Translations under genes and position numbers: made by a program | Notes under the pieces: model-generated | The model's input: only the letters and a program-made list of their open reading frames with translations | What the model was told of the DNA's origin: nothing | Database searches by the model: none | Origin: Gammaproteobacteria bacterium | Lineage (GTDB): Bacteria > Pseudomonadota > Gammaproteobacteria > Eutrophobiales > Eutrophobiaceae | DNA: 64,000 nucleotides | Direction: 5' to 3' | Assembly (NCBI GenBank): GCA_030835405.1 | Contig: JAURPG010000052.1 | Location: forward strand, 1,698-65,697 | Shown here: positions 1 through 64,000 of the stretch, piece by piece | Layout: each line of letters opens with the position of its first letter | How positions within the stretch are numbered: position 1 is the first letter of the stretch

Positions 1-275
1 ACGTCTGGGTCTCCAGTCTGATGCGCTGGCAGACCGACCATCGTTCTCAATTAGAGATCTTTGAAGAGCGCCGCGGCATTATCAAATTTAATCCCATGGT
101 GGATGTCACCAGGGAAGAAAGGGACGCCTATATCGCTGAGCATAATCTGCCTTTTCATCCCATGGTGGCAGAAGGATTTTCTTCCATAGGATGTACCCAT
201 TGCACCGTCCCCGGTGAAGGCAGGAGTGGGCGTTGGGCCGGCAAGCCAAAGACGGAGTGCGGACTCCACTATTAG
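1..275 (+). CDS. cysH: APS/PAPS reductase (CysH family), C-terminal fragment; 5' end lies outside the window
   Basis: The frame of nt 3 is open from the window edge to TAG 273-275. The tail FSSIGCTHCT...KTECGLH carries the CxxC and ECGLH motifs of thioredoxin-dependent sulfonucleotide reductases. Confidence 0.85.
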   Translation, partial: VWVSSLMRWQTDHRSQLEIFEERRGIIKFNPMVDVTREERDAYIAEHNLPFHPMVAEGFSSIGCTHCTVPGEGRSGRWAGKPKTECGLHY

Positions 276-279
276 ATTA

Positions 280-945
280 CTACCAGGGGAGGACTTCCCC
301 ATTGGCATGCCAGAAGGTCCCGGTATTGGCCATAGACAGTTCATCCAGTCGGGTAACCAGTCCTTGTGCCGACTCCTCCGGTGAGACATCGCCGCCAAAG
401 TTTACCATGCGCGTTGAGACAAACCCGGGATGTAAGATGGCAACACTGATGCCCTGCGCCTTTAGATCATTTGCCAGGCTTTTCCCTGCCGCATTCAGGG
501 CGGCCTTGGACATACGGTAACCATAATACGAACCCGAGCCATTATCCTGAATGGATCCCATACGGCTGGTGATCAAACCCACCTTGCTGCCATTAGTTAG
601 GTTAGTCAGAAGTGAATGTGTCACCCGTAGTGGTGCAATGGCGTTGATATTTAATTGCTCCTGGATATTGTCATAGTTCATATCATCCAGGGTTTCATTC
701 CTGAAAATACCGGCATTGTTGATGAGGATATCAATTTGTACACCCTGCATTTCCTGTATTAACTTTTTTATTGAAGTGGGATCGTTGACATCAATACCGT
801 CAACTACGTTTGCACCGCTATCATTGAGTTCTTCACTGCTATGTCGACAGGCGGCATAAACTGTATCGCCACGGTTGAGGTATATTTTTGTGAGGGCCAG
901 GCCAATCCCGCGATTGGCCCCGGTGATGAGGACTGTTTTGTTCAT
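280..945 (-). CDS. Short-chain dehydrogenase/reductase (SDR)
   Basis: 221-aa ORF with a TGANRGIG Rossmann motif, NNAG, and a YRMSK (YxxxK) catalytic motif. Confidence 0.85.
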   Translation of the reverse strand: MNKTVLITGANRGIGLALTKIYLNRGDTVYAACRHSSEELNDSGANVVDGIDVNDPTSIKKLIQEMQGVQIDILINNAGIFRNETLDDMNYDNIQEQLNINAIAPLRVTHSLLTNLTNGSKVGLITSRMGSIQDNGSGSYYGYRMSKAALNAAGKSLANDLKAQGISVAILHPGFVSTRMVNFGGDVSPEESAQGLVTRLDELSMANTGTFWHANGEVLPW

Positions 946-1042
946 AGGTATCCTGTTAACTGTAAATTTTTACCAGACTAACATTTCATGGATAGTCTGA
1001 TAAGATATGAATTCATTTCTATTTCATCCAGGTGGCTGCGTC

Positions 1043-1675
1043 ATGAGTAAATTAGCTACATCCCTGTTGATATATTTTGTCTTTGGTTTTGCCAGCTTGC
1101 CAGTCATGGCGGAAGATCACAAGACGGTGAAATTTATGCGTGTGTCCACCCAGTTTATTGCTGCGCTGGGGGATCCAAATGCAAACAGGGGTAACAACGC
1201 CCAGTTATGGGGGTTATGGGAGATAGATCCTGGCCCAAGGGGTGTACGTCTTAATCAATTTGATCGTCTGATGACAGCTAATGGAAAGGCACCAGCAAAC
1301 TGGCAATTTAACAGCAATGACTGGTGGTTGGAAGAACACGGCCTCATCATGGAATCACCGGTGTTTTCACTCCCTGCAGGGAAATATGTGGTGACCGGCG
1401 ACAGGGAAGTGGTCACTGTGCTGACGGTCATGCCCGCGGATGAAGAAGGCAACATGCATTGGGAGCTGGATGATGGTGCGACACTTTATGACGTCACATA
1501 TCTTGCCTGCCGCTCTGCCAGGTATACGCCGGAAGCTGCCAGTACCGCGTGTACGCCCGCAATGGCAAATCAGGCTGAGTTTCCCGTCTCACCGGGTGCG
1601 ACCATGCCGTCCGTACCTGGATGCAACAAACAGGATTATGCAGTACTGTTTATTATTGGCAAGGCAAAAGAGTAA
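1043..1675 (+). CDS. Secreted protein of unknown function
   Basis: The ATG at 1043 gives a classical signal peptide, MSKLATSLLIYFVFGFASLPVMA/ED. I recognise no family motif. Confidence 0.5.
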   Translation: MSKLATSLLIYFVFGFASLPVMAEDHKTVKFMRVSTQFIAALGDPNANRGNNAQLWGLWEIDPGPRGVRLNQFDRLMTANGKAPANWQFNSNDWWLEEHGLIMESPVFSLPAGKYVVTGDREVVTVLTVMPADEEGNMHWELDDGATLYDVTYLACRSARYTPEAASTACTPAMANQAEFPVSPGATMPSVPGCNKQDYAVLFIIGKAKE

Positions 1676-1707
1676 GAATTAAGTCCTGGTTAGCGATAAT
1701 CCTCACT

Positions 1708-2838
1708 ATGAACCTCGTGGATCTACAGACCCCCTGTTTATTGCTGGACAAAACCAGGATGTTGGCGAACATCAGAAAATTGCAGGACCACTTGAAGGCC
1801 TTTGAAATTACCCTTCGTCCTCATGTAAAAACCGCCAAATGCCCTGAAATCGTTAATTGTATGTTTGATTCACCACCCGGACCTGTCACGGTATCCACTC
1901 TTCAGGAGGCCGAGCAATTTATCAAGGCCGGCTACAGGGACATACTGTATGCAGTAGGTATCGCGCCTGACAAAATGGAACGAATTGTTTCTCTTGGGCG
2001 TACAGGTGTGGATCTAAGTGTCATCCTGGACAATATTGAATCCGCACACGCCGTCGCCAGAATCAGCCAAAAATACAATCACCGGGTCCCGGTCCTGATT
2101 GAGATCGACTCTGATGGACACAGGGCAGGTATTAAGGATGATGACCCATTCTTAATTGAGCTTGGTAAGGTGTTGCATGAAGGTGGCACAGAACTTCGAG
2201 GCGTGATGACCCATGCCGGCAGTGCTTATCAACATCCTGGACAGGTAGCACTTAGAGCCATGGCTGAACAGGAGCGGCTGGCGGTCGTTTCTGCAGCAGA
2301 ACGGCTGCGCGGTAGTGGACTGCCTTGCCCAGTCGTCAGTGTGGGCTCAACTCCCACAGCCACATTTGTTGAAGACCTCTCCGGTGTCACTGAAGTTCGG
2401 GCAGGGGTATATGTTTTCAACGACCTGATAATTGCTGGTCTTGGGGTATGTGAGGTTGACGAGATCGCCATCAGTGTCCTGGCAACGGTTATCGGTCATC
2501 AACATGAAAAAGGCTGGATCCTGGTGGACGCCGGCTGGATGGCCATGTCCCGGGACCGGGGTACAGCCATTCAGCAAGTCGACCAGGGATATGGCCTGGT
2601 TTGCAATGAGACAGGGGAAGCGTATGACGACCTAATTATGATAGACGCGAATCAGGAACATGGTATTTTGGCCCTGCGTTCGGGTAGCCGGGCATCCACG
2701 CCTGAGTTACCAGTGGGTACCAGGGTTAGAATACTGCCCAACCACGCCTGTGCCACAGCCTCGCAATTTGACAGCTATTGTGTTCTGGATGAATGTAATC
2801 ATATCCAGGAACAATGGGACAGGTTTTCCGGTTGGTGA
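1708..2838 (+). CDS. PLP enzyme of the alanine-racemase-N / D-serine dehydratase-like (DSD1, D-threonine aldolase-like) family
   Basis: The ATG at 1708 (MNLVDLQTPCLLLD) is followed by LRPHVKTAKC, a PLP-lysine context, and the C-terminal ILPNHACATA typical of this family. The upstream part of ORF 1621-2838 overlaps the previous gene and looks spurious. Confidence 0.7.
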   Translation: MNLVDLQTPCLLLDKTRMLANIRKLQDHLKAFEITLRPHVKTAKCPEIVNCMFDSPPGPVTVSTLQEAEQFIKAGYRDILYAVGIAPDKMERIVSLGRTGVDLSVILDNIESAHAVARISQKYNHRVPVLIEIDSDGHRAGIKDDDPFLIELGKVLHEGGTELRGVMTHAGSAYQHPGQVALRAMAEQERLAVVSAAERLRGSGLPCPVVSVGSTPTATFVEDLSGVTEVRAGVYVFNDLIIAGLGVCEVDEIAISVLATVIGHQHEKGWILVDAGWMAMSRDRGTAIQQVDQGYGLVCNETGEAYDDLIMIDANQEHGILALRSGSRASTPELPVGTRVRILPNHACATASQFDSYCVLDECNHIQEQWDRFSGW

Positions 2839-2883
2839 GCATATTCAAACAATCAATTAATGATTAAATAATCAGGAGGGTAT

Positions 2884-3177
2884 ATGTCCAGGGCATATTG
2901 GGTAGCCATTTATAGTGAAATAAACGATCCGGAAAAGCTTGCGGCTTATGCCAAACTGGCTGGTCCGGCCATTGCATCGGCGGGAGGTCGTTTCATTGCC
3001 AGGGGCGAGGCGGTTAAGGCCTATGAAAACGGCTTAATGCAACGAACTGTGATCATTGAATTTGATAGTGTGGATGCGGCCACTGCCGCTCATGATAGTC
3101 CCGCCTACCAGGAGGCATTGGTGGCCCTTGGGGACGGGGTAGAAAGAGAAATCCGAATTGTCGAGGGGGTGGAGTAA
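2884..3177 (+). CDS. DUF1330 domain protein
   Basis: 97 aa. The pattern AYWVA...GGRFIARG...IIEFDS...A...SPAYQEA matches my recollection of DUF1330. An AGGAGGG RBS lies at 2874-2880. Confidence 0.7.
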   Translation: MSRAYWVAIYSEINDPEKLAAYAKLAGPAIASAGGRFIARGEAVKAYENGLMQRTVIIEFDSVDAATAAHDSPAYQEALVALGDGVEREIRIVEGVE

Positions 3178-3203
3178 ACCAGTTATTCCATGATTGATTC
3201 GGC

Positions 3204-3974
3204 ATGAATTGTCCTAAATGTAACCTGGCCCAGGATGATGCCAACACGATATGTAATGGTTGTGGCATAGTCTTTGAAAAATATTATAAATATAACCCAC
3301 CTTTAAAAACGCATAATGATGAAATGCATACTTCGCCAGGATCCGTCATTCAGGATTCACAACCAGTAGAACATATCAGTTTAATTGATCGCGCAAAACA
3401 GAAAATTTTATTTGTATCTGGTGATGACGATCCCATTTCTATTGCCGGCAGGGCACTGCTGCTACTTGGTATGGCGTATCTCAGTTTCAGATTGATGACG
3501 TCAACTATTGCCAGTAACTACGCCGGCGAAATCTTTCTACATATCATCAATCTGCCATTCCACGAGGCAGGCCATGTTGTCTTCAGGTTATTCGGATCGT
3601 TTATGACGTCATTAGGGGGAACGCTTGGTCAATTACTAATGCCAGCCATTCTGACTTATCATTTTTTGTTCCGGTCGAATAATCCCTTTGGTGGGGCAGC
3701 ATGTTTCTGGTGGTTCGGTGAAAACTTTGTCGATATAGCACCCTATATCAATGATGCAAGAGACGGTGATTTACCTTTGCTGGGTGGAAATTTCGGGCAT
3801 TCCTCTCCCTATGGCTTTCACGACTGGGAATACATCCTCACAGAAAGTTGTTTGTTGCAGTATGATAAGGTCATAGCCAAGGCATCATTCATGACAGGGA
3901 CAACAATAATGTTATTGGCACTGGTTTGGGCCGGGACCTTACTTTACCGTCAGTTAATGGCAACAAAAGCATAA
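3204..3974 (+). CDS. Membrane protein with an N-terminal zinc ribbon and an HExxH metallopeptidase-like motif
   Basis: CPKC...CNGC zinc ribbon at the N-terminus. Several hydrophobic segments. HEAGH motif within PFHEAGHVVF. Confidence 0.5.
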   Translation: MNCPKCNLAQDDANTICNGCGIVFEKYYKYNPPLKTHNDEMHTSPGSVIQDSQPVEHISLIDRAKQKILFVSGDDDPISIAGRALLLLGMAYLSFRLMTSTIASNYAGEIFLHIINLPFHEAGHVVFRLFGSFMTSLGGTLGQLLMPAILTYHFLFRSNNPFGGAACFWWFGENFVDIAPYINDARDGDLPLLGGNFGHSSPYGFHDWEYILTESCLLQYDKVIAKASFMTGTTIMLLALVWAGTLLYRQLMATKA

Positions 3975-4143
3975 TCAGGTATAGATAATACTTCACTAAT
4001 TGCACCCGCACAGGACTAGATAAATATATAATGTTTTTATATTCAACTAGTTAGCGACCTATTTGTTTTCCACTATCGCATTTATATACTGTTGATTGAT
4101 AATCAGGAATATATTTCCATGTAATTTTAAGAGGAACGTCTTT

Positions 4144-5094
4144 ATGTTAAATCAAGTTACGCGTCGACAACTCATGAAAACCCTGTCGGCATTTGGATTG
4201 TCCAGTCTAATGCCCAATAGTGTTTTTGCCCAAGGCACAGATAATCTTATACAACGTGCTATTCCTGGTACCCGTGAGGTGTTACCGGTTATTGGCTTTG
4301 GTTCTTCAGCGCCGGTGAGAGAGATTTTAAATGATGGTCCTTCTGTTGTTGAATCACTCATTGAAACCATGGTCAGCATGGGCGCAAGTATAGTGGATAC
4401 CGCACCAAGGGAATACGAGGTTGATAAGGCATTTGGAAAGATTCTGTCTGATCCCAGGTTCAAGTATAGACTGTTTGTCAGTACCAAGGTCGGTCTGAAT
4501 CGGTTTATGGCAACGAGAGAAGTAGACAAGGCGGGAGGGATCAAACAATTTGAACAGACCAACAGTTTGTTTAATCGACACCCGGCAGACCTGGTCTATG
4601 TTGAAAGCATGACAGACATGGACATCCATTGGCCGACTCTTAGAGAATTGAAAGAAAAAGGTGAGGCACGTTATATCGGCATTACCTCTTCCTTCACTGA
4701 AGATCATGAACGCATGGCCGAGTTTATGAAACAGGAAAAACCGGATTTTATCCAAGTGAATTTTTCATTACTGGAGCCCCAGGCAGAAGAGGTAGTATTA
4801 CCCCTGGCACGGGACCTGGGAATTGGCGTGATGATCAACAGTCCCTTTAATGGAGGAGAACTCTTCAGGAAAGTCAGTGGGCATGACCTGCCAGACTGGG
4901 CCGCAGAAATAGATTGCCAGACCTGGGCGCAGTTTAACCTCAAATATATTCTTGGCATGACAAACATCAATACGGTATTGACCGAAACCAACAAAACTCA
5001 TCATCTGGTTGATAATATCGGCGGTGGTATGGGTCGCATTCCTGATGCACAGACACGAATCAGGATGAAGGCACATTTCGATTCCCTGGGATAA
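4144..5094 (+). CDS. Tat-signal aldo/keto reductase family protein (predicted periplasmic), paralog 1
   Basis: The ATG at 4144 follows an AAGAGGA RBS. The N-terminus MLNQVTRRQLMKTLSAFGLSSLMPNSVFAQG has a twin-arginine motif. AKR core motifs DTAPREY, STK and IGITSS are present. Confidence 0.75.
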   Translation: MLNQVTRRQLMKTLSAFGLSSLMPNSVFAQGTDNLIQRAIPGTREVLPVIGFGSSAPVREILNDGPSVVESLIETMVSMGASIVDTAPREYEVDKAFGKILSDPRFKYRLFVSTKVGLNRFMATREVDKAGGIKQFEQTNSLFNRHPADLVYVESMTDMDIHWPTLRELKEKGEARYIGITSSFTEDHERMAEFMKQEKPDFIQVNFSLLEPQAEEVVLPLARDLGIGVMINSPFNGGELFRKVSGHDLPDWAAEIDCQTWAQFNLKYILGMTNINTVLTETNKTHHLVDNIGGGMGRIPDAQTRIRMKAHFDSLG

Positions 5095-5227
5095 CTGAAA
5101 ACGCAGTTAGTAAAATCAGAAACTGTTGCTTGTCAATTTAAGGAATCTCGATATGGGTTGGTTAAAATCTGATCCTTATGTAGTAAATAAATTACATTGT
5201 ACAACTATATATTTATCAGGAGGACGT

Positions 5228-6088
5228 ATGAAATTTTTTACTGCTACTCAGGTTATTGTATTTTGTCTTTTTTCTCTTAACGTTTTTGCCCAATCTCCAC
5301 AGTCAGTTGGCCAGGACCATCCGGACCGCACTCAACCGGTGGAACCCTTCAAAATAATCGATAATATTTATTTTATTGGCACCACAATCCAGGCAGCATC
5401 CTATCTCATTACCGGTTCACAGGGGCACATCCTGTTCGATACCACTTTTGAGGACCGTGTTCCCATGATGCTGGAGAATATTGAAAAACTGGGGTTCAAT
5501 CCCAGGGATGTCAAGATGCTTATCGGCACCCATGCCCACAGTGACCACGTCGGGGGACATTCCCTTATGCAGGAGATGACCGGTGCTGACATTCTGTCAT
5601 CTGAAGAGGACAAAGGGGTGGTGGAGAACGGTGGTGATGGCAGTTGGGCACCCGCCGAGGTCAACCGGGTAATAGATGGCGGCGATGTGGTCAGCCTGGG
5701 AGAGATTGAAATCAAGGTCCATGATACCCCCGGCCATACTCCTGGAACCCTGACCTTTACCATGGTGGCAGAGGAAGAAGGGCAAAAGTACAACGTAATA
5801 TTACTAGGTGGTTTAAGAATTGCGACAAGGCCACTGCTGGGTAACAAGGACTATCCGAATATTGCCGATGACATGGCGGAGACATTTTATTACCTTCAGA
5901 ACCTGCCCGTGGATGTTTATCTCGGTGCACATGGTTACTGGTATGACCTTCGTAACAAGATACCGCGCATCCCTCAGGAAGGTTACCGGGCGTTTATCAA
6001 TCCTGAAGAATATCGTAGGGCGGTTGACGGTTGGCAGCAGGTGTTTGTGAATATGCTGGCGGAAGAAGGCAAGGCCCTGGTAAAGTAA
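5228..6088 (+). CDS. Subclass B3-like metallo-beta-lactamase homolog, secreted
   Basis: The ATG at 5228 follows an AGGAGGA RBS and gives the signal peptide MKFFTATQVIVFCLFSLNVFAQ. Motifs PFKIIDNIYFIG, HAHSDH (HxHxDH), GHTPG and GAHG are present. Confidence 0.75.
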   Translation: MKFFTATQVIVFCLFSLNVFAQSPQSVGQDHPDRTQPVEPFKIIDNIYFIGTTIQAASYLITGSQGHILFDTTFEDRVPMMLENIEKLGFNPRDVKMLIGTHAHSDHVGGHSLMQEMTGADILSSEEDKGVVENGGDGSWAPAEVNRVIDGGDVVSLGEIEIKVHDTPGHTPGTLTFTMVAEEEGQKYNVILLGGLRIATRPLLGNKDYPNIADDMAETFYYLQNLPVDVYLGAHGYWYDLRNKIPRIPQEGYRAFINPEEYRRAVDGWQQVFVNMLAEEGKALVK

Positions 6089-6104
6089 ATAGACTGATAT
6101 ACAG

Positions 6105-6500
6105 TCATTTCTGGCCTATCCCGACCAGCACAATGTCCCTGATATCAAATAACAGGGATATCATGATGGTTGTCATTAATAACATTGCCCAGACACCGTA
6201 GGGACTCTGGAATTTAAATCCGTCCGATTTAACTTCTTTCAACAGCATATAAGCCAGCAGCGGTGTCCATAACAACAGGTGCACAATCCCCAGCAGGTGT
6301 ACGGTATTAGAGAGATGAAATACCAGCATGCCTACGGGCATACTGATGATAAAAGACAGCAGCGTCCATCTTGCGCCTTTATGTCTCCACACAAAGAAGA
6401 TCGATGCTACAAAGATAAACATCATCCAGTTCATCCACATCTGTACCCAGCCGGGCAGGACGGCCAACTGGGCGTTCATATTATTCATTAACTCTTCCAT
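6105..6500 (-). CDS. Small polytopic membrane protein, unknown function
   Basis: 131 aa with about 4 hydrophobic helices. It lies 43 nt downstream of TBDR paralog 1 on the same strand. Confidence 0.5.
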   Translation of the reverse strand: MEELMNNMNAQLAVLPGWVQMWMNWMMFIFVASIFFVWRHKGARWTLLSFIISMPVGMLVFHLSNTVHLLGIVHLLLWTPLLAYMLLKEVKSDGFKFQSPYGVWAMLLMTTIMISLLFDIRDIVLVGIGQK

Positions 6501-6543
6501 AGCGATATATTATCTCTAGCGGGTGAAAGAGTTACATCGAGTA

Positions 6544-8646
6544 TTAAAAACTGCCGGAGAATGTCAGGGTAAATATTCTGTCTGGTTTGCGCAGACGAAA
6601 CTCCCTGCGCTGGATTGGTGAGATTTCACGTCTTCCCGTATAAGAGAGGCGGTCCCTGACTTCCAGGTAGTTGGTCAGATTGCGCCCCTGCAGTCTGATC
6701 TTGATCCCAAACCAGCGGGTGGTCTCTACGAAGGCATTCAACTCAACACCCTCTTCAAAGTTTTCCAGTTCATTCACCTTATACACTGCCCGGTCTGCCT
6801 GGAATGCAGTATCGAATCCCCATGCCCACCTGGCCTCCTCCAGGTCCTGGCGAAAGGCGATATCCACTACATAATCATTATCGCTGTAAAAGCGTATGGT
6901 AGGCGGTCCCGGGAAGGCCGAGAAGGCAGAGATTTGTCGGGCATCTCCCATCACTGGGTCAGTTACCGTTGAGTCCTGTAGCCGTGTCTGGATGTCCAGT
7001 CTCGCCCCGCTGAGGTTGATTTTGTTTAATGGGATGGTCGTGGCAAAAATTATTCCCCAGGTACGGCCATTGCCAATATTGCCAGGTGCTTCAAACTCAT
7101 CAGAAATTGGCAGAAGGTCAAGCACATCTTCCAGCCAGTGATGAAATGCAGTCACTGTGATCACACCTAGCTCGCCAAAACGGTGTTCATAACTCAGTTC
7201 GGCTATCCAGGTGGTTTGCGGTTTCAGATCAGGGTTACCCAATGCCAGGTCATCATCCACAAACACCGTGGCACTGACAAAATCACTGAAATCCAGTTGC
7301 GAGACCTCCCGTTCCAACCGCAACCGGGTTTGCTGCGCCTGGTTGGGTGACCACGTCAATAGGCTGGTGGGCTTGATAAAGAAGAAACTGCGTTCCTGGT
7401 CCGTATCGCCTGTCTGGGAAATAGTGGAGATCTCTGCACCTATCCCATAGTCCCACACCAGCTTTCCCAGGTTCCAGGTATCCTTGATGATAAAATCACC
7501 GCGGACCTCTTCCACCGTGGAATTACCATTGGGCACAAACACTTCAGCAGCGCCTGAGCCATCATCCTCGGTGAGGACCAGCCCGTTTTTCAGGCGGTTA
7601 TAGGCACCCTCAAGATCAATGGATACATCATGGTTACTCCAGCCCGACCAGTCAAACTCCAGTCGCGAGATAACCTCGGTGGTGTTTGTGGAAAGATCCA
7701 CCTGCTTGAAGTTGGTCCTTAGCCCATTGTTGCCAAGTGTTTCCTGGGTTTCGGTTTCATCCAGTTCACTATGGTTAAATACAAATATAGCCTTCCCCTG
7801 TAGTGAGTCATTCAATGCTCGTTCTGCATCCAGACCGATTTCAAATTCCGGGGATTTGTCACTGTTCTCAAAGATGATCTCAAAGGGTCTGTTATTGCCG
7901 GTGAATGGAAACCGGCGCGATACCTCCCTGCCATCCCCTTGCCGAAATCCAAAATTGGTATTGAGGTTGTACTGAGTCTCATTAATGAGGGTAGAGGCGT
8001 TGAGGAATATTCCGTTGATGCCAATCCCGGTCTGCTGACGGTCATCGCTGCGCAACTGGATTAAATTGTCATTGGCATCATAACGCTCCACGGTGCCATT
8101 GATGCCGTTAGTATCCCGTTCAATATCAATTCCAAAATTATAATTAATATTACCCCATTGTCTGGCCATGGAAATGTTGCCACCTACTCCCAGGGGGGAT
8201 GGGCTGGTATAGGTGGCAAAGGTCTCCCAGCGGGTGGATGACTGGTTTTCTGATCTAAGTATTACATTGGCAACCACGGAATGGCCTTGCATGTTAATGT
8301 CTTCAACCTGTCCGCGGATTAGTTCAATGCGGGCAACATTTCCGGCCGGAATGCGGGCCAGTATTTCCGAGGCGATATCCTGTTTGGCGCTGGGAGTATT
8401 ACCATTGATGAGGATATTACCTGCAGCACTGCCAAATCCTCGAAGGTCCTCGCCATCATCCAGTTGAAAACCCGGAACCTGGCGTACCATGTCCAGGGCA
8501 GTCAGGGGTTGATACTGGTTAAAGAAACGGGGTTCATAGGTGACGATCTCCGTGTCTTTATTTTCAAAACTCCCTGCTTCGGTTTGCCCATGTGCAAGAC
8601 CCGAGAGAACAATGTACATGACAAATATGTGTGACAGGTGATTCAT
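6544..8646 (-). CDS. TonB-dependent receptor-like outer-membrane protein (paralog 1 of 4)
   Basis: The start at 8646 gives the signal peptide MNHLSHIFVMYIVLSGLAHG/QTE. A TonB-box-like TEIVTY is present. The plug motif is FF.QYQP.TA.DMV.QVPGF...LRGFG.AAGN.LING..PS.K. The C-terminal residue is Phe (FSGSF). Confidence 0.8.
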   Translation of the reverse strand: MNHLSHIFVMYIVLSGLAHGQTEAGSFENKDTEIVTYEPRFFNQYQPLTALDMVRQVPGFQLDDGEDLRGFGSAAGNILINGNTPSAKQDIASEILARIPAGNVARIELIRGQVEDINMQGHSVVANVILRSENQSSTRWETFATYTSPSPLGVGGNISMARQWGNINYNFGIDIERDTNGINGTVERYDANDNLIQLRSDDRQQTGIGINGIFLNASTLINETQYNLNTNFGFRQGDGREVSRRFPFTGNNRPFEIIFENSDKSPEFEIGLDAERALNDSLQGKAIFVFNHSELDETETQETLGNNGLRTNFKQVDLSTNTTEVISRLEFDWSGWSNHDVSIDLEGAYNRLKNGLVLTEDDGSGAAEVFVPNGNSTVEEVRGDFIIKDTWNLGKLVWDYGIGAEISTISQTGDTDQERSFFFIKPTSLLTWSPNQAQQTRLRLEREVSQLDFSDFVSATVFVDDDLALGNPDLKPQTTWIAELSYEHRFGELGVITVTAFHHWLEDVLDLLPISDEFEAPGNIGNGRTWGIIFATTIPLNKINLSGARLDIQTRLQDSTVTDPVMGDARQISAFSAFPGPPTIRFYSDNDYVVDIAFRQDLEEARWAWGFDTAFQADRAVYKVNELENFEEGVELNAFVETTRWFGIKIRLQGRNLTNYLEVRDRLSYTGRREISPIQRREFRLRKPDRIFTLTFSGSF

Positions 8647-8717
8647 GGTGCTGATAAGGGTAACATCTGGGTATGCTTCTATAAAGAAATCAAGTTCTGA
8701 AAATGCACGAGGACACA

Positions 8718-10499
8718 ATGATGAGTAAGGACCATATACGAAAAACGACGATTGGAATCTCGATTTTTTTGATCTTTTCTGTGTTTTTATCTGCATGCGA
8801 TAACAACACACCTGCTCAGTTTGAAGTCCAGGAACGAATACCCGCTTCTCGGGTTTACATTAATGGGCATGTCATTACGGTAGATGGAGATTTCACCATT
8901 GCCCAGGCCTTTGCCGTCAATAACGGCAGGTTTGTCGCTGTTGGAAGTACTGCAGAGGTCCTGGAGAAGATTTCCAGTAAGGCAACGGTCGTTGATCTTG
9001 CCGGGCAGACGGTGATGCCCGGGTTTAACGACAACCATATTCACCTTGGTCCCGGTCGAAGGCTGCAGGAATGGCAGGGTGCCCTGATCCCTGCCGTTGA
9101 GGAATGGACCCAGGGGGCATCTGATATGGAACAATTACGCGATGCCTTTGCCGGCAAGGTGGAGGTTACACCGGAAGGTGAATGGATAAAAGGCGGGCTG
9201 ACCCGTATGGACTGGCCAAATGATAAGGTGCCCACCCGCTGGGACCTGGACGAGATGAGCCCGTCTAATCCGGTTATTCTGACTCGTGGGCCGCATACTT
9301 ATTTACTCAATAGCAGCGCATTGCAATTAGCCAATATAGATCGAAACACACCGGACCCTGAAGGGGGCTGGATCTTCCGTGATGAGAACGGTGAGCCCAA
9401 TGGCAGGATACTGGAAGCGGCGAAAAGGCTGGTGGATGCGGTGGCGCCTGATGATGAAGTCGAGATCAGTTATGAACAGGGTATCCGTGATATGCGTACA
9501 CTGTTAACGGACCTGATGACCCTGGGGATCACCAGCGTGAATATCTCAGGTATTACACCCAATGGGATTGCACAGGTACAGGATCTGTATGACCGATACG
9601 GGGAAGATCTGCCCAGGGCGACCATGCAGGTGAGATTAAGACCTGGGCACGATACCTATGATGATGTTGAGTTTGGAATCAGAAACGAGATTGAGGCCCT
9701 GGAAGGGATCGGCTTTCACACCGGGTTTGGGGATGACCGCTTGAAGCTGGGCGCGATTAAAATGAGTATTGATGGTGGTCTGAGTGCCCCGGTGTTCTGG
9801 TCATTGGAAGAATACAAAGACCGTCCCGGATTCCATGGTGCCATCCGGATCCCCGCAGAAGTGTTTTACCCGGTGGCGAAACGTGCCCATGAACTGGGGT
9901 GGCAATTGGGTGTACATACCATGGGGGACGGTGCGGTGAAGATGGTGGCCGAGCAGATCAGCCGTATCCTGGGGGAGCAACCACGGGATGACCATAGACA
10001 TTATATGCACCATGTGGCGGTGAAGCCGCCCCAGGAGACCATTGAATTAATGGCAGAGAACAACATCATGGTGGCCAGCCAACCGGCCTTTACTGTGGGC
10101 CTGGGAGCCTATGCAAAAGAGGCATTAACGTCTGATCGGGAACGTACCCAGAACCCTACCCGGTCCCTGCAGGAGGCGGGAATTATGGTTTCCCATGGAT
10201 CAGATACCGCACCATACAGCCCGTTACTCACCATCTGGACGGCAGTGACCCGCACCGGGTTTGACGGGAATGTTTACGGCCCGGAAGAGGCGGTGAGTAT
10301 TGAAGAGGCGATACGCCTGCATACTTTTGCACCGGCCTATTTTACCTTTGATGAAGACATCAAGGGGTCGATAGAGGCTGGCAAGTTGGCGGACTTTGTT
10401 ATACTTTCAGATAACATTCTTGAAGTCCCGTCCGCCCAGATACGTAATATCAAGGTAAACCGGGTGTTTATTGACGGTAAAGAGATAACGGTAAATTAA
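8718..10499 (+). CDS. Amidohydrolase_3 (YtcJ-like) metal-dependent hydrolase, probable lipoprotein
   Basis: A GAGGA RBS at 8709-8713 favours the ATG at 8718 or 8721; the first ATG is at 8703. A lipobox FLSAC is present. Motifs PGFNDNHIHL, HTMGDGA and SHGSD suggest metal ligands. Confidence 0.75.
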   Translation: MMSKDHIRKTTIGISIFLIFSVFLSACDNNTPAQFEVQERIPASRVYINGHVITVDGDFTIAQAFAVNNGRFVAVGSTAEVLEKISSKATVVDLAGQTVMPGFNDNHIHLGPGRRLQEWQGALIPAVEEWTQGASDMEQLRDAFAGKVEVTPEGEWIKGGLTRMDWPNDKVPTRWDLDEMSPSNPVILTRGPHTYLLNSSALQLANIDRNTPDPEGGWIFRDENGEPNGRILEAAKRLVDAVAPDDEVEISYEQGIRDMRTLLTDLMTLGITSVNISGITPNGIAQVQDLYDRYGEDLPRATMQVRLRPGHDTYDDVEFGIRNEIEALEGIGFHTGFGDDRLKLGAIKMSIDGGLSAPVFWSLEEYKDRPGFHGAIRIPAEVFYPVAKRAHELGWQLGVHTMGDGAVKMVAEQISRILGEQPRDDHRHYMHHVAVKPPQETIELMAENNIMVASQPAFTVGLGAYAKEALTSDRERTQNPTRSLQEAGIMVSHGSDTAPYSPLLTIWTAVTRTGFDGNVYGPEEAVSIEEAIRLHTFAPAYFTFDEDIKGSIEAGKLADFVILSDNILEVPSAQIRNIKVNRVFIDGKEITVN

Positions 10500-10525
10500 G
10501 TTTAAAAACTAACCAGGGGAGAGTT

Positions 10526-11596
10526 ATGGCCAGAACAACACAGGGCAGAGGAAAATTATACCAGAGTATCGTCGACACCATCGGTGATACACCGTGTATG
10601 CGAATCAACAATATCGCGCCCAATCATGTAGAGCTTTATGTGAAGGCAGAATTTTTTAATCCTGCCGCTTCTGTGAAAGACAGGCTTGCCATCAGTATTA
10701 TCGAAGAGGCTGAGAAGCGTGGTGATCTCAAGCCAGGACAGACCGTGGTGGAGGCCACCAGCGGTAATACCGGAATCGGCCTGGCCATGGTGTGCGCGGC
10801 AACGGGGCATCCCCTGGTGATGACCATGGCGGATTCCTTCTCCATAGAACGTAGAAAGCTTATGCGGTTTTTTGGTGCCAAGGTGGTGCTGACACCCAGG
10901 GCAGAGAAGGGTTTTGGCATGTATCAAAAGGCCGTGGAGCTGGCCGAGGCCAATGGCTGGTTTCTGGCCCACCAGTTTGAGACGCCGGATAATGCCCTGG
11001 TGCATGAGAACACCACTGCCCAGGAGATCCTGGGGGATTTCAAAGACAAGAAACTGGATTATTTTGTCTCAGGCTACGGTACAGGGGGTACTGTAACAGG
11101 CGTCGCCAGGGTATTGAGAAAAGAGTCGCCGGACACCAAAATCATCCTGAGCGAGCCTGCCAACGCCCAGCTAGTGGGTAGCGGTGTTCAGCAGGAACGC
11201 AATGCCAATAATGAACCGGCAGCCAGTCACTCCGCCTTTGAACCCCATCCCATACAGGGCTGGACACCGGACTTTATTCCTCATGTATTGCAGGAATCTA
11301 TAGATAACCATTTCTACGATGAATTGATCCCCATTACCGGGCCTGACGGGATCGCCTGGTCTAAAAAACTTGCCCAGCAGGAAGGCATACTCACCGGTGT
11401 CTCCGGTGGTTCAACCTTCGCTGTGGCCATGCAGATAGCCGAGAAGGCGGACAAGGGATCGGTCATCCTGGCCATGTTACCGGATACCGGCGAGCGCTAT
11501 CTCAGCTCACCCTTGTTTGAGGGCGTTCCGGAAGATATGAGTGAAGAAGAGAAGGCGCTGTCACTTTCGACTCCGGGTTATCACATGCCAGAGTAA
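10526..11596 (+). CDS. cysK: Cysteine synthase / O-acetylserine sulfhydrylase family PLP enzyme
   Basis: NPAASVKDR is the PLP-lysine motif. TSGNTGIGLA and the GTGGT loop are present. It has no signal peptide. Membership in the CysK/CysM/CBS superfamily is solid, but the exact activity is not determinable. Confidence 0.7.
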   Translation: MARTTQGRGKLYQSIVDTIGDTPCMRINNIAPNHVELYVKAEFFNPAASVKDRLAISIIEEAEKRGDLKPGQTVVEATSGNTGIGLAMVCAATGHPLVMTMADSFSIERRKLMRFFGAKVVLTPRAEKGFGMYQKAVELAEANGWFLAHQFETPDNALVHENTTAQEILGDFKDKKLDYFVSGYGTGGTVTGVARVLRKESPDTKIILSEPANAQLVGSGVQQERNANNEPAASHSAFEPHPIQGWTPDFIPHVLQESIDNHFYDELIPITGPDGIAWSKKLAQQEGILTGVSGGSTFAVAMQIAEKADKGSVILAMLPDTGERYLSSPLFEGVPEDMSEEEKALSLSTPGYHMPE

Positions 11597-11602
11597 AACG
11601 TG

Positions 11603-11812
11603 GAATCTATCTCAAAATTTATCTTTTGACTTTATGCTTCGTTGTCGCCTTCCTCAAATACTCATTTACTGGCGTGTAAACTCCGCTTTGGACTCGGCAC
11701 ATCCTGTGCCTCGGCCTTCGGCCAGCAAAGCTGCCCAAAATTGCTCCCGGCAATTTTGTCGGAAGGCTCTGGTCTCGCCTAAAACCAAAATCTCTATTTT
11801 TGAGATAGGTTC
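11603..11812. repeat. MITE-like structured intergenic element bounded by 15-bp terminal inverted repeats
   Basis: GAATCTATCTCAAAA (11603-11617) pairs with TTTTGAGATAGGTTC (11798-11812) at 14/15 positions. An internal perfect 9-bp inverted repeat is CAAAATTGC (11736-11744) / GCAATTTTG (11750-11758). A palindrome GGCACATCCTGTGCC also occurs. The element has no coding potential. Confidence 0.5.
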
Positions 11813-11840
11813 TAACAACAAAAATTCTATTAGTAGCGGT

Positions 11841-13748
11841 ATGATTTATTTTCTAATTTGCGCCATGTTCAGCATGGCGGTGATGGCCCAGCCATCCACT
11901 GCCGATGGTGAATGGGTTGCCTACGGTGCAGATCTGGCCAGTACCCGTTATTCACCATTAGATCAGATCAATGCCGATAATGTCGCAGGGCTTAAAGTGG
12001 CCTGGCGATGGTCGGCGGAGAACTTTGGTCCCTTTCAGGAAAATAATTACCGCACCACGCCGCTAATGGTGGACGGGGTGATATATGCCACTGCCGGTGT
12101 GCGCCGTACGGTGGTGGCCATTGATGCTAAAAATGGTGAGACCCTGTGGGTCTATCGACTGGATGAAGGTCGGCGTGGTTCTCGCTCACCCCGTTTCAAC
12201 TCCGGTCGTGGGGTGGCCTACTGGCCGGGTAATGAGACAGATGCTCCACGTATCTATGTCATCACACCGGGTTATCAACTGATGGCACTGGATGCAAAAT
12301 CGGGTGTGCCCGTACCCGGGTTTGCAGGTGACGGAATGGTAGACCTGTTAGATAGCGTGCGGATCTATGACAATGTTGATCCCATCGGCATGATCGGGTC
12401 TTCCTCTCCGCCTGTCATTGTTAATGATGTCGTCATCGTAGGTTCTGCCCACGTCACCGGTAGACTGCACCGCCAGCCGGAAAATATCCCAGGGGACATC
12501 CGTGGATTTAATGCTACAACAGGTGAACTGCTTTGGACCTTTCATGTGGTGCCAAAAGATGATGAATACGGCGCCGAGACCTGGGAAGAGAATTCCAATC
12601 ACTATTCCGGTAATGCCGGTGTCTGGACCACCTTCTCGGCCGATCCAGAACTTGGTATCGTTTATCTTCCTACTGAGGCCAGTACCCATGACTGGTATGG
12701 CGGTCACAGGCTGGGTGACAACCTGTTTTCCAGCAGCCTGGTGGCCCTGGATGTCCGCACCGGTTTACGCCGCTGGCATTTTCAGATCGTCCATCATGAC
12801 GTCTGGGACTTTGATATTCCAACCGCCCCCATCCTGGTGGATATCAATGTGAATGGTGAAGCGGTCCCAGCCGTAGCACAGATCACCAAGCAGGGCTGGG
12901 TGTTCCTGTTCAACCGCATCACAGGGGAACCGGTGTTTCCCATCGAAGAACAACCGGTCCCAACAGACACCAATGTCCCAGGAGAGATACTCTCAGCTAC
13001 CCAACCTGTACCAGCCAGACCCCCCGCGTTTACCCGCCAGGAATTTAATGAAAGTGAACTTATTAATTTCACCCCTGAATTGAATCGTAAGGCAAGGGAG
13101 TTAATATCCGGTGTTCGTTACGGCCCAATCTATACCCCCATAGAGATATCTGATCCAGACCACGGTTACCGCGGTACCGTGATGTTTCCCCGTTCCACTG
13201 GTGGTGCCAATTGGGAAGGTGGAGCGGTGGACCCGGAGTCAGGTGTACTTTACGTGAGTACCCAGCACAGCGCAGTCATCGAAGGGTTGTTGCCGCCTAC
13301 GGAAAACATGACCGTGGACTATCGCAACATGCCGGCGGAAGAGATGTTCATTGAAGGTTTACCTGTCATTAAACCACCCTATGGTGAGATCACGGCCATT
13401 GATCTAAATGCAGGAGAGATCCTCTGGCAGGTCCCTAACGCTGATACCCCGGACGAGATCAAAAACCATCCGGCCCTGGCCGGTAAGGATATCGGTCGTA
13501 CAGGCAGGCCAATGCGGGTGGGATTACTGGCCACTAAATCACTGCTTTTCGGTGGTGAAGGATTGGGTGGACGTCCAGTGCTTTACGCCTATGATAAAGC
13601 CACAGGTGAACGCCTGACGGAAATCGAATTGCCTGCACCCCAGACCGGTGTCCCCATGACCTATATGGTGGATGGCAGGCAATATATTGTGATTGCAGTG
13701 GCAGGGGTAGGGGCACGTCCAGAATTAATCTCCTTAAGACTTCCATAA
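11841..13748 (+). CDS. PQQ-dependent (quinoprotein) dehydrogenase, secreted beta-propeller
   Basis: The ATG at 11841 gives the signal peptide MIYFLICAMFSMAVMAQP. GEWVAYGADLASTRYSPLDQIN..NV..LKVAWRW and repeated W-motif blades are present. The upstream 100 codons of the ORF run through the repeat element and are rejected. Confidence 0.8.
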   Translation: MIYFLICAMFSMAVMAQPSTADGEWVAYGADLASTRYSPLDQINADNVAGLKVAWRWSAENFGPFQENNYRTTPLMVDGVIYATAGVRRTVVAIDAKNGETLWVYRLDEGRRGSRSPRFNSGRGVAYWPGNETDAPRIYVITPGYQLMALDAKSGVPVPGFAGDGMVDLLDSVRIYDNVDPIGMIGSSSPPVIVNDVVIVGSAHVTGRLHRQPENIPGDIRGFNATTGELLWTFHVVPKDDEYGAETWEENSNHYSGNAGVWTTFSADPELGIVYLPTEASTHDWYGGHRLGDNLFSSSLVALDVRTGLRRWHFQIVHHDVWDFDIPTAPILVDINVNGEAVPAVAQITKQGWVFLFNRITGEPVFPIEEQPVPTDTNVPGEILSATQPVPARPPAFTRQEFNESELINFTPELNRKARELISGVRYGPIYTPIEISDPDHGYRGTVMFPRSTGGANWEGGAVDPESGVLYVSTQHSAVIEGLLPPTENMTVDYRNMPAEEMFIEGLPVIKPPYGEITAIDLNAGEILWQVPNADTPDEIKNHPALAGKDIGRTGRPMRVGLLATKSLLFGGEGLGGRPVLYAYDKATGERLTEIELPAPQTGVPMTYMVDGRQYIVIAVAGVGARPELISLRLP

Positions 13749-13753
13749 TTCAG

Positions 13754-13771
13754 TGTGGTCACATGACCACA
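13754..13771. promoter_or_regulatory. Palindrome TGTGGTCA-CA-TGACCACA between the PQQ dehydrogenase gene and TBDR paralog 2 (weak terminator or operator)
   Basis: This perfect 8+8 palindrome starts 6 nt after the stop at 13748 and is followed by an A/T-rich tract. Confidence 0.3.
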
Positions 13772-13840
13772 ATATTTGATTAAATTCGGTTTGGGTGTAT
13801 GACTTCTATACCGAATCTTTCTTAGTAGGGAAAAATCAAC

Positions 13841-16012
13841 ATGCATAACCGGTTAATATTTAGATCCGTACTCTTTTTTGGCTGCCTGTTTATGGTATCG
13901 GCCGTATCAGCGCAGTTTGAAATACACGATGAGCAGGATGCCACCCAGATGATGAATGAAGGCAACGCAGAGAGTGTGAATTATCCTGCAACCTTCTTCC
14001 AACGTTACCAGCCAGTCACTGCCTTTGACATGGTCTCCCGGGTCCCAGGGTTCACGCTGGATGATGGTGGAGCACTGCGGGGTTTTGGTGCGGCCGCGGG
14101 TAACATGCTGATTAACGGCCGCCGTCCCAGTACCAAGGACGACCTGCCATCGGCCATGTTGAAACGTATCCCCGCTACCAATGTTGAGCGCATTGAATTG
14201 ATCCGCGGACAGTTGCGTGGTGTTGACATGCGCGGCCAGTCAGTGGTGGTGAATGTGATCCTGCGCGAAGATACCCCCGCCACCACACGCTGGAACATGA
14301 TTGTTGGAGAAAATTTTGACATGGGTTTATCTCCACAGTTAGATGCCACCCTTACCGACCGGTCAAAGCAAATCCAGTATAGCGTTGGTGGAATCCTCTT
14401 TGTTACCAGTAATGGTGATCCGGGACCTGAATGGATCTTTGATGCCGACGGTAACGTCATTGAGAAACGGTTCAACTACAAGGGCCATGGACACAATGGG
14501 TTTGAGGGATATGATCTTACCGGGTTTGCCAATGCCGGGACATGGCTGGGGCAAACCCAGGTACAGTTGAACACCAAGGCCGCTGTTCAACATCGCAACG
14601 TAAAGACACTTGTTACCCGGCAACCCTGGCCACCCAATAGCGGTGATGCCAGATCAGACTTATTTTACGATGAGCGGCGAAATCATATCTTTGAGATTGG
14701 TCTGGATGCTGAGCGCTTTCTCAGCGAAGACCTGTTGGCGAAGGGAATTTTATTATACAACTATACCAACCAGTATCCCGATGCCACCCAGCGGACCTTT
14801 GATCAGAATGGCGTTGAGACGCGTTTTATAATTGATGACACTGAAGCGGACATTTCTGAGGCCATCGCCCGGGTGGAATTTAACTGGGCCGGGTGGGAGG
14901 GCCATTCTGTGCAGTTCAACCTGGAAGGGGCCTTGAATATTCTGGATAAACAATTAATCCAGATTACCCATAGGCCGGACATACCAACGGTAACTGAACC
15001 GGTACCGGGTGGGAATGTCCGCGTGAAGGAAGAGCGGGGGGATTTTCTTACCAAGGACACCTGGAGTCTGGGAAATGTTACCCTGGATTATGGTGTAGGT
15101 ATTGAGGTCTCAAAGTTATCCACCACCGGCGATACCGTACAATCACGCAACTTTACCTTTGTGAAACCCGAGGCCCTGCTGACCTGGTCACCTAACTCAC
15201 GTATGCAGACCCGCTTTGGTATCAGGCGTGATGTGTCCCAGCTAAACCTGGACGATTTTGTCAGCACCACCATCCTGGAGGACAACGATCTCACCGTGGG
15301 TAACCCGGATTTAAAGCCCCAGGACACCTGGGTGTTTGATGTCAGCCAGGAATTCCGTTTCGGTGAAATCGGTGTTGTTACTGTGTCCGGTTTTTACCAT
15401 TCTATTAAAGATGTGATTGACCTTTTGCCTATAGAGGTTGCAGACCGTCCCGATGAATTTTTTGAGTCTGTGGGCAATATTGGTGATGGTGATCGCATCG
15501 GTATCAAGATAGACAGTACCTTTTCCCTGGAATGGCTGCGCCTGACAGGGGCCAGGCTGGACATGCAATTGGGCTGGCAGGATTCATCGGTAACTGATCC
15601 GGTAACCGGTAATAAACGCGTGTTGGGCTCAGGTGGTTATTTCAACCCGCATCCGCCCATCTCCTTTGAAAATGATACGGATTGGACCTTTATCGTCGAT
15701 TACCGCCAGGACTTTGAGGCACAGAAGGTGTCCTGGGGCTGGCGTGCCGAAGACCAGGGAGAACGTCCGCAGTTTAAGACCAACGAACTGGATATCCGTG
15801 ATGCCAGTTTAAGACTACATGCATTCGTCGAGACCTCAAGGTGGTGGGAACTCAACATCCGCCTGGCAGTGGAGAACATCCTCAACTTCAGCAAGGACCG
15901 CGACAGGTTGGTGTTCACCGGTTTGCGTGATCTGTCACCGGTAGCATTCCGCGAAGTGGAACGTAGGACAATCGGGACGGATTTAATATTAACGGTGAGT
16001 GGAAGTTTCTGA
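13841..16012 (+). CDS. TonB-dependent receptor-like outer-membrane protein (paralog 2 of 4)
   Basis: Signal peptide ending AVSAQ. It has the same plug motif as paralog 1 (FFQRYQPVTAFDMVSRVPGF...LRGFGAAAGNMLINGRRPSTK) and a C-terminal SGSF. Confidence 0.8.
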   Translation: MHNRLIFRSVLFFGCLFMVSAVSAQFEIHDEQDATQMMNEGNAESVNYPATFFQRYQPVTAFDMVSRVPGFTLDDGGALRGFGAAAGNMLINGRRPSTKDDLPSAMLKRIPATNVERIELIRGQLRGVDMRGQSVVVNVILREDTPATTRWNMIVGENFDMGLSPQLDATLTDRSKQIQYSVGGILFVTSNGDPGPEWIFDADGNVIEKRFNYKGHGHNGFEGYDLTGFANAGTWLGQTQVQLNTKAAVQHRNVKTLVTRQPWPPNSGDARSDLFYDERRNHIFEIGLDAERFLSEDLLAKGILLYNYTNQYPDATQRTFDQNGVETRFIIDDTEADISEAIARVEFNWAGWEGHSVQFNLEGALNILDKQLIQITHRPDIPTVTEPVPGGNVRVKEERGDFLTKDTWSLGNVTLDYGVGIEVSKLSTTGDTVQSRNFTFVKPEALLTWSPNSRMQTRFGIRRDVSQLNLDDFVSTTILEDNDLTVGNPDLKPQDTWVFDVSQEFRFGEIGVVTVSGFYHSIKDVIDLLPIEVADRPDEFFESVGNIGDGDRIGIKIDSTFSLEWLRLTGARLDMQLGWQDSSVTDPVTGNKRVLGSGGYFNPHPPISFENDTDWTFIVDYRQDFEAQKVSWGWRAEDQGERPQFKTNELDIRDASLRLHAFVETSRWWELNIRLAVENILNFSKDRDRLVFTGLRDLSPVAFREVERRTIGTDLILTVSGSF

Positions 16013-16275
16013 TTTCAACAAGTAATCGTTAATGTCTGTATTTGAATAATTGTAGTCTGTCACCTATATTTGAATAAACACTTTATTATTGTTATCCGAA
16101 ATGAAGAAGATTTTAGTCAATACGATGCAGGCTATATATATTCAGGATAAGCCAGACAGTTGTGAAGTTTGGAAAAATTCGCTCCCAATTCTGGTTCGGT
16201 TCAGCTCAACCGATATGAGTCTCCTGGATGAAGTCTGATACTTAAGAATCTTCTCTATTTCGCGGAGCCGATGAT

Positions 16276-16425
16276 ATGAAAGAACAGAACAATGACAATG
16301 AGAACGTTGAGTTGTCGACTCTCGAGCACTCGGATACCGAGGAATCATTTCGACAATTGCGGTGGACTATTGGCATGACGGTAGTTGGTCTTGCCGTCAT
16401 AGCTTTTTTCTACTTATGGAACTGA
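16276..16425 (+). CDS. Possible 49-aa single-pass membrane protein
   Basis: The ATG at 16276 is preceded by GGAG at 16265-16268. The protein has an acidic N-terminus followed by the hydrophobic segment WTIGMTVVGLAVIAFFYLW. It is below the ORF-track cutoff and I could not assess conservation. Confidence 0.25.
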   Translation: MKEQNNDNENVELSTLEHSDTEESFRQLRWTIGMTVVGLAVIAFFYLWN

Positions 16426-16461
16426 TGCTGACTCGGTTCATAAAACGTAAAAGAACGAATC

Positions 16462-16536
16462 AATAGAGTCAGTGTCGATTGATATGGTTGCCAGCTATTT
16501 GTAGTCTTGACTAAATCAATCGACACTGACCCTATT
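16462..16536. terminator. 22-bp inverted repeat (21/22 match) with a 31-nt loop between convergent genes
   Basis: AATAGAGTCAGTGTCGATTGAT (16462-16483) pairs with ATCAATCGACACTGACCCTATT (16515-16536). It could be a long hairpin terminator or a small palindromic element. Confidence 0.4.
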
Positions 16537-16570
16537 AATTGCTGACCTTGATTCGGCCCTTTTATCCTCA

Positions 16571-16900
16571 TCAGTCCTCAATGAATTCTTCAAAATACTC
16601 CCTGTCATAAACCTGCAGGACCAGTCCGCTGCTGGTGACCTCCACGGCGACATCCTTACCGTAGGTGGTAGTCCCCTTTATCACATAGGTGGTGACAAAT
16701 TCATCATTGGGAATACTGGTGTGTGATACATCTACTGAGGCTTCAAGTATAGACATGCCGGGTTCTCGCACTCTGACAGAATCCAGGACCTCTACCGGTA
16801 CCTTGTCCAGAGGTATCGGTACATGGGCCCTTACAGTCAGGGATAGGCCTGCTACCAGGCAGGCCAGGAGAATGACCTTATCGCCCGGGGAGTGAATCAA
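16571..16900 (-). CDS. Small secreted protein, unknown function
   Basis: 109-aa ORF starting at a TTG. The signal-like segment is KVILLACLVAGLSLTVRA/HV. It overlaps the 3' end of the upstream AKR gene by 23 nt. Confidence 0.45.
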   Translation of the reverse strand: MIHSPGDKVILLACLVAGLSLTVRAHVPIPLDKVPVEVLDSVRVREPGMSILEASVDVSHTSIPNDEFVTTYVIKGTTTYGKDVAVEVTSSGLVLQVYDREYFEEFIED

Positions 16901-17840
16901 AGTGCTGTTTCATTCTTTTGCGGGTCTCTTCATTGGGGAGACGCCCGGTTCCTGTGAGGATATTTTCTTCAAGGTGATAGGGCTTGGTAGTCTCGGTGAC
17001 TATGCTGGTGACAGCCGGTTCACTCATGACATATTTAAGATTAAACTGCGCCCAACTGGTGCAGTCGAAGTCTGCTGTCCAGTCCGGTAACGGCCTGTTT
17101 CTAACCCGCATAAAATAATCACCACCGCCAAACGGGGTAATGATTATCACACCTATGCCCATATCCCGGGCCATGGGCAGGATCTGTTGTTCCGCCTCGG
17201 GTTCCACCAATGAATAATTAACGGCGATGATGTCGGGTGGATATTTTTTCATATTGGCGATCATATCGGCATGACCACTGGTATTGGACATGGTGTAACC
17301 AATGTAGCGAGTATCTCCTTTGTCCTTTAATTCCAAGAGGGTTGGCCAGTGGATGTCCAGATCCAGCATGCTGTCTACAAAAATGACATCGGCAGGGCGC
17401 CTATCGAACAGTCTTCGGGTCTGGTTGACCTGGTCTATGGCCTGTTGTTTTGTCACCGAGCGGTTGTTGCGATCATCACTGCGTCCCATTTTGCTGGTGA
17501 CAAACAGTTTGTCTTTCCAGCGCCGGTCCTGAAGGACTTTACCAAACGCTGTATCTACATCCAGGGGTCTTGGGGCTGTATCGATCACACTGGCTCCAAG
17601 GCTGACCATGAGTTCAATTAATTCCAGGACAGGTTCAGGGCCTGTTTGCATGATAGGCATGACCGCTGCAGAAGAACCGAAACCGACAATAGGTAACATT
17701 TCACTGGTGCCGGGAATGGCGCGTTTGATTAATGGCGGCGTGGCATTCATTTGGGCCAATAGTGGTGTGGGTATCGACGAAACTATACCTAACCCGGTTG
17801 CCGTTTTTAGAAAGGTCCTTCTGGAGTGGTGATTGCTCAT
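16878..17840 (-). CDS. Tat-signal aldo/keto reductase family protein (predicted periplasmic), paralog 2
   Basis: MSNHHSRRTFLKTATGLGIVSS contains a consensus SRRxFLK Tat motif. The rest is collinear with the 4144-5094 protein (AIPGT.E.LP..GFGSSA, DTAPR, TSK, RYIG). Confidence 0.8.
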   Translation of the reverse strand: MSNHHSRRTFLKTATGLGIVSSIPTPLLAQMNATPPLIKRAIPGTSEMLPIVGFGSSAAVMPIMQTGPEPVLELIELMVSLGASVIDTAPRPLDVDTAFGKVLQDRRWKDKLFVTSKMGRSDDRNNRSVTKQQAIDQVNQTRRLFDRRPADVIFVDSMLDLDIHWPTLLELKDKGDTRYIGYTMSNTSGHADMIANMKKYPPDIIAVNYSLVEPEAEQQILPMARDMGIGVIIITPFGGGDYFMRVRNRPLPDWTADFDCTSWAQFNLKYVMSEPAVTSIVTETTKPYHLEENILTGTGRLPNEETRKRMKQHFDSLPGR

Positions 17841-17962
17841 ATAGATACCCTCAATAGATACAGATTTATGCAGATTAGCATTTTAAAAATTCACTGTTAA
17901 GTCAATACATACGGTAAATTAAGAATAAAAAAAGTAACTAATTACAGGTTATAGGACGAAAG

Positions 17963-20074
17963 ATGAAACTAATGCTACTCTACAACCCCATGAAATTTAT
18001 ATATTTATTTATACCCGTACTGTTATTTATCGCAGTTGGCGTGAGCGCACAGTCTTCCAATGATGAAGCAGAAGTGGTTACTTTTCCTGCTGATTATTTT
18101 GCCAGATTTAAACCGCTTACTGCTCTAGATATGGTGGAACAGGTACCGGGCTTCCAATTGGAAGAAAGTGATGATGAGACCCGTGGATATGCTGGAGCAG
18201 GCGGGAACCTGCTAATAAACGATAGACGTCCCAGTGCCAAACAGGATTTGCCTTCGGCCATACTGGGCAGGATACCGGCCAGTATGGTGGAAAGGGTTGA
18301 ATTGGTACGCGGTCAGGTCAGGGGAATTGACCTTCGCGGCCAGTCGCAAATGATCAATGTTATCATCCGTGAAAATACGCCTGCCACCGTTCAATGGGAG
18401 GCCATCATGCTGGTGCCATTTCAACACGGACCGCTGACACCTTCTATTTATACCTCATTATCGGATAACTGGAATAACATTGAATACAATGCCGGGTTTT
18501 CAGTATATAAAAATTCCTATGGCCGTGATGGTATCGATGAGATTTTTGATGGCGATGATCTGTTAACTGAAGAGCGGATTAACGACAGGGAAAACCGTAA
18601 CACCTTAATCAAGGGAAATTTAAACACTGTCTCAAGTTTAGATGAAAAGACCGTGCTGAAATTCAATACCGTCATTTCTTATGAGACCCGGGACCAGGTG
18701 CTGGTGTCGGACCGCATACCGCAGGCGGTTGGTGAAGACCCCAGGCAGGAAACCTTTGCTGAAGACATCAAACGTCCTACTATCGAAGTGGGTCTGGATG
18801 TGGAACGGAGTCTCACCAGTAATTTTCTTGGCAAGGCCATCGTGCTTTACTATCACACCGATGAGGATTCCCTGAAATCGCAACTGGTGGTAGACGATGA
18901 GGGTAACCAGACGCTGGACAGGCTGGCCGATGGCGACAGTGCAGCGCAGGAATTAATTACACGCCTGGAGTTTGACTGGGCCTTTCATCCGAACCATAAC
19001 TTGCAGTTGAATTTAGAACGGGCCTATAACAGCCTGGATGGGTCTATCTTACAGACCCTGGATACCGGGACGGGGCCAGTGGAGGTAGCGGTACCGGGGG
19101 CGAATTCCTTTGTGAAGGAAGAACGTTATGATTTTCTCCTGCAGGACACCTGGTCAATGGGAGAGCTGGAACTGGATTACGGCCTGGGGGCGGAGACATC
19201 AACCATCTCTCAGACAGGTGACGCCGAGCAAAGCCGTGATTTCTTTTTTCTTAAACCCCAGGCCATTCTCACCTGGTCATCAGAACAGGCACAGCAGACC
19301 AAATTCCGGGTGGCCCGTGAAGTGGCGCAACTGGATTTGAATGACTTTGTCAGTGCAACGGTATTTGAAGATGATGACCTGGCCCTGGGCAATCCCAATC
19401 TAAGGCCGGATACTACCTGGGTAACAGAGGTCAGCCACGAGCGTCGATTTGGAAGACTGACGGTCATTAAAGTCAGGGCATTTCATCACTGGATATCCGA
19501 TGTGCTGGATTTGTTACCCTTATCAGATACCTTTGAAACACCGGGTAATATCGGGGATGGGCGACGATGGGGAGTAGAAATAGAAAGTACTATCCCCATG
19601 GACTGGTTGGGATTAAAGGGATCAAAATTTGATATTAAGGCGAGGTTGCAAGACTCAACCGTTAATGATCCCGTGACCGGTAACAGCAGGCGTCTGTCCA
19701 GTCCGGGGGGAGACTTTCCCATAATTTATAACGTAGAGAACAAGTATGCTGTAGAGATGGATTTTAGACAGGACTTTGAAGAACACCGGATAGCATGGGG
19801 ATGGGACGTCATCACGCGGGCAAACAGGCCGCGGTATAAGGTTAACGAACTGGAAATATATGATGATAAATATGTATTAAATCTGTTTGTTGAAACCACG
19901 AGATGGATGGGGGTAAAGGTCCGGTTATCAGGCAGTAATGTATTGGATTCTCCAGGCTACCGTGACCGCACTGTATTTACCGGTCGTCGTGACCTGAGTC
20001 CGGTGAGATTTCGAGAAGTCCGCGATCTGGCACGTGACCGATCAGTCACGCTTTCCGTTAGTGGTGTATTTTAA
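17963..20074 (+). CDS. TonB-dependent receptor-like outer-membrane protein (paralog 3 of 4)
   Basis: Signal peptide ending GVSAQ. TonB-box-like EVVTF. Plug motif YFARFKPLTALDMVEQVPGF...RGYAGAGGNLLINDRRPSAK. C-terminal SGVF. Confidence 0.8.
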   Translation: MKLMLLYNPMKFIYLFIPVLLFIAVGVSAQSSNDEAEVVTFPADYFARFKPLTALDMVEQVPGFQLEESDDETRGYAGAGGNLLINDRRPSAKQDLPSAILGRIPASMVERVELVRGQVRGIDLRGQSQMINVIIRENTPATVQWEAIMLVPFQHGPLTPSIYTSLSDNWNNIEYNAGFSVYKNSYGRDGIDEIFDGDDLLTEERINDRENRNTLIKGNLNTVSSLDEKTVLKFNTVISYETRDQVLVSDRIPQAVGEDPRQETFAEDIKRPTIEVGLDVERSLTSNFLGKAIVLYYHTDEDSLKSQLVVDDEGNQTLDRLADGDSAAQELITRLEFDWAFHPNHNLQLNLERAYNSLDGSILQTLDTGTGPVEVAVPGANSFVKEERYDFLLQDTWSMGELELDYGLGAETSTISQTGDAEQSRDFFFLKPQAILTWSSEQAQQTKFRVAREVAQLDLNDFVSATVFEDDDLALGNPNLRPDTTWVTEVSHERRFGRLTVIKVRAFHHWISDVLDLLPLSDTFETPGNIGDGRRWGVEIESTIPMDWLGLKGSKFDIKARLQDSTVNDPVTGNSRRLSSPGGDFPIIYNVENKYAVEMDFRQDFEEHRIAWGWDVITRANRPRYKVNELEIYDDKYVLNLFVETTRWMGVKVRLSGSNVLDSPGYRDRTVFTGRRDLSPVRFREVRDLARDRSVTLSVSGVF

Positions 20075-20095
20075 GTTCAGATTACACCAGTTGAC

Positions 20096-21913
20096 TCATT
20101 GCTGATATGGGTTTGTACCGTTAAGTATGCTGTTGGCCCAGTTGGTCCAGTGCCTGCCAGGGTTAGATGAATAGTCATCGTCATAATCTCCAGGAACTGT
20201 TATTCCAGGTAATTCCGGGATCCAGTCCCGTGCCAGGATCTCATCGGGATTGCCATAGCGTGAGGCCAATGCCCTGACCTCTGGATCATTGCTTGCGGTA
20301 ATCTGTCCATGCTCTATCAAGGTCAGCCATTGACCGCCGTCACGTAACCTGACCTGGTAGGTGGGCAACAGGGTGTGGTTATGCAGGGCATGGCCTATGG
20401 GCAGGTTGTGTTGTTTGCCGAAGGCAAAGGACTCCGGTGAGCGTTGTGATTTTTCCTTGTCCAGTTCCGGGCCATTTTTTACTTCCGATCCAAACGACCA
20501 GTGGATCACACCGCCGGCATTTCTCTCGGACATATTGTTACCCACCAGGATCTCTCCAGGGTGTTTGAAATACTTGGGGTTGGTTCCGGTGCCAGCCTCG
20601 AACAAATACCAGAAACCGGGGTGCTCCTGAAACGGCCAGGTGAGTTCATTGATCTTCGGGTAGTTCAGCCATAACCTGAAGCCATCACCATACAGCCCAC
20701 CACCGATGACATTCTGGACATAACCGTTCCTGATATGGATCTCCATTCGTGGATGGTTGGATGCATGGCTGTTGCTGGAGGCGATAATGCCGTTGACCGT
20801 GGTCACCTGTACCGGTGGCAGCCATTCATTACTCCTGAGCGGATAATTGATTACCGAGGACGGAAAAATCCCTGATGCCTGGTTAGGAATCATCACCATA
20901 TGTCCCTGTCCATAGGATCCCCGGCTCCAGGCCAGCGCCTGTTCAGGAGTCAGTTCAAAATAAAACGCCGTGCCTTCTGGATCAGAGACTTCAACGCGAT
21001 CGGTATAAGCCGATGGTTCTATCAACTGGCTTTCAATAAGGCGCCAGACATCAGATGGATAGGCGGGGACCTTGCTCATGATGTCGAAATTGTTCAGGTA
21101 GGTGTAATTTCCATAGAGCTTTTCACCGTGATGTTGCAGGTCCTGGCGGGCGATGGCCCGGCCACTGTCACGCCAGAATATTTTATTTACCTCGGGATGC
21201 TCATCGAGATATTTAATGACCGCTTCTGACACTATCTGCGTATAGTCCCTGGCAATTGTCCGCAATTCCTCATTGGGATAGTCAAATTCAGGCCACGTGG
21301 CATCGGCCAGTACCGGATCTTTGTCCCGGGTCCACTGTACCGCCGCATCCCAATCAGGGATCTTGCCGGTGATGTTGAGGAAATTCAGTTCCTGTTGACC
21401 GTCACCTGCCTTGAAGACGTTATGAATATCATCAATTTGCTCCAGCATGGTTTTGGATAAACCGGCCAGTTCATGTTCAAAAAGGATCCTCGCTTCCACA
21501 TTTCTCTGGGTAAATGCCAGGGTCATGGCCTCCTGAACCAGGGTATCGGCAGTATGTGGGACCGGGATGAGGACGACATCACCCGGATCGGCGAGTCCCA
21601 GGGGACTACGGCCACCCCGTTGTTGAACAGCAAAACGGGCCTGGGGTAGGAGTTTTTCTACGGATTCGGGTGACTTCAGATAACCTGGAAAACGGGCCGT
21701 GGGTAAATCAGAATTCGGACCGGGCCCGATTAATCTCATCTCTTTGCGTAGTTTATCGATGTCCTGCGGGTCCCAGGGTGCATAGATCCGGTTTCGCTCA
21801 GACGCAGTCATCTGCTGTTGTTCAGGATTGAGATGCTGGTCTGCATACCCTGAAGTCGAAAATGTAGCAAGGCAGTAAATAATAATATTTGAAAGCCGGA
21901 TCTGATTATTCAT
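20096..21913 (-). CDS. Large secreted protein of unknown function
   Basis: 605-aa uninterrupted ORF with the signal-like N-terminus MNNQIRLSNIIIYCLATFSTSGYA/DQ. I cannot assign a motif securely. Confidence 0.55.
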   Translation of the reverse strand: MNNQIRLSNIIIYCLATFSTSGYADQHLNPEQQQMTASERNRIYAPWDPQDIDKLRKEMRLIGPGPNSDLPTARFPGYLKSPESVEKLLPQARFAVQQRGGRSPLGLADPGDVVLIPVPHTADTLVQEAMTLAFTQRNVEARILFEHELAGLSKTMLEQIDDIHNVFKAGDGQQELNFLNITGKIPDWDAAVQWTRDKDPVLADATWPEFDYPNEELRTIARDYTQIVSEAVIKYLDEHPEVNKIFWRDSGRAIARQDLQHHGEKLYGNYTYLNNFDIMSKVPAYPSDVWRLIESQLIEPSAYTDRVEVSDPEGTAFYFELTPEQALAWSRGSYGQGHMVMIPNQASGIFPSSVINYPLRSNEWLPPVQVTTVNGIIASSNSHASNHPRMEIHIRNGYVQNVIGGGLYGDGFRLWLNYPKINELTWPFQEHPGFWYLFEAGTGTNPKYFKHPGEILVGNNMSERNAGGVIHWSFGSEVKNGPELDKEKSQRSPESFAFGKQHNLPIGHALHNHTLLPTYQVRLRDGGQWLTLIEHGQITASNDPEVRALASRYGNPDEILARDWIPELPGITVPGDYDDDYSSNPGRHWTNWANSILNGTNPYQQ

Positions 21914-22102
21914 ATATCACCCACCATTTTACAGATTGACATGACTTGATTATAAATTTCATTATTTCAGGATTTTAGTACAATTGCATAATATTGAATG
22001 TGAAAAATAATAAGAGATTGTCATTAGCACAGCTTAAATCAGTTAACTTAAGCATATGTCACCCTGTAATATTAATGTATGTGGGCATCACGCGGGGGAA
22101 TC

Positions 22103-24139
22103 ATGAATAGTCAGATAACAACAATACGCTACATTACCTTTATTTTTCTCATGGCCTGGCAGGCGCAGCTCCAGACCGTCATGGCAGTCACCCCGGTGGT
22201 TGAACCTGGTGATGGTGCCATCCACTTTACCCGCGGTGAAGTGCGTGATGTGACAATCACACCAGGTGATCAGTCCTATCTACTGGTAGCGGCGTCATTT
22301 GACGGCATTGTCTCGCTGTCTCCTCAAGGCAGTCTGTTAGACAGCTTTGAACCGGAAAACGCCTTGTCAGAGATCGTCTCTATAGCAGTGTCGGATATGA
22401 GAGGGGTAGTGGACGAAGATGCCCTGCTGGTGGCGATGATGGACTGGACCCGGTTTCGAATCATCTTCAAGGGGCTGGATACCGGTACTGGTAAGTTTAC
22501 TGATCTCAGGATTAATAATAACGGTATTGTTACAGTGCCGCCGAGGACTACGCACCTTTGTTTTGCCAGAGACCTTTATGATCAAAGCCTGTATTTATTT
22601 GCCGGAGGTGATCATGGCCGCCTTTTACAATTTAAGATTTATCAATCAGATAGTGGTGCCCTGGGTGTGCGTGAATTGCAGGAGATTGTGATCGGTGGTC
22701 CGACTACCTCCTGTTACAGTGAGAACCAGGCCGGGCTTATCTATGTCACCGAGCCGGACATGGGTCTGTGGCGAGTCATCTCAGACCCCGAAGAGGTCCC
22801 CGTGCGAGAACCAGTGTTGTTAAATGGCCCTTATGGTGAGTTGTCAGAGGCGGTAAGTGTTGCCGGCTTATTGCGCGATAATCAACCCATGTCACTAATT
22901 GCAGACGTCGACTCTGAAGTCTTCCTGCGTGTAAGCCCACAGGGCAACGTTGTGGAGAAAATCCACTTTAATGATGTACTGGGGATCTTAGACATTGACG
23001 GTGATGTGGCCAGTATTGCAACAGGCGTGATCACGACTAATGAGAAAAGTAGTTCAGTCATGGCAGTGGCGTTAACCGGTGATGCGGACAACGGTGAAGT
23101 AGTACTCATCCCGCTACCTGAAAGAGAATCAGCCCTGGGGCATGATGTGGTGACAGGGGACCTGGATGCCATCGTCGTAACGCAGGCCATCAGTGCACCG
23201 GTGACCGGTGGTATGGATGCCGCCGATGATCCCGCTATCTGGATCCATCCCGATGAGCCGGCGCAGAGCCTGGTGATCGGGGCAGACAAGGGTGCTGGGC
23301 TTGGGGTCTATGACCTGCAGGGCAACCTGTTACAGTTTTTGCCCGACGGACGGATTAATAATGTGGATGTCCGCGGCGGGGTCAGTAACAACCCGGTACT
23401 TGCCCATATTGCCGTGGGGTCGGACCGTACCAATTATGCACTGGCGATATATGCCATTGATCCAGATTCACGTCAGGTCCGCCGTGTGGATGCCCGTATC
23501 GTTCCAGTGGAATTTAATGATGTCTATGGTCTATGTATGTACCAGAGTGATAAGAGAGGGGATCTATATGCCTTTGGCACCAGTGCCGATGGTTGGATGC
23601 ATCAGTGGCGCTTGTTTGAGATTGCTGGGAATAAAATTGATGCAGAACTGGTAAGGCGAATCAATATCGGTACCGTCACGGAAGGCTGTGTGGTGGATGA
23701 TGAACATGGCTATTTGTATGCCGCTGAAGAGCGGGTAGGGGTGTGGCGATACGGCGCAGAACCTGGCGATGGAGAACAACGTGAAGCCGTTGCCATGATA
23801 GAACCAGGTGGGGTACTCACCGCAGATCTTGAAGGCATGGCCATTTATGACACCGGGCAGGGAAGGGGATTCCTGGTGGTGACCTCGCAGGGATCAGACA
23901 ACTACTCAGTCTATGATCGCCTGCCACCACACGCCTATCGGGGGACATTTCGTATCAGGACCAATCCCGAATCAGGACTGGATGGTACCTCACAAACTGA
24001 CGGCATTGATATTACCAACGTGCCGCTGCCAGGTTACCCAAAGGGATTACTGGTGGCCCAGGATGGCCGGTATGATCAAAGCCAGAATTTTAAGTACGTG
24101 TCCTGGCAGGATATTGCTTATGCATTAGGTCTTCAATAA
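22103..24139 (+). CDS. Beta-propeller phytase (3-phytase), tandem-domain form
   Basis: The C-terminal half is collinear with my recollection of Bacillus PhyC-type phytase: DAADDPAIW, NNVDVR, IYAID, VYGLCMY, EGCVVDDEHGYLYAAEE, DLEGMAIY, SQGSDNYSVYDR, GTSQTDGIDI, VAQDG and NFKYVSW. The N-terminal half is a degenerate copy. The ATG at 22103 gives a signal peptide; the first ATG is at 22079. Confidence 0.85.
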   Translation: MNSQITTIRYITFIFLMAWQAQLQTVMAVTPVVEPGDGAIHFTRGEVRDVTITPGDQSYLLVAASFDGIVSLSPQGSLLDSFEPENALSEIVSIAVSDMRGVVDEDALLVAMMDWTRFRIIFKGLDTGTGKFTDLRINNNGIVTVPPRTTHLCFARDLYDQSLYLFAGGDHGRLLQFKIYQSDSGALGVRELQEIVIGGPTTSCYSENQAGLIYVTEPDMGLWRVISDPEEVPVREPVLLNGPYGELSEAVSVAGLLRDNQPMSLIADVDSEVFLRVSPQGNVVEKIHFNDVLGILDIDGDVASIATGVITTNEKSSSVMAVALTGDADNGEVVLIPLPERESALGHDVVTGDLDAIVVTQAISAPVTGGMDAADDPAIWIHPDEPAQSLVIGADKGAGLGVYDLQGNLLQFLPDGRINNVDVRGGVSNNPVLAHIAVGSDRTNYALAIYAIDPDSRQVRRVDARIVPVEFNDVYGLCMYQSDKRGDLYAFGTSADGWMHQWRLFEIAGNKIDAELVRRINIGTVTEGCVVDDEHGYLYAAEERVGVWRYGAEPGDGEQREAVAMIEPGGVLTADLEGMAIYDTGQGRGFLVVTSQGSDNYSVYDRLPPHAYRGTFRIRTNPESGLDGTSQTDGIDITNVPLPGYPKGLLVAQDGRYDQSQNFKYVSWQDIAYALGLQ

Positions 24140-24151
24140 CTTCAATATTCA

Positions 24152-24964
24152 TTAAATGATGGAATACCTGACCCTGGCAGACACCCATTCACTAAGGATC
24201 ACAGTAATTAAAATGACCAGAAGGATTATGGATACCTGGGTCCAGGCCAGGGTAGATATGGATGCCTCAAGCTGCAGGCCGATTCCACCGGCGCCTACCA
24301 GTCCCAGTATTGTTGACTCACGAATGTTAATATCCCAGCGATATACCGAGATACCGGCAAGTGCAGGCAGAACCTGTGGGAAGATGCCGAAACTGAGCAC
24401 CTGACCACCACTGGCACCGGTGGCGGTGATTGCCTCCACCTGTACGGGTTCAATCTCCTCAATGGCCTCGTAGAGCAGTTTTGCAATAAACCCGATGGAT
24501 CGAAGTCCAATGGCAATGATACCGGCTAAAATTCCCGGACCAATAATGGTGACCAGCATCAATGCCCAAATCAGTGAATTAATAGACCTGGATGAGGCGA
24601 TGATGAATAGTGCAATGGGCCTGACCAGAAAGGTATTCGGCGTAGTATTACGGGCGGCACAAAATGCCACTGGGACGGCAATAAAAAATGCGATAAGTGT
24701 CCCCAGTGTGGCGATATTGAACGTGTCCCATATGGGAAGCCACAGGTTGTCCAGGTAGTCCCACCTGGGAGGGACCATGCGGGTAGCAAGATCTTTTGCC
24801 TGTGAAGGTGCATCGGTCACAAAGAACCACATGGTCTTCTCTGATATCTTGTTCCAGCAGGTAATGAAGATTCCCAGGCCTAATAGCCAGCAAAACCATA
24901 GCAGCAGTTTCAGTTTCAGTGGTCTGTGATGCCATTGTCTGTCAGATCCCATTACTGTACCCAT
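24152..24964 (-). CDS. phnE: Phosphonate-type ABC transporter permease
   Basis: Polytopic permease. It has a PhnE-like C-terminal part (EAI.ATGAS..Q....I.PQV.P) and is paralogous to the adjacent gene. Confidence 0.8.
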   Translation of the reverse strand: MGTVMGSDRQWHHRPLKLKLLLWFCWLLGLGIFITCWNKISEKTMWFFVTDAPSQAKDLATRMVPPRWDYLDNLWLPIWDTFNIATLGTLIAFFIAVPVAFCAARNTTPNTFLVRPIALFIIASSRSINSLIWALMLVTIIGPGILAGIIAIGLRSIGFIAKLLYEAIEEIEPVQVEAITATGASGGQVLSFGIFPQVLPALAGISVYRWDINIRESTILGLVGAGGIGLQLEASISTLAWTQVSIILLVILITVILSEWVSARVRYSII

Positions 24965-25758
24965 TTACGTAACCACCCTGAACTGTATTCCACTGCCATG
25001 ACAATAAATATGATGATCAACAGGATGGCCGCTGCTGATTCAAATTCATATCGGTCAAAGGCAGTCAGTAATGTCGCACCTATACCACCACCACCCACAA
25101 TCCCCACCACAGCAGATTCACGGAAGTTGATATCAAACCGGTAGGCCGCCAGACCAATGGCCCGGGGGGTTACTTGTGGTTGAATGGCATAGTTTAACCA
25201 TTGCAGCCATGAGCAACCGGTGGAGCGTATTGCCTCGGCCTGGGCCTTGTCTATGTCTTCAATATCTTCGGCGAGGAGTTTGCCGTAAAAACCGACGGTG
25301 GCAATACTCAGGGTGACAAATCCAGCGAAGGGACCAAAGCCAAACAGTTTGACAAAGAATATGGCGAGAATGATCTCGGGAAACGTCCTCGATAATGCGA
25401 TGATGCCCCGGCAAATATAATAAACCGGCAGGACGGAGAGGTTACGCGCGGCGCCAATGCCTACCGGGATTGATATCAGTATACCAACCACGGTTGAGGT
25501 TACCGTCATCCACAGGCTTTCAAGAATGCCGTCCAGAATGGCGTCTGATCGACTGGTGAAATCTGGTGGAAAAAACGAGATGATAAAATTCATTCCACGG
25601 GGAATACCTTCCATGACCCGCGACCAGTTGATGTCCATGGAGCCGATGGCCAGGGCAAGGTATATCAACAGTGCTGACCAAAAACCCCAACGTAGTACAG
25701 GTTTAGAGATAAAGGGTTCGCGGTGCCAGTGTCTATCTGCTGGTGAAGAAGTATTCAT
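24952..25758 (-). CDS. phnE: Phosphonate-type ABC transporter permease
   Basis: EAIRSTGCSWLQWLNYAIQPQVTP and the INFRESAVVGIVGGGGIG motif are typical of PhnE. It overlaps the downstream phnE by 13 nt. Confidence 0.8.
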   Translation of the reverse strand: MNTSSPADRHWHREPFISKPVLRWGFWSALLIYLALAIGSMDINWSRVMEGIPRGMNFIISFFPPDFTSRSDAILDGILESLWMTVTSTVVGILISIPVGIGAARNLSVLPVYYICRGIIALSRTFPEIILAIFFVKLFGFGPFAGFVTLSIATVGFYGKLLAEDIEDIDKAQAEAIRSTGCSWLQWLNYAIQPQVTPRAIGLAAYRFDINFRESAVVGIVGGGGIGATLLTAFDRYEFESAAAILLIIIFIVMAVEYSSGWLRKWVQ

Positions 25759-26547
25759 CTAGATACCCCGGAGATTTTGACTGTCTATATGATCACCTGT
25801 TGCCGACCAGTCCTCTTCACCATAGATCTGAGTCAGTACCTCAGAAGTTAATCCATCAGGATTGCCATCGTAGACTATTTGGCCTTGTTTTAACCCAACG
25901 ATTCGCTGCGCAAATAGCTTTGCTAATGGTACATCATGGATATTGATAACAGCAGTTAAGTCACGTTCCTGGCATAAGTCGGAGATGATCCGCATAATCT
26001 GCCGAGAGGTCCTGGGGTCTAGACTGGCGGTGGGTTCATCTACCAGTAACAGTTCCGGATCCTGAATCAATGCCCGGGCGATTCCTACCCGTTGACGTTG
26101 ACCACCTGATAAGGCATCGGCGCGCTTATAAGCCATGTCTTCAAGGCCCACCCGTCCAAGCAGATCAAATGCCGCGTTAATGTCTTTCTGGGGAAACTTT
26201 CGCAACAGGCTGCGCCAGAATCCTACGTAGCCTAGCCTCCCTGACAATACGTTTTCCATGACACTGAGGCGTTCCACCAGGGCGTATTCCTGGAAGATCA
26301 TTCCTATATGTCGGCGTGCGGATCTCAGTGAGTGTTTTCCCAACAGGCAAAGGTTTTGATCATTCAGGTGGACTGATCCGCTGGAGGGTTCCACCAGCCT
26401 GTTTATACAACGTATTAATGTACTCTTTCCTGCACCGGACGGCCCAATGAGTGCCAGCACCTGCCCAGTGGGAATCTCAATAGAGACATTATCTAGTGCC
26501 AGGTCCCCTGTGGGGTAGCGTTTAGTTAGGTTCTTTAGCCGCAGCAT
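25759..26547 (-). CDS. phnC: Phosphonate-type ABC transporter ATP-binding protein
   Basis: Walker [10 protein letters not shown], signature LSGGQRQRV, Walker B LLLVDEP, and the PhnC-like N-terminus [11 protein letters not shown]. Confidence 0.85.
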
Positions 26548-26596
26548 CAGTAATAACTATGTTTAGTTGAAATACACTGACCGTATCAGTCAATGC

Positions 26597-27562
26597 TTAT
26601 TTGCAATCGTAACTGATGTTATTTGCGGAGTCGATATTCCTGATGACTTCCCAGTCGGTTTTATATGTAATTGAGATAAACTTGTCGTCCTCAACAAATT
26701 CCTGTTCCAGTGCCGAGCCTTCCCACTTAAAAGTGTAAAACGCATCTTTAATCTTGTTCACCAGGTCGGGGTGTAGATTATGGGCGTGACCGTAACTGGT
26801 GGTGGGAAAGGTTGGTGAGCGGTATATGGTTCTATAATCAGAAGGATTAACGGTGTTTCGTGCAATCATCCGGGTTAATACGGAATTGGCTACAGCCGCC
26901 GCCTCATAATCCCTGTTAACCACACCAAGAATTGAATTATCATGTTTACCTGAGAAGGTAGATTTTATATCGCGGTCAACGACCAGGTTAAATTCAGAAT
27001 TCAGTAAAGCAGACGGGGCCTTAAAACCTGAATTGGAAGTGGGGGAGGTAAACGCCATGGTCTTGCCTTTCAGGTCAGCAGGTGACTGTATCGGACTACC
27101 GGCGGGGACGATGATCTCCATCTCGTAACCAAACGATCCGTCATTTGCTGCCATCATAGTAAAGGGCACATAGCCGGCACAATTAACCGCAACTGGATTT
27201 CCCCCTACGTTGATGCCCGCCACGTGTAACCTGCCGGACCGCATGGCCTCGTATTGTGCCGCATAGGATTGAACTGGAAAGAACATGACCCTGTGGCCCG
27301 TGACGTTAGACATATGTTGAATGAACCCGTCCCAGACTCTGGCGTACACTATAGGGTCTTCTACAGGGGTGTACGAAAATATTATGGTTCCAGGGTCTCT
27401 CCAGTCATTCTGATTCTGAGGCAGGTCGGCAACCAGGTCACCGTCACGATCACAATAAAGCCTATCAAGTGATCCACGGGGACATTCCTGGCTATTTGCT
27501 GTTCCAGTCATAGCCAGAAAAACCATACAAGTTATGTGTAAAAGCAGTTTCACTCTCTTCAT
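26597..27562 (-). CDS. phnD: Phosphonate/phosphite-type periplasmic substrate-binding protein
   Basis: The PhnD-like core is TMAFTSPTSNSGFKAPSALL. The signal peptide is MKRVKLLLHITCMVFLAMTGTANS from the ATG at 27562; an alternative ATG lies at 27589. Confidence 0.75.
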   Translation of the reverse strand: MKRVKLLLHITCMVFLAMTGTANSQECPRGSLDRLYCDRDGDLVADLPQNQNDWRDPGTIIFSYTPVEDPIVYARVWDGFIQHMSNVTGHRVMFFPVQSYAAQYEAMRSGRLHVAGINVGGNPVAVNCAGYVPFTMMAANDGSFGYEMEIIVPAGSPIQSPADLKGKTMAFTSPTSNSGFKAPSALLNSEFNLVVDRDIKSTFSGKHDNSILGVVNRDYEAAAVANSVLTRMIARNTVNPSDYRTIYRSPTFPTTSYGHAHNLHPDLVNKIKDAFYTFKWEGSALEQEFVEDDKFISITYKTDWEVIRNIDSANNISYDCK

Positions 27563-27618
27563 ATCGCAATACTTGTTTATTGGAATCATGAGTTTGTCTG
27601 TATATTCTACATGGAATA

Positions 27619-27636
27619 TAACTGATAATGTGACAG
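27619..27636 (-). promoter_or_regulatory. Candidate Pho-box half-site plus -10 element upstream of phnD
   Basis: The minus strand reads CTGTCAC-ATTA-TCAGTTA, then 9 nt, then TAGAAT (27609-27604). The first 7-mer matches the CTGTCAT consensus at 6/7 positions. The second repeat is poor. Confidence 0.2.
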
Positions 27637-27666
27637 TTTCGGGAAAACCAATTGTTGGGGGAAACC

Positions 27667-28203
27667 ATGATCTATCTGACTATCAAAGACAGGTTGTCCG
27701 TTAATGCCAGTAATTCCAGATATTTACTGATCATATTGATGTTATTGTCGTTACCGGCGACTCATGCAGAACCATACATGCAGCAGAACATTTCACTTTC
27801 CCAGGCACAAAAAGTTGTTGCGGCTGCCATTAATGAATGTGGGCTAATAAATGGGGATATTACTGTATCTATAGCGGTGGTAGATCGTGCCGGTCAGCCA
27901 GTCATGCAAATCCGTTCTGATAATTCAGCTCCGCATAACTGGGAACTGGCATTTCGCAAGGCCTACACTGCAAGGACGTATCGCAGGACCTCGCTTGAAT
28001 GGCGGGACCGCACCGCCGGGAACTCTGAACGTGCCGGTCAGCGACAGTTAAGCCAGGTAATCCCGTTGGGGGGTGGTGCACCCATCAAGGCAGGTAATGA
28101 CACTATCGGTGGTGTTGGGGTGACAGGTGCCGAAGGTGGTCAACCCGCTGATGATGCCTGCGCTGTGGCAGCGGCTGCTTCAATTGCCAGTGAACTTCAG
28201 TAG
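27667..28203 (+). CDS. GlcG/HbpS-like (DUF336) heme-binding family protein, secreted
   Basis: GGAPIKAGNDTIGGVGVTGAEGGQPADDACA is the characteristic DUF336 C-terminal motif. The ATG at 27667 is preferred over the TTG at 27652. Confidence 0.7.
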   Translation: MIYLTIKDRLSVNASNSRYLLIILMLLSLPATHAEPYMQQNISLSQAQKVVAAAINECGLINGDITVSIAVVDRAGQPVMQIRSDNSAPHNWELAFRKAYTARTYRRTSLEWRDRTAGNSERAGQRQLSQVIPLGGGAPIKAGNDTIGGVGVTGAEGGQPADDACAVAAAASIASELQ

Positions 28204-28236
28204 CTATATTCAAATATCGATCGGGGGTATATTGAA

Positions 28237-29139
28237 ATGAAAATCAGAGAATTATGCTGTCATTTTATATTGATTAATTTAATATTTTTTATCAATTATC
28301 AGCAATCAGTGGCACAGGGCTTACCCATTAATCCTGCAGATGAGGATCCTCAGCGCCATGTTCTAATAGAGCCTTTCAGGATTGTAGATAACATTTACTA
28401 TGTTGGGGCCACCGTAAACCATTCTGCATATCTTCTGGTATCAGACGCTGGTCATGTACTGGTGGATGCGACATATGAGAGATTGGTACCAAATATTATT
28501 CAGAACATTAAGAAACTTGGTTTTAATCCTCGTGACATTCAGGTCATTGTCAGTAACCATGCCCACCCTGACCATGTTGAGGGGCTGGCTGAAATGCGTG
28601 AATATACCGGCGCAACCACCGTTGCCTCAGCATTAGACGCCGAGGTCATTGAATCTGGTGGAAAACTGGATTTTCGGGTCCGGCAAGGTGACCCCTGGCC
28701 GTGGCGGCCTGCAACAATCGACAGGATCATTGAAGATGGGGAAGTCATTGAAGTGGGTGATATTAGTCTGACCGCCCATATAACCGCAGGTCACACCAGG
28801 GGTTGCACCACCTGGACAACGACTGCAAAAGAAGCAGGCAGGCAACTGGATGTAGTTGTAATGTGTGCCATTCGTATCAATACATCAATGCCACTGGTGA
28901 ACCATCCACGGTATCCAACCATGCCCCAGGACCTGGCTTATAGCTTTGCAAGATTAAAGATCATGCCGGTGGACATCTTCCTGGGGCCCCATGGATGGAT
29001 ATTTGGGTTACAGGATAAGCTTGAACGGCTAAAAGGAAATCCGGCGAAAAATATCTTTATTGATCCACTGGGATTCAGGAATTATGTGCTTGGCAGGGAA
29101 AGGGAGTTTCTGGAGATTTTCAGGGAAGAGCTTTATTGA
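28237..29139 (+). CDS. Subclass B3 metallo-beta-lactamase homolog (FEZ-1-like), secreted
   Basis: PFRIVDNIYYVG, NHAHPDH, LTAHITAGHTRGCTTWT and FLGPHG are present. These strings closely resemble my recollection of FEZ-1-type B3 enzymes. Confidence 0.8.
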   Translation: MKIRELCCHFILINLIFFINYQQSVAQGLPINPADEDPQRHVLIEPFRIVDNIYYVGATVNHSAYLLVSDAGHVLVDATYERLVPNIIQNIKKLGFNPRDIQVIVSNHAHPDHVEGLAEMREYTGATTVASALDAEVIESGGKLDFRVRQGDPWPWRPATIDRIIEDGEVIEVGDISLTAHITAGHTRGCTTWTTTAKEAGRQLDVVVMCAIRINTSMPLVNHPRYPTMPQDLAYSFARLKIMPVDIFLGPHGWIFGLQDKLERLKGNPAKNIFIDPLGFRNYVLGREREFLEIFREELY

Positions 29140-29142
29140 TGG

Positions 29143-29195
29143 GGGCAGAGTCAAAATTCCTTTATTTTGTAATGTCAGGAATTTTGACTCTGCCC
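29143..29195. terminator. Bidirectional hairpin terminator (perfect 19-bp stem, 15-nt loop)
   Basis: GGGCAGAGTCAAAATTCCT (29143-29161) is the exact reverse complement of AGGAATTTTGACTCTGCCC (29177-29195). It lies between convergent genes ending at 29139 and 29206. Confidence 0.7.
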
Positions 29196-29205
29196 ACTGG
29201 TTTGT

Positions 29206-30717
29206 TTACTCACCCATATATTCAACAAATTGCGACATGGGTGTGGGCTGACCATGGATAGGTACGATGGTCTCCACATCCAGTTTCAGCCGTTTCAGAT
29301 TTTCATAAAAGGTCTTGTTACTGGCATTAGGCGGTCGGTTGGCATTGGATGGTCTGGGTGAATAGAGATCTGCCTCGATGACCATCTTCTCATCAGGCAG
29401 ATAAGCTATCAGCATACCTTCAACGTGATTTAGTCCCTGGATAAGATGGATATCAACCCGGTGTGAGTCATCGGCAAGGATATATTTCTCCTTGACTGTT
29501 TCAAACACATAACCTTCAGACCATTCTTCCAGTGGAAACAGGGAATACCGGTCAGGTTCCAGCAGCCAGGGCCTCGCCCTCAAGACCTCTTGGTAGTAGG
29601 TTTTATTATAGTCGTGTGTAATGACCGTGGCACCTTCATGGACATAGGTCCTCAGGCCACCCAGGTGGTCCCAGTGATGGTGGGAATTGATGATAAAGCG
29701 GATGGGTTTATCTTCAATTAACTGATATATCTCTTCAATAACCGCCAGAGAGCGTGCTTCGTTTTGAGGCGCTTCAAATACGGCGATGTATTCATCAAAT
29801 TCTATGGCGACACTGTTGTGTGACCCGCCACCCATGAACCAGACACCTTCTGACAGTTCTGTAACCTCGACTTTAATTTCCGGAGGATCGGCACGCCTGA
29901 CTTCACGGGGTACGTCCAGTTCTGCACCACGGACATTAATCGTGACATCCGTTATGTTTTCCAGACCGAAGGCATGGTCACCACCGCTGACATTGGGCAG
30001 GGTATCACCATCATCAAAATCATGATGCTGGTGCCAGCGTCCCGGGAATCTCAGACCACCGATGTCCTTGTAGTTGGAGAATACGGTCTCGTAATACATG
30101 TCACCCACCACGGGATTGGGCAGCCAGGTCTGGATCCGGTGCATCAGGCCTTCTTCACTGAAGGTGGCATTGATACGGTATTTATCCAGGGCAATGAAAG
30201 ACACCACATGGACCCATTCTCCATATTCGTGACGCCTGATCACGGTGGGGTCTGAGGCCATGGCACCTTTGATAAAACCGTAGGGCGTGAGGTAAATATC
30301 CAGCAACCGTCCTTCCGCCTTGTCCATCACCGGTACTATGTCATCGCCCTGCATATCCCAGGCATAATCACCGCGTACCTTGTAGGTACGATGACGTTGG
30401 CCCTGAATGGGTATCCCACCACCACCCCGGGCAGGGTAATCTCCCTGTTCGATGACCAGTTCTTCTGTGGAAGACATGGAATCAAAATCAATAGTGCGGG
30501 TATAACTGGATAGCTCCAGGCGTGGCCAATCCATGGCCGGGGTAAAGTTTTGCCCCACGGCGCCTACCCAGCCGGTACCTTTATACTGAATGGAGATCAT
30601 CTCATCTACCCCCATTGCCCGAGATGCCCTTTCCAGTACCTCGTGTGCATCCTGTGCGTTTACGCTCAGTGTAGAGAGAAGAAGAAAAATACCATAAAGA
30701 TTAGCTCGTACGTTCAT
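29206..30717 (-). CDS. MBL-fold metallo-hydrolase with a long N-terminal domain, secreted
   Basis: INSHHHWDHLGG is an HxHxDH motif. The signal peptide is MNVRANLYGIFLLLSTLSVNAQ. A GGGGG RBS precedes the ATG at 30717; an alternative ATG lies at 30729. The gene starts about 18-30 nt downstream of metY on the same strand. Confidence 0.7.
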   Translation of the reverse strand: MNVRANLYGIFLLLSTLSVNAQDAHEVLERASRAMGVDEMISIQYKGTGWVGAVGQNFTPAMDWPRLELSSYTRTIDFDSMSSTEELVIEQGDYPARGGGGIPIQGQRHRTYKVRGDYAWDMQGDDIVPVMDKAEGRLLDIYLTPYGFIKGAMASDPTVIRRHEYGEWVHVVSFIALDKYRINATFSEEGLMHRIQTWLPNPVVGDMYYETVFSNYKDIGGLRFPGRWHQHHDFDDGDTLPNVSGGDHAFGLENITDVTINVRGAELDVPREVRRADPPEIKVEVTELSEGVWFMGGGSHNSVAIEFDEYIAVFEAPQNEARSLAVIEEIYQLIEDKPIRFIINSHHHWDHLGGLRTYVHEGATVITHDYNKTYYQEVLRARPWLLEPDRYSLFPLEEWSEGYVFETVKEKYILADDSHRVDIHLIQGLNHVEGMLIAYLPDEKMVIEADLYSPRPSNANRPPNASNKTFYENLKRLKLDVETIVPIHGQPTPMSQFVEYMGE

Positions 30718-30747
30718 GAATACCCCCATAGTAACCGTAAGGTGAAA

Positions 30748-32019
30748 TCAGACCTTATCCAGTGCCTGTTCCACATCGGCCAGAATATCATCGATATTTT
30801 CTATACCAATTGATAATCGAACCAGGTCTGCACTGACACCTGCGGTTTTTAATTCCACTTCTGATAATTGCCTGTGTGTGGTACTGGCAGGGTGACAGGC
30901 CAGGGACTTGGCGTCACCTATATTCACCAGGCGTGTGATCAGTTGCAGGGCATCTATGAATTTCGTGCCGCCCTCCAGTCCACCTTTAATGCCAAAGCTG
31001 AGAATGCCGGCAGCACGGCCACCGCAGTACTTCTGCAGCAATGCGTTGTTTTCGTTATCGGCGAGACCGGCATATTTCACCCAGGATACCTTTTTATGTG
31101 ATTTCAGGTATTCAGCCACCTTTATGGCATTTTCGCAGTGGCGGTCCATGCGTACCGCCAGGGTTTCAATACCCTGCAGGATCTGAAAGGAATTAAAAGG
31201 TGATATCGCTGAGCCAGTATTACGTAAAGGTACAACACGGGCACGACCTATATAGGCCGCTTCTGCTAATGCCTCGGTATACACCACGCCATGGTAAGAG
31301 GGATCCGGTTCATTCAAACGGTTAAATCGTTCCGCATGTTCGGCCCACGGGAACTTGCCCGAGTCGACTATGACACCGCCGATACTGGTGCCATGACCCC
31401 CCAGGTATTTGGTCAATGAGTGCACCACGATATCGCAACCATGCTCAAATGGTCTGCATAAATATGGAGTGGGAACGGTATTATCCACAATCACCGGCAC
31501 ACCTTTGGAATGTGCCAACTCTGCAATTTTAGCCAGGTCCGCCACATCTCCCGCCGGGTTACCGATTGATTCACAAAAGATGGCCTTGGTGCGGTCATCA
31601 ATCTTGGCCTCCATGGAGTGAAAATCCTTGGCATCCACAAAGTGGGTTTGAATGCCAATCTGTGGGAAGGTATGGGCAAACAGGTTGTATGTCCCACCAT
31701 AGAGTGTGCTGGTTGAGACGATGTTGTCGCCGGCTTCGGCAATGGTCAAAATGGCATAGTTAATGGCCGCCATGCCGGACGCCAGGCCCAGACCGGCAAT
31801 TCCACCTTCCATTTCCGCCAATCTTTGTTCCAGGACCGCCGTGGTGGGGTTCATAATGCGTGTATAAATGTTACCTTCAACTTTCAGGTCAAAGAGATCA
31901 GCACCGTGCTGGGTATTATCAAACGCATACGAAGTCGTTTGGTAAATTGGCACCGCTACCGCCTTGGTGGTTGGATCCGGTGAATACCCCCCGTGTATTG
32001 CTATGGTTTCTATTTTCAT
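30748..32019 (-). CDS. metY: O-acetylhomoserine sulfhydrylase (aminocarboxypropyltransferase)
   Basis: The N-terminus from the ATG at 32019 is MKIETIAIHGGYSPDPTTKAVAVPIYQTTSYAF. The PLP-lysine context is HSLTKYLGGHGTSIGG. It ends in a typical Cys/Met-metabolism PLP family C-terminus. Confidence 0.85.
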   Translation of the reverse strand: MKIETIAIHGGYSPDPTTKAVAVPIYQTTSYAFDNTQHGADLFDLKVEGNIYTRIMNPTTAVLEQRLAEMEGGIAGLGLASGMAAINYAILTIAEAGDNIVSTSTLYGGTYNLFAHTFPQIGIQTHFVDAKDFHSMEAKIDDRTKAIFCESIGNPAGDVADLAKIAELAHSKGVPVIVDNTVPTPYLCRPFEHGCDIVVHSLTKYLGGHGTSIGGVIVDSGKFPWAEHAERFNRLNEPDPSYHGVVYTEALAEAAYIGRARVVPLRNTGSAISPFNSFQILQGIETLAVRMDRHCENAIKVAEYLKSHKKVSWVKYAGLADNENNALLQKYCGGRAAGILSFGIKGGLEGGTKFIDALQLITRLVNIGDAKSLACHPASTTHRQLSEVELKTAGVSADLVRLSIGIENIDDILADVEQALDKV

Positions 32020-32187
32020 AATGTTATCCCTGAGGTTTATTGTTAGATTTTTTTTATGACAATATGCCAGCATTAATTTTAATGACAAATAGCATATTGT
32101 GATGAGACGTAACTATATTTAATAAACAGTATAATAATTGTTTGTTAAGTTATCATTAATTTCAGATATAGGACAAATTTCCAGTAA

Positions 32188-32985
32188 ATGCAGATTATCC
32201 GAAATAAAATTCGACCTAAATCAGGTGGCATAATTCGAAGATATGCAGGCTTTACAGCGGGTCTATTGATTATGTTTTCCTGTTTAGCATATGCTCAGCA
32301 AAATATTTTGATCATTAGTGATTTTGAAAAAATTGATCACTTTCCTTCTCAGCCGTGGGAGATTATCCAGTTAAACGAAAAATTCCCGCCGACAAAGTAT
32401 CAGGTCATAGACTGGGACGGGGTCACAGCCGTGAAGGCAGTGGCTGAAGGGAGTATGGCATTACTGGCACGGCCCGTTGAGGTAAACCTGGATAAGACCC
32501 CGGTATTGTGTTGGCGATGGCGTGTTGGCCACGTCATTGATTCAGCTGATTTGCTGAGTAAGGCGGGTGATGATTATGCCGCCAGGGTTTATGTGTCTTT
32601 TAAACTGCCATCTAAAGCCATTGGATTTGGAACGCGGATTAAACTTGGTCTGGCCAGGAAGCTATATGGTGATCATGTCCCCGATGCGGCCATTAATTAT
32701 GTTTGGGACAATACCCATCCTGCAGGTACCCAGGTGCCAAATGCTTACACAGACAGGACACAGATGTTGGTGGTCCGGTCTGGAAACGATGACGCTGGAA
32801 GGTGGGTGGAAGAACGACGGGATGTGCAGGCAGATTTTAATGAAATATTCGCTGTCCAGGGTGGCTCATTGATTCAGGTGGCCATCGCATCGGATACCGA
32901 TAATACTGGCGGGTCTGCCAGGGCAGGGTTTGCTGATCTACACTTTGTCAGTCGTGATCAGTCCTGCGAGTTCTCGCTTTTATAA
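32188..32985 (+). CDS. DUF3047 domain protein, secreted
   Basis: The pattern LCWRWRV......D...K.GDDYAARVYVSF matches my recollection of DUF3047. An N-terminal hydrophobic signal is present. Confidence 0.65.
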   Translation: MQIIRNKIRPKSGGIIRRYAGFTAGLLIMFSCLAYAQQNILIISDFEKIDHFPSQPWEIIQLNEKFPPTKYQVIDWDGVTAVKAVAEGSMALLARPVEVNLDKTPVLCWRWRVGHVIDSADLLSKAGDDYAARVYVSFKLPSKAIGFGTRIKLGLARKLYGDHVPDAAINYVWDNTHPAGTQVPNAYTDRTQMLVVRSGNDDAGRWVEERRDVQADFNEIFAVQGGSLIQVAIASDTDNTGGSARAGFADLHFVSRDQSCEFSLL

Positions 32986-33078
32986 ATTCCAAGTCTATTT
33001 TTCTTTGTAATCTGTCATCATCATCGCGCCTCCCTTCGTGTTATTATTTTATGGACATAATTTAAGTAGGCTTATGAT

Positions 33079-34125
33079 ATGACCCAGAAAGTAATCGACC
33101 TACGTAGCGACACCATCACCCGGCCTGTCCCTGAGATGCGCCAGGTCATGGCCAATGCCGAGGTGGGGGATGATGTCTTTGGTGATGATCCAACTATAAA
33201 CGAGTTGGAAAACAGGACAGCAGAAATCCTTGAGAAAGAGTCTGCCGTCTATGTGCCTTCCGGTACCATGGCCAACCAACTGGCAGTACGATGCCATACC
33301 CAGCCGGGGGACGAGATCCTGCTGGACGCCAATGCCCATATCTTTTGGTACGAGGCAGGTGCACCTGCGGCATTGTCAGGGGCCAGTTGCCGGGTGATTC
33401 AGGGTAGACGTGGAATCTTTACGGTTGATCAGTTTCTGGAGGCATTACGCCCGGCAAATATACATCTTGCAACCACACGCCTACTCGCATTGGAGAATAC
33501 CCACAACAGAGGCGGTGGATCTGTTTGGCCGCTGGAGCAATTGGCACAGGTCTGTGATGCAGCGCATGGCAGGGATATTTCTGTGCATATGGACGGGGCC
33601 AGGATATGGAATGCATCTATTGCTAGCGGCATTGCTGAAGCAGACTATGCCCGTCATGTGGATAGTGTCAGCGTCTGTTTTTCCAAGGGGCTGGGTGCGC
33701 CGGTAGGTTCGGCATTAGCGGGGAGTCAGGAATTTATTGAGAAGGCCCGGCGTTTTCGTAAACAATTTGGTGGTGGGATGCGCCAGGCAGGGATTATTGC
33801 CGCAGGCGCATTATATGCTTTACATAACCATCGTTCTCGCCTTAAAGATGACCACGACAATGCACGAAAGCTGGCAGATGGCGTAAAGAACATCCCGGGG
33901 ATTCATACGGATACAGATGCAGTTGAGACCAATCTGGTCTATTTTGATGTGGAGCCAATGAGTGCCAATGAAATGTTGTCCAGGTTGGCACAAGCAGGTG
34001 TGCTGATGATTGCCACTGCGCCTAATACAATACGGGCAGTTACCAGTCTGGAGGTAAACAGTGAAGAAATCGATGCAGCTGTTAACATAATCAAAGAAAT
34101 TGCAGCGGATTTTAGGGTCAGTTGA
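33079..34125 (+). CDS. ltaE: Low-specificity L-threonine aldolase
   Basis: DLRSDTITRP, GDDVFGDDPT and PSGTMANQ are present, with the PLP-lysine context CFSKGLGAPVGS. Confidence 0.85.
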   Translation: MTQKVIDLRSDTITRPVPEMRQVMANAEVGDDVFGDDPTINELENRTAEILEKESAVYVPSGTMANQLAVRCHTQPGDEILLDANAHIFWYEAGAPAALSGASCRVIQGRRGIFTVDQFLEALRPANIHLATTRLLALENTHNRGGGSVWPLEQLAQVCDAAHGRDISVHMDGARIWNASIASGIAEADYARHVDSVSVCFSKGLGAPVGSALAGSQEFIEKARRFRKQFGGGMRQAGIIAAGALYALHNHRSRLKDDHDNARKLADGVKNIPGIHTDTDAVETNLVYFDVEPMSANEMLSRLAQAGVLMIATAPNTIRAVTSLEVNSEEIDAAVNIIKEIAADFRVS

Positions 34126-34197
34126 TATAGCTTGATCTATTGCCCGGCTGTTATAACCTTTACACATTAATAAAAAATATTTAAATGGGAGGGGGGA

Positions 34198-35424
34198 ATG
34201 TTTAATAAACCAATCATATTATTTTTAAAATCACTCACATTATTAGTAGGCTTGAGTACACTGGCGCAGGTGCACGCCCAGAATGTGACAGTTTTCGAGG
34301 GTGCCAGACTGATTATCGGGGATGGCAGCGATCCAATTGAAGATAGTGCATTTATCGTAGTAGATGATCGTATTACCCATGTTGGAAAGCGGGTCGTGCT
34401 GGCAATTCCCAGTGGGGTTACCCGGGTCAACCTCAGCGGCAAAACCGTCATGCCGGCTATTGTTGATGCCCATAAACACACATCCAACGACAGGGAACAA
34501 TTAATTGGCCAGTTAAAAGAGCTGGCAAAATTCGGTATTGGGGCTGTGCTGAGTCTGGGCTCGGATCCAACTGATGTACCTTTTCAGGTCAGGGAAGAAA
34601 ACATTCCTGGCACGGCAAGACTCTTTACAGCCGGACGTGGGATCACCACACCTGAACCAGGTCGGTCTGAGGTTGCCTACTGGATTGAAAGTGCACAAGA
34701 AGGCAGGCAGGCGGTTCGTGAACAGGCGGCCAGGGACGTGGATTATATCAAGGTATGGGTGGATGACCGCGGTGGCCAATATTCCAAGACCTCACCGGAA
34801 CAATACCGTGCAATAATTGATGAAGCCCATAAGCATGGTATTCGGGTGGCTGCCCATATCTATGCCATGGAAGATTCCAGGGGACTGCTGCGTGCCGGGA
34901 TCGATGCCTTTGCCCATGGGATTCGTGATCGTGACATAGATGATGAGACCATAGAGTTGTTTCGGGAGAGGCCAAATGTTGTCCTTATACCGAACCTGCC
35001 AGACAGGGGTATTGTCCGTGACTATAGCTGGCTTGAAGGATCTATTCCGGATGATGACGTTGCTAAACTCCAGGCCAATTCCAGGGCAGATCCGAAGGCG
35101 GAAGAATTTTTTGGTATTCAATCCAGAAACCTGAATGCTTTATACAAAGCGGGCGTGAAAATAGCCATGGGTACTGATGGTCGGATTATGTGGGAGGCCC
35201 ATCAACAAATGGAGGATATGGTGTCGTCCGGAATGCCCCCAGCGGATGTGATTGTTGCTGCCACAAAAAACTCTGCCGAGGTGATAGGTTTATATGATGC
35301 CGGGACTATTGAGGCAGGTAAGAGCGCGGACTTTATTGTGCTCGATGCAAACCCGTTAGTTGATATTACCAATACCCGTAAGATAAATTCGGTTTATATG
35401 AAAGGAATTAAAGTAGACCGATAA
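34198..35424 (+). CDS. Amidohydrolase family (imidazolonepropionase-like) protein, secreted
   Basis: Signal peptide ending QVHAQ. PAIVDAHKH, AAHIY and AFAHG suggest metal ligands. The C-terminus is GSIEAGKSADFIVLD.NPL. Confidence 0.75.
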   Translation: MFNKPIILFLKSLTLLVGLSTLAQVHAQNVTVFEGARLIIGDGSDPIEDSAFIVVDDRITHVGKRVVLAIPSGVTRVNLSGKTVMPAIVDAHKHTSNDREQLIGQLKELAKFGIGAVLSLGSDPTDVPFQVREENIPGTARLFTAGRGITTPEPGRSEVAYWIESAQEGRQAVREQAARDVDYIKVWVDDRGGQYSKTSPEQYRAIIDEAHKHGIRVAAHIYAMEDSRGLLRAGIDAFAHGIRDRDIDDETIELFRERPNVVLIPNLPDRGIVRDYSWLEGSIPDDDVAKLQANSRADPKAEEFFGIQSRNLNALYKAGVKIAMGTDGRIMWEAHQQMEDMVSSGMPPADVIVAATKNSAEVIGLYDAGTIEAGKSADFIVLDANPLVDITNTRKINSVYMKGIKVDR

Positions 35425-35456
35425 GACTTATAATTACTTATGCTTTTTTTAATTCA

Positions 35457-35475
35457 GGGCCATGATATATGGCCC
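35457..35475 (+). terminator. Hairpin GGGCCAT-GATAT-ATGGCCC followed by a T-rich tract
   Basis: Perfect 7-bp stem 33 nt after the stop at 35424, followed by TTGTTATTTT. It coincides with the GC-content drop. Confidence 0.5.
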
Positions 35476-37664
35476 TTGTTATTTTAGTTCGGAATATCTT
35501 CTTGAAAGATATATCAGAGATCACTATAAAGACTGAAATACTGCGTATTTTATTATGCTTATGTTGTATGACTAATGTCACTGCTCAGACTGACGATGAG
35601 GTATTAAATACTCCCAGGTATTCTCAGCATAGCAACCAGGTGGTGTCTTATTCTTCAGATTTTTTCAGCGCCTATCAACCCAATACTGCGCTGGATATAG
35701 TCCAGTCATTACCGGGATTTCAGATTAATGATGGTAGTAATTTGCGAGGATTTTCAGGTGCAGCAGGTAATGTGCTGATCAATGGCCGCAGGCCCAGCTC
35801 CAAACAGGATACCTTGTCTGCCATCCTTACACGTATACCAGCAAGTTATGTAGAAAGTATCGATCTGTATAAAGGACAAGTCGGTGATATTGACTTGCAG
35901 GGCCAAACAGTAGTTGCCAATATAATTCTTCTGAATGATGTGGATGCAGCAATTCGCTGGCAGGCATCTTTAAGGAAAAATTTTAATAATTCACAGCTTG
36001 GGCCTGGGGTGGAAGTATCATTATCAGATCGGTGGAATGATGTGGATTATAATGCCGGTATTTCTTTCCGAATTAATCCCAGAAATTACCGTGGTCCTGA
36101 AAATGTTTTTGATGGTATCGGCGTTAAAACCTCCACAAGTTCAGAACAATTTTTTCGAGATACAAAAAATGGAGAAATCAATTTAATCAGTTCAACTGAT
36201 ATTCAACAATTTCTGGTGCGATTTAATACAAGACTGGGTTATTTGAATACAGATAGTTATGTGAACTCCAATCGTGATTTTTACCTGCCGGTCTTGTCGT
36301 CGCAATATGAGCGTGTGGGTCGAAATTCGACATCCAGGGACATAGAACTGGGGATGGATTTGGAACGCGCGTTATCAGATTCATTATTTGGGAAAATAAT
36401 CCTCCTGTATTTTGCAAGAAATAATGATACAAATTCTGATCAGGTGGTAAGAGATGTTGAAGATGATGCTGTGACGTTGTTTAAAAAATCTCTGGGCGAG
36501 ACAGATACCAGGGAAAGTATAGGGAGGCTTGAGTTTGACTGGACTGGTATTGCATCCCATGTAATTCAGGCAAACTTTGAAGTTGCATATAACTCCGTAA
36601 CAGGCTCCCTGAAGCAGACAGAAAATACCGGATTGGGACGAATGGATGTTGTTGTTCCCGGTGCAAATACCAGTGTTCAGGAAACAAGATGGGATATCCT
36701 GCTTCAGGATACCTGGAATAATGAATCAATCGTATTTAATTATGGATTTGGTATTGAGCAGTCAAAGATTTCATCACAAGGGGATGATGATAGAATTCGA
36801 AATTTCACTTTCCTGAAACCACATGCACAATTGACTTACGCAATCAGAAAAAATTTACAACTCCGATTGCGATTTGAAAGGGAAGTGGCACAGCTGGATT
36901 TTAATGATTTTATCAGTACGTCTGTATTTGAAGATGATGACCTTGCCCTTGGAAATATAGAGCTTATTCCAGAAAAAAAATGGAGTAGTCAGGTAAGCCT
37001 GGAAAGACGTTTTGGAAACCTGGGTGTTATTACACTGACAGGTTTTTACCATGCTATTGACGATATTCAGGATCTATTACCAGTATCTGATGAGTTTGAA
37101 GTAGCTGGAAACATTGGTGATGGTGAGCGTTGGGGAGTTGAAATGGAAAACACCATACCGTTAGGTTGGTTAGGCTTGGCAAATTCACGTCTGGATATTA
37201 AGGCACGTTGGCAGGATTCTTCCGTAATCGATCCTGTAACGGGATTAAAGCGTATTTTTTCAGGCAAAGCCGGGTTTGGTAGTTCATCATCCATACCATT
37301 TCGCGACGATACGGATGAGTTTGAGTATATATTTGATGTAGCTTACCGGCAGGATTTTGATTTGCAGATGATCTCATGGGGTTGGGATTTGGCGGAACGG
37401 GGAAAGCGTATTTTATTCAAAGTAAATGAGCTCGATGTTGTTGATGAAGGAGAGCTGGAGTTAAATACGTTTATAGAAACAACACGTTGGTTGAATATCA
37501 AGTTCCGTTTAGAGGCGCAGAATATTCTGAATCTGGCTGAAGAACGTAACAGGACATTATTTATTAACACAAGAAATGTTGTGCTGAATAATATTGATCG
37601 TCTTGAGATTAGGTCGCGCACAAAAGGATTCAGGCTTTTTCTGGCTTTAAGTGGTACCTATTAA
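35469..37664 (+). CDS. TonB-dependent receptor-like outer-membrane protein (paralog 4 of 4, most divergent, AT-rich)
   Basis: Plug motif FFSAYQPNTALDIVQSLPGF...LRGFSGAAGNVLINGRRPSSK. Conserved barrel block FEDDDLALGN...RRFGNLGVIT. C-terminal SGTY. The first ATG (35469) lies inside the upstream hairpin, so the true start may be the TTG at 35502, which gives a signal peptide ending VTAQ. Confidence 0.75.
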   Translation: MALVILVRNIFLKDISEITIKTEILRILLCLCCMTNVTAQTDDEVLNTPRYSQHSNQVVSYSSDFFSAYQPNTALDIVQSLPGFQINDGSNLRGFSGAAGNVLINGRRPSSKQDTLSAILTRIPASYVESIDLYKGQVGDIDLQGQTVVANIILLNDVDAAIRWQASLRKNFNNSQLGPGVEVSLSDRWNDVDYNAGISFRINPRNYRGPENVFDGIGVKTSTSSEQFFRDTKNGEINLISSTDIQQFLVRFNTRLGYLNTDSYVNSNRDFYLPVLSSQYERVGRNSTSRDIELGMDLERALSDSLFGKIILLYFARNNDTNSDQVVRDVEDDAVTLFKKSLGETDTRESIGRLEFDWTGIASHVIQANFEVAYNSVTGSLKQTENTGLGRMDVVVPGANTSVQETRWDILLQDTWNNESIVFNYGFGIEQSKISSQGDDDRIRNFTFLKPHAQLTYAIRKNLQLRLRFEREVAQLDFNDFISTSVFEDDDLALGNIELIPEKKWSSQVSLERRFGNLGVITLTGFYHAIDDIQDLLPVSDEFEVAGNIGDGERWGVEMENTIPLGWLGLANSRLDIKARWQDSSVIDPVTGLKRIFSGKAGFGSSSSIPFRDDTDEFEYIFDVAYRQDFDLQMISWGWDLAERGKRILFKVNELDVVDEGELELNTFIETTRWLNIKFRLEAQNILNLAEERNRTLFINTRNVVLNNIDRLEIRSRTKGFRLFLALSGTY

Positions 37665-37681
37665 TCTGCTGATTATATAAA

Positions 37682-37702
37682 GGGGCCATTTCAGATGGCC
37701 CC
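37682..37702. terminator. Bidirectional hairpin GGGGCCAT-TTCAG-ATGGCCCC
   Basis: Perfect 8-bp GC-rich stem between convergent genes ending at 37664 and 37734. Confidence 0.6.
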
Positions 37703-37733
37703 ATTGATTTCGGTTAAACCAGAAATTATTTAA

Positions 37734-38084
37734 TCATCTATTACGTCTTGCCTGAATCCGTCTGGCATTGGCCCGTTCTCGTGGACCTATTTGTCCGTCA
37801 TTATTTCTGTCAAACCGTGGACGTATATCCCTGGGCCTGTCATTGGAACCCTGGCTTTGTTTCCAGCGATTATAAAAATGTCGTGCATGATAGGCTTCAC
37901 GATCATTTAGTGTGCCATCTCCATCCTTGTCAAAGTGGTTTATAATTCGCTCATGTTTTGGCCGAAGCTCGGTATTTGTGTCCTGCGCCATTATTTCCGG
38001 AGGTAAAAATACGATCGTTCCGAATACGGCAAGCAAGATGATGTCTTCTATTAAATATTTTTTTATATAGGCTTTGGTATTCAT
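37734..38084 (-). CDS. EF-hand calcium-binding protein, exported
   Basis: It has two canonical EF-hand loops, DKDGDGTLNDRE and DRNNDGQIGPRE, and an N-terminal hydrophobic segment. Confidence 0.7.
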   Translation of the reverse strand: MNTKAYIKKYLIEDIILLAVFGTIVFLPPEIMAQDTNTELRPKHERIINHFDKDGDGTLNDREAYHARHFYNRWKQSQGSNDRPRDIRPRFDRNNDGQIGPRERANARRIQARRNR

Positions 38085-38243
38085 CAGGTTCTCCTTTTTT
38101 TTGTAACCTTAAGCCTATTAACGTGCCCACTCTTAGTGAGTTGACCATGATCGGAAATTTTGGCGTATTAAATTTTAAATTGTGATCAGTCTCACAGTTT
38201 GACGAGATTAAATATTTTCTTTGTTATTAAAGCAGTTAAACCA

Positions 38244-39149
38244 TTAAGGCTGCATGAGTGAGTGTAGAATTCTCAAAAAGGTTTCTGGATTTAAAAAGCC
38301 CTGTCCCCAGACTTGATCAAAATCTGCATTGGGATTTAATTCAATGATCTCTTCTATGGTCATTTCTTCATCGATGAGATCTTGCATACGATTACGAACG
38401 GTCATTAACATCCTACGGTAATTAGTCAGATCACGTTTATTCGCCAGGGGGCCATGCCCGGGGATGATGCGGGTATTGTTGTTTGCAAGGCTGAGTACCA
38501 GATCCACTGCACGTAAAACTCCGTCTACACTGCCGGCGCTGGATTTATCAATAAATGGATACAGCCCATTAAAGAATATGTCACCCGTATGGATAACATT
38601 GGCTTCACGAAAAAAAATGATGCTGTCGCCATCGGTGTGGGCATTGAGTACATGGATGGCCTCTATGGTCTGTCCATTTAAATGAAAGGTGGCCGTTTCA
38701 CTAAAAGTGATTGAGGGCAAGGCTACCTCAGGCGCTGCGGGGATGGTCTGGTTAAATGCTTCAATAAAGCCTTCAGTACTCATTCGTTTCCTGACGTTAT
38801 CATGGGCAACCAGGATGACACCCTGGTTGCCCAGGTTTTCATTGCCTCCGGTATGGTCAAAATGCCAGTGAGTATTAATCATGAATTTAATGGGTTGCAG
38901 AGTTAGTTCTGACAGGGCATTGCGGATTTTTTCAGTTAATGGCGCAAATTGATCATCAATCAAAAAAACACCATCCTCTCCGATGGACACACCAATATTA
39001 CCGCCTTGCCCAACCAGCATATATATTCCGTTTGCCACCTCGGTGGTTTCAATGACGATAGCGGCAAACTGATCATCCTGGGCAGATACTGGTGTTAGTT
39101 GATAACACAATATAATAAAAACCAGGTAAATTTTATTCATCCTGCTCAT
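38244..39149 (-). CDS. MBL-fold metallo-hydrolase, secreted
   Basis: INTHWHFDHTGGN is an HxHxDH motif. The signal peptide is MSRMNKIYLVFIILCYQLTPVSAQ from the ATG at 39149. It overlaps the 3' end of the upstream CNNM gene. Confidence 0.7.
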   Translation of the reverse strand: MSRMNKIYLVFIILCYQLTPVSAQDDQFAAIVIETTEVANGIYMLVGQGGNIGVSIGEDGVFLIDDQFAPLTEKIRNALSELTLQPIKFMINTHWHFDHTGGNENLGNQGVILVAHDNVRKRMSTEGFIEAFNQTIPAAPEVALPSITFSETATFHLNGQTIEAIHVLNAHTDGDSIIFFREANVIHTGDIFFNGLYPFIDKSSAGSVDGVLRAVDLVLSLANNNTRIIPGHGPLANKRDLTNYRRMLMTVRNRMQDLIDEEMTIEEIIELNPNADFDQVWGQGFLNPETFLRILHSLMQP

Positions 39150-40215
39150 TTTTTTGTTCCTCAGATTTTGAGTTTGAGTTAGATCTTTTTCTTGCGCGTA
39201 TACGCCAATAACGCCTGGCCAATTCCTGCATATCTTTGACATTGTCGCTTTCATCGACTATTTCCAGGCCCAGCATGGTTTCCAGGGCATCTTCCAGGGT
39301 CAGGATACCATGAACACTTCCATATTCATCTACCACCAGCATGATGTGGGTACGTAAATGCAGCAATTTATCGATGACCCTGGATAATGGCAGCATTTCA
39401 TTTACGGATGTCATTTCTCGCTTATATTCTGATACCAGGCTGGAACCATTGCCCCCCGCCATAGCATGGAGCAGGTCGGATCTGAGTACGAACCCGGTGA
39501 TGTTGCCCGGAGTTTCGTTATAGACAGGTATTCTGGAAAAAGATGTCTGTGAGCTATAATTTTCGTAGTATTCCCTTATGGTGATATTGTCGGGAATCGT
39601 AAATAGAACGGTATTCGGTGTGCTGGCATCTTTAACTTTTAACTGATCCATGGAAAGCAAATTGATCATTATATTTGATTCTTTTTTTGCCAGTTGTCCT
39701 TCTTCCCAGCCCTTTTCTGCCAGAGCGGCGAGCTCTTCCCGATTGATCCCTGTAAGAACCGGGCCTTCAGTCATCGATTTAGTTAAATAGTCAGATAGCT
39801 TTACAAAAGGGTAGAGTATCCATACCAGGTAACGAACGAAGTAAGCAGTAACAGGGGCAAGTCTCTCCCAGTAATGCGCTCCTAAAGTTTTCGGAATAAT
39901 TTCGGAGAACACCAGGATCAGAAAGGTCATAATTGCAGACGCAATACCCAATGCTGCATTGCCGAATAATGCCATGGCCTGTGCCCCGGCACCTGCCGCG
40001 CCGACGGTATGAGCAATGGTGTTTAATGTCAGGATGGCGGCAAGCGGTTGACTGATATTTTCTTTTAAGTTACGTAATACTATTGCAGACGGCTTGCCTT
40101 CCTTTTCATTTACCGCAATGTAACCCGAGGTGACACTCAATAAAACAGATTCCGCAATAGAGCAAAGAAAGGAAAAAACCAGGGCGATTAATACGTAGAT
40201 TATTAATAAAAACAT
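39133..40215 (-). CDS. CNNM/DUF21-CBS family transporter (CorC/HlyC-like)
   Basis: The N-terminal DUF21-type membrane domain contains EIIPKTLG. A CBS-pair-like region follows (VVDEYGSVHGILTLEDALE). Confidence 0.75.
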   Translation of the reverse strand: MFLLIIYVLIALVFSFLCSIAESVLLSVTSGYIAVNEKEGKPSAIVLRNLKENISQPLAAILTLNTIAHTVGAAGAGAQAMALFGNAALGIASAIMTFLILVFSEIIPKTLGAHYWERLAPVTAYFVRYLVWILYPFVKLSDYLTKSMTEGPVLTGINREELAALAEKGWEEGQLAKKESNIMINLLSMDQLKVKDASTPNTVLFTIPDNITIREYYENYSSQTSFSRIPVYNETPGNITGFVLRSDLLHAMAGGNGSSLVSEYKREMTSVNEMLPLSRVIDKLLHLRTHIMLVVDEYGSVHGILTLEDALETMLGLEIVDESDNVKDMQELARRYWRIRARKRSNSNSKSEEQKNEQDE

Positions 40216-40266
40216 TTAAGGTTTATTATACACAGAAAAAATCTTTGACCGAAAATTCAATAAATT

Positions 40267-41718
40267 TTATTCGGACAGTTTTTCATTTATCCAACGCACA
40301 ATCATGCCAGTCAACTCAGGTTTGGTTTTTAGCATGGAGGAACCACGTCCGGCATCATCATACATTATTAATTCGGTTTCCTTATTATTGGATAATCCGT
40401 AGGTTTTTCGAGTGGCATCTGCCAGGCTACGACCATCAGCCCTGACATCATTTATACTGGCGGTTAAAAACAACGGAATATCCATTTCGGTAATATATTG
40501 GTCCGTGGTTTCATTGCCACCATAAAAAGACAGTCCAACGATAGTCTTAACCCGCTCATCCCGGTAGGCAGCGGCAACGGTCGGGCCACCCCGTGAGGTG
40601 GCTGTCACCAGGGCGATACGACCAGGATCCACTCCCTGCTGTGAAGCCAGAAAAGTGATAGCCGCCTTAATATCTTTTTGAATGATATCGATATCAAAAG
40701 CATACGGGCGCTCATTATTGGCCGCGCTGGTCATATAGCCACGCTGGTCAAATATGAGTGAAGCCATGCCTGTTTTGGTAACTTCCCGCGCCAGATGCCA
40801 CCAGGTCGTTGCATCATGATTGGCGCCATGAATAAATACCACACCGGCAACCGGTTGTGATTCGGTATCTATCCAGTCTGGCATATACAGTGTTCCACGC
40901 AATAATTTTCGGTCTTCAGTCCTGAAAGATACCTTGGACTGATACCCAATGCCCATCAGGTTAGTCATCAACCAGTCGGTTGTTTTACCTATAGGATTAC
41001 CCGGGCGGTTAAAGATAGAGGCCCCGCGATCCATCACAAATAGCAATTCACTGCCATTGTCTCCAGATAAAAAATAGGGTTCAGCGGCCATCTGCTGTTT
41101 TTGTTTATCATCATCTTCACTCATAAATGCGAGTACCGGCAGGTCTTTACGATTTTTTAGTGCTTCACGGCCGCTGTCCGTCAGCCAACCGGTACTCAAC
41201 ATAATGGCCTTAATCTGATCATGATTGGTGGCTGCCTCACGCGCCACATAGTCCACCATAACGCTGGCACCGAATACCGCGATGCGGTTACCATCTACCT
41301 CCTTTTGTGATGCAAGCGTATCAACGGCAGCACGAATATCCAGTTGTATGGCATCGCGCTCTTTCTGGGTAAATAATTGATAGGCCTTACTGCCAAAACT
41401 GGCATCCGTACCACGGACATCCACCGCCAGGGCTGCCATACCCCGTTCAGCTATTCCCAGGGAGATTTCATCACTGATGCTCCTGGGTACCCAGTCTGGT
41501 TCACTCATAATAACGACACCCGGTATGGGGTTGGGTTTGTTAACAGGAGGAAGATATAATGTAGCATATAGGGTCCAGCCATCTTCGGTTACAAAGTTTA
41601 ACTCTTTGATGATTGATTTATTATCTTCAGGGATTTGTGCATTCAGTGTTTGAATCGGAAGTAATAAAGTACAAGTCAAAAAAATAAAACTGATAGTTGA
41701 GATTAATAATTGTTTCAT
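40267..41718 (-). CDS. Secreted alpha/beta-hydrolase-fold protein with two tandem hydrolase-like halves
   Basis: Signal peptide ending LNAQ. It has two similar halves: PGVVIMSE...MAALAVDVRG...AVFGASVM and AGVVFIHG...MASLIFDQRG...LVTATSRGG. Confidence 0.6.
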   Translation of the reverse strand: MKQLLISTISFIFLTCTLLLPIQTLNAQIPEDNKSIIKELNFVTEDGWTLYATLYLPPVNKPNPIPGVVIMSEPDWVPRSISDEISLGIAERGMAALAVDVRGTDASFGSKAYQLFTQKERDAIQLDIRAAVDTLASQKEVDGNRIAVFGASVMVDYVAREAATNHDQIKAIMLSTGWLTDSGREALKNRKDLPVLAFMSEDDDKQKQQMAAEPYFLSGDNGSELLFVMDRGASIFNRPGNPIGKTTDWLMTNLMGIGYQSKVSFRTEDRKLLRGTLYMPDWIDTESQPVAGVVFIHGANHDATTWWHLAREVTKTGMASLIFDQRGYMTSAANNERPYAFDIDIIQKDIKAAITFLASQQGVDPGRIALVTATSRGGPTVAAAYRDERVKTIVGLSFYGGNETTDQYITEMDIPLFLTASINDVRADGRSLADATRKTYGLSNNKETELIMYDDAGRGSSMLKTKPELTGMIVRWINEKLSE

Positions 41719-41808
41719 ACTGAAGCCCCCGAAGGTACGTATTAATATTATTGCTATATTATAGTCAAACTACAGCCAATATAACCTGATAGATATGACT
41801 CAAGATTT

Positions 41809-42702
41809 CTATAACAGTATATCTCTTGCGCTATCAGTAACTGTTTTTACAGAAGTGTGGGATATCTTTCTTTCAACAGATATGGCATAAAAACTTTGTT
41901 TTACCTCGGAAGTAATGCCGATACTTTGAACTTTAAATTGACGACAAATCTCATCACCAATCACACTGGGAGCAAAGAAAACTCCTGTGCCTTCAGATCC
42001 AAAGGCTTTTAATAAAGCCGTATCATCAAATTCACCAATGATAATCGGATAGATATTCCTGGTTTCCAGCCAGTCCAGGACAGGCTGCCTGATTGCAGCG
42101 GCTGGTCCCGGTATAAGCATTGGTTGAGTATCAATACAGTCTGGAAAGTTTCCCTTTAAGTTAGAGATTAATTTTGGTGCAGCAAAGAACTCAATATCAC
42201 TGGCACCCAGCAGGTGGTTATACGCACGAACATCAATATTGGTTGGCATGGGTGAGTCTGCAATGACCATGTCCAGTTCATGGACCGCCAGCTCTGTCAT
42301 TAGCTTAACCAGATCAAATTCATGACAGATTAATTTAATCGGTTCATTGGCATGTATAGAAGGTAAAAGAAACTTAAATGCGATTGACTTGGGTATGACA
42401 TCTGCCACACCAACCCTGAACTCAGAGGGTTTATTGGTTACCCCGGTATGCAGGGCATTTTCCAGTTGTTCACCGATGGAAAATATCTCTTCTGCATATC
42501 CAAGGACTTTTCTACCTTGATCAGTTAATGCAAGCTTACGACCAGATTTACGTAATAGTTGTTCTCCTATGGAATCTTCAAATACCTTCAACTGCCCGCT
42601 CACAGTCTGGGGAGTGAGGTTTAGGCGGTCACTGGCCCTTAACAGGCTGCCTTCTCGTGCAACCAGGTAGAAGTAATAAAGGTGTTTATAATTCAGTCTC
42701 AT
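41809..42702 (-). CDS. LysR-family transcriptional regulator (NhaR-like)
   Basis: The N-terminal wHTH is MRLNYKHLYYFYLVAREGSLLRASDRLNLTPQTVSGQLK. A LysR substrate-binding domain follows. Confidence 0.85.
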   Translation of the reverse strand: MRLNYKHLYYFYLVAREGSLLRASDRLNLTPQTVSGQLKVFEDSIGEQLLRKSGRKLALTDQGRKVLGYAEEIFSIGEQLENALHTGVTNKPSEFRVGVADVIPKSIAFKFLLPSIHANEPIKLICHEFDLVKLMTELAVHELDMVIADSPMPTNIDVRAYNHLLGASDIEFFAAPKLISNLKGNFPDCIDTQPMLIPGPAAAIRQPVLDWLETRNIYPIIIGEFDDTALLKAFGSEGTGVFFAPSVIGDEICRQFKVQSIGITSEVKQSFYAISVERKISHTSVKTVTDSARDILL

Positions 42703-42809
42703 ATAAATATTCGAAAAAAACTTATTAAAATAATTAAAAAATCGAATATATCTTATTATAGTTTCCCACTATATTTCCACCCAATGTAATAAATAGCGGA
42801 CAAATAATC

Positions 42810-43130
42810 ATGAAAATTCATTTTCAATTGATTGGTGACTTACAAGCTAATGAGCAGGAATTACGGGATTACACCTCACAAAAGGTCGTTGCTGCGATGA
42901 AATCGAGCAAGCGGTATATCGAGGAAGTTGTCGTGAGTGTTGTTAATACCCAGAGCAAATCCACTGAGCGTGGAAAGAAATGTTCCGTTCATCTGTTTAT
43001 ACCTGGGCAGAACCCCATCCAGGTAAAAAAACATGCGGATAACATTCTATATGCAATCAATAGCGCGATTGATATAGCGAGCTATAAATCACGTATTCGT
43101 ACACGCCAGCGGGCAATGCTTGCTGCCTGA
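42810..43130 (+). CDS. HPF/RaiA-like (sigma-54 modulation / ribosome hibernation family) protein
   Basis: 106 aa with a family-like pattern: MKI...LRDY...K...IEEVVVSV....K..V.L..PG......KHADN.LYAINSAIDI. This assignment is tentative. Confidence 0.45.
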   Translation: MKIHFQLIGDLQANEQELRDYTSQKVVAAMKSSKRYIEEVVVSVVNTQSKSTERGKKCSVHLFIPGQNPIQVKKHADNILYAINSAIDIASYKSRIRTRQRAMLAA

Positions 43131-43149
43131 TAATAAAAGGAGACTAACT

Positions 43150-43788
43150 ATGATTAAGAGTAAAAAAAATGGACTGTTATTAAGAATTACACTACTAATG
43201 TCGTTTTTGTTTTCATCTGTTGCTATAGCACAGGGTATTGTAGATATAAGAGATCCGTTACGGGGTGTGTCTTACTACAGTCTTGAACTGAGTAATGACC
43301 CTATATCGGAGTTGCAGTTTGTTGACAGCTTCATGACGGGTAATGATTCCCTGACGATAGGTGTTAGTGCATTATATTTTGATGAAAGCAAAACAGTAGA
43401 TGAGTATATATTATGGTTTCATCATAATGGAGACAGGAAATGGTTTTCTGCCTCACACGACAATACATTAACGGTTAATACAGGTGACAGGTACAAGGAA
43501 ATTGATTACCTGCATATCACAACCTCTGGTTTTAATGACGATGCTAGCTTTTCTGAAAAGGTTGAATACAGGTTAACAGACGAAGAGTTTCTTTCAATCC
43601 TGGAATCTGAAGAAGTCAGTTTTGAACTGTCCACAGCACTTGGGAAAATAACCAAGTCTCTTGAACAGGAAGAAATAACAGGGTTATTGAGATTTGATGC
43701 AAAGGTAAGAAAACTTCATTCAGATTCCCATATCCTTCATAGGACGGGTCTGGAAAATCTCGAAAAGAGTTTCAATAAATTTAATTAA
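43150..43788 (+). CDS. Secreted protein of unknown function
   Basis: The ATG at 43150 follows an AAAGGAGA RBS. The signal peptide is MIKSKKNGLLLRITLLMSFLFSSVAIAQG. Confidence 0.5.
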   Translation: MIKSKKNGLLLRITLLMSFLFSSVAIAQGIVDIRDPLRGVSYYSLELSNDPISELQFVDSFMTGNDSLTIGVSALYFDESKTVDEYILWFHHNGDRKWFSASHDNTLTVNTGDRYKEIDYLHITTSGFNDDASFSEKVEYRLTDEEFLSILESEEVSFELSTALGKITKSLEQEEITGLLRFDAKVRKLHSDSHILHRTGLENLEKSFNKFN

Positions 43789-43810
43789 TTCCTGGAGTAG
43801 CCAGTAAACT

Positions 43811-43846
43811 GCCGGGTAATCCAGAGGGGTTACCCGGCATTTTTTA
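43811..43846 (+). terminator. Rho-independent terminator
   Basis: The stem GCCGGGTAA (43811-43819) pairs with TTACCCGGC (43830-43838). It is followed by ATTTTTTATTT. Confidence 0.75.
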
Positions 43847-43940
43847 TTTCATTAGAAATTAATGGAAATTCCCCCTTGGCTTGATTATGCTTTAAACTCT
43901 GAATCAGTGCGGCAAGGCAAAGTGACTGGTTAAGTAATAT

Positions 43941-44483
43941 ATGTACAGGCTAAATATAATCTTGATTATTTGCTTATGGGGAAATCACCCAATTGCGGCG
44001 CAGGAGTTCGATTTTTCACCTCCTGTCAGAGATCCTGACGTGGGCTATGTGCCCACTTCCCCTGAAGTGGTTGATGCCATGCTTGGCCTGGCCGACGTGT
44101 CAGCGGACGATATTGTATACGATCTTGGGTCTGGTGATGGACGGATTGTTATTGCCGCTGCCAGAGACTATGGGGCCAAGGGAGTGGGGATCGATGTCAC
44201 ACCCAGACGGATCCGGGAAGCGACTGAAAATGCAGAACAGGCCGGGGTGTCCGATCGAGTCACCTTTATCCAGGGTGATATCTTCGTTGAAGATTTCAGT
44301 GAAGCAACAGTCGTTACCTTGTATTTACTCGATGAGCTTAATCTCAGATTAAGACCCAGGTTACTGAGTGAACTGAAGCCCGGTACGCGTATCGTCTCCA
44401 ATACCTTTAAAATGGGAGACTGGGAACCTGAACAGGTCCGAATAGCCGGTGACCGTTTTATCTATATTTGGACCGTCCCTTGA
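43941..44483 (+). CDS. Class I SAM-dependent methyltransferase with an N-terminal signal-like segment
   Basis: Motif I is VYDLGSGDGRIVIAAA. It is followed by GIDV and FIQGDIF (motifs II/III). Confidence 0.75.
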   Translation: MYRLNIILIICLWGNHPIAAQEFDFSPPVRDPDVGYVPTSPEVVDAMLGLADVSADDIVYDLGSGDGRIVIAAARDYGAKGVGIDVTPRRIREATENAEQAGVSDRVTFIQGDIFVEDFSEATVVTLYLLDELNLRLRPRLLSELKPGTRIVSNTFKMGDWEPEQVRIAGDRFIYIWTVP

Positions 44484-44515
44484 AACAAGGTTTTTATAAG
44501 TATCGGAATAAAAAA

Positions 44516-44550
44516 GGGTCGGAGTGATTTTAAATTAATCACCTCCGACC
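44516..44550. terminator. Bidirectional hairpin terminator
   Basis: GGGTCGGAGTGATT pairs with AATCACCTCCGACC over 13 bp with one bulge. It is flanked by AAAAA upstream and a T-rich tract downstream. It lies between convergent genes ending at 44483 and 44573. Confidence 0.6.
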
Positions 44551-44572
44551 GCTTAATTTCATTTATCTGTAA

Positions 44573-45286
44573 TTATGCAGGTGGCGTAGGTAATGACGGG
44601 GTTGAGAAGGTCATCTCTGTTATCGATTTAATACTTCGTCTGCCGTAACGGAACGGTATAATCAACCGCAGGGGCGCACCATGATCTGCAGGTAACGGAG
44701 CACCATTCATCTCCCAGGCCAGCATGACCTGAGGGTGCATGAGCGTGTTCATATCTTCATCGCCATAGGCGCCATCAAAACCCATGGTCCTGCAATAATG
44801 GACGCCTTTATGAAGTCCTAGAATCTGGGCAAAGTCAGAAAACCGAACGCCGCCCCAGGTAACTATGCCCCTGGGGGTAGGGGCACCACATTGTAATAAA
44901 TAAGTTTTCTCGATTTTTGGTAATGTCTCAAGGTCACTTGCCCTTAAGGTCCCACTGATGCGAGACAGGCCACGAGTGTTAATGGAGACCTTGAGATCCT
45001 GAAAGTTGGGATTCAGATCAGGTGGTGTCTTGCGATCCGGTGTGCGCCATTTCAATGGACCTTCAATGGGGCCTGCCAGGCTGGGGTCATATTCAACAGC
45101 CGAGCCGTCGGCGTTTAAAGGTAATTCAGCCGGGAACCCTTCACGCATTTCCGTGGGTACCAGTTGCTCAGGAACATCAACCCGGGTCTGGGCAAACAGG
45201 ATATCGGGTTTAATGGCACTGACCAGTGACAGGCTTGCCAGGGTCTTGCCAGAGGTGCTGATGAGTTTTCGTCTTGTATATGCCAT
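44573..45286 (-). CDS. Tat-signal molybdopterin-binding oxidoreductase (sulfite-oxidase/YedY-MsrP superfamily, short form)
   Basis: The Tat-like N-terminus is MAYTRRKLISTSGKTLASLSLVSA. YLLQCGAPTPRG is a candidate Mo-ligand Cys context. The C-terminus is GAPLRLIIPFRYGRRSIKSI. Confidence 0.65.
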   Translation of the reverse strand: MAYTRRKLISTSGKTLASLSLVSAIKPDILFAQTRVDVPEQLVPTEMREGFPAELPLNADGSAVEYDPSLAGPIEGPLKWRTPDRKTPPDLNPNFQDLKVSINTRGLSRISGTLRASDLETLPKIEKTYLLQCGAPTPRGIVTWGGVRFSDFAQILGLHKGVHYCRTMGFDGAYGDEDMNTLMHPQVMLAWEMNGAPLPADHGAPLRLIIPFRYGRRSIKSITEMTFSTPSLPTPPA

Positions 45287-45394
45287 GATTCAATTCCTTA
45301 GTAGTTAGTATTATCGTTAACTGTTCTCAGTTTGGATTGATTATTCTGGTAGTGCGAAGACATAAATAGCATTATGGCCTCTAACCAGGTTTAG

Positions 45395-47134
45395 TTACGG
45401 TACCAGGCCCACCTTGCCGCTGGTATGGGCAAATCCATCGCCGGTCATAATGGCAACATATTGCATGCCATCTACTGCATAGGTGATGGTGCTATTCTGG
45501 ATAATTCCACCAACCACACCTTCCCATAAAACATCACCATTGTCAGCATCCAGTGCGCGGAAGCGCCGGTCCATGTCGCCCCAGAACACCAGGTCACCGG
45601 CAGTCACCAGGACGGCCCCATTACTGGGGGCACGTTGGGTATAGATATAATCAGTATGACCGGTTTCCATGTTGACCTTTGCCAGACCCACCCAGTCATC
45701 AGAATTTGCGCCGTTGCGAATAAATGCCTCACGGATATGTCCGTTGCCTGTCCTGAGGGCACCGGTGCGTTTATCACAGGCATCGTGGTATGGGATATAG
45801 AGTGAATTATTAGTGGGGTTATAGGCCATGGCATAGTAACCCTTGATGTTGGAGAAACAGATCATGTCATGGACCTGTCCGTCATGGGTCAGGACGGTGT
45901 CTCGACTGATAATGGTCTTGCCAGTTTCTGCTTCAATATCGGCAATGTGAAATTCGGGCACATTGAAGGGGAAGGGAGTCGCCCAGAGAAATTCTCCATC
46001 TTCTGCATCCAGTACCCATAGGCCGCCGCCTTCACCAACCCCGGCGAGCATCTCCCGACGCTCTCCTTTCTGGATATTGGGGTTGACCCAGCGTACAGCA
46101 TCAGGGTCTGGATTAAATACCGAGGTGAAGAGGATCCGTTCGTGAATCCAGTCAGCATCCCAGTCATCCCCGGGCACATGTTGGTAATACAAGGCCAGAC
46201 GGCCGGTATCCACATCCAGTGCCAGGGTGGAATTACAATAGAGTTCAGCCGGGGCAGTGAGTGGGACTGTAAACGGATTGCCATCATGCCTTTTATAGCG
46301 GGTGTGTGGGTTGGAATTGGCAACGCCCCAGTAGACAAGATTTAATCTTGGATTATATCCTCCTGGCAGGCCCCAGGGGGCACAGCCGCGGGTACCATCA
46401 TCCTTGCCTCCCCAGGTATCGCCACCGGGTTCATCCGATCCTGCCGGGACATTAAAGCGCCATGATTGCTCGCCAGTCATGGCATCGTAACCGGCGATAA
46501 AACATTCTTCCCGTAATCCGGGACCAGTATCACAGTTCCTGGCGATGACGATCTTGTCACCGGCTACCAGTGGTCCGGTGGTATGTTCAGTCCCCTTGGT
46601 ATAGTCATGTTCTTTGACTTCCCAGTGGAGTTCACCGTTACTTGTTCCCAGTGCCACCAGGTAGCCGTCCGGGCTGCCATAGAAAATCTTGTCACCGAAG
46701 ATACTCAAGACCCTGGCGGTTGCAATACTCACGTAATCTGCAATGTCTTCAGGTAACTGGCGTTCATATTGCCAGATCAGGTTGCCATTGGTGGCATCTA
46801 AGGCCTGGATAATACTGACATCACCGGTATCACCGGGATGGGCTACAAACACCACGCCATCGTGTACCAGCGGGATGTTTTCCTGGGTCCCGGCAGTGAT
46901 ACCTCGCGACCAGACCATCTGCAGTCCGTTAACATTTTGTTTATTGATTTGATCCAGTGGACTGAACCGCTGGTTATCTGCAGTACGGCTGAACATCAAC
47001 CAGTCTTCCGGCGGAGGGTTTAACAGCATTTCCTCCGTGACCAGATCATCGCTTGCTCGCTGGGCTACGGCCATGCCAGTGAAAATGACGGGTAAGATCA
47101 TTAATAAGCCAGACAGGATTTTGATGTTTACCAT
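45395..47134 (-). CDS. PQQ-dependent dehydrogenase (alcohol-dehydrogenase-like beta-propeller), secreted
   Basis: Signal peptide ending GMAVAQ. FSRTADNQRFSPLDQINKQNVNGLQMVWS and repeated propeller W-motifs are present. There is no CxxCH heme motif. I found no adjacent Cys-Cys pair. Confidence 0.75.
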   Translation of the reverse strand: MVNIKILSGLLMILPVIFTGMAVAQRASDDLVTEEMLLNPPPEDWLMFSRTADNQRFSPLDQINKQNVNGLQMVWSRGITAGTQENIPLVHDGVVFVAHPGDTGDVSIIQALDATNGNLIWQYERQLPEDIADYVSIATARVLSIFGDKIFYGSPDGYLVALGTSNGELHWEVKEHDYTKGTEHTTGPLVAGDKIVIARNCDTGPGLREECFIAGYDAMTGEQSWRFNVPAGSDEPGGDTWGGKDDGTRGCAPWGLPGGYNPRLNLVYWGVANSNPHTRYKRHDGNPFTVPLTAPAELYCNSTLALDVDTGRLALYYQHVPGDDWDADWIHERILFTSVFNPDPDAVRWVNPNIQKGERREMLAGVGEGGGLWVLDAEDGEFLWATPFPFNVPEFHIADIEAETGKTIISRDTVLTHDGQVHDMICFSNIKGYYAMAYNPTNNSLYIPYHDACDKRTGALRTGNGHIREAFIRNGANSDDWVGLAKVNMETGHTDYIYTQRAPSNGAVLVTAGDLVFWGDMDRRFRALDADNGDVLWEGVVGGIIQNSTITYAVDGMQYVAIMTGDGFAHTSGKVGLVP

Positions 47135-47210
47135 GATTTCCCCTCCGGATAACCTGGTGTGTAGTTTATTTTATCTATAAATATAGCAAATTTAATATCA
47201 GGAATATTGG

Positions 47211-47987
47211 TTAAGTTTTCCGAATCCGGTGATAGGCATTTCCTGAGCGACGTTGCCACCCATAATAGGGATGACGTTCAAGTAATTCGGGTTTACGAAA
47301 CAGAAATATCAGGACAATACCAGCTACAAAACCACCTACATGCGCCCAGAAGGCCACGCCACCACCGCTGGTGCCTATGGAACTAAATCCTCCGAGTAGT
47401 TGTACGAGAAACCAGTATCCCAGCATCCATACCGCCGGGACGGCGATAGTGGTGACAATAAAACCCAGGAATATCAGCATGTGTACGGTAACCCTTGGGT
47501 AAAGGAGGATATAGGCACCCATCACCCCACCGATGGCGCCGGAGGCACCTACCATGGGGACGATGGAAGATGGGCTACTGGCGATCTGTAACCCGGCAGC
47601 GGCGAGTCCACATAAAAGATAGAAGATAAAGAACCGAACATGCCCCATGGAATCTTCAACGTTATTACCAAAAATCCACAGGAACCACATATTACCGATG
47701 ATATGCATCCAGTTGCCATGCAAGAACATGTGGCTGAACACCGTGATCCAGGCCGGTTGCTCCGACACCACGCAGTACAGATCAGGCCCCACGGGTATGG
47801 CGTCTCCGGCGGGGGCCAGTTGTAATAATTCACCCGGTAAAAGACCCAACAAGCATATTGACCTAGCCATGGCCGGGTCTGCCCCCAGTCCCTGCACCAG
47901 TATCCAGGCCAGTACATTCAGACCCACAAGGGTCCAGGTGGCGTAAGGAGTCAGAAAATTCGGGTTGTCGTCACGAATGGGGAACAT
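47211..47987 (-). CDS. Rhomboid-family intramembrane serine protease
   Basis: HMFLHGNWMHIIGNMWFLWIFG and the GASGAIGGVMGAY (GxSG) motif are present, with a downstream AHVGG histidine. Confidence 0.85.
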   Translation of the reverse strand: MFPIRDDNPNFLTPYATWTLVGLNVLAWILVQGLGADPAMARSICLLGLLPGELLQLAPAGDAIPVGPDLYCVVSEQPAWITVFSHMFLHGNWMHIIGNMWFLWIFGNNVEDSMGHVRFFIFYLLCGLAAAGLQIASSPSSIVPMVGASGAIGGVMGAYILLYPRVTVHMLIFLGFIVTTIAVPAVWMLGYWFLVQLLGGFSSIGTSGGGVAFWAHVGGFVAGIVLIFLFRKPELLERHPYYGWQRRSGNAYHRIRKT

Positions 47988-48066
47988 GTATAGCGATTTT
48001 TATAAATTACCTGTTTTCGTTATCATTCACCAAATACCAGGCTGATGCAAACAGGTGAATAAAGCT

Positions 48067-48453
48067 ATGATATATCACGGTCAATGTCACTGTGGTGCCA
48101 TTCAATTCGAAGTGGAGGCACCGGAAAAACTGAAGTGCGTTCAATGTAACTGTTCCATTTGCACCAGGTCATGATACTTGCATCTTATTGTCCCCGGTTC
48201 TAAATTCAGGTTAACGTCAGGGGAAGATTCAATTTCTACCTATTCCTATGGTAGTGGCATTGCAAAACACCATTTCTGCAAGACCTGTGGAATCAAACCG
48301 TTTTATGTGCCCCGCTCAAATCCCGATGGGGTAGATGTGAACCTTAACTGCCTTGAGCCGCCGCCGGTAAATATTGAGATTGAACCCTTTGATGGTCAGA
48401 ACTGGGAGCAGCATGCCCATACCCTGACTCATCTGAGCAAGGAGGACATATGA
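48067..48453 (+). pseudogene. GFA (glutathione-dependent formaldehyde-activating / CENP-V-like) family gene interrupted by an in-frame TGA
   Basis: The ATG at 48067 gives MIYHGQCHCGAIQFEV...CNCSICTRS, then TGA at 48172-48174. The same frame continues YLHLIVPGSKF...HHFCKTCGIKPFY. The stop aligns with the conserved Gly of the neighbouring paralog (CDCTICKKRGAL). Confidence 0.65.
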
Positions 48454-48800
48454 AGCAAACCTATGCCGGTTCCTGCCATTGTGGATTTATCAAGTTTGAA
48501 GTAGACATGGATCTTGATCACGTTCGTGTTTGTGACTGTACTATCTGTAAAAAACGTGGCGCATTAAACCACCGTGTAGAGGAAGCCGATATCCGTATCT
48601 TCACTCCGTTGGAAAACATGATCCAATATAAGTGGCATACTCAAACAGCAACTGATTATATCTGTCCTACCTGCGGTATCCTGCCATTTCGCCATCCACG
48701 CGACAGGCCCGATATCTGGACAGTCAATGTCAGGTGTCTGGACAGAATTGATCTTGATACTATTCGTGTCAAAAAAATATATGGAAGTAAATTAGATTGA
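48450..48800 (+). CDS. GFA family zinc-binding protein
   Basis: Cysteine motifs CHCG...CDCTIC...CPTCG are present. The start ATG overlaps the previous stop (ATGA at 48450-48453). Confidence 0.75.
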   Translation: MKQTYAGSCHCGFIKFEVDMDLDHVRVCDCTICKKRGALNHRVEEADIRIFTPLENMIQYKWHTQTATDYICPTCGILPFRHPRDRPDIWTVNVRCLDRIDLDTIRVKKIYGSKLD

Positions 48801-48821
48801 GCATGTATTAATACCTGGAAG

Positions 48822-49316
48822 ATGATATATATGCGTAGAGTTTTTTATGATGCCCCTTGTCAGGACAACGATTATTTGTCCAGACATATTCAATTATTAA
48901 TCTTCAGTTATAAAAAAACTACAGGACAGGAAATGATCAACCCATCATTATCTGAAGAACAGGCTGCAGAGGAGGTTTTTTATTTTCCCTCAGTGGTTCT
49001 CTCCCATGATACCCAGTCAGATCCGGTATTAACCTACATCAACCAGACAGGACTTGAGTTGTTTGAACTGGACTGGGAGACGATTCTGACTATGCCTTCC
49101 CGGTTAACCGCTGAGCCCATGGAACGGGGAGAACGGCAAAGGTTATTGGATAAAGTCAGTAAAAATGGTTTTATAGATGATTACTCGGGGGTGAGGGTGT
49201 CCACTACTGGCAGGCGATTTAAGATTGAGAAGGTCACTGTCTGGAACTTGATGAATGAAGCTGGTGATTATCAAGGACAGGCGGCGATGTTTAGTCATTG
49301 GAGTTTTTTGGAATAG
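48822..49316 (+). CDS. MEKHLA domain protein
   Basis: The pattern VVLSHDTQSDPVLTYINQTGLELFELDWETILTMPSRLTAEP..RGERQRLLDKVSKNGFIDDYSGVRVSTTGRRFKIEKVTVWNL matches my recollection of bacterial MEKHLA (PAS-like) domains. Confidence 0.65.
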   Translation: MIYMRRVFYDAPCQDNDYLSRHIQLLIFSYKKTTGQEMINPSLSEEQAAEEVFYFPSVVLSHDTQSDPVLTYINQTGLELFELDWETILTMPSRLTAEPMERGERQRLLDKVSKNGFIDDYSGVRVSTTGRRFKIEKVTVWNLMNEAGDYQGQAAMFSHWSFLE

Positions 49317-49350
49317 TTGGAGCTGCTTTAAATTATATAAGCAGTATGAA

Positions 49351-49394
49351 TTCATCCTGTTCATCCTTAAGAATCCTGTAAATCTTGTCTATTA
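49351..49394 (+). repeat. Short intergenic repeat, family A copy 1 (degenerate tandem 9-mers AATCCTGTN)
   Basis: TTCATCCTGTTCATCCTTAAGAATCCTGTAAATCTTGTCTATTA. It is related to the copies at 52820-52848 (inverted) and 53964-54009. Confidence 0.6.
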
Positions 49395-49401
49395 CAATAT
49401 C

Positions 49402-49428
49402 GGATTCTGGCTTTCGCCAGAATGACGG
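49402..49428. repeat. REP-like palindromic element, family B copy 1
   Basis: GGATTCTGGC-TTTC-GCCAGAATGACGG. It shares the same GGATTC...GAATGACGG frame as 53862-53936. Confidence 0.55.
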
Positions 49429-49436
49429 CTTGCTAT

Positions 49437-50171
49437 TTATAGCTTCCAGTAACGGATAGTGGGCATTTCTTTGCCCGCCACTGCCAGGCAGGCCTTATAG
49501 TCCGGCCAGGTTTCAATGTTCAATAGTGACCAACGGGGCTGGCAGCCGTCCTCCCAGCGGTTGTCCAGCAATTCTGCCGGCTGGTCCGGATCCACAGAGA
49601 CATCAAACTTGTTCAGTCCATAAGCAATGCCTGTGCCGGTGGCCTTGACCAGTGCTTCCTTACGGGTCCAGGTAGAAAAAAAAGCCTCCAGTCTGGATGT
49701 TTCATCAAAACCCATGATCTGTTGATGTTCTAATTCAGAGAAAAATCGTTTGGAGAGCTTTTCATATTCAATATCTTTGCGGACCATCTCCACATCAATA
49801 CCAATAATGTTTTTTATGGAGACAGCAATGATTGCAAGGTCATGGGAATGGCTCACATTAAAGGTGATATCTGTATGTGACCAGTTCAAATCCAGTAATG
49901 GCATGCCGCTGGAGGTATAGGCAAACCCCAATTGCCTGGGGTCTTCGTTGAGTACATAACCGATGATGTTTCTAAGGGAACTTCGGGTGATCATAAATTC
50001 TCTGGATTTTTTCCCCGACAAGTAGCGGGAAGCACGGGTCTTTTCCTCTACCGATAGATATCTTTGGTGATTGAAGATGTCGTTTTCTTCTTCGGCAAGA
50101 TTGATCAACCAGATGTCTATAAAGTCTTCTGAAAACTCAAGTTCAGGACTAGTCTTTTCCCAGGTGGTCAT
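49437..50171 (-). CDS. Sfp-type 4'-phosphopantetheinyl transferase (PfaE-like)
   Basis: FNVSHSH, GIDVE and WTRKEALVKATG motifs are present. The start overlaps the oleD stop by 4 nt. Confidence 0.85.
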   Translation of the reverse strand: MTTWEKTSPELEFSEDFIDIWLINLAEEENDIFNHQRYLSVEEKTRASRYLSGKKSREFMITRSSLRNIIGYVLNEDPRQLGFAYTSSGMPLLDLNWSHTDITFNVSHSHDLAIIAVSIKNIIGIDVEMVRKDIEYEKLSKRFFSELEHQQIMGFDETSRLEAFFSTWTRKEALVKATGTGIAYGLNKFDVSVDPDQPAELLDNRWEDGCQPRWSLLNIETWPDYKACLAVAGKEMPTIRYWKL

Positions 50172-51160
50172 CTGGACTCCTTGTAAGCCTGGCTGAGTAG
50201 TTGCATGCCTTCATGGATACTGATTGTTGGTTTATATCCCAGGTCACGCCTGGTATTGTTCAGATTATACCAGTGGGCGCTGCTTAACTGCTTTGCAATA
50301 AAACGGGTCATCATGGGTTCGCTTTTAATGTTCAGTAATTTATAGATCCATTCTGATAAGGTCCCAATGGTATATAACATTGAGGCAGGCACAGTGCTGG
50401 TGATTTCCGGCATATCATGGGCCTTGAGAATGCCATTGATAATATCAGACATAACCCTGGGTTCACCATTGGTAATAAAGTAAGCCTTGCCAGCACAGGA
50501 TGATCCTATGGCCAGCATTTCATCTGCACAGAGGTGTGCCTGGGCAGCATTGTCAATATACGTAGTATCCACCAGGTTCTGTTTACCCGACACCAGTTTC
50601 AGTTTACCCTTCTTCGCCCTATCCAGTATGCGGCCCACCAGGTGCGGATCACCTGGGCCCCATATGAGATGAGGCCGGAGTGCCACGGTGGCAAGTTCGT
50701 TACTATTGGCGGCCAAAACCATCTGTTCGGCAGTGGACTTGGTACGTTGGTAATGGTTGAAATAGGTCTCGGGATAGGAGATGGATTCATCCACATTTTC
50801 TTCATCACTGCCATTGAAGACTACGCTGGGGGAACTGGTATACACCAGTTTTTTTATCCCGTTTGTCTTGCAGGCATTGATGACACATTCAGTCCCGGTG
50901 ACATTGATATGGTAATAATCCTGGTAGTTTCCCCATACCCCGGTGAGTCCTGCAACGTGATAGATTACATTGCAACCTTCACTGGCTTTGTTGACGGTGG
51001 ATTGATCGGTCATATCTCCCTGTATCGCTGTGATGCCAGGACGATCCAGTGCAGGATAAACCCCTCGTTGTAGAGATACTACCTCATTACCCCGTGCCAC
51101 CAGTGCCTTGACGATGGCGCCACCGAGAAAACCTCCACCGCCGGTGACCATTACCTTCAT
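50168..51160 (-). CDS. oleD: OleD: NAD(P)H-dependent 2-alkyl-3-ketoalkanoate reductase (3-beta-HSD/epimerase family)
   Basis: MKVMVTGGGGFLG, LVYTSSPSV, YQRTK, LATVALRPHLIWGPGD, VDTTYIDNAAQAH and AGKAYFITNGEP are collinear with my recollection of Xanthomonas OleD. Confidence 0.85.
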   Translation of the reverse strand: MKVMVTGGGGFLGGAIVKALVARGNEVVSLQRGVYPALDRPGITAIQGDMTDQSTVNKASEGCNVIYHVAGLTGVWGNYQDYYHINVTGTECVINACKTNGIKKLVYTSSPSVVFNGSDEENVDESISYPETYFNHYQRTKSTAEQMVLAANSNELATVALRPHLIWGPGDPHLVGRILDRAKKGKLKLVSGKQNLVDTTYIDNAAQAHLCADEMLAIGSSCAGKAYFITNGEPRVMSDIINGILKAHDMPEITSTVPASMLYTIGTLSEWIYKLLNIKSEPMMTRFIAKQLSSAHWYNLNNTRRDLGYKPTISIHEGMQLLSQAYKESR

Positions 51161-52806
51161 GGTATTCTTCTCTGTGCCCAGGCCGCAAGTTTATGTCGGT
51201 CGATCTTGGCATTGTGGCGGATATCTACCGGGAAAGAAGGGTGAAAAAAGAAATCTTTTATCACCTTGGTATGTTCAAATTCATTACCTATTTCCATCAG
51301 TTCCTTGATAAGTAGCTTTTTATTATCGCCATAATAATCATCTTCAAGTTCAACACAAATGGCAGGGACAGTCTCCCCATTTTTTTTAACCCCGATTAGG
51401 GCCGTGCGAAAGACCTTATGATGAACATTGAAAACCCCTTCACAACAGATGCTGTAATACACCTGTTTTTTATGAACAACACAATGTGCCTTACGACCGC
51501 AAAACCATAACCGGCCTTTATCATCCAGGTAACCGGTGTCCCCCATGCGATGCAGGATGTTTCCTTTATCATCATAGATCTTGGCGAGGCTAGTCTCCGT
51601 TGACCGATTGTAATAGCGACTTGTTACCTGTGGTCCCTGGACCACGATTTCACCCGGAACGAAAGGTTTTAATGTACTGGCCGGTTCCCAATTGGGGATG
51701 GCTTCGTTACTTAATGGGATGATGTGGACTGTGATACTACTCACTGGTTTGCCGACACAGATCCCTTTACCTGCATCGGTGTCCTTACGTGTTTCTGTCA
51801 ATATCTCACGGCTGCCGATAGAGGCCACTGGCAGGCATTCTGTTGCACCATATGGTGTAAAAACCTGGACATTTTCCGCTAATAATCTCTCATACCTGGC
51901 GAGGACCCTGGGTGAGACCGGTGCCCCGGCACTGAGGACGCGCTTTAATGTTGGCAGAGTAATATTATGTTTATCACCGTATCTTCCGGCCCGGTCAATC
52001 AGGGCAGGAGAGCCAAACATGGTAGTGGCCTGGTATTGATTGATGGCAGTGAAAAGTTTTTTTGGAGAAGCCTTGCCTGGCTGGGTGAAATTCATATCTG
52101 GAATGATAGATGTCATTCCCATGGCCGGTGCATACAGGGCAAACAAAGGGAAAGTGGCGAGATCCACTTCACCAGGGCTGATATTAAACTCACTTTTCAG
52201 TGCGTCCACCTGGGCCAGGAAATTTGCGTGGCTGTAAACCACACCTTTGGGAATTCCTGTACTGCCACTGGTAAACAAAATGGCTGCCATTTCTTTTTTG
52301 TCGGTGGTAATGGAAGCAGGGTCAAATGGTTGTCCTGCTGTGGCAATAACCGTGTTCAGTGATAATACATCAGAAAAATATTTTGCCAGGGGCGACACCA
52401 TGATACGAATAAAAATTGTTTGTTTTCCCCATTTGAATATCCGCCTGGCGATATCTGCTTTCAGTATGCCAATAAACGCCTGAGGCTCTGATTCTTCCAG
52501 GCATTTTTTCAATCCACGGATTCCCAGTCCTGGATCAATCGCAATCAATACTGCTCCGATTTTAAACAGGGCAAATACAATGCCGAAAAACTCCCAACCA
52601 GGCTGGACCATGAGGGCAACACGGGTACCTTTCTTGATTCCATTCTTGATTAATCCTGCCGCAATACGGTTGCTGTATTCCTCCAACTGCCTATAACTGT
52701 GTTCTGTGAATTTTCCCGATGGTTTTTGAATAGTGATGGCAAGATTATCTGGCTGAGCCTTTGCCATAATCGACAGGTGGGTTGCGATGTTGGTTATTTC
52801 CATCAT
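51157..52806 (-). CDS. oleC: OleC: AMP-dependent synthetase family beta-lactone synthetase
   Basis: NIATHLSIMAKAQPDNLAI, FALFKIGAVLIAIDPG, CLEESEPQAFIGI and the AMP motif ILFTSGSTGIPKGV are present. It overlaps oleD by 4 nt. Confidence 0.85.
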   Translation of the reverse strand: MMEITNIATHLSIMAKAQPDNLAITIQKPSGKFTEHSYRQLEEYSNRIAAGLIKNGIKKGTRVALMVQPGWEFFGIVFALFKIGAVLIAIDPGLGIRGLKKCLEESEPQAFIGILKADIARRIFKWGKQTIFIRIMVSPLAKYFSDVLSLNTVIATAGQPFDPASITTDKKEMAAILFTSGSTGIPKGVVYSHANFLAQVDALKSEFNISPGEVDLATFPLFALYAPAMGMTSIIPDMNFTQPGKASPKKLFTAINQYQATTMFGSPALIDRAGRYGDKHNITLPTLKRVLSAGAPVSPRVLARYERLLAENVQVFTPYGATECLPVASIGSREILTETRKDTDAGKGICVGKPVSSITVHIIPLSNEAIPNWEPASTLKPFVPGEIVVQGPQVTSRYYNRSTETSLAKIYDDKGNILHRMGDTGYLDDKGRLWFCGRKAHCVVHKKQVYYSICCEGVFNVHHKVFRTALIGVKKNGETVPAICVELEDDYYGDNKKLLIKELMEIGNEFEHTKVIKDFFFHPSFPVDIRHNAKIDRHKLAAWAQRRIP

Positions 52807-52819
52807 ACAAAAAATTTAA

Positions 52820-52848
52820 TAGACAGGATTCACAAGATTAACAGGAAT
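52820..52848 (-). repeat. Short intergenic repeat, family A copy 2 (inverted orientation)
   Basis: The reverse complement reads ATTCCTGTTAATCTTGTGAATCCTGTCTA. It lies in the oleB-oleC spacer. Confidence 0.55.
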
Positions 52849-52891
52849 TATATCTTATCTATCCTGTCCATTTTTATATTTTATAAAAAAA

Positions 52892-53776
52892 TTATACTGG
52901 GTTTGATGCCAGGAATTTTCTGGCCAGTGAAATAATTTCATCGGCCGCGTCTTCCAGTACGTAATGCCCGGCGTTTTTAAACCGATGGACTTCGGCATCC
53001 GGATAGAAGGACTGCCATTTTCGAAGAAATGTCTCATCAAAAACAAAATCCTTCATGCCCCAGCAAATAAGTTTGGGAATGGATTGCAACAGGGGTTCGT
53101 CATGATTGATTTTCGATATGTCATCATAGCCCCGGTCTTTGGGACTTAAGGGGATATCCTCAACAAACTTCCTGACCGCAAGGCGATTATGCCAGTTGTT
53201 ATAAGGTGCAAGATAGACCCTGGCCACTTCGGGTGTCATGGGCCTGGTGACACAGTGTTTTACTGCACCTTTACAAAAGGCGTTAAGGCCTTGGACGAGG
53301 ATTGAGTTAATGATCGGCGTATGGCCCAGGCGTATGGAAAATGGCAGGGCTTTATCTTCAGGCAGATGAAATGCTCCGGTATTTAAGACAATCAGGCGTT
53401 TTATCTTTTCAAGGTTCTGGCAGGCATACAGCATCCCTATCATGCCGCCCCAGTCATGGAGCACCAGTGTGATGTTCTCATTGATATCAAGCCGCATCAG
53501 AAGGTCGCTCAAGTCTTTGACCCGTTGTGAAAAATGGAAGTCATAATTATCTTTGAGTGGTTTATCCGACAGGCCCATACCGATATGGTCCGGCACAATA
53601 CATCGATAGTCGTCCTTCAATCCGGTGACCAGCCTGCGGTAATAAAACGACCAGCTGGGGTTGCCATGTAACATGACAACAGGTTCAGCCTGTTTGTCGC
53701 CTTCGTCCAGATAATGGAGCTTGTGTCCATTAACCTCCAGGAAGTGAGAGTTGAAAGGATAGTCAGGAAAATTCAT
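52892..53776 (-). CDS. oleB: OleB: alpha/beta hydrolase (haloalkane-dehalogenase-like) beta-lactone decarboxylase
   Basis: HKLHYLDEG....PVVMLHGNPSWSFYYRRLV, YRCIVPDHIGMGLSDKP and LVLHDWGG are present. Confidence 0.85.
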   Translation of the reverse strand: MNFPDYPFNSHFLEVNGHKLHYLDEGDKQAEPVVMLHGNPSWSFYYRRLVTGLKDDYRCIVPDHIGMGLSDKPLKDNYDFHFSQRVKDLSDLLMRLDINENITLVLHDWGGMIGMLYACQNLEKIKRLIVLNTGAFHLPEDKALPFSIRLGHTPIINSILVQGLNAFCKGAVKHCVTRPMTPEVARVYLAPYNNWHNRLAVRKFVEDIPLSPKDRGYDDISKINHDEPLLQSIPKLICWGMKDFVFDETFLRKWQSFYPDAEVHRFKNAGHYVLEDAADEIISLARKFLASNPV

Positions 53777-53861
53777 TAATTAATCTATCTAAATGACAAC
53801 AGTTAAACATAATTTTAAAGCTAATTTAAGATTAATTTATTTCGATAAGCTTTAAAAAACA

Positions 53862-53936
53862 GGATTCCCGTCTCGGCTTTGGCTCCTGCGTCGCTCTACC
53901 GCCTACATCCATGTAGGCATTCGCGGGAATGACGGG
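53862..53936. repeat. REP-like nested palindromic element, family B copy 2
   Basis: Outer arms are GGATTCCCG...CGCGGGAATGACGGGG. The inner perfect palindrome is GCCTACAT-CC-ATGTAGGC (53901-53918). Confidence 0.55.
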
Positions 53937-53963
53937 GAAGTAGACTGAGGCATAACCTTATTG

Positions 53964-54009
53964 ATTCATCCTGAAAATCTTTTTTAAATCCTGTTAATCC
54001 TGTCTAGAT
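53964..54009 (+). repeat. Short intergenic repeat, family A copy 3
   Basis: GATTCATCCTGAAAATCTTTTTTAAATCCTGTTAATCCTGTCTAGA. It contains the perfect tandem AATCCTGTT-AATCCTGTC. Confidence 0.6.
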
Positions 54010-54050
54010 TTTTTCTAACTAGAATCGTGACCGCGCGGGAGTGATGGGTG

Positions 54051-55250
54051 TTACCACTCCCAACCTAGCATCATGCAGTTCAGCCCACTACCGATCCCCA
54101 GGAAACCTACCCGGTCGCCGGGTTTGAGAAATTTGCGTTGTTCTGCGATCGCTGCGGTCATGGGCAGGGAGACTGTACCTATATTGCCCAGGTGTTTATA
54201 GGTGTTGAAATCTTTGTCCTCGGATATCCCCAGTTCTCTTAGAATGGTATCGCGATGACCTTCCCCCACCTGATGACATATAATCTTGTCCACTTCATCC
54301 CGGGCCCAGCCCATTTTACCAAGAAAGGAACCCCAGGTTTTTACGCCAAGTTTAACCCCATGCTTTAATACAGCCACGGAATCCGTTGCCATGAATTCGG
54401 ACAGGACCTCGGGTAACATCTTTGATGGCAACATATTTGCCACTGCCGGTGGCAGTTTCTGGCTGGTCATGAGATCACGCATCACGGAAGGAATGGTTTC
54501 TGGTTTCATGACTTCGTCAATAGTGGCCATGAGCTTGTCCGGGGTAAACATTAGTTTACCAATTTCTACCGGGGTCATGGTGACGCCCCATCGGCATAAA
54601 TTATGATGTTCGGGAGCCGCCTGGGTTGTACCGCCGATTAAACGGTGTGTATGGTCATTATCAAATGAACCATCCGTAATGAGAACCGCTGCAGCCCCGG
54701 ATCCACCGGTAAGGGTGGCAAGTGAGGAGGTGAATATGTCCATGGAGCGTTCCTTGAGAATACGATCAATCATGATCTCAACGATCTCTCGCGATGATTC
54801 ACATGACACCACCATGCCGGCACGGATCTGTTTCAACTCGATGCGGTTGGCAATATCGATAATACCATTCAGTATTCCCAGACAGGCATTGGACAAGTCA
54901 TAGACATAGGCATTGGGACTGATTCCCAGTTTATCGGCAACGGCACAGGCGGTGGCAGGTTCGTAGTTTTCCCGGCACACCCCTGCATAGATCAGGGTTT
55001 CAATATCTGAGGCATTTACATTAGATTGATTCAAGGCCTTCACTGCCGCCGCCGCTGCGCCTTCCGACAGGCTATAACCTGGGTCCCACCAGCGTCGTTC
55101 AGCAATACCGGTTAATGACTCCAGTTGCCCGGGTGAGATATGCAGGTCCCGATAGACGGGTTGCAGCCTTTCTTCCAGTTCATCGGAAGTCACTACCGTG
55201 GGTGGTAGTTCATAACCGATGGACTCCATATATACGCGTTGATAATTCAT
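54051..55250 (-). CDS. oleA: OleA-like thiolase (KAS III superfamily) with a roughly 64-aa internal insertion
   Basis: Active-site context is DLSNACLG (Cys122), ICHQVGEGH (His) and LGNIGTVSLP (Asn). The C-terminus GDRVGFLGIGSGLNCMMLGWEW and the N-terminus SDELEERLQPVY are collinear with my recollection of Xanthomonas OleA. The start lies 5 nt after the pfaC-like stop. Confidence 0.75.
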   Translation of the reverse strand: MNYQRVYMESIGYELPPTVVTSDELEERLQPVYRDLHISPGQLESLTGIAERRWWDPGYSLSEGAAAAAVKALNQSNVNASDIETLIYAGVCRENYEPATACAVADKLGISPNAYVYDLSNACLGILNGIIDIANRIELKQIRAGMVVSCESSREIVEIMIDRILKERSMDIFTSSLATLTGGSGAAAVLITDGSFDNDHTHRLIGGTTQAAPEHHNLCRWGVTMTPVEIGKLMFTPDKLMATIDEVMKPETIPSVMRDLMTSQKLPPAVANMLPSKMLPEVLSEFMATDSVAVLKHGVKLGVKTWGSFLGKMGWARDEVDKIICHQVGEGHRDTILRELGISEDKDFNTYKHLGNIGTVSLPMTAAIAEQRKFLKPGDRVGFLGIGSGLNCMMLGWEW

Positions 55251-55255
55251 TATGC

Positions 55256-58200
55256 TTATATTCTAAGGGTAAAATCCTTCATCTGATAGATGGTCCTGCC
55301 ATCAACTGACAAAAAACCGTCCGCGGTGACCATTTTTCTTTGATTATCAACGTGTTTGATGACTGCTTCAACGGTAACTGTATCATCAACGGGGATGATT
55401 TGGCCCCGGTAAAGCCATTCGTGGGGCTGGTTTTTTGCCATGGATTCAAATTCCACCTGATTATCTCCCCATTTTTCAATGGCGAAAACCTTGAGTAGCT
55501 GAATAAAGGACTCCAGTCCCAAGGATCCGGGCCAGACCGGGTCCTGGTAAAAATGGGCCTTAAAGAACCAGGCATCAGGTTTTACTTTTGCTGTTCCCTT
55601 GATAAACCCCAGGCCCACAGGTCCACCTTCTGGATCATAATGGGTTATGGTATCCACCATGCGCATCTGTTCAGCAGGATAAGAGCCTGAATCAGGATAA
55701 CTGAATTTACTTGCCCTGGTTATTTCTTCATCTGTTGGCTGGTATAACTCTGCTTCCCTTATCCCTACCTGATTGGAAAGAGCCTGCTTTGAAAAGAAAC
55801 CAAAATAGGTATCACCCTTATACACCGTTCCTTTAATACATTTGACCTCATAATCGAAGTTCTGAATGATCATGCCGCCGGAGGTCGAGACCTGGGTAAT
55901 GGTGACATGTGTTGTCAATGTTCCGGTATCGGGAGTGACAAGTAGAAATTGCTCTGCCTTACCACCGAGGTTGCGAAACGACAGGTCCACATCACTGGTC
56001 AGCGCCGATCCCAGATATGCCGCGAGCCAGCCACATGGTTGCAGGGCCACCTCCAGTAATACTGAAAATGGCATGGAACCCTGACGGTTTTCCTGGAAGT
56101 ACCAGGCATCAGTCGGTACATCATATTCAGCAATGATTCTGCCACCGGGTTTTAATACCCATTGTTCACAATCTTTAATGGAGATGATCCTGTCCAGGAA
56201 TTGATAAGGTGGTCCAGGGAGTCGGGCGATGATTCTGTCCTTATCGAATGGTTTGTACCGCTCTCCAAAGGCATCAGAAGGCTTGCCGGTGGCAAAGGCA
56301 AAGATAGAGTCATAGTCAAACAGGACCGGATTCGTTTTGTTGGGTTGTTTCTCTTCAGACCAGATTTCAAGCAGACGCTCGCGTGTAAGCCCACTCAGTC
56401 GGGTAGACATATTACTCATCTGTACAATAGGTCGGTTGTCTGCATACATGAGGGCATCGGCGATAACATAAGGCGTTCCATCGCTCTGGTAACCGATCTC
56501 TTTAATAATGATCTCATACTGGACTTTTTTCGTAGTGGCGATCACCTGACCACGACATTTCAGTTTACTGGTCACACCAGGTATGGGTTCATATATAAAT
56601 TCATCCGCTTCCCCCACCCATCCAAGGCGCATGAGATAAATACGCAGGGTATGCAAACAACATTCATACATCAGCGTTCCAGGCATTACCATGTCATCCA
56701 CGAAATGACAGGTCAAAAACCAGTCATCGGGATGGATGTCTGCCTCCCCGGTGATGGTACCCATCCCAAACCGGCCACCGCCTGGTTCTATGTCCAGTAC
56801 GCGATGTACCAGTGTCATCCGTCCGGAAGGGAGTTTGACAGGCGTGTTGATTGGCAAACCCTTGAATGTTTCACCAAAGGCCGAGATCAGATCTCCATGA
56901 CGCAAGGCGTTGAGCTGCGAATCATCCAGAGGGCTGGTGCCCATGGGGACCAGTTCAATCCAGTCATCGGATTTCTTCCCTGCCTGTGGTTGTAACTCCA
57001 GGGCAGTCTGGACAATACCTTTGCCGGCATCCAGTTCAGATTGGGTGAAAAATCCCGCACAACCATTGCGCATGGTCAACAGGGGCTTATCATCCACCGT
57101 GCCATCAAAACTAAACCTGAACAGATGGGTATCGCCCTGCTTAAAGAAATGGTCTATACGAATGTCATAATGAATAGTTTTTCCCGGTACAGGTAATGGT
57201 CCATGAAAGGTAATCTCCGCATCCAGTAGTCGATATACAGCCAGCCCCTTTGTGATCTTATCGATTCCCATGTATCCGGACAAAAACAGGTCGGCCTGCC
57301 CTGATTCCACGGCAATACAGGTGGGGATGCGATTGCCGTCCAGGTACCAGGCACCGGGGTGAATATCATGTTCAGTGACTACCCTGCCTGAGGTCATGGA
57401 ACCGGGTTCACCTTCAACTTCCAGGATACGGTCTACTAACATTAAAGGTTCATCAGGTAATCTTACCCGGGTAGGGAAATCATCAATACCGTTAAACTGT
57501 TCACCAAGTACCTTTGCTATGGAGCCGGTAGCAAATTCCAGACATTGTTGGCGGTCCATGAATAAGTCTTTAGATGTGGGCCAGTTTTTTGGGGCACTGT
57601 GTAAGTTATCGCTAACATGAATATCCATGCCCCCGGTGTCCAGGAGTTTCATCTGTAATGACAATGCCTGGCTCAGAGACTGGTTGATGCCGTTTGAGAT
57701 TCTCAGGAAGGTCTCATGGGTCAGTGCCCTGGCTGATTCTGTTTTCAACATCTGTTCAACGACTTCTGAATCTGAAAAAGAGGACATTGGTACGGCGGGA
57801 TGTGGAATGATATCTGCAGAGACCCTTTTCTCTTCGGGTTTATCCTGCACTCTGGGTTTGAATGGAATTTCTATGTTCAAAGGACCATGCCCGGTTTTTA
57901 CCATGATGACCTTATCTGGCAGGGAATCATGTTGTTGTGCCGGGAAGTCTTGATACAAGGATGATAAATCAAGGTCAACGCCATGTGATTTTAGAATGGC
58001 GAGTGTTTGCAATACTGACAGTATTCCGTTCTTGCCCTTGACACAAACCGCATGGCTGACATGAGGTTTGGTGCCCAGGATACTATCAATCATACGGGTA
58101 CATGATGCACCGGGTCCCATCTCAATAAATAGCCTGACATTATCTTCATATGCCGCGTTGATGACCTGGTTAAAATCAAATGGTTTGATGGCCATGTCGA

Positions 58201-61200
58201 CAATGGAATCAGCGGCAGAATCAGTAGTAACGTTATACTCTCCACCTTTTATACAGCTATAAAAACTTACGTTTTCCGGCGGGTTTGTTGGAAACAGATG
58301 AAGTTCCCGGTAGGCATCATATACCGGCGTGGCCACTTCGCAGTGAACCGTGGTGATAGCTTCCACAGTATGAAATACACACCTGAGCTCTTTAACTAGC
58401 GACTCCACTGCTATCCTGTGACCACCTATGACACATTCATCTGGTGTGTTGGTGATCAACCGATAAATCCAGGGTAAGCTGGAAATATATTCCTCCACTA
58501 TGTTTGCCGGACAGTTAACGACTCCAACTAACCAGTCCACATCTACATAACCAGACAGTCCCCAGGTTTTTCTGACCGCATCACACTTGCCGGCCAGATC
58601 GGACTTGAATAAGGATGATTTTTCCATCCGTTCCAGCATCAGATCACGATCAGTCCAGGTCCGTGTGGCAAACAGGCCCGCAGTTTCCCCCAGGCTGTAA
58701 CCGATAATGGCATCAGGTTTAACCTGAAAACTGGTAATGACATCGCTGATAAATGTCCCAAGCCAGACCTGGGCAAAGATAGCCTGCTCATGAGTTAATG
58801 GGCTATTGTCTCCCTGTTGCCAGAATTTTGATGATGCAAATTGTGATCGCAGGCGTGTGTTTTCATTTTCAAGGTCTTTAATCACATTAGGCCAACGGCA
58901 CGCAATGTCCTGCCCCATACCAGTGAAATGGTTGCCGGAACCGGGAAATACAAAGGCGAGCTTTTGATCTTTTGAAAGCGGTTTGTCCGTATAAAATATT
59001 TTTTCTTCAATTACCGATTGGCTCGATTCTATTAGAGACCTTGCCCTGAAAAGATGTTGTTTCAGTTCAGCTGGATTAATCGAAATAACATTCAGTGATA
59101 GTTTTGCTTTGCTCTTGTCAGATTTACTGAACCATTTAGCAGCAATTTCCTGAATATTATCCGAACCGGCTGAATCCACGAAGCTGTTCAGACGATTGAT
59201 GCCTTGGAGAATACCTTGCTTATCGTTAGCATCGATACTGAACAATGCATCATGGCTTTGCAGGTGTAAGAAATTTCCGGCTACTGCAGGTTCTCTCAAG
59301 ACTTCTTCCCTAGCCTTGCCCAGTATGACGTGAGAGCAATTACCACCGATGCTCATAGATGACACTAGGATATGATCGTGATTATCATGTTTATCGGATA
59401 GCACCAGTTGTGGTGATTCTGTCCAGCAAATATGGTGATTGTCAGTTTGCAATATCGGTTGTTTATGTCGATGTTTGTAAGGTGGAAGAACATTATGTTG
59501 CAGGCTTAATGCCGCCCTGGCAACGGAAGCTAGTCCTGAGGCGGCACCTGTTTGCCCAATTTCATTCATTACGGAACCAATAAGTACTCTACCTGTGTAA
59601 TTATTATTGAGGAGGGTATTGAGTGCCTGGAATTCAATGTCATCATCTTCCGGATTACCATTGCCATGAAGTTCAATAAATGAAATTTCATCTATTGAAA
59701 CATTGGCATCGCGGCAGGCATCGTTAATGCAGTCTTGGTAGGTTTCCATGGCTGTAGTGAATGCCTGGTTATCACCACCAGTTTTGCTGGAGAGACCATT
59801 AATTACAGCATAAACCTGATCACCGTCTTTAACGGCGTCAGCGTAGCGTTTTAATATAAATGCCACGGCACCCTCACCGATGGGGGTGGAATAGGGTTTA
59901 ATCTTGTTTTGACCATATACCGATCTCACATCACCGCATAAATCAACAGCACCGGCAATGGCCATATTTAATTCGCCTTTTTGTAGTGACCGCACAGCAA
60001 GCTCCAGGGCATTCATTCCTGATGCCTCTTCGCTGGATACTGTAAAACTGGGACCACCAATATTAAATGCCCGGGCAATACGGCTGGCAACGATCCCGCC
60101 CAGGGCGCCCATGGTACGATTTGCCGATAATGGCGGGCTGACCTGGTCTTTGAGCTTTTCCGTCCAGTTATAAAGTGTATTTTGATCAACAACCCAATTG
60201 GATGCGGCTGCCCAGGAGTTCAACTTATCTGTGATTGACCAACGTAAATGAAAGTTTGTGGTGTTTAGATCCAGGCCGATACCGATGAAAATACCTACGT
60301 CATCACGGTGTTCATCTGAAATTTTATCAAGACCGGCATTATCCAGCGCATTTGCTGCCACATTCAGCATGAGTAATTGCTGTGGCAGCATATCTTCCAG
60401 TTCTTTTGGGGGGATCCTGTATCGTCCCAATGGGATATCAATCTGGTTAATTAAAAAACCCGGTATGGATTCCAGTTTTTGGTTTCCCCATCGGTTATTT
60501 GCCGTAACGGGCTGAGTCTGGTGATCAACGCCAAATACTCGCTGCAGGTATTTGTCTTTACTGTCCCAGGGACCAAAATGGGTTTCCATACCAATAATGG
60601 CAATACTGTCCTGTTGAATTTGTGATTTGATATCTTTTTGCCTGGAATTGCTGACAATAGCGGACAAATCGGGATCATATTCTTCCAGTAGGACATGGGC
60701 ATTGATGCCGCCAAATCCAAATGCACTGACCGCAGCCTTTCTTGTTACACCCTCTTTCCGGGGACTCCATTCATCAGGCCGGCTCAATACCCTGAATGGT
60801 CCTGTTTCCAGGCTGATGCCATCTGCTTGTGACTCAAAGTTTGCCATGGGAGGAAGCTGTTTATTTTTTAAGGCCATCAGGGTTTTAATCAGGCCCGCAG
60901 ATCCAGCCGCTGTGAGCAGATGGCCGACATTACTTTTTACCGATCCGATAACACATTTTTGTTTTGCGCTTTGCCGACCTTCCCATAATGTCAGCATGCT
61001 ATTAAATTCGGTCCTGTCACCCGTTGGTGTACCTGTACCATGACATTCAATGAGGTCGATCTCTTCAGGGGACCAACCTGCCTCACGGTAGGCGGCACGC
61101 ATTGCACGAAGCTGACCTTCCGAATCGGGAAGCATCAGATTGCCCTTGATATCATTGGAAAGCCCAATGCCTGCGACCGTAGCATATATATGATCTTTAT

Positions 61201-62014
61201 CGCGTAAGGCATCTTCCAGACGTTTGATAACCAGGATACCGGAACCTTCTCCCACCACCAGTCCATCGGCCTTGTAATCAAATGGGGAACACCTGCCGCT
61301 GGAGGAGATTGCCCCCAGGGTGGAAAACCCCATCTGTGTGTAGAGGCTGTCTGGCCTGGATAGTCCACCACATAACATGGCATCCATTCTGCCTGACTGA
61401 AGTTCATCAATGGCATACTTGAGTGAATAAAGTGATGAAGCACAGGCAGCATCCAGCGTGTAGCTGGGGCCTTTCAGTCCCAGGGACCTTGCCAGGATCA
61501 TTCCCGGCAGGCCAGCAATATACCGGTTAAGTGGATGGGTTTCAGGGACAGTGCATGCCGCTAAACCAGACGGCTTTGTAGATGTAATTATCTGGTCCAG
61601 TACCTCTTCCGCCAGGCGGGATGAGTAATCTGTCGGCAGCGCAATGTTGCCGATGATAATACCGGTGCGTTTTCTGTTGAGATTGCCAGTTTGACAGTCT
61701 TTCCAGGCCTGACTGCCTGCATGTAACAATACCCTGAACATGGGGTCCAGGGCTTCAATCAATTGTTTTTCTATGGCCAGGCCATCCAGGTCCAGTTCAA
61801 AGTCATCTATGAAACAGGCCTTTTTCGAATTGACCCGGTCAGGTTTTGGAGAACTAGCATAGACATCCTCTATGTTTACTGACCACCTTTTTTCCGGTGG
61901 TTCCCGGGAACAGTCCTTGCCGGCAATGATGTTTTCCCAGAACTGTTCCGGGTTCATTGCCGATGGAAAGGCGTTTCCGATCCCGACGATGGCAATAGCA
62001 GGCCTGGTTTGCAT
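55256..62014 (-). CDS. pfaC: PfaC-like PUFA-synthase subunit: KS - CLF - AT - FabA-type DH didomain x2
   Basis: 2252-aa ORF. The domain motifs are listed in the separate domain features below. Confidence 0.85.
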   Translation of the reverse strand: MQTRPAIAIVGIGNAFPSAMNPEQFWENIIAGKDCSREPPEKRWSVNIEDVYASSPKPDRVNSKKACFIDDFELDLDGLAIEKQLIEALDPMFRVLLHAGSQAWKDCQTGNLNRKRTGIIIGNIALPTDYSSRLAEEVLDQIITSTKPSGLAACTVPETHPLNRYIAGLPGMILARSLGLKGPSYTLDAACASSLYSLKYAIDELQSGRMDAMLCGGLSRPDSLYTQMGFSTLGAISSSGRCSPFDYKADGLVVGEGSGILVIKRLEDALRDKDHIYATVAGIGLSNDIKGNLMLPDSEGQLRAMRAAYREAGWSPEEIDLIECHGTGTPTGDRTEFNSMLTLWEGRQSAKQKCVIGSVKSNVGHLLTAAGSAGLIKTLMALKNKQLPPMANFESQADGISLETGPFRVLSRPDEWSPRKEGVTRKAAVSAFGFGGINAHVLLEEYDPDLSAIVSNSRQKDIKSQIQQDSIAIIGMETHFGPWDSKDKYLQRVFGVDHQTQPVTANNRWGNQKLESIPGFLINQIDIPLGRYRIPPKELEDMLPQQLLMLNVAANALDNAGLDKISDEHRDDVGIFIGIGLDLNTTNFHLRWSITDKLNSWAAASNWVVDQNTLYNWTEKLKDQVSPPLSANRTMGALGGIVASRIARAFNIGGPSFTVSSEEASGMNALELAVRSLQKGELNMAIAGAVDLCGDVRSVYGQNKIKPYSTPIGEGAVAFILKRYADAVKDGDQVYAVINGLSSKTGGDNQAFTTAMETYQDCINDACRDANVSIDEISFIELHGNGNPEDDDIEFQALNTLLNNNYTGRVLIGSVMNEIGQTGAASGLASVARAALSLQHNVLPPYKHRHKQPILQTDNHHICWTESPQLVLSDKHDNHDHILVSSMSIGGNCSHVILGKAREEVLREPAVAGNFLHLQSHDALFSIDANDKQGILQGINRLNSFVDSAGSDNIQEIAAKWFSKSDKSKAKLSLNVISINPAELKQHLFRARSLIESSQSVIEEKIFYTDKPLSKDQKLAFVFPGSGNHFTGMGQDIACRWPNVIKDLENENTRLRSQFASSKFWQQGDNSPLTHEQAIFAQVWLGTFISDVITSFQVKPDAIIGYSLGETAGLFATRTWTDRDLMLERMEKSSLFKSDLAGKCDAVRKTWGLSGYVDVDWLVGVVNCPANIVEEYISSLPWIYRLITNTPDECVIGGHRIAVESLVKELRCVFHTVEAITTVHCEVATPVYDAYRELHLFPTNPPENVSFYSCIKGGEYNVTTDSAADSIVDMAIKPFDFNQVINAAYEDNVRLFIEMGPGASCTRMIDSILGTKPHVSHAVCVKGKNGILSVLQTLAILKSHGVDLDLSSLYQDFPAQQHDSLPDKVIMVKTGHGPLNIEIPFKPRVQDKPEEKRVSADIIPHPAVPMSSFSDSEVVEQMLKTESARALTHETFLRISNGINQSLSQALSLQMKLLDTGGMDIHVSDNLHSAPKNWPTSKDLFMDRQQCLEFATGSIAKVLGEQFNGIDDFPTRVRLPDEPLMLVDRILEVEGEPGSMTSGRVVTEHDIHPGAWYLDGNRIPTCIAVESGQADLFLSGYMGIDKITKGLAVYRLLDAEITFHGPLPVPGKTIHYDIRIDHFFKQGDTHLFRFSFDGTVDDKPLLTMRNGCAGFFTQSELDAGKGIVQTALELQPQAGKKSDDWIELVPMGTSPLDDSQLNALRHGDLISAFGETFKGLPINTPVKLPSGRMTLVHRVLDIEPGGGRFGMGTITGEADIHPDDWFLTCHFVDDMVMPGTLMYECCLHTLRIYLMRLGWVGEADEFIYEPIPGVTSKLKCRGQVIATTKKVQYEIIIKEIGYQSDGTPYVIADALMYADNRPIVQMSNMSTRLSGLTRERLLEIWSEEKQPNKTNPVLFDYDSIFAFATGKPSDAFGERYKPFDKDRIIARLPGPPYQFLDRIISIKDCEQWVLKPGGRIIAEYDVPTDAWYFQENRQGSMPFSVLLEVALQPCGWLAAYLGSALTSDVDLSFRNLGGKAEQFLLVTPDTGTLTTHVTITQVSTSGGMIIQNFDYEVKCIKGTVYKGDTYFGFFSKQALSNQVGIREAELYQPTDEEITRASKFSYPDSGSYPAEQMRMVDTITHYDPEGGPVGLGFIKGTAKVKPDAWFFKAHFYQDPVWPGSLGLESFIQLLKVFAIEKWGDNQVEFESMAKNQPHEWLYRGQIIPVDDTVTVEAVIKHVDNQRKMVTADGFLSVDGRTIYQMKDFTLRI
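55259..56242 (-). other. FabA-type dehydratase didomain 2 (aa 1925-2252)
   Basis: YDVPTDAWYFQEN marks the pseudo-half. KPDAWFFKAHFYQDPVWPGSLGLE marks the catalytic half (His2154). Confidence 0.7.
56405..57472 (-). other. FabA-type dehydratase didomain 1 (aa 1515-1870)
   Basis: EHDIHPGAWYLDG marks the pseudo-half. ADIHPDDWFLTCHFVDDMVMPGTLMYE marks the catalytic FabA-like half (His1770). Confidence 0.7.
58055..58963 (-). other. Acyltransferase domain (aa 1018-1320)
   Basis: FVFPGSGNHFTGMG and the GYSLGE nucleophile elbow are present (Ser1107, nt 58694-58696). Confidence 0.75.
59315..60607 (-). other. Chain-length-factor (KS-like, Cys-less) domain (aa 470-900)
   Basis: TVSSEEASG aligns with TLDAACASS with Glu at the Cys position. 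ELHGNGNPEDD and the GQTGAASG remnants are retained. Confidence 0.7.
60680..62002 (-). other. Ketosynthase domain (PfaC-like aa 5-445)
   Basis: TLDAACASS with Cys191 (nt 61442-61444), ECHGTGTPTGD and KSNVGHLLTAAG. Confidence 0.8.
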
Positions 62015-62045
62015 GAGCTTCCTGATTTTAAAAAGTTAAAAATTT

Positions 62046-64000
62046 TTAAGACTGGGTTTCGTCTATTAGTCTGTTATTTTTAAATGCTGAATTTAATGAA
62101 TCATCAACGACACATTCGTATTCATCAATCCGGGCAATCAATTCACCTTTGTTATCAACCAGTTCTATGGTTGCCACAATTGCATGTTTATTGTGAGAAA
62201 CAATCTCTATACGTATTTCCATTTCTGTCGTTGGATACGTACGGTTAAACTGGCGATAACCAGTTAAGCCGGTTGGCAGTGAACCAGACCCTGAGTCTTC
62301 AAAACTCCAGAGTATCATCAGTTGAAATGCGCTATCGATTATCAACGGGTCGGCCAACCAGTTTTTACGAATCGGCTGGGTCATCCATAAGGATGGTTTT
62401 GGTGCTGTTTTGGCCGTGCCTGTTATCCGGGAGTCAGAATAACCGATAATCGAAGTAATACTCTGTAGCTCCGGCCCATGAAATAACAGGCCTTTATCGT
62501 AAATATCGCCCAAGGACCTGGAATATTTTCCATGCTCTACAGATACCTGTGGTAGTGGTTTTTGTGGATAAGTATTATCAAGGATGATGGTTGCGCCGGC
62601 ATGTAAGGTTTCTCCTTGTTTTAATTCAACCGGGACAATAAGTTGACCATTTTCTTCGACTAGGTCCCCCGCCAGAATCTGAACGTTTAACATGTCATCA
62701 GAGTCTACAATAATACCTTTGAATATCCTGAGATTATCCACACCACTAAATACCAGCCCCGGGTTATTATGCAGGGCACCATGGGCAAACCACTCAATGA
62801 TGATTGCCGCAGGTAACACAGCCTTGCCATTCATAATATGAGAATTGAGAACGGGCAATTCTTTAATGCTGACAGTCCGTTCGTAGGCGAGATGTAATGG
62901 ATTACTGTCGGTTTTGGATTGTATGGTTTTACTAATAATTTTATTAACCTGCTCAGGCGGTTTTGAACCCAGTATAATCACTTCTACATCAGATTCAGAT
63001 TTGAGTTCATCGATTAGTTGCCTCGCACCTGCCTGCAGAGGGATGACACCAATGCCCTCAGCTTCAAACAGTTTGCGTAATTGAGGGGTGACCATACCAC
63101 CATCCCATGGCCCCCAGTTCAAGCTAATAACTTTACACTGCTTGCGATAAATAGATTCAATTTGTGCCATCTTGTTTAAGACTTCATTGGCTGCAGCATA
63201 ATCGCTTTGACCCTTACGGCCGAATCGTGCCGTGGTGGATGAAAAAGTCACCAGGACTTTCAAGTTATCGTCGATTGTTGCCTTAAGCAGTGATTTAAGA
63301 CCATAGACCTTGGTGGAATAAACATCATTAAACTGGTCACTGGTTTTATCTTCAAACAATTTATCGGCGAGCACACCTGCACCGTGTATAACACCGGTAA
63401 TGGGGCCAAATTCCTTACGTGCCTCATCGATTGCCAGTGAGACCTGATCTACGTTTCGGATATCAACTGGTTTATATAATACTTTGACCCCGCATGCGCG
63501 GGCCCGCTCCAGATTGTGTCTGACTTCCCGTGCCGCCATTATCTCCCTGGCCTTTGCCTCCACCTCTTTGGGAGACATGGATTGTTGATTGTTTTGAATA
63601 ATGGCTTGTTTTATATCAACTGCATTGTCGGTGTCAGGTAACCAGTCCGGCTCTAATTCAGGGACAGGGGAGCGTCCCAGTAATAACAGATTGTTCTCAA
63701 ATTCACAGGCAAGCTCAATTCCAATTTCAGCTGTGATGCCGCGGGCACCACCACTGATGACAATGGTCTCGCCCTTGCCTGGCAGGGTTTTCGCAGATTG
63801 TGATTCTTTTGTTACGGATTTTTCATTAAGGTTGAGCAGGGAAACGTTGTTATCCTGAACTCCAGCTTCTATATGCCCAGTATAGAATAATTCTTCCACT
63901 ATTTTTTCTACTGTCTCATTTGCGATATCAGTACTTGTTTGAATATCCAGTAGTCGGCAGCTGACCCCTGGCCATTCTTTATCCAGGGTTTTTATTAAAC
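62046..64000 (-). CDS. pfaA: PfaA-like PUFA-synthase subunit, C-terminal KR + PKS-type DH; 5' part outside the window
   Basis: The frame of the listed 617-aa ORF stays open upstream of its GTG (63899) to the window edge (...LIKTLDKEWPGVSCRLLDIQTSTDIANETVEKIVEELFYTGH). So this is the tail of a larger protein. Confidence 0.8.
   Translation of the reverse strand, partial: LIKTLDKEWPGVSCRLLDIQTSTDIANETVEKIVEELFYTGHIEAGVQDNNVSLLNLNEKSVTKESQSAKTLPGKGETIVISGGARGITAEIGIELACEFENNLLLLGRSPVPELEPDWLPDTDNAVDIKQAIIQNNQQSMSPKEVEAKAREIMAAREVRHNLERARACGVKVLYKPVDIRNVDQVSLAIDEARKEFGPITGVIHGAGVLADKLFEDKTSDQFNDVYSTKVYGLKSLLKATIDDNLKVLVTFSSTTARFGRKGQSDYAAANEVLNKMAQIESIYRKQCKVISLNWGPWDGGMVTPQLRKLFEAEGIGVIPLQAGARQLIDELKSESDVEVIILGSKPPEQVNKIISKTIQSKTDSNPLHLAYERTVSIKELPVLNSHIMNGKAVLPAAIIIEWFAHGALHNNPGLVFSGVDNLRIFKGIIVDSDDMLNVQILAGDLVEENGQLIVPVELKQGETLHAGATIILDNTYPQKPLPQVSVEHGKYSRSLGDIYDKGLLFHGPELQSITSIIGYSDSRITGTAKTAPKPSLWMTQPIRKNWLADPLIIDSAFQLMILWSFEDSGSGSLPTGLTGYRQFNRTYPTTEMEIRIEIVSHNKHAIVATIELVDNKGELIARIDEYECVVDDSLNSAFKNNRLIDETQS
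62049..62897 (-). other. PKS-type (hot-dog) dehydratase domain
   Basis: HIMNGKAVLP is an HxxxGxxxxP motif. A downstream DSAFQ-type region follows (PLIIDSAFQLM). Confidence 0.7.
62970..63782 (-). other. Ketoreductase domain
   Basis: TIVISGGARGITAE is the Rossmann motif. IHGAGVLAD and SSTTARFGRKGQSDYAAANE (catalytic Tyr) are present. Confidence 0.75.

Follow-up and report, generated by a model that had tools for sequence, protein, structure and literature searches.

A probable polyunsaturated hydrocarbon operon of the Geobacter bemidjiensis pfa–ole type in a gammaproteobacterium of the order UBA4486

The closest described counterpart of the locus reported here is found in Geobacter bemidjiensis, in which pfaD-A-B-C-oleA-B-C-D-pfaE are arranged in tandem (Yoshida et al. 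2016, PMC4882568) and which produces the C31:9 polyolefin (PMC4882568; PMC3098273). Clusters with a pfaBC fusion were defined as "Type I" and linked to ole genes by Shulse & Allen (2011). The pfaEABCD and oleABCD genes of Shewanella and Photobacterium direct the synthesis of the C31:9 PUHC by the same enzymology, with OleA dependent on Pfa products; these bacteria also produce EPA or DHA. Their pfa and ole genes form separate and often unlinked operons with a pfaT thioesterase gene between or near them, although in Photobacterium profundum SS9 the two lie next to each other (Allemann et al. 2019, PMC6463001). In the same study, genetic evidence indicated that the Pfa ACP domains supply OleA directly with its acyl groups, the OleA of PUHC producers is described as condensing only the Pfa-derived chain, and expressing oleA alongside pfaABCDE sufficed for E. 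coli to form the 31:8 ketone. The OleABCD system of Xanthomonas campestris, encoded without associated pfa genes, shares the OleBCD chemistry and forms saturated and monounsaturated olefins, its substrates being acyl-CoA or FAS II acyl chains.

We analysed a stretch of 64,000 nucleotides (hereafter, the window) from a gammaproteobacterium of the GTDB order UBA4486. Its last part carries an intact operon for a PUFA-synthase-like enzyme, the OleABCD olefin pathway, and an Sfp-type 4'-phosphopantetheinyl transferase (PPTase), whose genes are presumably co-transcribed (Table 1). We consider it about 80% probable that the cluster encodes a dedicated pathway for a polyunsaturated very-long-chain hydrocarbon with the gene order of G. 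bemidjiensis. The pfaA, fused pfaBC, oleA-oleB-oleC-oleD, and PPTase genes follow one another on one strand as in G. bemidjiensis Bem, a likeness taken from the published description, and differ from the separate operons of Shewanella and Photobacterium in forming a single train. The intergenic gaps are 31 nt (pfaA–pfaBC), 5 nt (pfaBC–oleA), 274 nt (oleA–oleB), and 85 nt (oleB–oleC), and the oleC/oleD and oleD/PPTase pairs each overlap by 4 nt. The coordinates, gaps, overlaps, and co-directional, tightly packed layout given in an initial annotation of this DNA match the ORF coordinates exactly, and each of its gene labels was confirmed by domain calling with Pfam and NCBIfam. Together with motif inspection, these searches found the expected domains and motifs in all seven proteins. 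A search of the flanks for a hotdog thioesterase gave none.

Table 1. Features of the pfa–ole–PPTase gene train, with positions numbered along the window
Feature	Position	Strand	Details
PfaA-like C-terminus	62046..64000	(-)	650 codons, stop-free; frame open to window edge
KR of PfaA tail	about 63102-63767	(-)	127.7 bits
PS-DH of PfaA tail	about 62112-62897	(-)	54.5 bits
PfaBC fusion	55256..62014	(-)	2252 aa; KS-CLF-AT-DH-DH by Pfam and NCBIfam
KS of PfaBC	60671-61999	(-)	residues 6-448; Cys191 in DAACASS
CLF of PfaBC	59471-60610	(-)	second KS-like domain
AT of PfaBC	58076-58954	(-)	residues 1021-1313; Ser1107 in GYSLG
DH1 of PfaBC	about 56387-57571	(-)	FabA-type
DH2 of PfaBC	about 55259-56344	(-)	FabA-type
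OleA, predicted head-to-head Claisen-condensing thiolase	54051..55250	(-)	399 aa
Clade-specific insertion of OleA	about 54414-54572	(-)	53 aa
oleA–oleB spacer	53777..54050	(-)	274 nt
REP-like hairpin in spacer	about 53852-53934		interrupted by a 48-nt insert; followed by a T-run
OleB, haloalkane-dehalogenase-like alpha/beta hydrolase, predicted beta-lactone decarboxylase	52892..53776	(-)	294 aa
OleC, predicted AMP-dependent beta-lactone synthetase	51157..52806	(-)	549 aa
OleD, predicted 2-alkyl-3-oxoalkanoate reductase, 3-beta-HSD/SDR type	50168..51160	(-)	330 aa
Sfp-type 4'-phosphopantetheinyl transferase, PfaE equivalent	49437..50171	(-)	244 aa
REP-like hairpin CGTCATTCTGGCGAAAGCCAGAATCC	49402..49427	(-)	10 nt past the PPTase stop codon

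The PfaA tail matched the PfaA model TIGR02813 over model positions 1917-2581 (366.5 bits) and contains the motifs YAAAN and HIMNGKAVLP. The N-terminal ~1620 residues of PfaA and any pfaD enoyl reductase (ER) gene would fall beyond the window edge (past position 64000); pfaD is part of the cluster in G. bemidjiensis (PMC4882568). In two related loci, L150 and L153, the PfaA orthologue is one continuous protein (2269 and 2270 aa, respectively) organized as KS-AT-ACP-KR-DH; in the L001 orthologue at least three tandem ACP repeats precede the KR, and in a more distant relative (L029) an ER gene lies directly upstream of pfaA. Homologues of the tail with 42-47% identity occur in Type I hosts, namely Desulfuromonadales, Geobacter, Isosphaeraceae, and Gemmataceae. 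PfaBC combines a KS–CLF didomain, a fused AT, and two FabA-type DH domains, the combination characteristic of Pfa-type (Type I) synthases, and has a FabA-type His motif at residue 2154. Its second KS-like domain is assigned as the CLF because Glu663 replaces the catalytic Cys. Such a fusion fits the Type I pfaBC of Shulse & Allen (2011) and is shared with G. bemidjiensis, whereas PfaB and PfaC of Shewanella and Photobacterium are separate proteins.

The 399-aa thiolase is OleA and not FabH, as the initial annotation had proposed, with a predicted Claisen-condensing activity. It scored 475.5 bits against NF006720, exceeding the NCBIfam cut-off of 285, and its best match among solved structures in the PDB was X. 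campestris OleA (183 bits). The FabH assignment was rejected, with 83 bits against TIGR00747 (cut-off, 292) and at most 67 bits against FabH-type structures. Alignment to 3ROW showed that Glu97, Cys123, His326, and Asn356 are retained, corresponding to the Cys-His-Asn triad and OleA-specific glutamate base of the X. campestris enzyme (E117, C143, H285, and N315); the four residues are invariant in 46 clade members, and the catalytic Cys is likewise Cys123 in Shewanella and Photobacterium. Close homologues are labelled "acyl-CoA:acyl-CoA alkyltransferase" by JGI, and oleA lies beside oleB, oleC, and oleD, the genomic context expected of an OleA. A conserved, Met/Pro-rich insertion of constant length (53 aa) is placed at a loop that separates the two halves of the thiolase fold; X. 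campestris OleA has just 2 residues at this site, and the insertion is missing from nearly all other OleA representatives.

The best matches of OleB are dehalogenase models and structures, with no OleB-named model among its NCBIfam matches, and the protein has the Asp nucleophile (Asp108, in HDWGG) and C-terminal GHY motif of a haloalkane-dehalogenase-like alpha/beta hydrolase. OleC scored 659.5 bits against NF045785 (OlefBLtnSynShew) and 623.7 against NF045786, under the equivalog cut-offs of 850 and 900, respectively, and passed the cut-off of the broader NF006754 (700 bits against 478); the structure search yielded no solved OleC. OleD scored 441.4 and 426.5 bits against NF042423 and NF042422, both under the cut-off of 580, although these 2-alkyl-3-oxoalkanoate reductase models score about threefold higher than the next-best family, HpnA (146 bits). 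The best profile matches of both OleC and OleD are the Shewanella-type models. The PPTase contains AASDHPPT_N and ACPS domains (Pfam) and the motifs GIDVE and WTRKEALVKATG, with HetI as its best NCBIfam match (173.6 bits, under the cut-off of 370); it fits a dedicated Sfp-type PfaE, and in 17 loci its gene closes the cluster on the 3' side. Since OleC, OleD, and the PPTase all fall under the strict equivalog cut-offs, they appear to have diverged from the characterized Shewanella and Xanthomonas enzymes. The integrity of OleB bears on the end product. Clusters of oleACD without oleB give beta-lactones (PMC7064751) and oleA-only clusters give ketones (PMC6463001), and a stable lipid of either kind, rather than a hydrocarbon, might be envisaged here; the initial annotation had named a beta-lactone lipid as one outcome. 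However, the intact OleB retains the dehalogenase-type Asp and C-terminal His, and oleB adjoins oleA and oleC in every related locus of sufficient length, making such an end product very improbable.

Of 27 independent genomic loci compared, 17 keep the order pfaBC-oleA-oleB-oleC-oleD-PPTase, most of the others being cut by contig ends. These 17 belong mainly to Gammaproteobacteria of the order UBA4486 (Ca. Eutrophobiales), with one Verrucomicrobiota MAG, and most of the order is also common to the Planctomycetota loci. Conservation on this scale indicates that the arrangement is more than chance. Specific to this clade are a tight pfaBC–oleA junction, where 21 of the 23 gamma-type loci have an overlap or a gap of at most 9 nt, and a variable oleA–oleB spacer, which spans 37 to 3205 nt across the 22 loci that allowed its measurement. 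In related loci oleC and oleD overlap by 4 or 1 nt almost universally. The suggestion that the link of oleA is to the megasynthase and not to oleBCD thus describes the clade and not only this window. The same data weigh on the view that the two pathways are mere neighbours, in which the Pfa-like synthase would supply a free or phospholipid-bound PUFA (EPA or DHA, for example) and OleABCD would convert FAS II chains to less unsaturated olefins in the manner of Xanthomonas. Shewanella Pfa synthase does make EPA as well (PMC6463001), a stand-alone product of pfa homologues might persist (Shulse & Allen), and the closest solved structure to this OleA is the Xanthomonas enzyme. Nevertheless, the pfaBC–oleA coupling, the maintenance of the whole order over loci labelled as three phyla, the production of C31:9 by G. 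bemidjiensis with the same cluster, and the restriction of OleA to the Pfa-derived chain in PUHC producers (Allemann et al., PMC6463001) render mere adjacency improbable. Gene content, conserved order, and the G. bemidjiensis precedent instead support the dedicated polyolefin pathway predicted at the outset.

Type I clusters have a patchy distribution and are believed to spread by HGT (Shulse & Allen 2011), and those of some relatives contain insertions (L029 carries a transposase gene, L028 epimerase genes, and L012 an insert of 6 kb), as might be seen if the cluster were a decaying or silent acquired remnant that yields no product. We regard this as highly unlikely for the present locus, in which every ORF is intact with its catalytic residues kept, the GC content of the train matches that of the remainder of the window, and the flanking genes are collinear with those of L153. 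Moreover, identity to the Ca. Eutrophobius orthologues is 96% for OleA and 73-85% for the other proteins, a level indicative of purifying selection.

The oleA–oleB spacer had been described as repeat-filled. It does contain short direct and inverted repeats (ACAGGATT), but it is weakly conserved even in the closest relatives, and its predicted folding is not unusually structured (z = -1.05). Its hairpin is a generic REP-like element without a match in Rfam; the motif is widely dispersed, occurring on at least 120 metagenomic stretches, none of which encodes pfa or ole genes. The hairpin and subsequent T-run could cause partial transcription termination between oleA and oleB. A second hairpin after the PPTase gene (CGTCATTCTGGCGAAAGCCAGAATCC) is followed by ACAGGAT repeats, and a matching hairpin lies just past the PPTase stop in L001.

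By analogy with the characterized families, the dedicated hydrocarbon pathway would proceed as follows. The PPTase would attach phosphopantetheine to the tandem ACPs of PfaA, after which PfaA (KS-AT-ACPn-KR-DH), PfaBC (KS-CLF-AT-DH2), and the PfaD enoyl reductase expected upstream would assemble a polyunsaturated medium-chain acyl-ACP, the corresponding intermediate in Shewanella being 16:4n-3. OleA, translated right after PfaBC, would take two such chains, probably straight from the ACPs, and join them head to head through Cys123, His326, Asn356, and Glu97 into a 2-alkyl-3-keto acid. This product would be reduced by OleD and closed to a beta-lactone by OleC with ATP, and OleB would decarboxylate the lactone to a cis-olefin, predicted to be C31:9 as detected in G. 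bemidjiensis. More speculatively, in the UBA4486-type Gammaproteobacteria the translational coupling of oleA to pfaBC and the 53-aa insertion might take the pathway one step past adjacency. The insertion could keep OleA bound to the Pfa megasynthase, by docking or by membrane association, and off-loading from a dedicated hydrocarbon assembly line would then depend obligatorily on OleA; the chain length or product might differ from C31:9. We consider this elaboration improbable.

The cluster is thus of the Geobacter type already published. The initial annotation had raised possible novelty for the joining of pfa and ole genes, to be given up if identical synteny was already described, and the same order has been reported for G. 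bemidjiensis. Because both the pfa/ole linkage and the hand-off from ACP to OleA are in the literature, no new mechanistic question arises. The hosts differ: G. bemidjiensis is an obligately anaerobic metal reducer, whereas the present organism, an aquatic gammaproteobacterium that is uncultured, has a genome of ~2-2.7 Mb. One paper on the UBA4486 lineage (PMC11758582) contains neither the word "olefin" nor "polyunsaturated". Our analysis extends the Geobacter-type pfa–ole hydrocarbon operon to UBA4486 (Ca. Eutrophobiales), an abundant, uncultured, planktonic group with small genomes. If the operon is expressed, polyunsaturated C31-type hydrocarbons in estuarine and fresh waters would have a source in these bacteria, a matter of modest interest to lipid-biomarker studies and to the question of what role such hydrocarbons play in aerobic plankton.

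The minus-strand ORFs called between positions 64000 and 49437 coincide exactly with those listed in the initial annotation, and the gene labels given there agree with the Pfam and NCBIfam profile matches. The GC content of this pfa–ole gene train (0.44–0.49) is similar to that of the remaining window.

Genes of the pfa–ole train, in the direction of reading
Gene product	Window position	Strand	Length	Junction
PfaA tail	62046 to window edge	-	650 codons, no stop	31 nt to PfaBC
PfaBC megasynthase subunit	55256-62014	-	2252 aa	5 nt to OleA
OleA thiolase	54051-55250	-	399 aa	274 nt to OleB
OleB	52892-53776	-	294 aa	85 nt to OleC
OleC	51157-52806	-	549 aa	4-nt overlap with OleD
OleD	50168-51160	-	330 aa	4-nt overlap with PPTase
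PPTase	49437-50171	-	244 aa	last gene of the train

The PfaA tail contains KR and PS-DH domains and is aligned to positions 1917–2581 of the PfaA model. In PfaBC, the KS carries Cys191, while the second KS-like domain has Glu663 in the catalytic position and is therefore assigned as a chain-length factor; the protein further contains an AT with a GYSLG motif and two DH regions of the FabA-type double-hotdog fold. The top matches of OleC and OleD are, by a wide margin, the olefin beta-lactone synthetase and 2-alkyl-3-oxoalkanoate reductase models, respectively, with scores under the strict equivalog cut-offs. OleB is dehalogenase-like and retains the HDWGG aspartate, and the PPTase is a two-domain enzyme of the Sfp/HetI-type. 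No PfaT-like hotdog thioesterase was found in the 10 kb downstream of the cluster. Scans for promoter and terminator consensus sequences gave counts no higher than those in shuffled sequence, with no call in the intergenic gaps.

The thiolase could have been either OleA or a FabH-type enzyme, and the latter would have undermined the initial reading of the cluster. The protein scored 475.5 bits against the OleA model NF006720 (cut-off, 285), as compared with 83 bits against FabH (cut-off, 292), and its best matches among solved structures were all Xanthomonas campestris OleA (183 bits), FabH-type enzymes reaching at most 67 bits. In the alignment to X. campestris OleA, the OleA-specific glutamate (Glu97) and the catalytic triad of Cys123, His326, and Asn356 are kept, and the thiolase is thus OleA. 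Between the window and the L001 locus of Candidatus Eutrophobius brisbanensis, OleA (96% identity) stands far above its cluster neighbours in conservation (PfaBC, 82%; OleB, 84%; OleC, 84%; OleD, 85%; PPTase, 83%; PfaA tail, 73%), and in nearly all other loci it is also the most conserved protein or tied for that position.

A clade-specific 53-residue insertion (residues ~227–279; window 54414–54572) is also present in OleA; it is rich in Met and Pro and lies at the loop that connects the two halves of the thiolase. The insertion is of constant length and present in all 399-aa orthologues examined from the gamma-type loci, which derive mainly from the gammaproteobacterial order UBA4486 (Ca. 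Eutrophobiales), with several positions showing little or no variation. X. campestris OleA lacks it, as do the Planctomycetota and Verrucomicrobiota orthologues and almost all of the best 150 family representatives, whose matches fall in two parts on either side of it; one of these representatives (P0242) has an unrelated insertion in the same loop. An AlphaFold model of OleA built on a shallow 46-sequence alignment (mean pLDDT, 51; pTM, 0.39) was too poor to place the insertion. Judged from these sequence comparisons, the insertion appears to be new relative to the known systems.

A scan of the genome collection with OleA as the query yielded 27 loci. The complete order pfaBC-oleA-oleB-oleC-oleD-PPTase is found in 17, of which 16 are gamma-type and one is from a Limisphaerales (Verrucomicrobiota) MAG; most of the others are interrupted by contig ends. 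A few of the gamma-type loci bear other MAG labels. The loci labelled as Planctomycetota, including that of the cultured Paludisphaera soli, share most of the gene order, with no PPTase match found in the P. soli locus. Because the gene order recurs across these loci, the arrangement is beyond chance. Among the 23 gamma-type loci, 21 have pfaBC and oleA separated by -4 to +9 nt, whereas oleA and oleB lie 37 to 3205 nt apart in each of the 22 that could be measured; the Planctomycetota and Verrucomicrobiota loci have the opposite pattern. The proposed link of oleA to the megasynthase gene rather than to oleBCD thus holds as a conserved feature of the gamma-type clade.

Insertions are tolerated within the clusters of several relatives. 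Two sugar-epimerase genes separate pfaA from pfaBC in L028 (3021–5293), a Y1 transposase gene and small ORFs separate pfaBC from oleA in L029 (20049–22261), and a 6-kb insert is found at the oleB/oleC junction in L012 (~12140–18275), with oleA-oleB inserts of 1.5 and 3.2 kb in L005 and L009, respectively. PfaA of L029 consists of two proteins, 1242 and 899 aa long, with the break lying within the ACP region.

The architecture of PfaA beyond the window edge was deduced from L029, a more distant relative, and from the product length and domains in L150 and L153, two close relatives. A MAG of Ca. Eutrophobius brisbanensis, placed in GTDB order UBA4486, is the closest relative (OleA 96% identical); its PfaA is one protein of 2269 aa with a KS-AT-ACP-KR-DH organization, in which no fewer than three ACP repeats stand in tandem ahead of the KR. 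In the second relative, L153, PfaA has 2270 aa, and the downstream region is collinear with the window. Based on the lengths of these two orthologues, approximately 1620 aa of PfaA would lie outside the window. In L029, a PfaD-type ER gene is located directly upstream of pfaA. A search with the PfaA tail returned only fragments of at most 1130 aa, and no database record of the exact PfaBC protein was found.

The oleA-oleB spacer contains short ACAGGATT repeats and a hairpin, CGTCATTCCCGCGAA ... CGGGAAT (window 53852–53934), which is interrupted by a 48-nt insert and has a T-run after it. A second hairpin of the same family lies just past the PPTase stop codon (49402–49427), and the two occurrences of the motif CGTCATTCYSGCGAA in the window are both within the cluster. 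The REP-like form, CGTCATTCTGGCGAA-NN-CCAGAATCC, occurs on the sense strand in the intergenic gaps of the ole part, with ACAGGATT repeats alongside, and the L001 operon has it between genes in three places (11277–11290, 12385–12398, and 15986–15999). A regulatory RNA or a cluster-specific cis-element in the spacer was considered and ruled out by its ordinary folding energy (z = -1.05), the lack of any Rfam match at the gathering threshold or at E ≤ 1, and the presence of the motif in unrelated metagenomic contigs; the spacer sequence is also poorly conserved between the closest relatives. At least 120 unrelated metagenomic stretches, ranging in GC content from 35% to 68%, carry the motif, and none of them contains pfa or ole genes; the hairpin is therefore regarded as a generic REP-like palindrome rather than a dedicated regulatory device, and it may serve as a 3' hairpin of the RNA.

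Downstream, a gene for a MEKHLA-domain (PAS-like) protein (48822–49316, plus strand) is convergent with the PPTase gene, and also adjoins the cluster in L019/L153, L021, and L027. In L150 (Ca. Eutrophobius brisbanensis), genes of the amidohydrolase, beta-elimination lyase, DUF3047, and Cys/Met-PLP types form a block (16000–21200) that lies within ~2–5 kb downstream of the PPTase gene, and its counterpart in the window (30748–35424) is ~14 kb away. The intervening segment (~35400–49400) encodes a TonB receptor, an MBL hydrolase, CNNM, LysR, a PQQ dehydrogenase, a rhomboid protease, and other proteins, and appears from this comparison to represent an indel between close relatives. The GC content is lower (0.39–0.43) at 36–44 kb. 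Two long minus-strand ORFs of 755 and 605 aa (6544–8811 and 20096–21913, respectively) gave no hit to Pfam at E ≤ 0.001.

In comparison with published systems, the Type I cluster with a pfaBC fusion was defined by Shulse and Allen (2011; PMC3098273) in Geobacter, Desulfuromonas, Pelobacter, and Gemmata, and C31:9 is ascribed to G. bemidjiensis (Sukovich et al., 2010b, as cited in PMC3098273 and PMC4882568). For G. bemidjiensis, Yoshida et al. (2016) described the tandem order pfaD-A-B-C-oleA-B-C-D-pfaE. Allemann et al. (2019; PMC6463001) presented genetic data, an OleA C123A mutant among them, in support of OleA being supplied with acyl groups directly by the ACP domains of Pfa. The genes were described correctly in the initial annotation and its interpretation is supported in part, but the novelty that it implied is not, identical synteny having already been described in characterised strains and the hand-off idea having been published. 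The text of PMC11758582, on UBA4486, contains neither 'olefin' nor 'polyunsaturated'; this lineage is a new host for the cluster type. By homology with the characterised systems, the presumably co-transcribed genes would act as follows. The PPTase would activate the ACPs of PfaA, and a polyunsaturated acyl-ACP, the putative substrate, would be made by PfaA, PfaBC, and a predicted PfaD ER. Two chains, probably handed over directly from the Pfa ACPs, would be joined head-to-head by OleA, and the condensation product would be reduced by OleD, converted to a beta-lactone by OleC, and decarboxylated by OleB to yield a polyolefin, which would most plausibly be C31:9.
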